From: Reclinomonas americana ATCC 50394
Lineage: Eukaryota
Assembly: GCA_048213135.1 (NCBI GenBank)
Contig: PS015245.1
Span: 84,472-113,372, forward strand
Reading direction: 5' to 3'
DNA length: 28,901 nt
This document shows positions 1 to 28,901 of the stretch, piece by piece. Each line of letters opens with the position of its first letter. Position 1 is the stretch's first letter. The notes below the pieces were generated by a model. The model did not search any database, was not told where the DNA came from, and saw only the letters and a program-made list of their open reading frames with translations. Both the position numbers and the translations under genes were made by a program.

Positions 1-1599
1 AACAAGGTGTAGACGATCGATGCTGCTCTCGTGAACCTGCGCTGCTTGACAATGGTGGGATCACCGCCGTCGAGGATCACGTAGCCGAGATTGTACTGCA
101 CAGGGTGACTGAGTACGCATTGCTCAGAGAGAGAGACAGGGTTCGTGAATCCGCACCTGCAGATTGTAATTCTTCGGGTTCGGGTCGGACCATCTGCGGG
201 GCAGGGAGTGAGCACGGGCAGGTGACACAGTAGTATGTCCCTCGCGTCACGTAACTGGCGCGCCGAGTTGTACAGGAAGAGATAATCGCCTGCGAATCAA
301 CCGGGGGTTAGGAACGTATGCGACAAGAAATGAAGCCTCAAACATTCACACCATTGCTGAGGCGCATAGGCGCAGGGCCGCTCTCCACCAGCGCCGAGTC
401 GAATGAGTCGCTTCGCGGCGCGATCAAGACGTGGCCAGTGTTGCTGTGCACGTGCTTCCGTGTCAGAGAAACCACACCAGATATTGCTCATACACCGGCG
501 GTGAGTGCTCACTTGTACGACTTGTAGTCGGTGGTGGTCGCCACCTGGATGCTCGTGTCGCCCCAGAACAACAGACCGCCGTTGGACTGCATCAGCAGCG
601 CCGCTGTACGTCGAAGGGACGAGCTCAGTCAGCAAGCAAAATCTCAAGACACCAGACAGATGCACAAACCAGACTTGGACCAGCCGCCATTGGGGAACAC
701 CAGACCCTCGAACGTCCACGGCTTCGATGTGCAACAGAAGAAGAGTCAAGGCACCACAAAGGAGAAGCAACAAGCGCATGAGGGAAGGAGGGGAACAGAG
801 GATATGGATCGGTGGCCGTCGCCAGCGCCAGTCGCGCAAAAAGACCGCCGTTGCCGTCGTTCACCACACTCGTGAAGAAGCAGTAGTACTTGCCGTCGTT
901 GGGGTTGTACACCTTCACGACACCACCATCAGTCACGAGCATCGCTGTGCACTTGACAAGGCACAAGACACGCAACCACTCGCGGATCCTCGGCACCGCC
1001 CGGCTGAAAGTCATTCGGACCCAGCACGACATCTTGCGCGCGTGTGGAACGACACGATCAGAGAGCACACAAAGACAGACAACAACGCACACCCCGTTGT
1101 CGCAACTGCTTCGCGACACTCGCTCATAAGACAGATCATTGGGGTCACTCGTGCGCACATACACAATGCTCGACGGTGTCACATCGTATGGCGAATGCTC
1201 GTTCTGTGTGAGGTTCTGCACGCGCACCAGCAGCGCATCGCCCAAGATCGCATCCTGCACAGTGATCGCAAGTGAACGAGGTGTCGGAGAAAAGCACAAT
1301 GCACACAAGAATGCACACACCTCCAGCAGCGCCACGTTGTAGTTGTACTGGTAGTCTGTGTGTGTGCGAGGGTTGAGCGAGTGACTTGCACGTGTGTGTA
1401 TGTGAGAGAGAGAGTGTGTGCATGCACCGCTGTTGGTGTGATCAATCACGGGTTGTGTTGACAGTCGCTTGAGTGTGACTTGTGGAGTGCCAGCGACAGA
1501 GGAAGAAGCGGAGGTGGGACCGCGCAGCAGAGGCGTCTCCATGGCTGCCACGACAAGCGCCAGTGCAATGCAGGCGACAACAAGACCGACTGTGCGCAT
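1..1599 (-). CDS. Secreted glycoside hydrolase family 130 / DUF377-type glycosidase (beta-mannosidase or mannoside phosphorylase-like), multi-exon, 3' end outside window
   Basis: ATG at 1599 with a signal-peptide-like start (MRTVGLVVACIALALVVAA). Manual splicing of about 10 introns gives GH130-type motifs: YNYNVAL, GAEDPRVVYNP..YYCFFT, WTFEGLVFPNGGWSKSA, LLFWGDTSI, FDSALVESGPAPMRLSNGDYLFLYNS, YNLGYVILDGGDPTIV. Confidence 0.8.
729..805 (-). other. U12-type (minor spliceosome) AT-AC intron, 77 nt
   Basis: On the minus strand the 5' end is ATATCCTC, a branch-point-like GCCTTGAC lies at 752-745 (A about 17 nt from the 3' end), and the 3' end is TTGCAC. Removing it joins ATATDP to SKPWTFEGLVFP in frame. 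Confidence 0.85.
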
Positions 1600-1673
1600 C
1601 TCCACTTTTGCAAGATCCGAACACGACGACAAGAAGGACAACCAAGGGCGGGGCGTTCACTCCTTCGCCGTCG

Positions 1674-4600
1674 TCAGTCGAGCTTCTGGGGCTGTGGCTC
1701 CTCCTTGTCTGAGGATAGCCTTTGTAATTGTGAAACGCAGCCGCCAAGAAGCGCAATGTACATGCCACCGCACGTGACGTGCAGGCTGGCCTTCAGTTCG
1801 AACCAGCAGGCGATGAAGAGGGCGCAGGAGAGCATTGCGTGCTCCGTGTGCCTCACGTGAGTCCCTGCATCGACGTGCAAGGGTGAGATTACTGGATGGG
1901 CAAGTGGCGTGCGAGAGACGCAACATGTGGCGGATGCGAGAAGGAGCCACACAATAATGGCTGCCGACGTCGACTCCATGATGCTGCCGTAGCCGGCAAA
2001 GGCCGAGGGCACGGCAAAGACGCCGCACAGGAACAGGAGATACGTCAGCTGCTCTGGACGCTTGTTGGGCAAGCTGCACAGCGGAGTATAAAGGGCACTG
2101 GCGGCCAGAAGGCTCCACATGGGGTGAAGCCACCAGAGCGCGACGAGCGTCACCGCACTGCAGACGAGAATGATCGACGACGGCGGTCGTCTGATCCACC
2201 TGTGCATAGCATCACCATGAGTACGTACACCACTTGTGATTTTCTTCGCCCATATGGCTCACCGAGTGAGCAGCTGCAGCAACCAAAACAGAGGCAGGAG
2301 GAGCGCCACATGCAACGCCAAGGCCGACGACACGGCCACGCCGGCCACCACCAAGGCCGCCAGCGGTTCCCGACTGCCGAACTCGTCCACGGTCGGCAGC
2401 AACGCGCAGACAACAGCCAGCGTGGCGACAAGTGACGACGATGGCAAGCGACCGTCAAAGAGAGTGCCGAAAAGGGCCAACAATGCCAGGCACTCAAACA
2501 CGTGCGCGAATGCCTGCATCAGTAGCTCACGCGACGAGTGCCACCAATCCACACCCATCTCCACCTACAGCATCCCACTCATGGTGAGGGAACAACAACT
2601 GCTGCAAAGGAGCTGCAAGCATTCCCACCGTCAGGTCACAACCGGGAGCGGAAATCAACGAGGCCCGGCATGTTCCGGGCCCTGGCGCCGTCCAGTAGCG
2701 CGGACGATGCGGGTTCTCACTCATGACCATCCACTGCCCGACCGCCACCGCATTCCACACGTGGTCGTCGGCTCCATCGCACTCCACACTTAGTGTCATG
2801 GCACGATGTGCCGTCATGTCGGCAGCCGGATCCGCCGGCATCTCGTCGTCAAATAATTGGGGTGGCGGCTCCAGATGCAGTGATCCGCACTGTGTGGCAT
2901 CTGCGCTATCGCCGACCACCACGCGAAAGGCGGGCACAAAGAGTGTCGTGGCCAGACCAGTGCGCTCAAATGTAAAATGGCGGATGGAGGACAACTCTGA
3001 GTGCAGGAGTGAGTGAGGCGAGGCAACAAAGCACCAAGCTCCTCCATCACCACCACTCACCCCTGTTTGGCCGCAAGCGCGCCTCGAAATGCGTGCGCGC
3101 CACATCATTGGCGAGTGTCGCCGGCACCTCCACAATCAACTGCGCACCGCCTTCCACCACGGGCGACACGTTGACGACGCCAAACAGCGTAGAATGCAAC
3201 GAGTCGCGTGCACCCGTCGATGGCAGCATGCCGGCTGCATGCAGTCGCTGCCGTCGCTCCGCAGACGGCGGAGGCGGAGCGTCCCACAATGGCATCACAG
3301 ATGACATGGGCTGCGACAGCGTGAGCGAACTGCAATCAGAGAACCAAATCCACCAGGCCTCACCATCCGCAGCATGTCGCCGCCGCTACTTACCGGCCAC
3401 GGACTGCGCAGATCCACAGACAGTTGCGGATTGTACTCGTTGAATTCGCGACGATAGGCGCTCGAGGTGTGAACCTCCAGCCACGGTCCACTGTTGTTGC
3501 ACAACAGTCAGCCCCACAATCTCCCTCCCTCCCTCTCTTTCTCACTCACCAGTGAGTCACATTCAGTGAGAATGCCAAGGGAACGGTGGCGGCGACGGAG
3601 GACTCGTCGGTCTCGAATCGCCACTGCGGCGTGCCCATGCGCACCCATCGGAACTCGCACTCGGTGGGATGCGCCGGGTGCGACAAGGGCATCATTCCGC
3701 GACTCCACAGACCGGGATTCAGTGGGATGCCATGGTTGGCGGCGGCCACCGACGCCAGTGAAACGCCACGCAAACTGTCGGTGGCGATCTTGGCCAGCCA
3801 CTCCACGTGCGTCACGCCAGTGTAGCCCTGCATGTCGTACAGCATGCGCGACAGCGTCGACACGATTTCCTTGCACCACACCAGGCACTGCGCACCAACG
3901 TCAGCAATTCATCGAGAGGAAGCAAGAGACGCGCCATCACTGACCCTGTGATCAGTTGGCATGCGGACGCCGCGCATCTGTGGCGACGACAGCGTCACGT
4001 GGCCGACATTGCTTGAGCGCCAGTCGACCTCAAAGTCACCAAAGCCACCACTCACGGCAATCACCAGCGGGTAGCTCGTTTCTCTGCATCGGCAAGTGAG
4101 TCGACAACTGGGTTCAGGGCATCGTCATCAGTCAAACGCACTTGGCAGCAATGCTGGCCAGCGACGGTAACGGCTGCAGATCGCCGTACAGATTCCACAT
4201 GGCGGCGCCAAGTGGCAACACGCTCCACCTGGTGCGTTCGTTCGGGAGCACACGCCACGTGGATGGTGAGAGACCTCACACCAGAAGTCAATTACAGGAA
4301 ACACACTCACCGGTGTGGAGTTCCCAACGTGATGAGCACCCGTACCGCAGCACGCACGGGACTATCGTGCAAGCGTTGCAGGGCCAAGCGTGCCACCAGG
4401 CCTCCCATGGAGTGCCCGACGAGATAGATCGGTCGTCCACCATGCACATGGTACAAGTACTGCAGGCACTCGACCTGCCGCCCCGCAAGCGTGTGAGTGA
4501 GCTCGTAACAGCAAAAAGGGTAAGGGAGAGACGGGGGGATGCCGACAGAACTGCATGCGCCACGTGGCTGTCGAGCACGGCACCGTGGATCGCGGAGAAC

Positions 4601-5256
4601 ACGTGTGCAAAGTCGATGGTGTACCACAACAGCGATGCACCGTTCTTGGCGGTCCACCCATCCTGTGCATCGCCACGCCACGCGAGCGTCAGCAACCAAC
4701 AGCAGAGTCGCGCGCGAGACATACAACTCTCGTCGCACCTTGGCACGGTGGCGCCACACGCGATCGGTCTCACTGCCGAGACTGCGGACCTGCTTGAAAT
4801 GACCAGCGTTGCCGTGAATGAACAAGACTGGATCGGAATCGCGTCGAAGCTGTGCAGCGAGGGCATGAGTACGTGCACCGCAGAAAGAGAGAGGCACCAT
4901 CACAGTGAATGCACCTCGGTGAGTGTCTCCGAGGAGGTGGTCTGCTGTTGCGGTCGATAGATCCACAGGCGGTAGTTGCGACGAGACAGCAATGCAGCCG
5001 CTTCCGCAGAATCACCACCCTCGCTGAGCCCACACTCGATGTAGTCTTGCCACATGTATGTCATGGTGCAGTCGGGTTGCAGACTGGCCTGTCGCGAGTG
5101 AGTTGCGTGTGCAAGACAAGTCGTGCATGACGACAAGAGACGCAACACTGTCGATGTGGGCGTCTGCACGTACACCACCCACAAGGCGACGAGAGAGAGG
5201 AACACTGCAGGCAGCATCAGCAGCACCAGGAACAGCCGCGACACGAGTCGCGGCAT
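1674..5256 (-). CDS. PGAP1: GPI inositol-deacylase (PGAP1/Bst1 family, alpha/beta-hydrolase), multi-exon
   Basis: N-terminal TM helix followed by CTMTYM, VLFIHGNAGHFKQVRSLGS, YTIDF, the nucleophile elbow LVGHSMGGLVAR, LITLGTPH, IAVSGGFGDFEV (catalytic Asp) and DHRCLVWC (catalytic His). The C-terminus has several hydrophobic helices and ends ...PQPQKLD* at 1674. GT-AG introns keep phase. Confidence 0.9.
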
Positions 5257-5346
5257 GGTTGCTTGCCCCTCCTCTCAGTGCCGGCCCACAAAACAAAGGA
5301 CGATTTTGATCGCGTCCTCGACTTCACACACTTCATTCTCCAACCA

Positions 5347-8300
5347 TCACCACTCGGGCGATGCGGAACGAGCTCGCATGCTTTGCACGCGTGGCTTGAT
5401 TGTCTCCCAGTCCGGCGGCAACGGTGTCGGTCGCGGCGTCTTGTCGAGCACGAACGGTGGACGGGCCTTCGCTCGTGCCTTGACGTGCGACGGCGACGCC
5501 TTGTAGCTCGTCTTTGGCAGTCGATCGGGGTGCCGATGCTGCTCAGGCTCCGGCTCCGGCAGCGGCAAGTCCTGCGCCACCACCAGCTTGTGGTACCGGT
5601 CGCGCAGATCCTTGCGCATCTCGGCAATCTCCTTTAGCATGCGCTCCTTTTGTTCGCGCGACTTGGGCAGGAAGAACTTCCACGCGTCCGGATTGGCCAG
5701 CATGAGCTCTGCGGAGTAGAGAGTAAGCACCGTCGTCTCTCTCTGCGCGTGTCAACAAGGGGCGATGAGTCGCAACTGCGCTGAATCTCGGCCGCCGACG
5801 TGTTCTTCGTGTCGAAGCTCGACAGCATCTCCTCGTACGACAACTCTTGCGACGGCTCGTTGGCCTTCTTGCCTTGCTGCACGTTGCGCAGGGCCATGGA
5901 CATGGCCAGCACCTGCACAGCCACCATGGTAAGCACACTGACAGCAACAATGCAGAGAGGAGACTAACTGAAAAACGCACATCAGGATGCGGCAAGTCAC
6001 CCGAGGCAATCTTCTTCCACCTCTCCAGCTCCTCATTCAGCCTCCTGTTACACGAATTAGCTGTCGGCAACACCAGCACGGTGACCACAGAACCTGTCAC
6101 TCACTTGCGTTCCTGCAACCACTCAATCTCGTCACGGCGCAAGCGCTCCAGCTCGGCCGGATTCACCGCCTTCAGCTTCTCCTCCAACTCGGCCGCCTTC
6201 ACCTGCGCCTTCTCCTGCATCGCTTGCAACTTGGCCAATTCGGTTTCACGCTGTCGACGCGTGGCCTCGACTTCANNNNNNNNNNNNNNNNNNNNNNNNN
6301 NNNNNNNNNNNNNNNNNNNNNNNNNNNNNNNNNNNNNNNNNNNNNNNNNNNNNNNNNNNNNNNNNNNNNNNNNNNNNNNNNNNNNNNNNNNNNNNNNNNN
6401 NNNNNNNNNNNNNNNNACACACACATGAGTGAGGAACTGCCTGTGAAGACTTGTGGAAACGGCAAAACACTCACCGTTCGCTGCTTCATCTTCAGTGAGC
6501 GGTACTCCAAATCGTGGAGCACAAACCCGTACAACTTGTGCACGTAGTCGTCGACCTTGGACGCCTCTGCCACACTGGCACGCGTAATCACTTGGCCATC
6601 ACGCGCCTCTCGCGCCGTCTGCGGTCGCTGTGGCAGTTTCCCAGTCGACTCGGAGCTGGGCGTCACCAAGTCAGTACGAAAGCAAATGTGTCGAGCAAAG
6701 ACATGAAAGCGAGTGCTCTCACCGACGGCGGAACGATCCCGGGCGAGCTGACATGGGTCGGCGTCCAGATGGTGGCGCGGGCGTTTGCAGTCGACCTGCA
6801 CACACCACACAAGGTGGTCAGCACATGATAGCAACACATTCTTAACAAATCGCCAGTGTAACTGAGAATGGATGCCGAGGAGCGACGAAGTGTGGATGCC
6901 GGTGGAGGAGCCTTGCCGCGCGCAGCAGTGGCGGCAGCCGGCTCGTTCCCGTGTTCGCTGGAGCTGCACGACCAGTTCTCCTCGCCGCCGCCACTTCTGC
7001 TGTCATCATCGTCGTCGCCCATTTCCAAACCGCTGCTGTCGTGCGTCAAGTCTGCCGCCTGCGGCTCGCCCGTCGCCCGACGACGGAGTGGCGATGGTGG
7101 CGGCACAGGTGACCGTCGGAACTGCTCCCACTTGGCCTTGAGGACCTGCATGCGTGCGCTTGCCGGCTCCTGATCGTGCACCACTGCCGTGGCCATGGTG
7201 TCGGCGGCAGTCGTGCTGGTGGCCGACGCCGACGACGGCTCAACGACCGACTTGTCGTCGTGTGCGGTGGCCGGACGGGGCGCCGAGGCCGGTCGCCGGA
7301 GCGCAGCACGACGACGAGACGATGCAGGCGCGGCGGCCGACTGCGGACNNNNNNNNNNNNNNNNNNNNACATCGGTGACACGGTGGAGAACGACGACGAG
7401 GTTGGCGAGAGGCCGAATGAACGTGCGGCCGACTGCGACATGCGCGTCAGCAGACTGCTGAGCGCGCGGCCCTTGGTGACGTGCACTGGCGTCGTCGGTT
7501 CAGGCGACGTATCCAGCGCCGATATTGTTGGTCTCCGTGTCATGCCTCCGCCCGTTGTTGTTGTCGTCGTTCCTGCCGTTGCCGTTGCTGCGGCTGTCGC
7601 CATCGCTGTTGTAGTGGTGGTCTTGCTGGTCTTGCTGGTCTTGCCGGTCGCAACGGCCGCAGCAGACCGGCCGTGCGTCTCGCTCGCAGCGGGCGGCTTG
7701 GGTTGCACCGGCGGCATTGGTGGCGCAGACAGCGGCCGCTCGCGCAGACCCTGCGCAAGAGCCGACAGTGCCGGCGCTCGGGTGGTCGGATCAATGGCCC
7801 TGGGTGGCGTCGCCAGTGGCTCGCGCCACGTGCGTCGAGTCCGCGAGGGAACCGAGGTGATGGGCGCGGTGGTGGGCGACGGTGGATGCGAGCTGGCCAA
7901 CTCAATCTCCCACGCAGCCGGCGCTTTGCGAGAGAATTGTGTGCTGGAGCGCAATCGCGTCCCCGGCCGAGTGCTGTCCACACGCGGCCCAACACTGCCG
8001 AGTGTACTCGCTGCGCGTCGGCGACCTCCAGCGGGCGGTGATCCACTGGGAGGAGCACTTGGTTCGACCTGCGGAGGCAGTTCTCCAGTCGGCGGTGAGA
8101 GTGCTGTTGTCGACGCCTGCCAGTGCACAGGCACGCTGCGGCTGTTCTCGAAGCTGTCGCTCTCCGGAACCACCACCGACAGGCCACTGCGGTGCCATGG
8201 GGCACCCTCGGCGGCTGGCGTCGGTCGCCGACCAGCACTGGGTGGTTTGGCGGAGGGTGGTCGCACGCCGCCACGACCCTCCACGGCCACCGTGTTGTCA

Positions 8301-10620
8301 CTCAGCTGCGAATCCACTGGCTCGCCAAAGCTCGTCTCGCTGTCGTCGTCGTGAATCATCTCCAGTGTTGCACTGTCGGCGGGCGATGCGGCCAGGTCTC
8401 GCATAGCGGCAGCGGCCGCGGCGACTGTTGTGCTCATGTCCTGCCCCGAGTTCCGCAGCAAGTGTCGCACAATCGGTGTCGAATCATTCGACAGCGCGTC
8501 ATCGCCACCGCCAGACTCCGAGTCCGTATACTCCTCCTCCGACAGCTCCTCGCCCTCGACACCGGCAAACGACTCTCTCCGAGGTGTCTCCTTCTTTGGT
8601 GGCGCCGGCGGCTTCTCCATGCCACCGCCGAGTGGATGCAGATGCGAGTAGTTGTGATAGTCGTTGATGATGCGCGAGTACACACGCTCGGCGTGCGCAC
8701 GCACTCGGGCCGTAAACTGCAAATCGGCCACGTGCCGATCTTGCCGCACTAGAATCGCGGTGCTGCCCTTGGCCGCACGCGGTTGCCGCAAGTGCGACCG
8801 CGCCGTGGCCACCACCTCGCGAGCACGACTTGTCGTCGAGTTGCCTCGCGCGCTGCGCTTCGGTTTCGGTGCCGACGGTGGTCTCGGTGTGGTTCCCCGT
8901 GCGGAAGCCGGTGCCGTGGCCGAGGTGACATCGCCATTTGACGCAGTCTGCGCAGAGTCGTGAGGGTGAGCAGCAATTCATGACAGGAAACAGGTGCCGA
9001 TGCGCACCTTGGATCGCGACGACAATTGCTGCTGTGTGGAACTGCGCGCCGACGCCGGTCGCCCCAGATTCGAGTAGTTGTGAACAAAGTGCGGCAGCTT
9101 GATCTCCATGCGCCGCTCCTGTGTGCGCTGGTGCGCCCACTTGTCGATCTGCGTCGGATTGACGCCGATCTGAATCGGAAAATCGGCCAGCACCGACATG
9201 GCGTCGTCCGACGATGAGACGCCTCCAGGACTGCTGACGGGCGACGGCGGAGCGTGCAGGCCGTCGCGTCGCATGCGAGCGTGCAAATCGCGGTTCGCTT
9301 GCGCCGTCACGGCACGAGTGCGATTGACGACCATGGCGAAACTGGCACTGCGCGCCAGCATGCCGTCGGACGCTTCCTCACCACCACTCCCGTGCTGTTG
9401 TTCCTCGTCGGCGTCACCCCACGTGATGCTGAGTGGTGTCAGCGGAGTGGTGATGCTCATGGCATCGGTGGGTTGCGACGGTGCTGGTGGATCACTGTCC
9501 AGGTAGTGAAACGTGGAGTTGGTGTAGCCGTGCAGCTGCGACATGGTGCGAATGAGTGGCCGACCCGGATTGCTGTCGTCGATCCACGCAAAATCCTGAA
9601 TCGAGGTCAAGTAGATCTGTGCATCGCAGGCATCGATCAGCACACTGGCATCGATCGCTTACTCAGTCACTCAAAGTTGCCCAACCTTGCCATCGAACGC
9701 GGCGACAAACTCGCACTCCAATCGCACCAGATCCACATCATGGGCGCGTCGCACAAAGTCAACAATGCGCAGCGTCTGTGACCGCAAGTCGACAAACGTG
9801 GCATCGTCGTCACGCATGGGCTCCCATCGCGGCACGCCACCTCGTCGCTTGTTACCCACGCCACTTCCGAGCCCGCCCGTCACATCCCACCACTCCTCCA
9901 CCTCGGTCTTCTCGCCACGCACTCGAAAGTACTGATCGTCAATCTCCTCACGCTCATACGCCGTCACATACCGATGCACTCCACTCACATATCGCTGCAC
10001 CGTCAGCGACAACACCGTATTCTCTGGTCGCCGCGATCCCATCAGATGCGAGTGCTCCAGCCCATCAATCAGCTCATGAAACGGTTCACCAAGCAGCAGA
10101 CTCGGTCGGCAGTGATCTAACACACCGCGTGGCACATGAGACACAGAGGTAAAGACACTGAAACGACCTGCGCACGCACGCACCCTTGCGAAGAGCGGCA
10201 ATGAGTTTCCGCGAATTTCCCGACTGTGTCAACGCCTGCTTCACAAACTCCCTGTTGACGCTGGAGACCACCAGCGCAGACGCGCGATGACGCATCACAT
10301 GACCACGCTGCTTGCACACGCAGATCAATACACGATCATAAAGAGAGGCAATATTAACACACGCAACTTTCGAGGTAAAGAACCAGGCCACCAGCTGCCC
10401 ATCGCGAAACACCGCCGTGTCTGGAACGTTGATCGACAGACGCGCGTCCCCGTTCTGCTCTCATACACGTACATGGAGGCAAAGAGTGAGCAGAGAGAGA
10501 GAGAGAGAAGAGTAAAGAGAAGAAAGAAAGCGCAACGTTGACGAGGAGAAAGGCAAAGTTGGTCGAGTCAGCGCGTGCCACTGGATCGTGCGAGTCCAGT
10601 CGCGGAGGACGCACACTCAT
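5347..10620 (-). CDS. Large uncharacterised multi-exon protein: ATP-grasp-like N-terminal domain, long Ser/Pro/Arg-rich disordered middle, C-terminal coiled coil; possibly cilium/basal-body associated
   Basis: ATG at 10620 (MSVRPPRLD). Spliced exons give NVPDTAVFRDGQLVAWFFTSK...LTVQRYV...LRIVDFVRRAHDVDLVRLECEFVAAFDGKIYLTSIQDF. Long exons correspond to ORFs 8978-9643, 7046-8815 and 6663-7196. Coiled coil ETELAKLQAMQEKAQVKAAELEEKLK; stop after SPEW at 5347. The model crosses two N-gaps, so a single gene is inferred rather than shown. Confidence 0.65.
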
Positions 10621-10765
10621 TCCGGTGTGTCTGTCTCGCACGCGTCGAGTGTGTCCGTAGTCGTTGATTGGGACAGTTCCGGCACGATGACGTCACTTTG
10701 GTCACGCACACAAACACTTCGAAGCGCGCGTGGGAGAGAGCGCACGCACTCAAAACACAGCGGCC
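10621..10765. promoter_or_regulatory. Putative 145-bp bidirectional promoter with a CRE-like palindrome and an inverted CCAAT box
   Basis: Lies between head-to-head ATGs at 10620(-) and 10766(+). TGACGTCA at 10688-10695 sits nearly centrally and ATTGG is at 10667-10671. Confidence 0.5.
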
Positions 10766-13700
10766 ATGTCGGTCTTCTTCCGTTTCTTCGCAGGTGAGTG
10801 GGTTGATCGCTGGAGGGAGAGAGTGTGAGGAAAGTGTGTGTGGTGACATGTTCGCGCGCGCGCTCTGCAGAGACGGTGGCGGATCAGGTGCCGGTGTCGT
10901 CCAGTCACATCTCGGTGGGCGAGTTGAAGCGGTTGGTGATGGAGAAGCGGCGCATGAGTCGCTCCACGGACTTTGACTTGCAGTTTACACATGCGGAGAC
11001 TGGTGAAGGTGTGCCTCATCTTTGTGTGCGTGCAAGAGAGAGCGGGCTGTGCGAGGCGTGCTGTGTGCGTGTGCTAGTGTGTGTGCGCGTGGCGAGTGTG
11101 TGTGAGAAGCATGTCGGTCATCTCACTTTTTTGGTGTGTGGTGCAATGCAGAGTTTGACCGCGATACGTCACTGATTCCTCGCAACATCTGCGTGGTGGT
11201 GAAGCGTGTTCCGCGTACCAGGCCGGTTGGTCGTGGCTCGATGATTCTCACAGCGTTGCGTTGCTGCTCCTCTTCTTGATGAGGGGATGATTGACAATTG
11301 ACGTTACAACTAACACGCACACAGCTCGTCGACTGGACCCAAGGAGTCGTCGTCGTCTGCGGCGGCCGCGGCAGCAGCAGCAGCATCTGGAGCCACGCAC
11401 GGAGGGATGGGGGGAGGAGGAGGAGGACAGGCGTCTGCCACCATGGGCTCGTCGAGTGTGTCAGCAGCAACGGGTGGCGGTGGTGCATCCAGTGGTGCTG
11501 GTACCGCGGGCGCCACCACGACGGTGCTGGCTGCGGCGCCGGTTGCGACGGCGGCAAGTACGATTTGGTCGGCGCCCGGGCAGCCGCAAGTGCAGCTGAC
11601 GGAGGATGAGATGATGCGAATGATGAGCAGGGAGCACAGTCAGCGGCATCGAACGTTGCGTTGTTTTTCTGTTCGTGGTCCCGGAGGTGAGGGGAATGGG
11701 CTGCAGTGCTCACGTGCCGTTTGTTGTACACAGGATGGTTCGTGAGGCGCGCACACAAATGAAAAAGAGCATGCAACAGCTGCGCACAGAGCGAGCACCG
11801 AGAAAGCAAAACACCAAAGGTGTGCCCACCAAGTATCTGAGCAAGACCGGCGACGGCACCGACAATGTGCAAATGAAGCCGATTGCCGACGAGTTGCGTC
11901 TCCCCGCCTTTTGTTGTGTGTCTCCTTCGTTGTTGTTGTTGACCGGCTGCACAGATCTCAGTTCACCAGCATGCTGAAGAAGCTGGCGGCGTCCGTGGGC
12001 GATGCCTCGTTCTTGTGCCCGCTGAGTCACAAGTGGATGGTGGATCCGGTGCGCACAGCATGCTGCAATCACGCCTACAATCGACCTGGTGAGTCGCGCC
12101 GTGCAGCGCGAGAGATAATGAATGGCGGGTGCTTTGTTTGTGGCTGACTGTGAACTCGCCAGCCATTGTGGAGTACTTGAACACGCACGACGGTCGGTGC
12201 CCAGAGTGTGCGTCCGTGATCGACCCGGTTGCCGACCTCAAGCAATACGTGCAGCTGCGAGATCAAGTCCGGAAAGCACGAGAGAAGATTGCGCAAGGTG
12301 AGAGTGGCTGAAGAGAGAGAGAGATGGATAGAGGAGGAGAAGTAGAGAAGTGAGTGAGTTGAGTGAGTGGTAGTACGTGGCTGGGCCGGCGAACGACGGG
12401 TGGCGATGATAATGGTGCCGCGCATGGACCGCAAGTGCTGCGAAACTAGGCTGTCTCGTGATCTTGGCGCGCATGTGGGTGAAGAACGATGGATCGATCG
12501 CACATGCCGATGGATGGTGAGTGTACGAGGTCGCCAAGGGATGCCATGGAAGAGGCAGCTCGTGTGGGCACACGCAAGGGCATGCAGCTCGTGAATAAAA
12601 TACGGAGGCGTGCATCGATGGAGTGCTGCCTGCTGTTGTTGCCCTTGCGTGCGCCGGCCGGGTTGTTTTTTCTTCTGTGGTTTCCCTTGGCGCCTCGTCA
12701 CTCGTCCCAGACGCTCTCGGAGGGTCGGACCGGCGCTGGCTTCTTGGGTTTTAGAGCTAGTTTTCTGCAGTCAGACGAGAGACAGGGTGAGAGGCAGCGA
12801 TGGTGGTGGTGGTGGTGGTGGCTGTGATGGAGGAGGAGGAAGAAAATAACAGTTGCACGTGGTGCATCGGCTGCTTCTCTTGATGTGTTTTCTCGGGCGC
12901 TGTTGCTCTGTGTTCAACTGCATGCATGTGTTTGTGTGTATTGGGTTCGTGTGTGATGATTGCCGGTGGCCCGGCTGTGGCGGTTCCTCCTCTTGCATCG
13001 CAGCATCGACATTTTTCTTTCGCCGTAGACAGGGACAGTGAGGGAAAAGAGCTTGGTGGTGGTGGTTTTTTTGTTCTGGCAGGCGTGTTTATTGTTCGTC
13101 CACATTTTGCAGAGGGTCGACCCGATCCAGTTGAAGAGGCGGAGCGAGCAGCGGCTGCCGAAGAGGAGGCTCGACGGCAGCTGGCCGCAGCTGAGGCTGA
13201 GGAGGACGAAGAGGAAGACGAGGATGACGAAGAAGAAGATCATCAGGACGGCGCGTCGCACGGCAGCGGAGAGGCTGCGGCCGAGAGAACCGGCACACCG
13301 CCGCAGCAGGAGCAGCAGCAAAACGGTGATGCGGCAGCACCGATTGCTGGCGGCGAACCGCTGAAGAGTGTCGGTGACGTCGCGGCGGAGAACACACCGA
13401 CGCCGACACCGCAGCCGGTGGTGGTGGTGGACGGCCTGCTGGAGGCACCAACGGCGAAACCGCAGCGCCTACAGTCGCTCGACGATGCGACGCGTTCGGC
13501 CATGGCGATGCCGCTCCGCGCAGAACTGAAACATGTGGGGCCACCGACGCTGACACCAGGCCAGCCGCTGATGACTCCTGCGATGTACATGATGCCTAAC
13601 GGCGCACCGATGGTGTCACCCTATGCTCCGCATGTTGCCATGCAGCCGTATCGTGGTTTCGCACCTCCTCCACCCCATCACCCATCGCTTTACCATGCAC

Positions 13701-15472
13701 CCATGCCGCCCTACGGACACATGCCTCCTCACTATTACGGCGGCGCTGCTGGTGGAGGTGGACGCTATCCGGGTCCCGGAGGCCCTCCGTTCATGCCACC
13801 GCCGATGCACGGCGGGCAACCGTCCTCGTCGTCGTCATCTGTCGGAGGCAGAGGAGGAGGTCGGCACCGATCCCCGTCACCAGTCGATCGCAATCGCTAC
13901 CACAATCGGCATTCGTCGCGTCGTTCGAGATCCAGGTCGCGGTCGCCAGCACACGACACGAGGCACCCTCGTCGGCGCGAGTCGAGTCGCGAGCGCCGCT
14001 CCAGCCGCGATCGGGACAGTGATCGCCGTCGGCGCAGCCGTTCTCGCGAAGATCGCCGCCACAGCAGCAAGGATCGGGACAGCACTGGCGGCGCGAAGGC
14101 TGAACGCGACAAGGAGACCGAAAAGAATGTGGAGGCCTCGACACCGACGGCTGGTGACGATAGTGTGGCGGGCGATACCAAGCCGTCGGCGAGCGTCGTC
14201 GAGGCGGCCATGGCGGTGGCCGAGGGCTGGAAGAAGGACAAGCCGTCGAGTGGTGAGCGCGATCGCTCGTCGCGGAAACGAGCGCCGGAAGGCGAGGCAG
14301 CGGTGGAGGGTGGCGCCGAAGAGGACGAGCGTGCACGGAAACGTGCGAGGCGATCACGGTCACCGAGGCGCAGCAGTGATGGCGATGACCGTTCCAGGCG
14401 GCGACGTGAGGAGGCGGAGAAGGAGACGGAGGCACCAAAGGACGCCGAACGCGATGACCGTTCCAAGCGGCGGCGTGAGGAGGCGGAGAAGGAGGCGTCG
14501 AAAGACGTCGCGACGCAGCGCAGTGGCGAGGGCGATGAAGGTCGCAGTGGCGGTGATCGTTCCAAGCGACGACGTGAGGAGGTGGAGAAGGAGAAGGAGG
14601 CGTCGTCCACAAAGGACGCCACCGAGACGGACGACACACGGCCAACGAAGCGACAGCGCACGGAGAGTGGCGCAAGCAGCAAGAAGGAGGAGCACAAGTC
14701 GTCGCGCGACAGCGGTGCCTCGGAGGAGAGTCGCAGGCGGTCGAGTCGCGACGAGTCGGTGAAGGAGTTGTCGTCGTCGTCGTCGCAGCCTTCTCGGGAA
14801 CGTGAGCGGGATCGCGGAGAAGACAAGGGCAAGAGCACTTCGTCCTCCTCCTCCTCTCGACATGGAGGCGACAGGGAACGCAAGCCCGAAGGCAGCAGCA
14901 GCAGCAGCAGCACGACCAAGGAGCGATCGCACAAGGAGGCGACGGCGGAGAAGTCCAGCAGCAATCGCGAACGCAAGGAGCGTCGCGACTCGGACAGTGC
15001 TACCACCACTACTACCGCTTCATCGTCGTCGTCCTCTTCCCGCCGACGTGAGTCCACGGACAAGGAGGGTGAACGCAAGGAGCGGAGACGCGAGTCGACA
15101 GACAAGGAGGGTGAGCGGAAGAAGCAAGAGTCCACGGACAAGGAGGGTGAGCGGAAGGAGCGGAAGCACGGATCCACGGAGAAGGAGGGTGAGCGTAAGG
15201 AGCGGAGACACGAGTCCACGGACAAGGAGGGTGAGCGGAAGGAGCGGAAGCACGAGTCCACGGACAAGGAGGGTGAGCGGAAGGAGCGGAGACACGAGTC
15301 GAGCTCCGACCGCCGTGATCGCGACAAGGACGGCAGCAGCGATCGACGACGACACGAATCTGGATCGAGTCGCAGCAGCAGGGATAAGGAACGCCGTAGC
15401 AGCAAGAGCGACGGCGAGCCGCCACCAACAGCGATGGAGGTCGATCGAGGTGCGGCCGCTGCGGCTGTGTAG
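10766..15472 (+). CDS. RBBP6: RBBP6/Mpe1-like pre-mRNA 3'-processing factor / E3 ligase: DWNN ubiquitin-like domain, degenerate RING, Pro-rich and RS-rich regions, charged repeats
   Basis: Spliced N-terminus MSVFFRFFAETVADQVPVSSSHISVGELKRLVMEKRRMSRSTDFDLQFTHAETGEEFDRDTSLIPRNICVVVKRVP matches DWNN. TKGVPTKYL resembles the conserved TGIPRSF segment. RING-like FLCPLSHKWMVDPVRTACCNHAYNRPAIVEYLNTHDGRCPEC. Last exon 13113-15472 has a Pro/Tyr/Met-rich stretch and SRSRSRSP. Confidence 0.85.
12594..12599 (+). promoter_or_regulatory. Candidate intronic polyadenylation signal AATAAA in the RBBP6 long intron
   Basis: Perfect AATAAA followed about 30-75 nt downstream by GT/T-rich sequence (ctgttgtt...gggttgtttttt). 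An in-frame stop lies at 12309-12311 if the 12298 donor is read through. Confidence 0.4.
15050..15300 (+). repeat. Coding tandem repeat, six units of about 42 nt (ESTDKEGERKER[RK]H)
   Basis: The unit gagtccacggacaaggagggtgagcggaaggagcggaRRcac recurs six times; one unit is shortened to 36 nt. Confidence 0.9.
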
Positions 15473-15490
15473 AATGATAATTTACAGTAG

Positions 15491-15496
15491 AATAAA
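15491..15496 (+). terminator. Polyadenylation signal AATAAA of the RBBP6-like gene
   Basis: AATAAA 18 nt after the TAG stop, in an AT-rich patch. Confidence 0.6.
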
Positions 15497-15753
15497 AACA
15501 CAACAAGAACAACGTATCCGGGGGAGGGCCGTCGGTGGGTACAGGTGTGTTGTGATTGGCTTCACCTTCCGTGTGCGTGCACACACTCCCTCCGAAGGAG
15601 GGCGAGCAGCGAGAGAGAGAGAGCGCCACACGAAACGCTCGTTTGCTCACCCTCGCTGCAGCAGGCACAGAGACACGTCGTGCAGTAAGGTGAGTCAGCG
15701 AGAGCACTGTCGCTGCGAAGGCATACGTTTATGGAGTTCTTCACGCTGCAGAA

Positions 15754-16686
15754 ATGTCTTTAACTTCTGGTCATGGCGCCGGCACACCGAGTACTTCTGG
15801 GGGCTCGGAGAGTGCTTGTGATCAAGTATCGCCCATGCTTGTGACAGATGATGCACTCGTGGATCCTGCGAGAGGTGGGATCCGGACTGCGCATTACTGC
15901 TATTGCGGTCGGTCACGAACCCACTGATCATCTCTGCGTGCAGTCAGCCTCGATGATCTGCTGGCGCTCGATACGCGTGAGGGAAACGAGGAGAACAAGC
16001 GGCGCGTGCAGATCCTGTCCGACAGACTGGAGAGCTTGTCGCTGGCTGATCCACGGCCAAGTCCTGCAGGTGCTGTACACGATACATGGACCTGGCTCGT
16101 GCAAATGTCCACTGTTGTGCCTCGTATTCCTGATTTGCATTCCCAAGCAGAGGCTGTAAGACGCGCCCATCTTCTGCTTGTCTGCGTCGGAAAAATCGAC
16201 GGATCTCTGGCTGCTCCCGCGCTTGAACCCGAGCCGGACGATGACGGCTGGTAACCATAACCGATGAGGTGGTCGATGGTTGGACCTGGTCCAAGCTGCA
16301 AGAGATGGCTGCGCTGCAGCTGCGCACTGGCGTTTAGTGTTGGTGAATGAATTCGAATTTGCTGGTATTGCATGCTGCTGCCTGCGTTTCATTCCCGCGG
16401 CAATAACAACTTTACTGATCCAACAAGCAGCACTGCTGCATGCACATGACGATCACCATCTTGAGTATCCCGTGAAGATCGCAGTTCTCGACTTGTTCGG
16501 AGCTCCGAGAGCGAACACGCACACACAAGTAACCTGCTGCTGCCTCAAGACTGGTGTCTGTGTTGATGTTTTGGATACGGTTGGACTTGGTCATCAAGAC
16601 AGTTGTTGCTTGTATGTTGGTGAATGAATTTGTTGTGTTGTTGAGCACCAGAGGCGCAGCGCAGCGCTGCGATGAGAAAAGCTTAA
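15754..16686 (+). CDS. Small uncharacterised multi-exon protein with an intron in the 5' UTR; 3' end uncertain
   Basis: An intron GTGAGT(15690)..TGCAG(15751) precedes ATG 15754. Phase-compatible GT-AG introns give MSLTSGHGAG...DPARVSLDDLLALDTREGNEENKRRVQILSDRLESLSLADPRPSPAEAVRRAHLLLVCVGKIDG...CCALAFSVALLHAHDDHHLEYPVKIAVLDLFGAP. I recognise no family. Confidence 0.45.
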
Positions 16687-17309
16687 GTCGACGTCGAAAT
16701 GTCCAATGCTGGCGTTTGCAGGTATGATCGCCTGCATCTCGACTTGCTCACTGTTTCCATGAAGCCTCAGTTGTTGGTGCGCCGTCAAGATGGTGGTCAG
16801 AATCCACCGGTGTTGCTGGTTGGTTTGTGCTTGTTGCCTGCGCGCGGGAAATAATGTACATTTGCATGCTTGTCCAGCACGCTTCGTGACGAGTTCCCCT
16901 TTCGGCGGTCCTGGAGCGCACGCCACACATTTTCGCCGCTCCCGGTGAAACACCACCTCCATCCCACAATTCCGAGCGGCAAACGACTACGCGGAGGTTG
17001 CGGAGAGAATCACAATCCGGACAACGGTATTTGTTTTCACCGGAAATGGCGTGCACGGGAACATCCATCCACCGGCGCCGCGGCAAAAACGACGGAACGC
17101 AACGCACACTGCACACCCCCCAGCCAACACCCACCGTTGCAGCAACAGACCACACAATCGAAAAAAATGTATTGAGTACTCCACCGAATTGGAAGGAGAT
17201 CATGAAACGGCAGCGCACGGTTCATCATTGTTTGCGCGCATCTCCGCGCAGCGGTGAATAAACACGGCCAGTGCACACACAGAGAACCACCACGCGAAAG
17301 AGACTGAGG

Positions 17310-17571
17310 ATGACAACACGGTTACCTCTTGTACACGCCATTGTGTACTCTGACGGCGACCGACCTCAACAAGTCGATCAAGACGACGACGACGATGGAG
17401 AAGAAGACGAAGAAGACGATGATGATGAGGAGAACGATGAGACAAGAGCACTGGTTGCTGCGTGCGAGCGTGCCATTACACAGTGTCTCAACACAGACGA
17501 TGAGAGTGAGACAGCGGCGGCGGCAGAGGCCAAGGTCGCACATGCGGTGTCGTGTATTCATCAAGGTGCGA

Positions 17572-17622
<51 letters not shown>

Positions 17623-20040
17623 ACACTCGCACACACTCACACTCACACTCCTCTGTCTGTCTGTTCTTGTCCACAGCCAGCACGCATCTGACATCGGATC
17701 TGTTGTCGACTCTGTTGCCGTGGCTATTGCCGTCGCTGGAGCTGAGCACGCACAGTGAGCCTTCGTCGGTGGCCATTCGCCTGCTGGAGGCACTGCTCAC
17801 TGGTGAGTAAGAGGCAGAGACGGACGAGACACATGGCTGTATCATGATCTTGTTCTTCTCCTTCTCGTCCTCTGTCTTGTTCCTCTTCTCCCTGTCCCCC
17901 TCCACGTCCTCCTTCTCCTCCTCCCCCCCTCTTTCTCCCTGTCCCCCTCCACCTCTTCCTTCTCTGTCTTGTCCTTTTCCTTCCTGTTGTTCTCGTTTCG
18001 TTTGTTCTGTTCCTTTGTCTCCCTGTGCTCCTCGCCCTTTTTCCCCTTCTCCCATATCTCTTCTCCTCTTCTCCTCCTTCTCCCCCCTTCTCCTTGTCCT
18101 CCCTTCTCACGATTTCTGGACGTGCGCGCGCACGCTATACAGCAAGCGAGGTCTCTCGCACACTCTTCCATCGATACGGAGGCACCAGCAAGCTGGTGGC
18201 ACGACTGGCACACGATGAGAGCGATGTGGTGGCACTGATGCTGCTGGCGGTGTGCACGCGGCCGCATCGATTGTCGCTGGATCAGACGCGGCTGCTGGTG
18301 GCCAGTGGGGGCGAATTGGCGACCGTGAGTCGCGTATGTGATGCGCACGCGCTGTGTTTGCGACGGTTGACGACGCTGGAGAATGTGCTGGAGACCACGC
18401 ATGGTGAGTGACCTTTAGTGTGTGTGTGTGAGGAACGCTTTGGTTTAGATGACCAATAACAACAGTGCGTTCAGATCGAGTACGCCGCTGGCTGCAACGA
18501 TATCTGGTGATCCGGACAGAGTTTCTGCAGCAGTGCACCATCACCTTCTTCACCGCCGATCGCGAAGTGTGTTTGCGATTGCTGCTGTTGCTGCTGCGCG
18601 TCACATTCAGTTGCGCCTCGCTGCATGTTTTTCGCTGCCTTCCTCTTTCGCTGTTTGTTGACTTGGCGATGAGCAGAAAACACTCGGGCCTGCCTGGCTC
18701 TCATCTCCCAGGCCTCGCTGCTGGATGTGTTGGCGCAGCAACTGGAGATACTGCAGACTGGAGCGGGTGGTTCGTGCGCGTTTGCCAACAGCACCATCTT
18801 GAGATTGTTCGAGCGTCTGCGCCTCGAGTTGCAAAGAGTACCTGCACGGTGCGTGTGGAGCTGTACGCAAGGCGGTTATGTGCGCGTTGCTAAATAGCAG
18901 TGATTTTCGGTCTCACAGAGCGAGACTGCTGACCGGTTGCTCGCCGCGGACCACCGAGCTGCTGCTGTCGACGACGTGCCTCCTGCCAGTCATTCCCACC
19001 GTCAGTTGCGTCTCACCTGTTCTTGCTGTCCGCATTTCTGCTGCTGACCTCTTGTCTGCAAAGACGGACTGCTCGGCACCTCCAGCTCTTCGCACGACAG
19101 CGACGATGTGGGTGTGGATGTTGACGGCGGCTACCTCGTGTTGGACAAGGACGCCTACGATCCCTTCCCCGTGGACGCTGGTGAGTACATTGAGCGATTT
19201 TGTCTTTATTCTCTCTCCCCCCTGGCTCACGCTGCCCCCTCCCACTCGCAGAGGTCATGGCGCAGAGTGCCGGCACCTCGGCGTCTCCCAAGCGCAAGCC
19301 ATCCATTCTGTCGCCGTCGTCGTCCATGCCATCGATCGTCGCTGCGGCCACCGCCGCAGTGATGCCGCCGTCGTCGATCGGCACCGATACCGCGTTCACG
19401 GTGCGCAGGAGAAGGAAGATGCGGAAATTCCGCTCCGACACTGCCGCCTCGCGCCGTGTCAGCGAGCCATGTGCGTAGCAGCTGCTGCTGTGCTCTTATC
19501 TTGATTCGCCACTCATTTCGCTGACGTGCAGTGCAAGACGACGACTCGGACGAGAGACGCGCAATACCCTACGTCGATTCGCTGTCCGCCGGCGGTGGTG
19601 GTGGTGGCATCGGTGGCGGTGGTGGACGCACCGTCACGACCGTGAGCACCGCCTGCTCATCGTGCGAACAGGATTCGTGCCTGGCCACCGTGCCGTCGTC
19701 GCCGGTGGTGGCGCACGGCCTGTACGTCATCAGCTCGCGCACCGAGTTGCTGCTGGTGGCGCACAACTCGCCGCACGCCGTCGCCCAGCTCATGGCGTAT
19801 GTGCAAGATGGCGGCGACGATCCCGATCTGTGTCGCGCCGTGCGGGAGATCTACGTGTCGTTGGAGAAGGCCGGCGTGGCGCCCCGCAGCTGGTCGTCGG
19901 TGTTCCAGTTGGCGTGCAGTCACGCGCGCGCCGGTCCATGCTCGCAGGTCGGTTGGGCGGCGGTGTCGCATTTCTTGCGCTCGACCATGCCGCTGAGCAT
20001 GTTTGACTCGGCGTCGCCCACCGCCGATGCTCACAAGTAG
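17310..20040 (+). CDS. Uncharacterised multi-exon protein, acidic N-terminus and Leu-rich helical (ARM/HEAT-like) segments
   Basis: ATG at 17310 (MTTRLPLVHAIV), a D/E tract, then exons LLSTLLPWLLPSLEL, LFHRYGGTSKLVARL, ASLLDVLAQQLEIL and DGGYLVLDKDAYDPF, and a final exon ending DAHK* at 20040. Splice phases are consistent. Confidence 0.6.
17573..17648 (+). repeat. (CA)n microsatellite in intron 1 of the 17310-20040 gene
   Basis: Direct CA run degenerating into CACT units. Confidence 0.95.
17848..18107 (+). repeat. Low-complexity polypyrimidine (T/C) tract inside a 340-nt intron (17803-18142)
   Basis: About 260 nt almost devoid of A, made of TTC/TCC/TGTC units. Confidence 0.85.
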
Positions 20041-20256
20041 TGGAGAGAGAGAGAGAATATTCATTCGATGACGAGTGAGTTGTCGAAAGGTTACGTGTTT
20101 TCTGTTTGTTTTGCTGGTTAGTTTTGCAGCGTAGGCAGTTGGTTGAAGTAGCTGTCGTTATGTAATCTGGGTTCTTGGAGACCAGGGGGAGGGAGGGGAC
20201 GTCGATGTGAAGAGAAGGGCGTTGTGAAGTGCGAGGAGCGGGACAACTCGACATGA

Positions 20257-22995
<2,739 letters not shown>

Positions 22996-23137
22996 AACAC
23001 CATCTTTGCCTCAAGTTGTTGTTTCGGAGAAGGGTGCGGCGCGGAGCTGAACAGATCCATGTCGACGTCGACACCAAAGGCAATGGGTGAGGAACCTCCT
23101 GACTGACGGGACACCACGGCAGCATTCGTTGTGACGG

Positions 23138-23834
23138 ATGGGTTTCGAAGACGCACACGTTGGAGACAGGGGCGGAGAAGGCAGTGGATCTGCTCCTCCC
23201 CTTCCTCCTCCTCCGCCTGCTGCTGCTTCCGAAGATGAGATTGTTCTCGAGCAGCAAGTGATGCGACTCTCTAGCGACAGTGAGGAACAATTCGTGTTCT
23301 GTGTGGTGCGCGCTGTGCATCGTCGCCCTCCATCTGAGGAGGGAGAGAAAGAGGCACAGCCACCGCGTTTGTGGATGGAGCAAGTCGCGCAAGAGTCGCG
23401 AGTGGTGGCGGAGGAATACGTGTGCCCAGTGTGTATGGTGAGTGTTTCTCTCTCTCTCTCTCTCTCTCTNNNNNNNNNNNNNNNNNNNNNNNNNNNNNNN
23501 NNNNNNNNNNNNNNNNNNNNNNNNNNNNNNNNNNNNNNNNNNNNNNNNNNNNNNNNNNNNNNNNNNNNNNNNNNNNNNNNNNNNNNNNNNNNNNNNNNNN
23601 NNNNNNNNNNNNNNNNNNNNNNNNNNNNNNNNNNNNNNNNNNNNNNNNNNNNNNNNNNNNNNNNNNNNNNNNNNNNNNNNNNNNNNNNNNNNNNNNNNNN
23701 NNNNNNNNNNNNNNNNNNCCGTCCGGTTCGGTACGGTGGTAGGTACGTACGGTACGACGGACGACGACGGTACGGACGGTACGGTGGTGGGTCGGAGGAG
23801 GTACGTAGTCGTCGTCGTCGTGTGTGTGTGTGTC

Positions 23835-23889
<55 letters not shown>

Positions 23890-25870
23890 GTGTGTGGGTG
23901 TGTGCACTGATGAAATGGCATTGACATTGTCATTGTCAGGATCTGTGTGCTCCGGATTTCGTGTTGTGTGCCAGCGAGCTGCACCATTTGTGTCGGTGAG
24001 TTGTGTATATTAGAGGGAGGGAGAAGCTGTGCACTGACTTTCTCTCTTTGTTGGGCTTTCATGCGACAGCGAGCACGTGACGGAGGCTGGAACGGATCTG
24101 TGTGGCGATGGAGTCACATCTCTCGGCACAATGCACGAGGTGCAGAAACGTTTTCAGCTCATGTACAGCAACATGAAGGTTGTGTGTTGTTGTTGATGCA
24201 GAGTGCATGTAAGTTGCCATTGATGTTGACATGGAGAGAGCACCACAGATCACATGCCCGCTATGTCACGCATCCATGGTTTGTGTTGTCACGGAGAGAT
24301 GCTTGTCTTGGTTTCTCTCTCCTCACTGTGGATGAACAGACGGTGGGTGACTATTACCGCACGCATGGCCTCTCGCAGTGCCCGTATGCATGCGAGAGAT
24401 GTGGACAGCAGATGACACTGGATCGCACGGCGGAGCATGAGTGGAGTGGATGCTTGCGCGAGTGTCCACTTGGGTGTGGAGCAAGGATGGCACTGAGTGA
24501 GATGGCAGAGCACAGCTGGAGTGGGTGCATGCGAGCGTGTCCGCGTGGATGTCAGCAGCTGTGCTCACTGGCGGAGATGCAGCGGCATCTTGGTGAGTGT
24601 GTTTGATGGAGAGATGGTGTGTGTAATGACACTGATTTGTTCTCTTGTGACAGAAACGGAGTGCCGACTGCAGCAAACAGCGTGCCGTGGTGGTGAACTG
24701 GGGTGTCAATGGCGTGGGATTATTGGTGGGGAGAAAGAAGAGCACGAGCGAGTATGTGATGTGCTGCGAGTGGAGCGGCCGTTGCGAGAGGTGAATGTGG
24801 AATGAGGAGCAGTTTCTGCTGTTGCCATTTATGGAGCTAATGTGACTTGCATTTGTTTGCACAGCTGCATGGTCGAGTGCGAGAGCTGTCGCAGATGGTG
24901 GCCCAAGAGAGAGAAGCGAGACAAGCTGCTGAGGAGCGACTGGTTCAGAAGCAGCAAGCAACCGATGAGCAACTGGCAGCTGAGCGCCGCATGCGTGAAT
25001 CTCTCGAGAGAGGCGTTGCTGAGGTCTGGTGTGTGAAATGTCAGTGGTTATCGAGCGCTTCACTCCCCTCATTCTTCCGTCTGCAGCTGCTTGCTCGTCT
25101 CAAACCGCTGGAGATGCGAGAGCGAGAGATTCAGGAACGGGAGGCTACTGAAAGGGAGCGGCAGGCGAGGGAGTGGGAGGAGCGTGAGCGGATGGCCAGA
25201 GAGCGAGAGGAGCGGGAGCGGGCGGACAGGAAAATCAACAGCTGCAGTGATTTGCTGAGTGCAGCGGATGCCCGAGTGGTGCTGCAATGGGTGCAGCAGG
25301 CGCGAGGCAGCGGCGGGAGTGTGCCCAAGTTGACGCTGCTGTTCAAGGGCAGTCGAGATGGATTCAAGGCAGCCACATTCCACCAGCGATGTGACAATCG
25401 TGGGTAAGTGATTGTGGAAGAAGGAGAGCGGTTATTGCTGTCAGTGGGTGATGGATGAGTGACTGTGCGAGTCGTGCAGACCGACGCTGGTCGTGGCCAA
25501 GTCGTCGACAGGACGAGTTTCTGGCGGATACACGCCTGTCTCGTGGCAGTCTCCCGCAAAAGGTGCTTTTGGCGCCGATCCATCCGGCACCAGCTTCTTG
25601 TTCTCGGCATCGTGGAGCGGTGCAAGTGCGCGGCGCTTTGCACTGCAGGGCAATAAGAAACAGTATGCCGCCTTTCACAACTCCGCTTGTGGACCCATCT
25701 TCGGCAGCAACGAATTCCGCTTGGAGAACAACTGCATCAGCAACAGCGGCAGCACCAGCAACCTTCCGTACCACTATCAGAGCACTGATGGTGCAGTAAC
25801 TGACGACTCGACACTGATGGGGTCGCACGAGTTCCAGGTGGCGGACTACGAAGTGTTCCTCGTTGAATGA
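23138..25870 (+). CDS. RING-like + TRAF-type zinc fingers + coiled coil + TLDc domain protein, copy 2
   Basis: Same start (MGFEDAHVG), intron positions, Cys/His pattern and TLDc motifs as copy 1. I saw no frameshift or stop in the exons. The coiled coil is shorter. Confidence 0.85.
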
Positions 25871-25974
25871 AGCACCTCGTTTCGGAGAAGGGTGCTGCAC
25901 GTCGTGAAGGCAGATGAGTGACGGGAGACAGGACATCATGAGGTCTATCATGGCCTATCATGATAAGTTTGTGA

Positions 25975-28366
25975 ATGGGGTTCGAGGACGCGCGCGTTGG
26001 AGGCAGTGGTGGTGGTGGAGAAGGCAGTGGGTTTGCTCCTCCTCCTCTTCCTCCTCCTGCTGATGACAGTCAGGTTGTTCTCGAGCAGCAAGTGATGCGA
26101 CTCGCTGGTGACTGTGAGGAACAATATGTGTTTTGTGTGGTGCGCGCGGTGCATCGTCGTCCTCCATCAGAGGTGGGAGAGAAAGAGACACAACCACCGC
26201 GTTTGTGGATGGAGCAAGTCGCGCAAGAGTCGCGGACATTGGCGGAGGAATATGTGTGCCCAGTGTGCATGGTGAGTGTGCGAAGGGAGAAAGAGAGAAT
26301 GCAGCATTGTGAGTCGGCTCTCTCTCTCTCTCTCTCTCTTGTGCGTGCGTTGATGACATTGACATTGTGTCATTGTCAGGATCTGTGTGCTCCGGATTTC
26401 GTGCTGTGTGCCAGCGAGTTGCACCACTTGTGTCGGTGAGTTTGTGTATGAGAGGGGAAGCGCGAGGAAGCTGTTCACTGACCTCCTGCCTCTTTGTTGG
26501 GCTTTCATGCGACAGTGAGCACGTGACGGAGGCCGGTGCGGATCTGTGTGGCGATGGAGTCACATTTCTCGGCACAATGCACGAGGTGCAGAAACGGTTT
26601 CAGCTCATGTACAGCAACATGAAGGTTCTGTGTGCATGTTGTTGGTTGTGTGTGCAAGTCGCCAGTGATGTTGACTTGACGCACCACAGATTGCATGCCC
26701 GCTGTGCCACGCACCCATGGTTTGTGTTGTCTGATGAAGTTGATTGTCTTGACCTGTCTCACTGAGGATGGACAGACGGTGGGTGACTATTACCGCACAC
26801 ATGGCCTCACGCAGTGCCCGTATGCATGCGAGAGGTGTGGACAGCAGATGACTCTGGATCGCACGGCGGAGCACGAGTGGAGTGGATGCTTGCGGGAGTG
26901 TCCACTGGGGTGTGGAGCGAGGATGGCACTGAGTGAGATGGTGGAGCACAGCTGGAGTGGGTGTATGCGGGTGTGTCCGCGTGGATGTCAGCAGCGGTGT
27001 TCACTGGCGGAGATGCAGCGGCATCTTGGTGAGTGTGCATTGAAGGAGAGAAGTGTGGATCATGGCACTGATGTGGTGCATCTCTTGTGGTAGAAACGGA
27101 GTGCCGACTGCAACACACAGTATGTCGTGGTGGTGAACTGGGGTGTGAATGGCGTGGGATCATTGGCGAGAGGGAGGAGCATGAGCGAGTGTGTGATGTG
27201 TTGCGAGTGGAGCGACCACTGCGAGAGGTGAGTTTGGAATTACGGAGTGGATGCTGTTGGTCATTCACGCAGCTGATACGGATCGTGTTTTGTGTGCACA
27301 GCTGCATGGCCGGGTGCGAGAGCTGTCTCACATGGTGGCTGAGAGCAGGGAGCAGCTGGCAGTCTGCAACGATCGGCTGACTCGCGAGCAGCAGGCGAGA
27401 CAAGCAACAGATGAACAACTTGCTGCTGAGTTGCTGGCGAGGCAGGCGACAGATGAGCGACTTGCCGTGTGCGCCGCGCAACTCGCCGCTGAGCAGCGCG
27501 TACGTGAAGTTCTCGAGAGAGGTGTTGCTCAGGTTTGTTGTGTGATCACTCAGGGGTTAATTGCATTTGTCTCCTCTCCTCACTCTGCCTCTTGTCCAAC
27601 TGCAGCTGCTCGCCCGTCTCGAACCGCTGGAGATGCGCGAACGAGCGATCCAGGAACGAGAGGCCGCTGAACGCGAGCGGCTGGCCAGAGAACAGGAGGA
27701 GCAAGAGCGACTGGCCAGGGAACGAGAGGAACGAGAGAGGGCGGAGAGAAAGATTGACAGCGATCTGCTGAGTGTGGCGGATGCGCGAGTGGTGCTGCAA
27801 TGGGTGCAGCAGGCGCGAGGTGGTGGCGGGAGTGTGCCCAAGTTGACGCTGCTGTTCAAGGGTAGTCGGGATGGTTTTGCAGCGGCCACATTCCATCAGC
27901 GATGTGACAATCGTGGGTGAGTGATTGAGGTAGTGAGAGATTGTTGTGCTCAGTGAGTAATGGATGAGAGACTGCGCGCAGAACGACGCTGGTTGTGGTC
28001 AAGTCGTCGACGGGACGAGTGTGTGGTGGGTACACGCCCGTCTCATGGCAGTCTGCTGGTGGATGGGGCTCCGATCCATCGGGTTCAAGCTTCTTGTTCT
28101 CGGCATCGTGGAGTGGTGCAAGTGCGCGACGCTTTGCACAGAAGAGCGATAAGAAGCCAAATGCTGTGTATCACCTATCTACATGTGGGCCCAACTTTGG
28201 CCGTCCGGATCTTTGCTTGGCGGACAACTGCAACAGCAACAGCGGCAGCACCGGCAACCTCCCGCAGTTCTATCAGAGCACTGACGGTGCAGCATGTGAC
28301 AACACGACTTTGATGGGATCGCAGCGCTTCCAAGTAGCAGACTACGAAGTCTTTCTCGTTGAGTGA
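25975..28366 (+). CDS. RING-like + TRAF-type zinc fingers + coiled coil + TLDc domain protein, copy 3
   Basis: Start MGFEDARVG, identical exon structure, ends FQVADYEVFLVE* at 28366. Confidence 0.85.
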
Positions 28367-28479
28367 AGCAGCATCTCGCCTCTGGTTACTGTGCAGATCC
28401 ATGTCGACGTCGACATCGAAGGCAAACCCCTCCAAATTGTCCTCCCTCCCTTTCTTCTTCTCCCCAAACGCACGCACAA

Positions 28480-28901
28480 ATGGCCTCACTCCGCCGCCTC
28501 CTCGAAGAAGACGACGAAGACAACGACGACGACGACGTGGTCGAAATCCCACCACCACCACCACCACCACCCCCAGCACAACAACAACAACCATCAGTTG
28601 TCTCCTCCACTCACAAAAAGGAGACCATTGACGAGCACATGAAAACCGAGGAGGAGGAAGACGAGGAAGAAGAAGAAGAAGTCATCATCTTCCCCTCACG
28701 CACCTCACAGACAACCTCATCGGCCTCATCGCCCTCGACACACGCGCGTCTTGCACAAGCCACCACAGTCACGCGGAAACGCTCAGTGGAGCTCATGTTA
28801 GGTGGAGCAACAGGCGGGGAATCATCGACTGCTGCAGTGATGGGAATGCGTCGACGTGACAGTGGCAGTGTCAGTGCAGCACTGGGAGGTTTAGGCGCGG
28901 A
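28480..28901 (+). CDS. 5' end of an uncharacterised acidic, low-complexity protein with SIM-like motifs (runs off window)
   Basis: Open frame from ATG 28480 to the window end: MASLRRLLEEDDEDNDDDDVVEIPPPPPPPPPAQQQQP...TEEEEDEEEEEEVIIFPSRT...RKRSVEL. It is absent from the ORF track because it has no stop within the window. Confidence 0.6.
   Translation, partial: MASLRRLLEEDDEDNDDDDVVEIPPPPPPPPPAQQQQPSVVSSTHKKETIDEHMKTEEEEDEEEEEEVIIFPSRTSQTTSSASSPSTHARLAQATTVTRKRSVELMLGGATGGESSTAAVMGMRRRDSGSVSAALGGLGA

Follow-up and report, generated by a model that had tools for sequence, protein, structure and literature searches.

The hexamer GTTGCG, in most cases with a T behind it and frequently with TCTC, was found to be a recurrent start of the introns inferred in a 28,901-nucleotide stretch of Reclinomonas americana ATCC 50394 DNA (contig PS015245.1), hereafter the window. 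About 12 of 72 introns, roughly one in six in this window, begin in this way. The placement of the hexamer, its sequence profile and its exon context were observed directly, and the donor class that they define in the window is probably real. We favour, with about even confidence, the reading that GTTGCG is a genuine U2-type donor which a normal U1 would read one nucleotide displaced, a pairing scheme and a partner RNA that we infer from the sequence. The absence of the exon-final G, the conserved G and T at +6 and +7, and the donors at 5776 (minus strand) and 18610 (plus strand) are new relative to the initial annotation of this DNA. A search of the open-access full-text literature found no description of a GTTGCG-type donor class, which is not proof of its being unpublished.

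Placement of GTTGCG at intron starts

Across the whole window, GTTGCG was not over-represented: the two strands together hold 28 copies, and shuffled sequence 26.5 +/- 4.7. Within gene spans, 17 of the 1,946 sense-strand GT sites are GTTGCG, and inferred intron starts take 12 of these 17 copies, a usage as high as that of GTGAGT (23 of 33). Intron base composition predicts 0.47 GTTGCG starts per 72 intron starts, and no copy was found inside the 57 introns examined. Fisher's test for the placement of GTTGCG at donors gave 1.2e-14 with all 71 curated GT donors and 1.7e-8 with the 64 donors supported by frame or homology (8 of them GTTGCG), both for a curation that was not blind to donor sequence and that covered one window. 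A GT-only parser, which scores content and acceptors and allows any GT, served solely as a donor-blind control; it picked GTTGCG as the donor in 7 of 70 predicted introns, and it mis-set several donors in paralogue genes. Codon-only parsers gave poor gene models and were dropped.

Support for the individual introns

Eight of the 12 sites are well supported, six by reading frame and two because they align with GH130 homologues without a gap. Among the weaker four, two are in-frame and beyond frame proof (10367 and 1924), and two have a rival GT 2-4 bases away (5146 and 19005). The initial annotation had listed ten GTTGCG introns, and the hexamer is present at all ten positions on the strand given. 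As introns, 11255, 11655, 11893 and 10536 proved to be fixed by frame and 1106 and 976 by homology, and the other four are the weaker sites just named.

Three frame-fixed introns are located in G5, a DWNN/RBBP6-like gene on the plus strand whose model with introns removed is an open frame of 1,128 codons. Its intron 3 (11255..11324; 70 nt, exon end ..GC, donor GTTGCG+T, acceptor CAG, branch-like motif 11 nt from the 3' end) is needed to connect the exon with the Pfam DWNN match to the next exon, and no rival in-frame GT was found at -60/+45 bases. Intron 4 (11655..11733; 79 nt, exon end ..AC, GTTGCG+T, CAG) starts at the unique in-frame GT for its acceptor over the same -60/+45 bases. For intron 5 (11893..11954; 62 nt, exon end ..GA, GTTGCG then TCTC, CAG), previously annotated as the IADE|SQF junction, the sole in-frame alternative GT is 60 nt upstream, within the exon. 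A protein search with the last exon of G5 gave nothing useful. In G6, also on the plus strand, intron 4 (18610..18676; 67 nt, GTTGCG, exon end ..CA, CAG) is demanded by a frame change and has the unique in-frame GT, and the GT-only parser chose the same site. Intron 6 of this gene (19005..19063; 59 nt, GTTGCG+TCTC, exon end ..CA, AAG) is ambiguous, as two self-consistent parses exist, one with donors 18849 and 19005 and the other with 18853 and 19001.

On the minus strand, gene G4 has as its first intron a CT-rich, frame-fixed one of 82 nt (10455..10536; GTTGCG, exon end ..AC, acceptor CAG), which the frame change after the start-codon exon requires and which the GT-only parser also chose; in-frame alternative GTs lie at 10542 and 10581. 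A putative second intron (10308..10367; exon end ..AA, GTTGCG+T) measures 60 nt to a CAG, or 57 nt with the AAG acceptor annotated initially, and is T-rich with a branch-like motif. Being in-frame and stop-free, it gains no proof from the frame. The last G4 intron (5709..5776; 68 nt, GTTGCG, exon end ..CA, CAG) answers a frame change and was picked by codon-only parsers as well as the GT-only parser, with no in-frame alternative GT at -60/+45. Metagenome scans with a G4 exon and with P0005 gave nothing useful.

In the PGAP1-like gene G3, splicing from GTTGCG to the second CAG gives 5084..5146 (minus strand, 63 nt) as intron 1; a start at the GT two bases upstream gives 5089-5148 (60 nt) instead, and the frame is kept in both readings. 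Homologues do not fix the choice of donor, but they show that the intron is real, since without splicing the protein would be 20 residues longer. The putative intron of G2 (1865..1924, minus strand; 60 nt, GTTGCG+TCTC, exon end ..AT) is in-frame and stop-free, with a branch-like motif and a CAG acceptor, and no G2 homologue was found among four PGAP1 homologues. The sites at 1924 and 5146 had already been annotated as the more ambiguous ones. G3 also carries a related donor (4475..4551, minus strand), in which GTTCTGT follows an exon end ..CA and the bases at +6 and +7 are G and T. Spliced G3 aligned gap-free across the 4551 junction with the four PGAP1 homologues. Donor 4563 was rejected: it would lose four aligned residues, and with three of the homologues it scored lower (109/108/102 bits, compared with 113/109/106 for 4551), the fourth scoring 51.2 against 49.7.

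The two homology-fixed sites are in the GH130-like gene G1 on the minus strand. With donor 1106, intron 3 (1033..1106; 74 nt, GTTGCG, exon end ..CA, AAG) leaves intact a VVLxP stretch conserved in three homologues (143/108/91.7 bits), which is lost with the rival donor 1092 and its TTTCAG acceptor (135/97.4/87.0 bits). Intron 4 (913..976; 64 nt, GTTGCG+T, exon end ..TG, AAG) corresponds to the junction initially annotated as EDPRV|VY; EDPRV-x-Y occurs in 3/3 homologues and donor 976 aligns without a gap, whereas donor 979, a GT three bases upstream, opens one gap and scores 4-5 bits lower. No-intron readings of G1 were likewise rejected against the homologues, and a protein search with the G1 open frame gave nothing useful. 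A related donor in this gene (194..255, minus strand; GTTACGT after an exon end ..CA, which again places G at +6 and T at +7) is demanded by a frame change, and the spliced model aligns there with homologue P0008. G1 also contains a conventional U12-type AT-AC intron (729..805, minus strand, 77 nt), which opens with ATATCCT and ends in AC, with CCTTGAC 17 nt upstream of that AC. Splicing it out removed a 9-residue insertion relative to the homologues, raised the scores from 143/108/91.7 to 147/116/93.2 bits and displaced a GT donor at 771.

Donor profile and the proposed shift of U1

The profile of GTTGCG donors is that of ordinary donors moved by one base. The exon-final G, present at 51 of the 59 other donors, was found at 1 of 12 GTTGCG sites (p = 3e-7), and the -1 profile of the class (A6 C3 G1 T2) resembles the -2 profile of the 46 ordinary donors (A18 C10 G6 T12). 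Inside the intron, G at +4, G at +6 and T at +7 (8/12) parallel the ordinary G at +3 (41/46), G at +5 (43/46) and T at +6 (35/46), and T at +7 is found in none of the five exonic copies of GTTGCG. The initial annotation had proposed testing whether donors with T at +3 carry GCG at +4 to +6 instead of G at +5, and the outcome was as predicted: of 25 such donors among the 71, 18 have G at +6 (13 of them together with T at +7) and seven have G at +5. Where +3 is not T (46 donors), the G is at +5 in 43 and at +6 in two. The exon ends in CA at four of the 12 GTTGCG sites, as well as at the related donors 4551, checked by homology, and 255.

These features would be expected if the whole U1 helix were displaced by one nucleotide on an otherwise normal U1. 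The first intron G would then pair with C9 of U1, the usual partner of the exon-final G; T at +3 would pair with A7, and G at +6 and T at +7 with C4 and A3. An exon end CA would supply two further pairs, and cleavage would remain directly before the GT. Counted by hand with the U1 5' end as in PMC4856993, the canonical register offers two Watson-Crick pairs and one wobble, and the shifted register four Watson-Crick pairs and one wobble in the intron plus up to two exon pairs. The shift leaves some features of the class without explanation. At five of the 12 sites the exon ends in C or T, a base with which a shifted U1 would form no additional exon pair. Ordinary donors favour GTGAGT (23) over GTGCGN (8), so a pure shift predicts mostly GTTGAGT, not the C found at +5. 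This invariant C and the CTC at +8 to +10 lie beyond what the shift accounts for; at +8 to +10, U1 pairing covers only the T. The idea in the initial annotation that GTTGCGT is GTGCGT with one inserted T also proved too simple: GTGAGT outnumbers GTGCGT by 23 to 4, GTTGAG, the shifted counterpart of GTGAGT, is used in none of its four sense copies, and GTTGCG donors show a separate preference at +8 to +10, for C (7/12), T (9/12) and C (8/12); ordinary donors favour G at +7 (25/46).

The initial annotation had left open whether U1 pairing would be bulged or shifted. A bulge at +2/+3, with one T of GTT looped out and U1 in its normal register, gives as many intron pairs as the shift, and bulged registers have been validated in human cells (PMC4856993). 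Such a bulge should keep the exon-final G, because C9 of U1 stays free for it; the missing G and the -1 profile, both predicted by a shift of the whole helix, favour the shifted register, and we hold the bulge to be very unlikely for the GTTGCG class. Paralogue donors that do keep the exon-final G (AG|GTTGTGT and AG|GTTCTGT) suit it better and may bulge one T instead. Some of the features that the shift leaves over would be covered by a dedicated partner, such as a second U1 variant, another RNA or a protein, that matches GTTGCGT(CTC) directly, so that the major spliceosome would use two 5' splice-site codes. The C at +5 with its unused A-containing counterpart, the preference at +8 to +10, the same 10-mer start in four sites and the dispensable exon-final G all speak for such a partner, and it would account for the C and the CTC as a mere register shift would not. 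Against this, the one-base-shifted match to the ordinary profile would be a coincidence, and Rfam (E up to 1) found no snRNA within the window, where its sole match was a miRNA-like one due to chance. We consider a dedicated partner unlikely, and its specific form, in which standard U1 would read GTGAGT-type sites and a special partner, for instance a U1 variant whose 5' end is altered, would read (C)A|GTTGCGT(CTC) in parallel, marginally more so.

It is also conceivable, though quite unlikely, that no special register exists and that loose donors of introns of 55-85 nt are set chiefly at a later stage, through U6, U5 or Prp8, or else through intron definition, with GTTGCG a tolerated weak donor made common by mutation or composition. 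The 71 GT donors kept do include 25 different hexamers (26 among 72 before one was dropped), 25 of the 71 have T at +3, and C at +4 is found in 10 of the 46 ordinary donors. The excess of 12 starts over the 0.47 predicted by composition, a usage equal to that of GTGAGT, and the tight link with an absent exon-final G and a T at +7, which indicates specific recognition, all count against loose donors. An artefact of inferred gene models, in which other nearby GTs are the true donors or some introns are not introns, appears highly improbable. The models were inferred and the curation was not blind, two sites have a frame-keeping GT 2-4 bases upstream and two are in-frame and stop-free, but in-frame alternatives are absent or poor at six sites, homology settles two more and rejects the GT at 979, and the GT-only parser recovers seven. 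Divergent U12-type introns or mobile "introner" copies have the least chance of all, although the exon-final G is also missing in U12-type introns and a 10-base start is common to four sites. The U12-type motifs RTATCCTT and TCCTTRAC occur in none of the GTTGCG introns and both occur in 729..805 (minus strand), the conventional U12-type intron of G1, which the class resembles in neither feature. All 12 GTTGCG introns have GT...AG ends, with frames closing in G5, G3 and G1, and carry, 11-32 nt from the 3' end, a branch-like YTNAY that matches in kind the motif of GTGAGT introns. Their acceptors are CAG in nine and AAG in three of the models used, and at a median of 65.5 nt they are about as long as 27 other introns (median 67 nt). 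The whole-intron similarity expected of an introner-like element is absent, as GTTGCG introns, compared pairwise with the first 8 bases left aside, share a mean identity of 0.512, no higher than the 0.508 among others. Motifs, branch sites and intron identity contradict both readings, which were rejected.

Meaning and comparison with known systems

Shifted and bulged U1 registers have so far been exceptions from human minigene work, at ~1-2% of sites. If the pattern in the window held genome-wide, about one intron in six would depend on such a site, and the genome would offer a natural system for the drift of 5' splice-site recognition with exact cleavage, for the handling by U6 of a conserved G moved from +5 to +6, and for the co-evolution of snRNA variants and splice-site classes. 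Gene finders trained on one donor matrix alone would misplace or overlook GTTGCG introns, and at several sites in the window a competing GT 2-4 bases away alters the protein.

Fungi and many protists have degenerate GTNNGT donors, with variable +3 and +4, strong G at +5 and T at +6, short introns and CTNAC-like branch sites. Compared with these, the GTTGCG class carries its G/T pair one base deeper in the intron and has dropped the exon-final G. U12-type introns do not require an exon-final G and have a long conserved 5' motif. The GTTGCG class shares both traits, but its motif, branch site and frequency are all different. A shifted (+1) U1 register at atypical human 5' splice sites was reportedly described by Roca & Krainer in 2009 in Nat Struct Mol Biol, and Roca et al. 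are said to have described bulged and asymmetric-loop registers in 2012.

The latter registers are also treated by Tan et al. 2016 (PMC4856993). Bulged registers resemble the GTTGCG class in the T at +3 and in the one-base offset between the GT and the block of G at +5 and T at +6. They may apply to the paralogue donors AG|GTTGTGT and AG|GTTCTGT, but they keep the exon-final G paired, and the GTTGCG class has this G at a single site. A further likeness is to the human shifted register at exons ending in CA, which has been described experimentally and for which PMC4856993 tabulates the U1 5' end and a "Shifted +1" oligonucleotide. There the shifted duplex is weak, at -6.5 kcal/mol against -15.2 kcal/mol for the consensus, and non-canonical registers together make up ~1-2% of human sites. 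Like the GTTGCG class, the human shifted +1 sites have an exon end CA rather than AG, a dispensable exon-final G and, between the GT and the block paired to U1 positions 3-7, one extra base, with G and T at +6 and +7. They amount to a handful of sites, against about 12 of 72 introns here, and unlike them the GTTGCG class has an invariant C at +5 and a preference for CTC behind the paired block.

Genes and reference introns in the window

The 28.9-kb window is part of a eukaryotic nuclear assembly with N gaps, has a G+C content of 50–63% in 2-kb windows, and is tightly packed with genes that contain numerous introns of about 55–85 nt. The minus strand encodes a secreted GH130-like protein (G1, 1–1599), whose homologues P0005, P0007 and P0008 match Pfam Glyco_hydro_130, a membrane protein (G2, 1674–2561), a PGAP1-like lipase (G3, 2530–5256), and a large gene without family (G4, 5347–10620). 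The plus strand carries a DWNN/RBBP6-like gene (G5, 10766–15472), G6 (17310–20040), and three tandem TRAF-zinc-finger/TLDc paralogues with a coiled coil (G7–G9, 20257–28366). At 2530–2561 (−), G2 begins before the last open frame of G3 has ended, and the two may form one gene, with G2 as its C-terminal membrane portion and an unplaced intron in between; homology was sought to decide on this joining, and none was found. An E-, K- and R-rich peptide of ~13 residues is repeated in tandem about seven times in the C-terminal part of the G5 protein (15040–15300, +), inside a long Arg/Ser/Glu-rich tail. No convincing gene was found on either strand at 15480–17300, where an open frame of 157 codons with a hydrophobic start lies at 16748–17221 (−) and another copy of GTTGCG, followed by T, lies on the same strand at 17103. 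An Rfam search of the window detected no snRNA.

Reference introns were set without donor sequence, using the paralogue alignment and the G5 model. Between conserved exons, the alignment showed eight diverged, indel-rich blocks, each marking an intron position common to all three paralogues; the 24 introns placed in this way gave complete open frames, and the G5 model with seven introns gave an open 1,128-codon frame. The first intron of the paralogues is packed with microsatellites, (CT)n among them, and in G7 and G8 it also contains N gaps. The other genes were read frame by frame, with the donor sequence in view during curation. The blind control was a parser that demanded GT alone and scored coding content, intron content, length, and acceptor; it placed the hexamer at 7 of its 70 introns (976, 10536, 5776, 11255, 11655, 11893 and 18610). 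This parser was kept as a control only, because it misplaced several paralogue donors.

Placement and support of GTTGCG donors

GTTGCG is not over-represented in the window as a whole (28 copies versus 26.5 expected), and therefore the only question is where its copies sit. Among 1,946 sense-strand GT sites in gene spans, 17 carry the hexamer, 12 of them at curated donors (Fisher 1.2e-14 over the full set of 71 GT donors; 1.7e-8 when restricted to the 64 supported donors, 8 of which carry the hexamer). Going by the base composition of introns, 0.47 of 72 should start this way, and no internal copy was found in the 57 introns examined. Sense copies of GTTGCG are used as donors as often (12/17) as those of GTGAGT (23/33). 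T follows the hexamer in 8 of the 12 used copies; the five sense copies that are not used all lie in exons, with A as the next base.

The hexamer is present at all ten donors listed in the initial annotation (976, 1106, 1924, 5146, 10367 and 10536 on the minus strand; 11255, 11655, 11893 and 19005 on the plus strand), to which 5776 (−) and 18610 (+) were added. When the acceptor was fixed and in-frame GTs were sought within −60/+45 bases of the donor, 11255, 11655, 18610 and 5776 had no rival, 11893 had a single distant one, and 10536 had two. For G1, three GH130 relatives were recovered by exhaustive HMMER search, and a model in which 1106 and 976 serve as donors aligned to them gap-free across the conserved VVLxP and EDPRV-x-Y stretches (143/108/91.7 bits). 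Scores dropped to 139/103/87.4 bits with donor 979, a GT three bases upstream of 976, to 135/97.4/87.0 bits with donor 1092, and to 112/79.7/57.0 bits without the two introns. The EDPRV|VY junction earlier assigned to 976 is thus correct. The putative introns at 10367 and 1924 preserve the reading frame and contain no stop codon, with a branch-like motif and CAG at the usual distance, and probably belong to the class, frame alone giving no proof. At 5146, a rival GT two bases upstream is paired with an earlier CAG, and homologues indicate the presence of an intron without choosing its donor; 19005 belongs to one of two self-consistent parses. In all, eight of the 12 sites are well supported, two are probable, and two are ambiguous.

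Three introns of the class end in AAG, at 913 and 1033 (−) and 19063 (+), in contrast to the 31 reference introns of the paralogues and G5, where the acceptor is CAG in 30 and TAG in one. The AAG acceptors of introns 976 and 1106 are homology-supported and the third lies in the ambiguous 19005 intron; their occurrence may be due to chance or specific to G1. The 5146 intron (5084–5146, −) holds an inverted copy of the seven bases with which it starts at 5102–5107 (+), adjoining the branch-like motif, and the two copies could pair; this was seen in no other intron of the class.

In other respects, the class resembles the remaining introns. Its median length is 65.5 nt versus 67 nt in 27 other introns, and in all 12 members a YTNAY motif comparable to that of GTGAGT introns lies 11–32 nt from the 3' end. 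Identity past the first eight bases is 0.512 within the class versus 0.508 among other introns, and a repeated mobile element is an unlikely source because the class introns are no more alike than others beyond these bases. Nor are they minor (U12-type) introns, as they bear no likeness to the conventional AT-AC intron of G1 (729–805, −), which has ATATCCT at its start and CCTTGAC 17 nt upstream of the terminal AC. Removal of this AT-AC intron takes out a nine-residue insertion relative to homologues and raises all three G1 scores; the organism therefore carries a standard minor-intron signal and, by implication, a minor spliceosome.

Donor profile and exon context

The initial annotation proposed that in donors with T at +3 the conserved G moves from +5 to +6, and this shift is borne out in the window. 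The 25 donors with T at +3 have G+6 in 18 cases, 13 of them with T+7, and G+5 in 7, versus G+5 in 43 and G+6 in 2 of the 46 other donors. Beyond that proposal, the exon context is also changed: the exon-final G, found at 51 of 59 ordinary donors, occurs at only 1 of 12 class sites (p = 3e-7), or 1 of 8 when supported sites alone are counted (p = 5e-5). The class profile at −1 (A6 C3 G1 T2) resembles the ordinary profile at −2 (A18 C10 G6 T12), and class positions +4, +6 and +7 resemble ordinary +3, +5 and +6. The exon ends in CA at four class sites, and likewise at the related donors 4551 (GTTCTGT) and 255 (GTTACGT). Donor 4551 was checked in the spliced G3, which aligned gap-free to four PGAP1 homologues, at ~1e-28 except for the fourth homologue with 9e-10; a single open frame had given 3e-5.

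The class has C at +5 throughout, while ordinary donors are mostly GTGAGT. It prefers C (7/12), T (9/12) and C (8/12) at +8 to +10, and the first 10-mer is identical at 11893, 19005, 1924 and 5146. None of the four sense copies of GTTGAG is used as a donor.

Proposed U1 pairing and comparison with known sites

Pairs were counted by hand against the U1 5' end printed in PMC4856993, as pair counts and not energies. In the canonical register, a class site forms two Watson-Crick pairs and one wobble. If U1 were moved by one base, G+1 would pair with C9, T+3 with A7, G+6 with C4 and T+7 with A3, with a wobble at G+4, and an exon ending in CA would contribute two extra pairs. A bulge at +3, with U1 otherwise in the canonical register, would give identical intron pairs; however, it predicts that the exon-final G is retained, and the class lacks that G. 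The paralogue donors AG|GTTGTGT may be recognised through such a bulge.

The shifted register leaves the invariant C+5, the disuse of GTTGAG and the C/T/C preference at +8 to +10 without explanation, standard U1 pairing accounting for T+9 alone among the latter three positions. A partner dedicated to the class, such as a variant U1, would therefore stay a candidate, as these features leave room for it.

No account of a donor class of this type turned up in a full-text search of open-access literature. The relevant passages of PMC4856993 describe the shifted register at a few human sites, and the Shifted +1 oligonucleotide given there has the CA|GT-N layout of the class sites. According to the same passages, all non-canonical U1 registers together make up about 1–2% of sites in human cells, whereas here a single motif would account for about 12 of 72 inferred introns in a single window.
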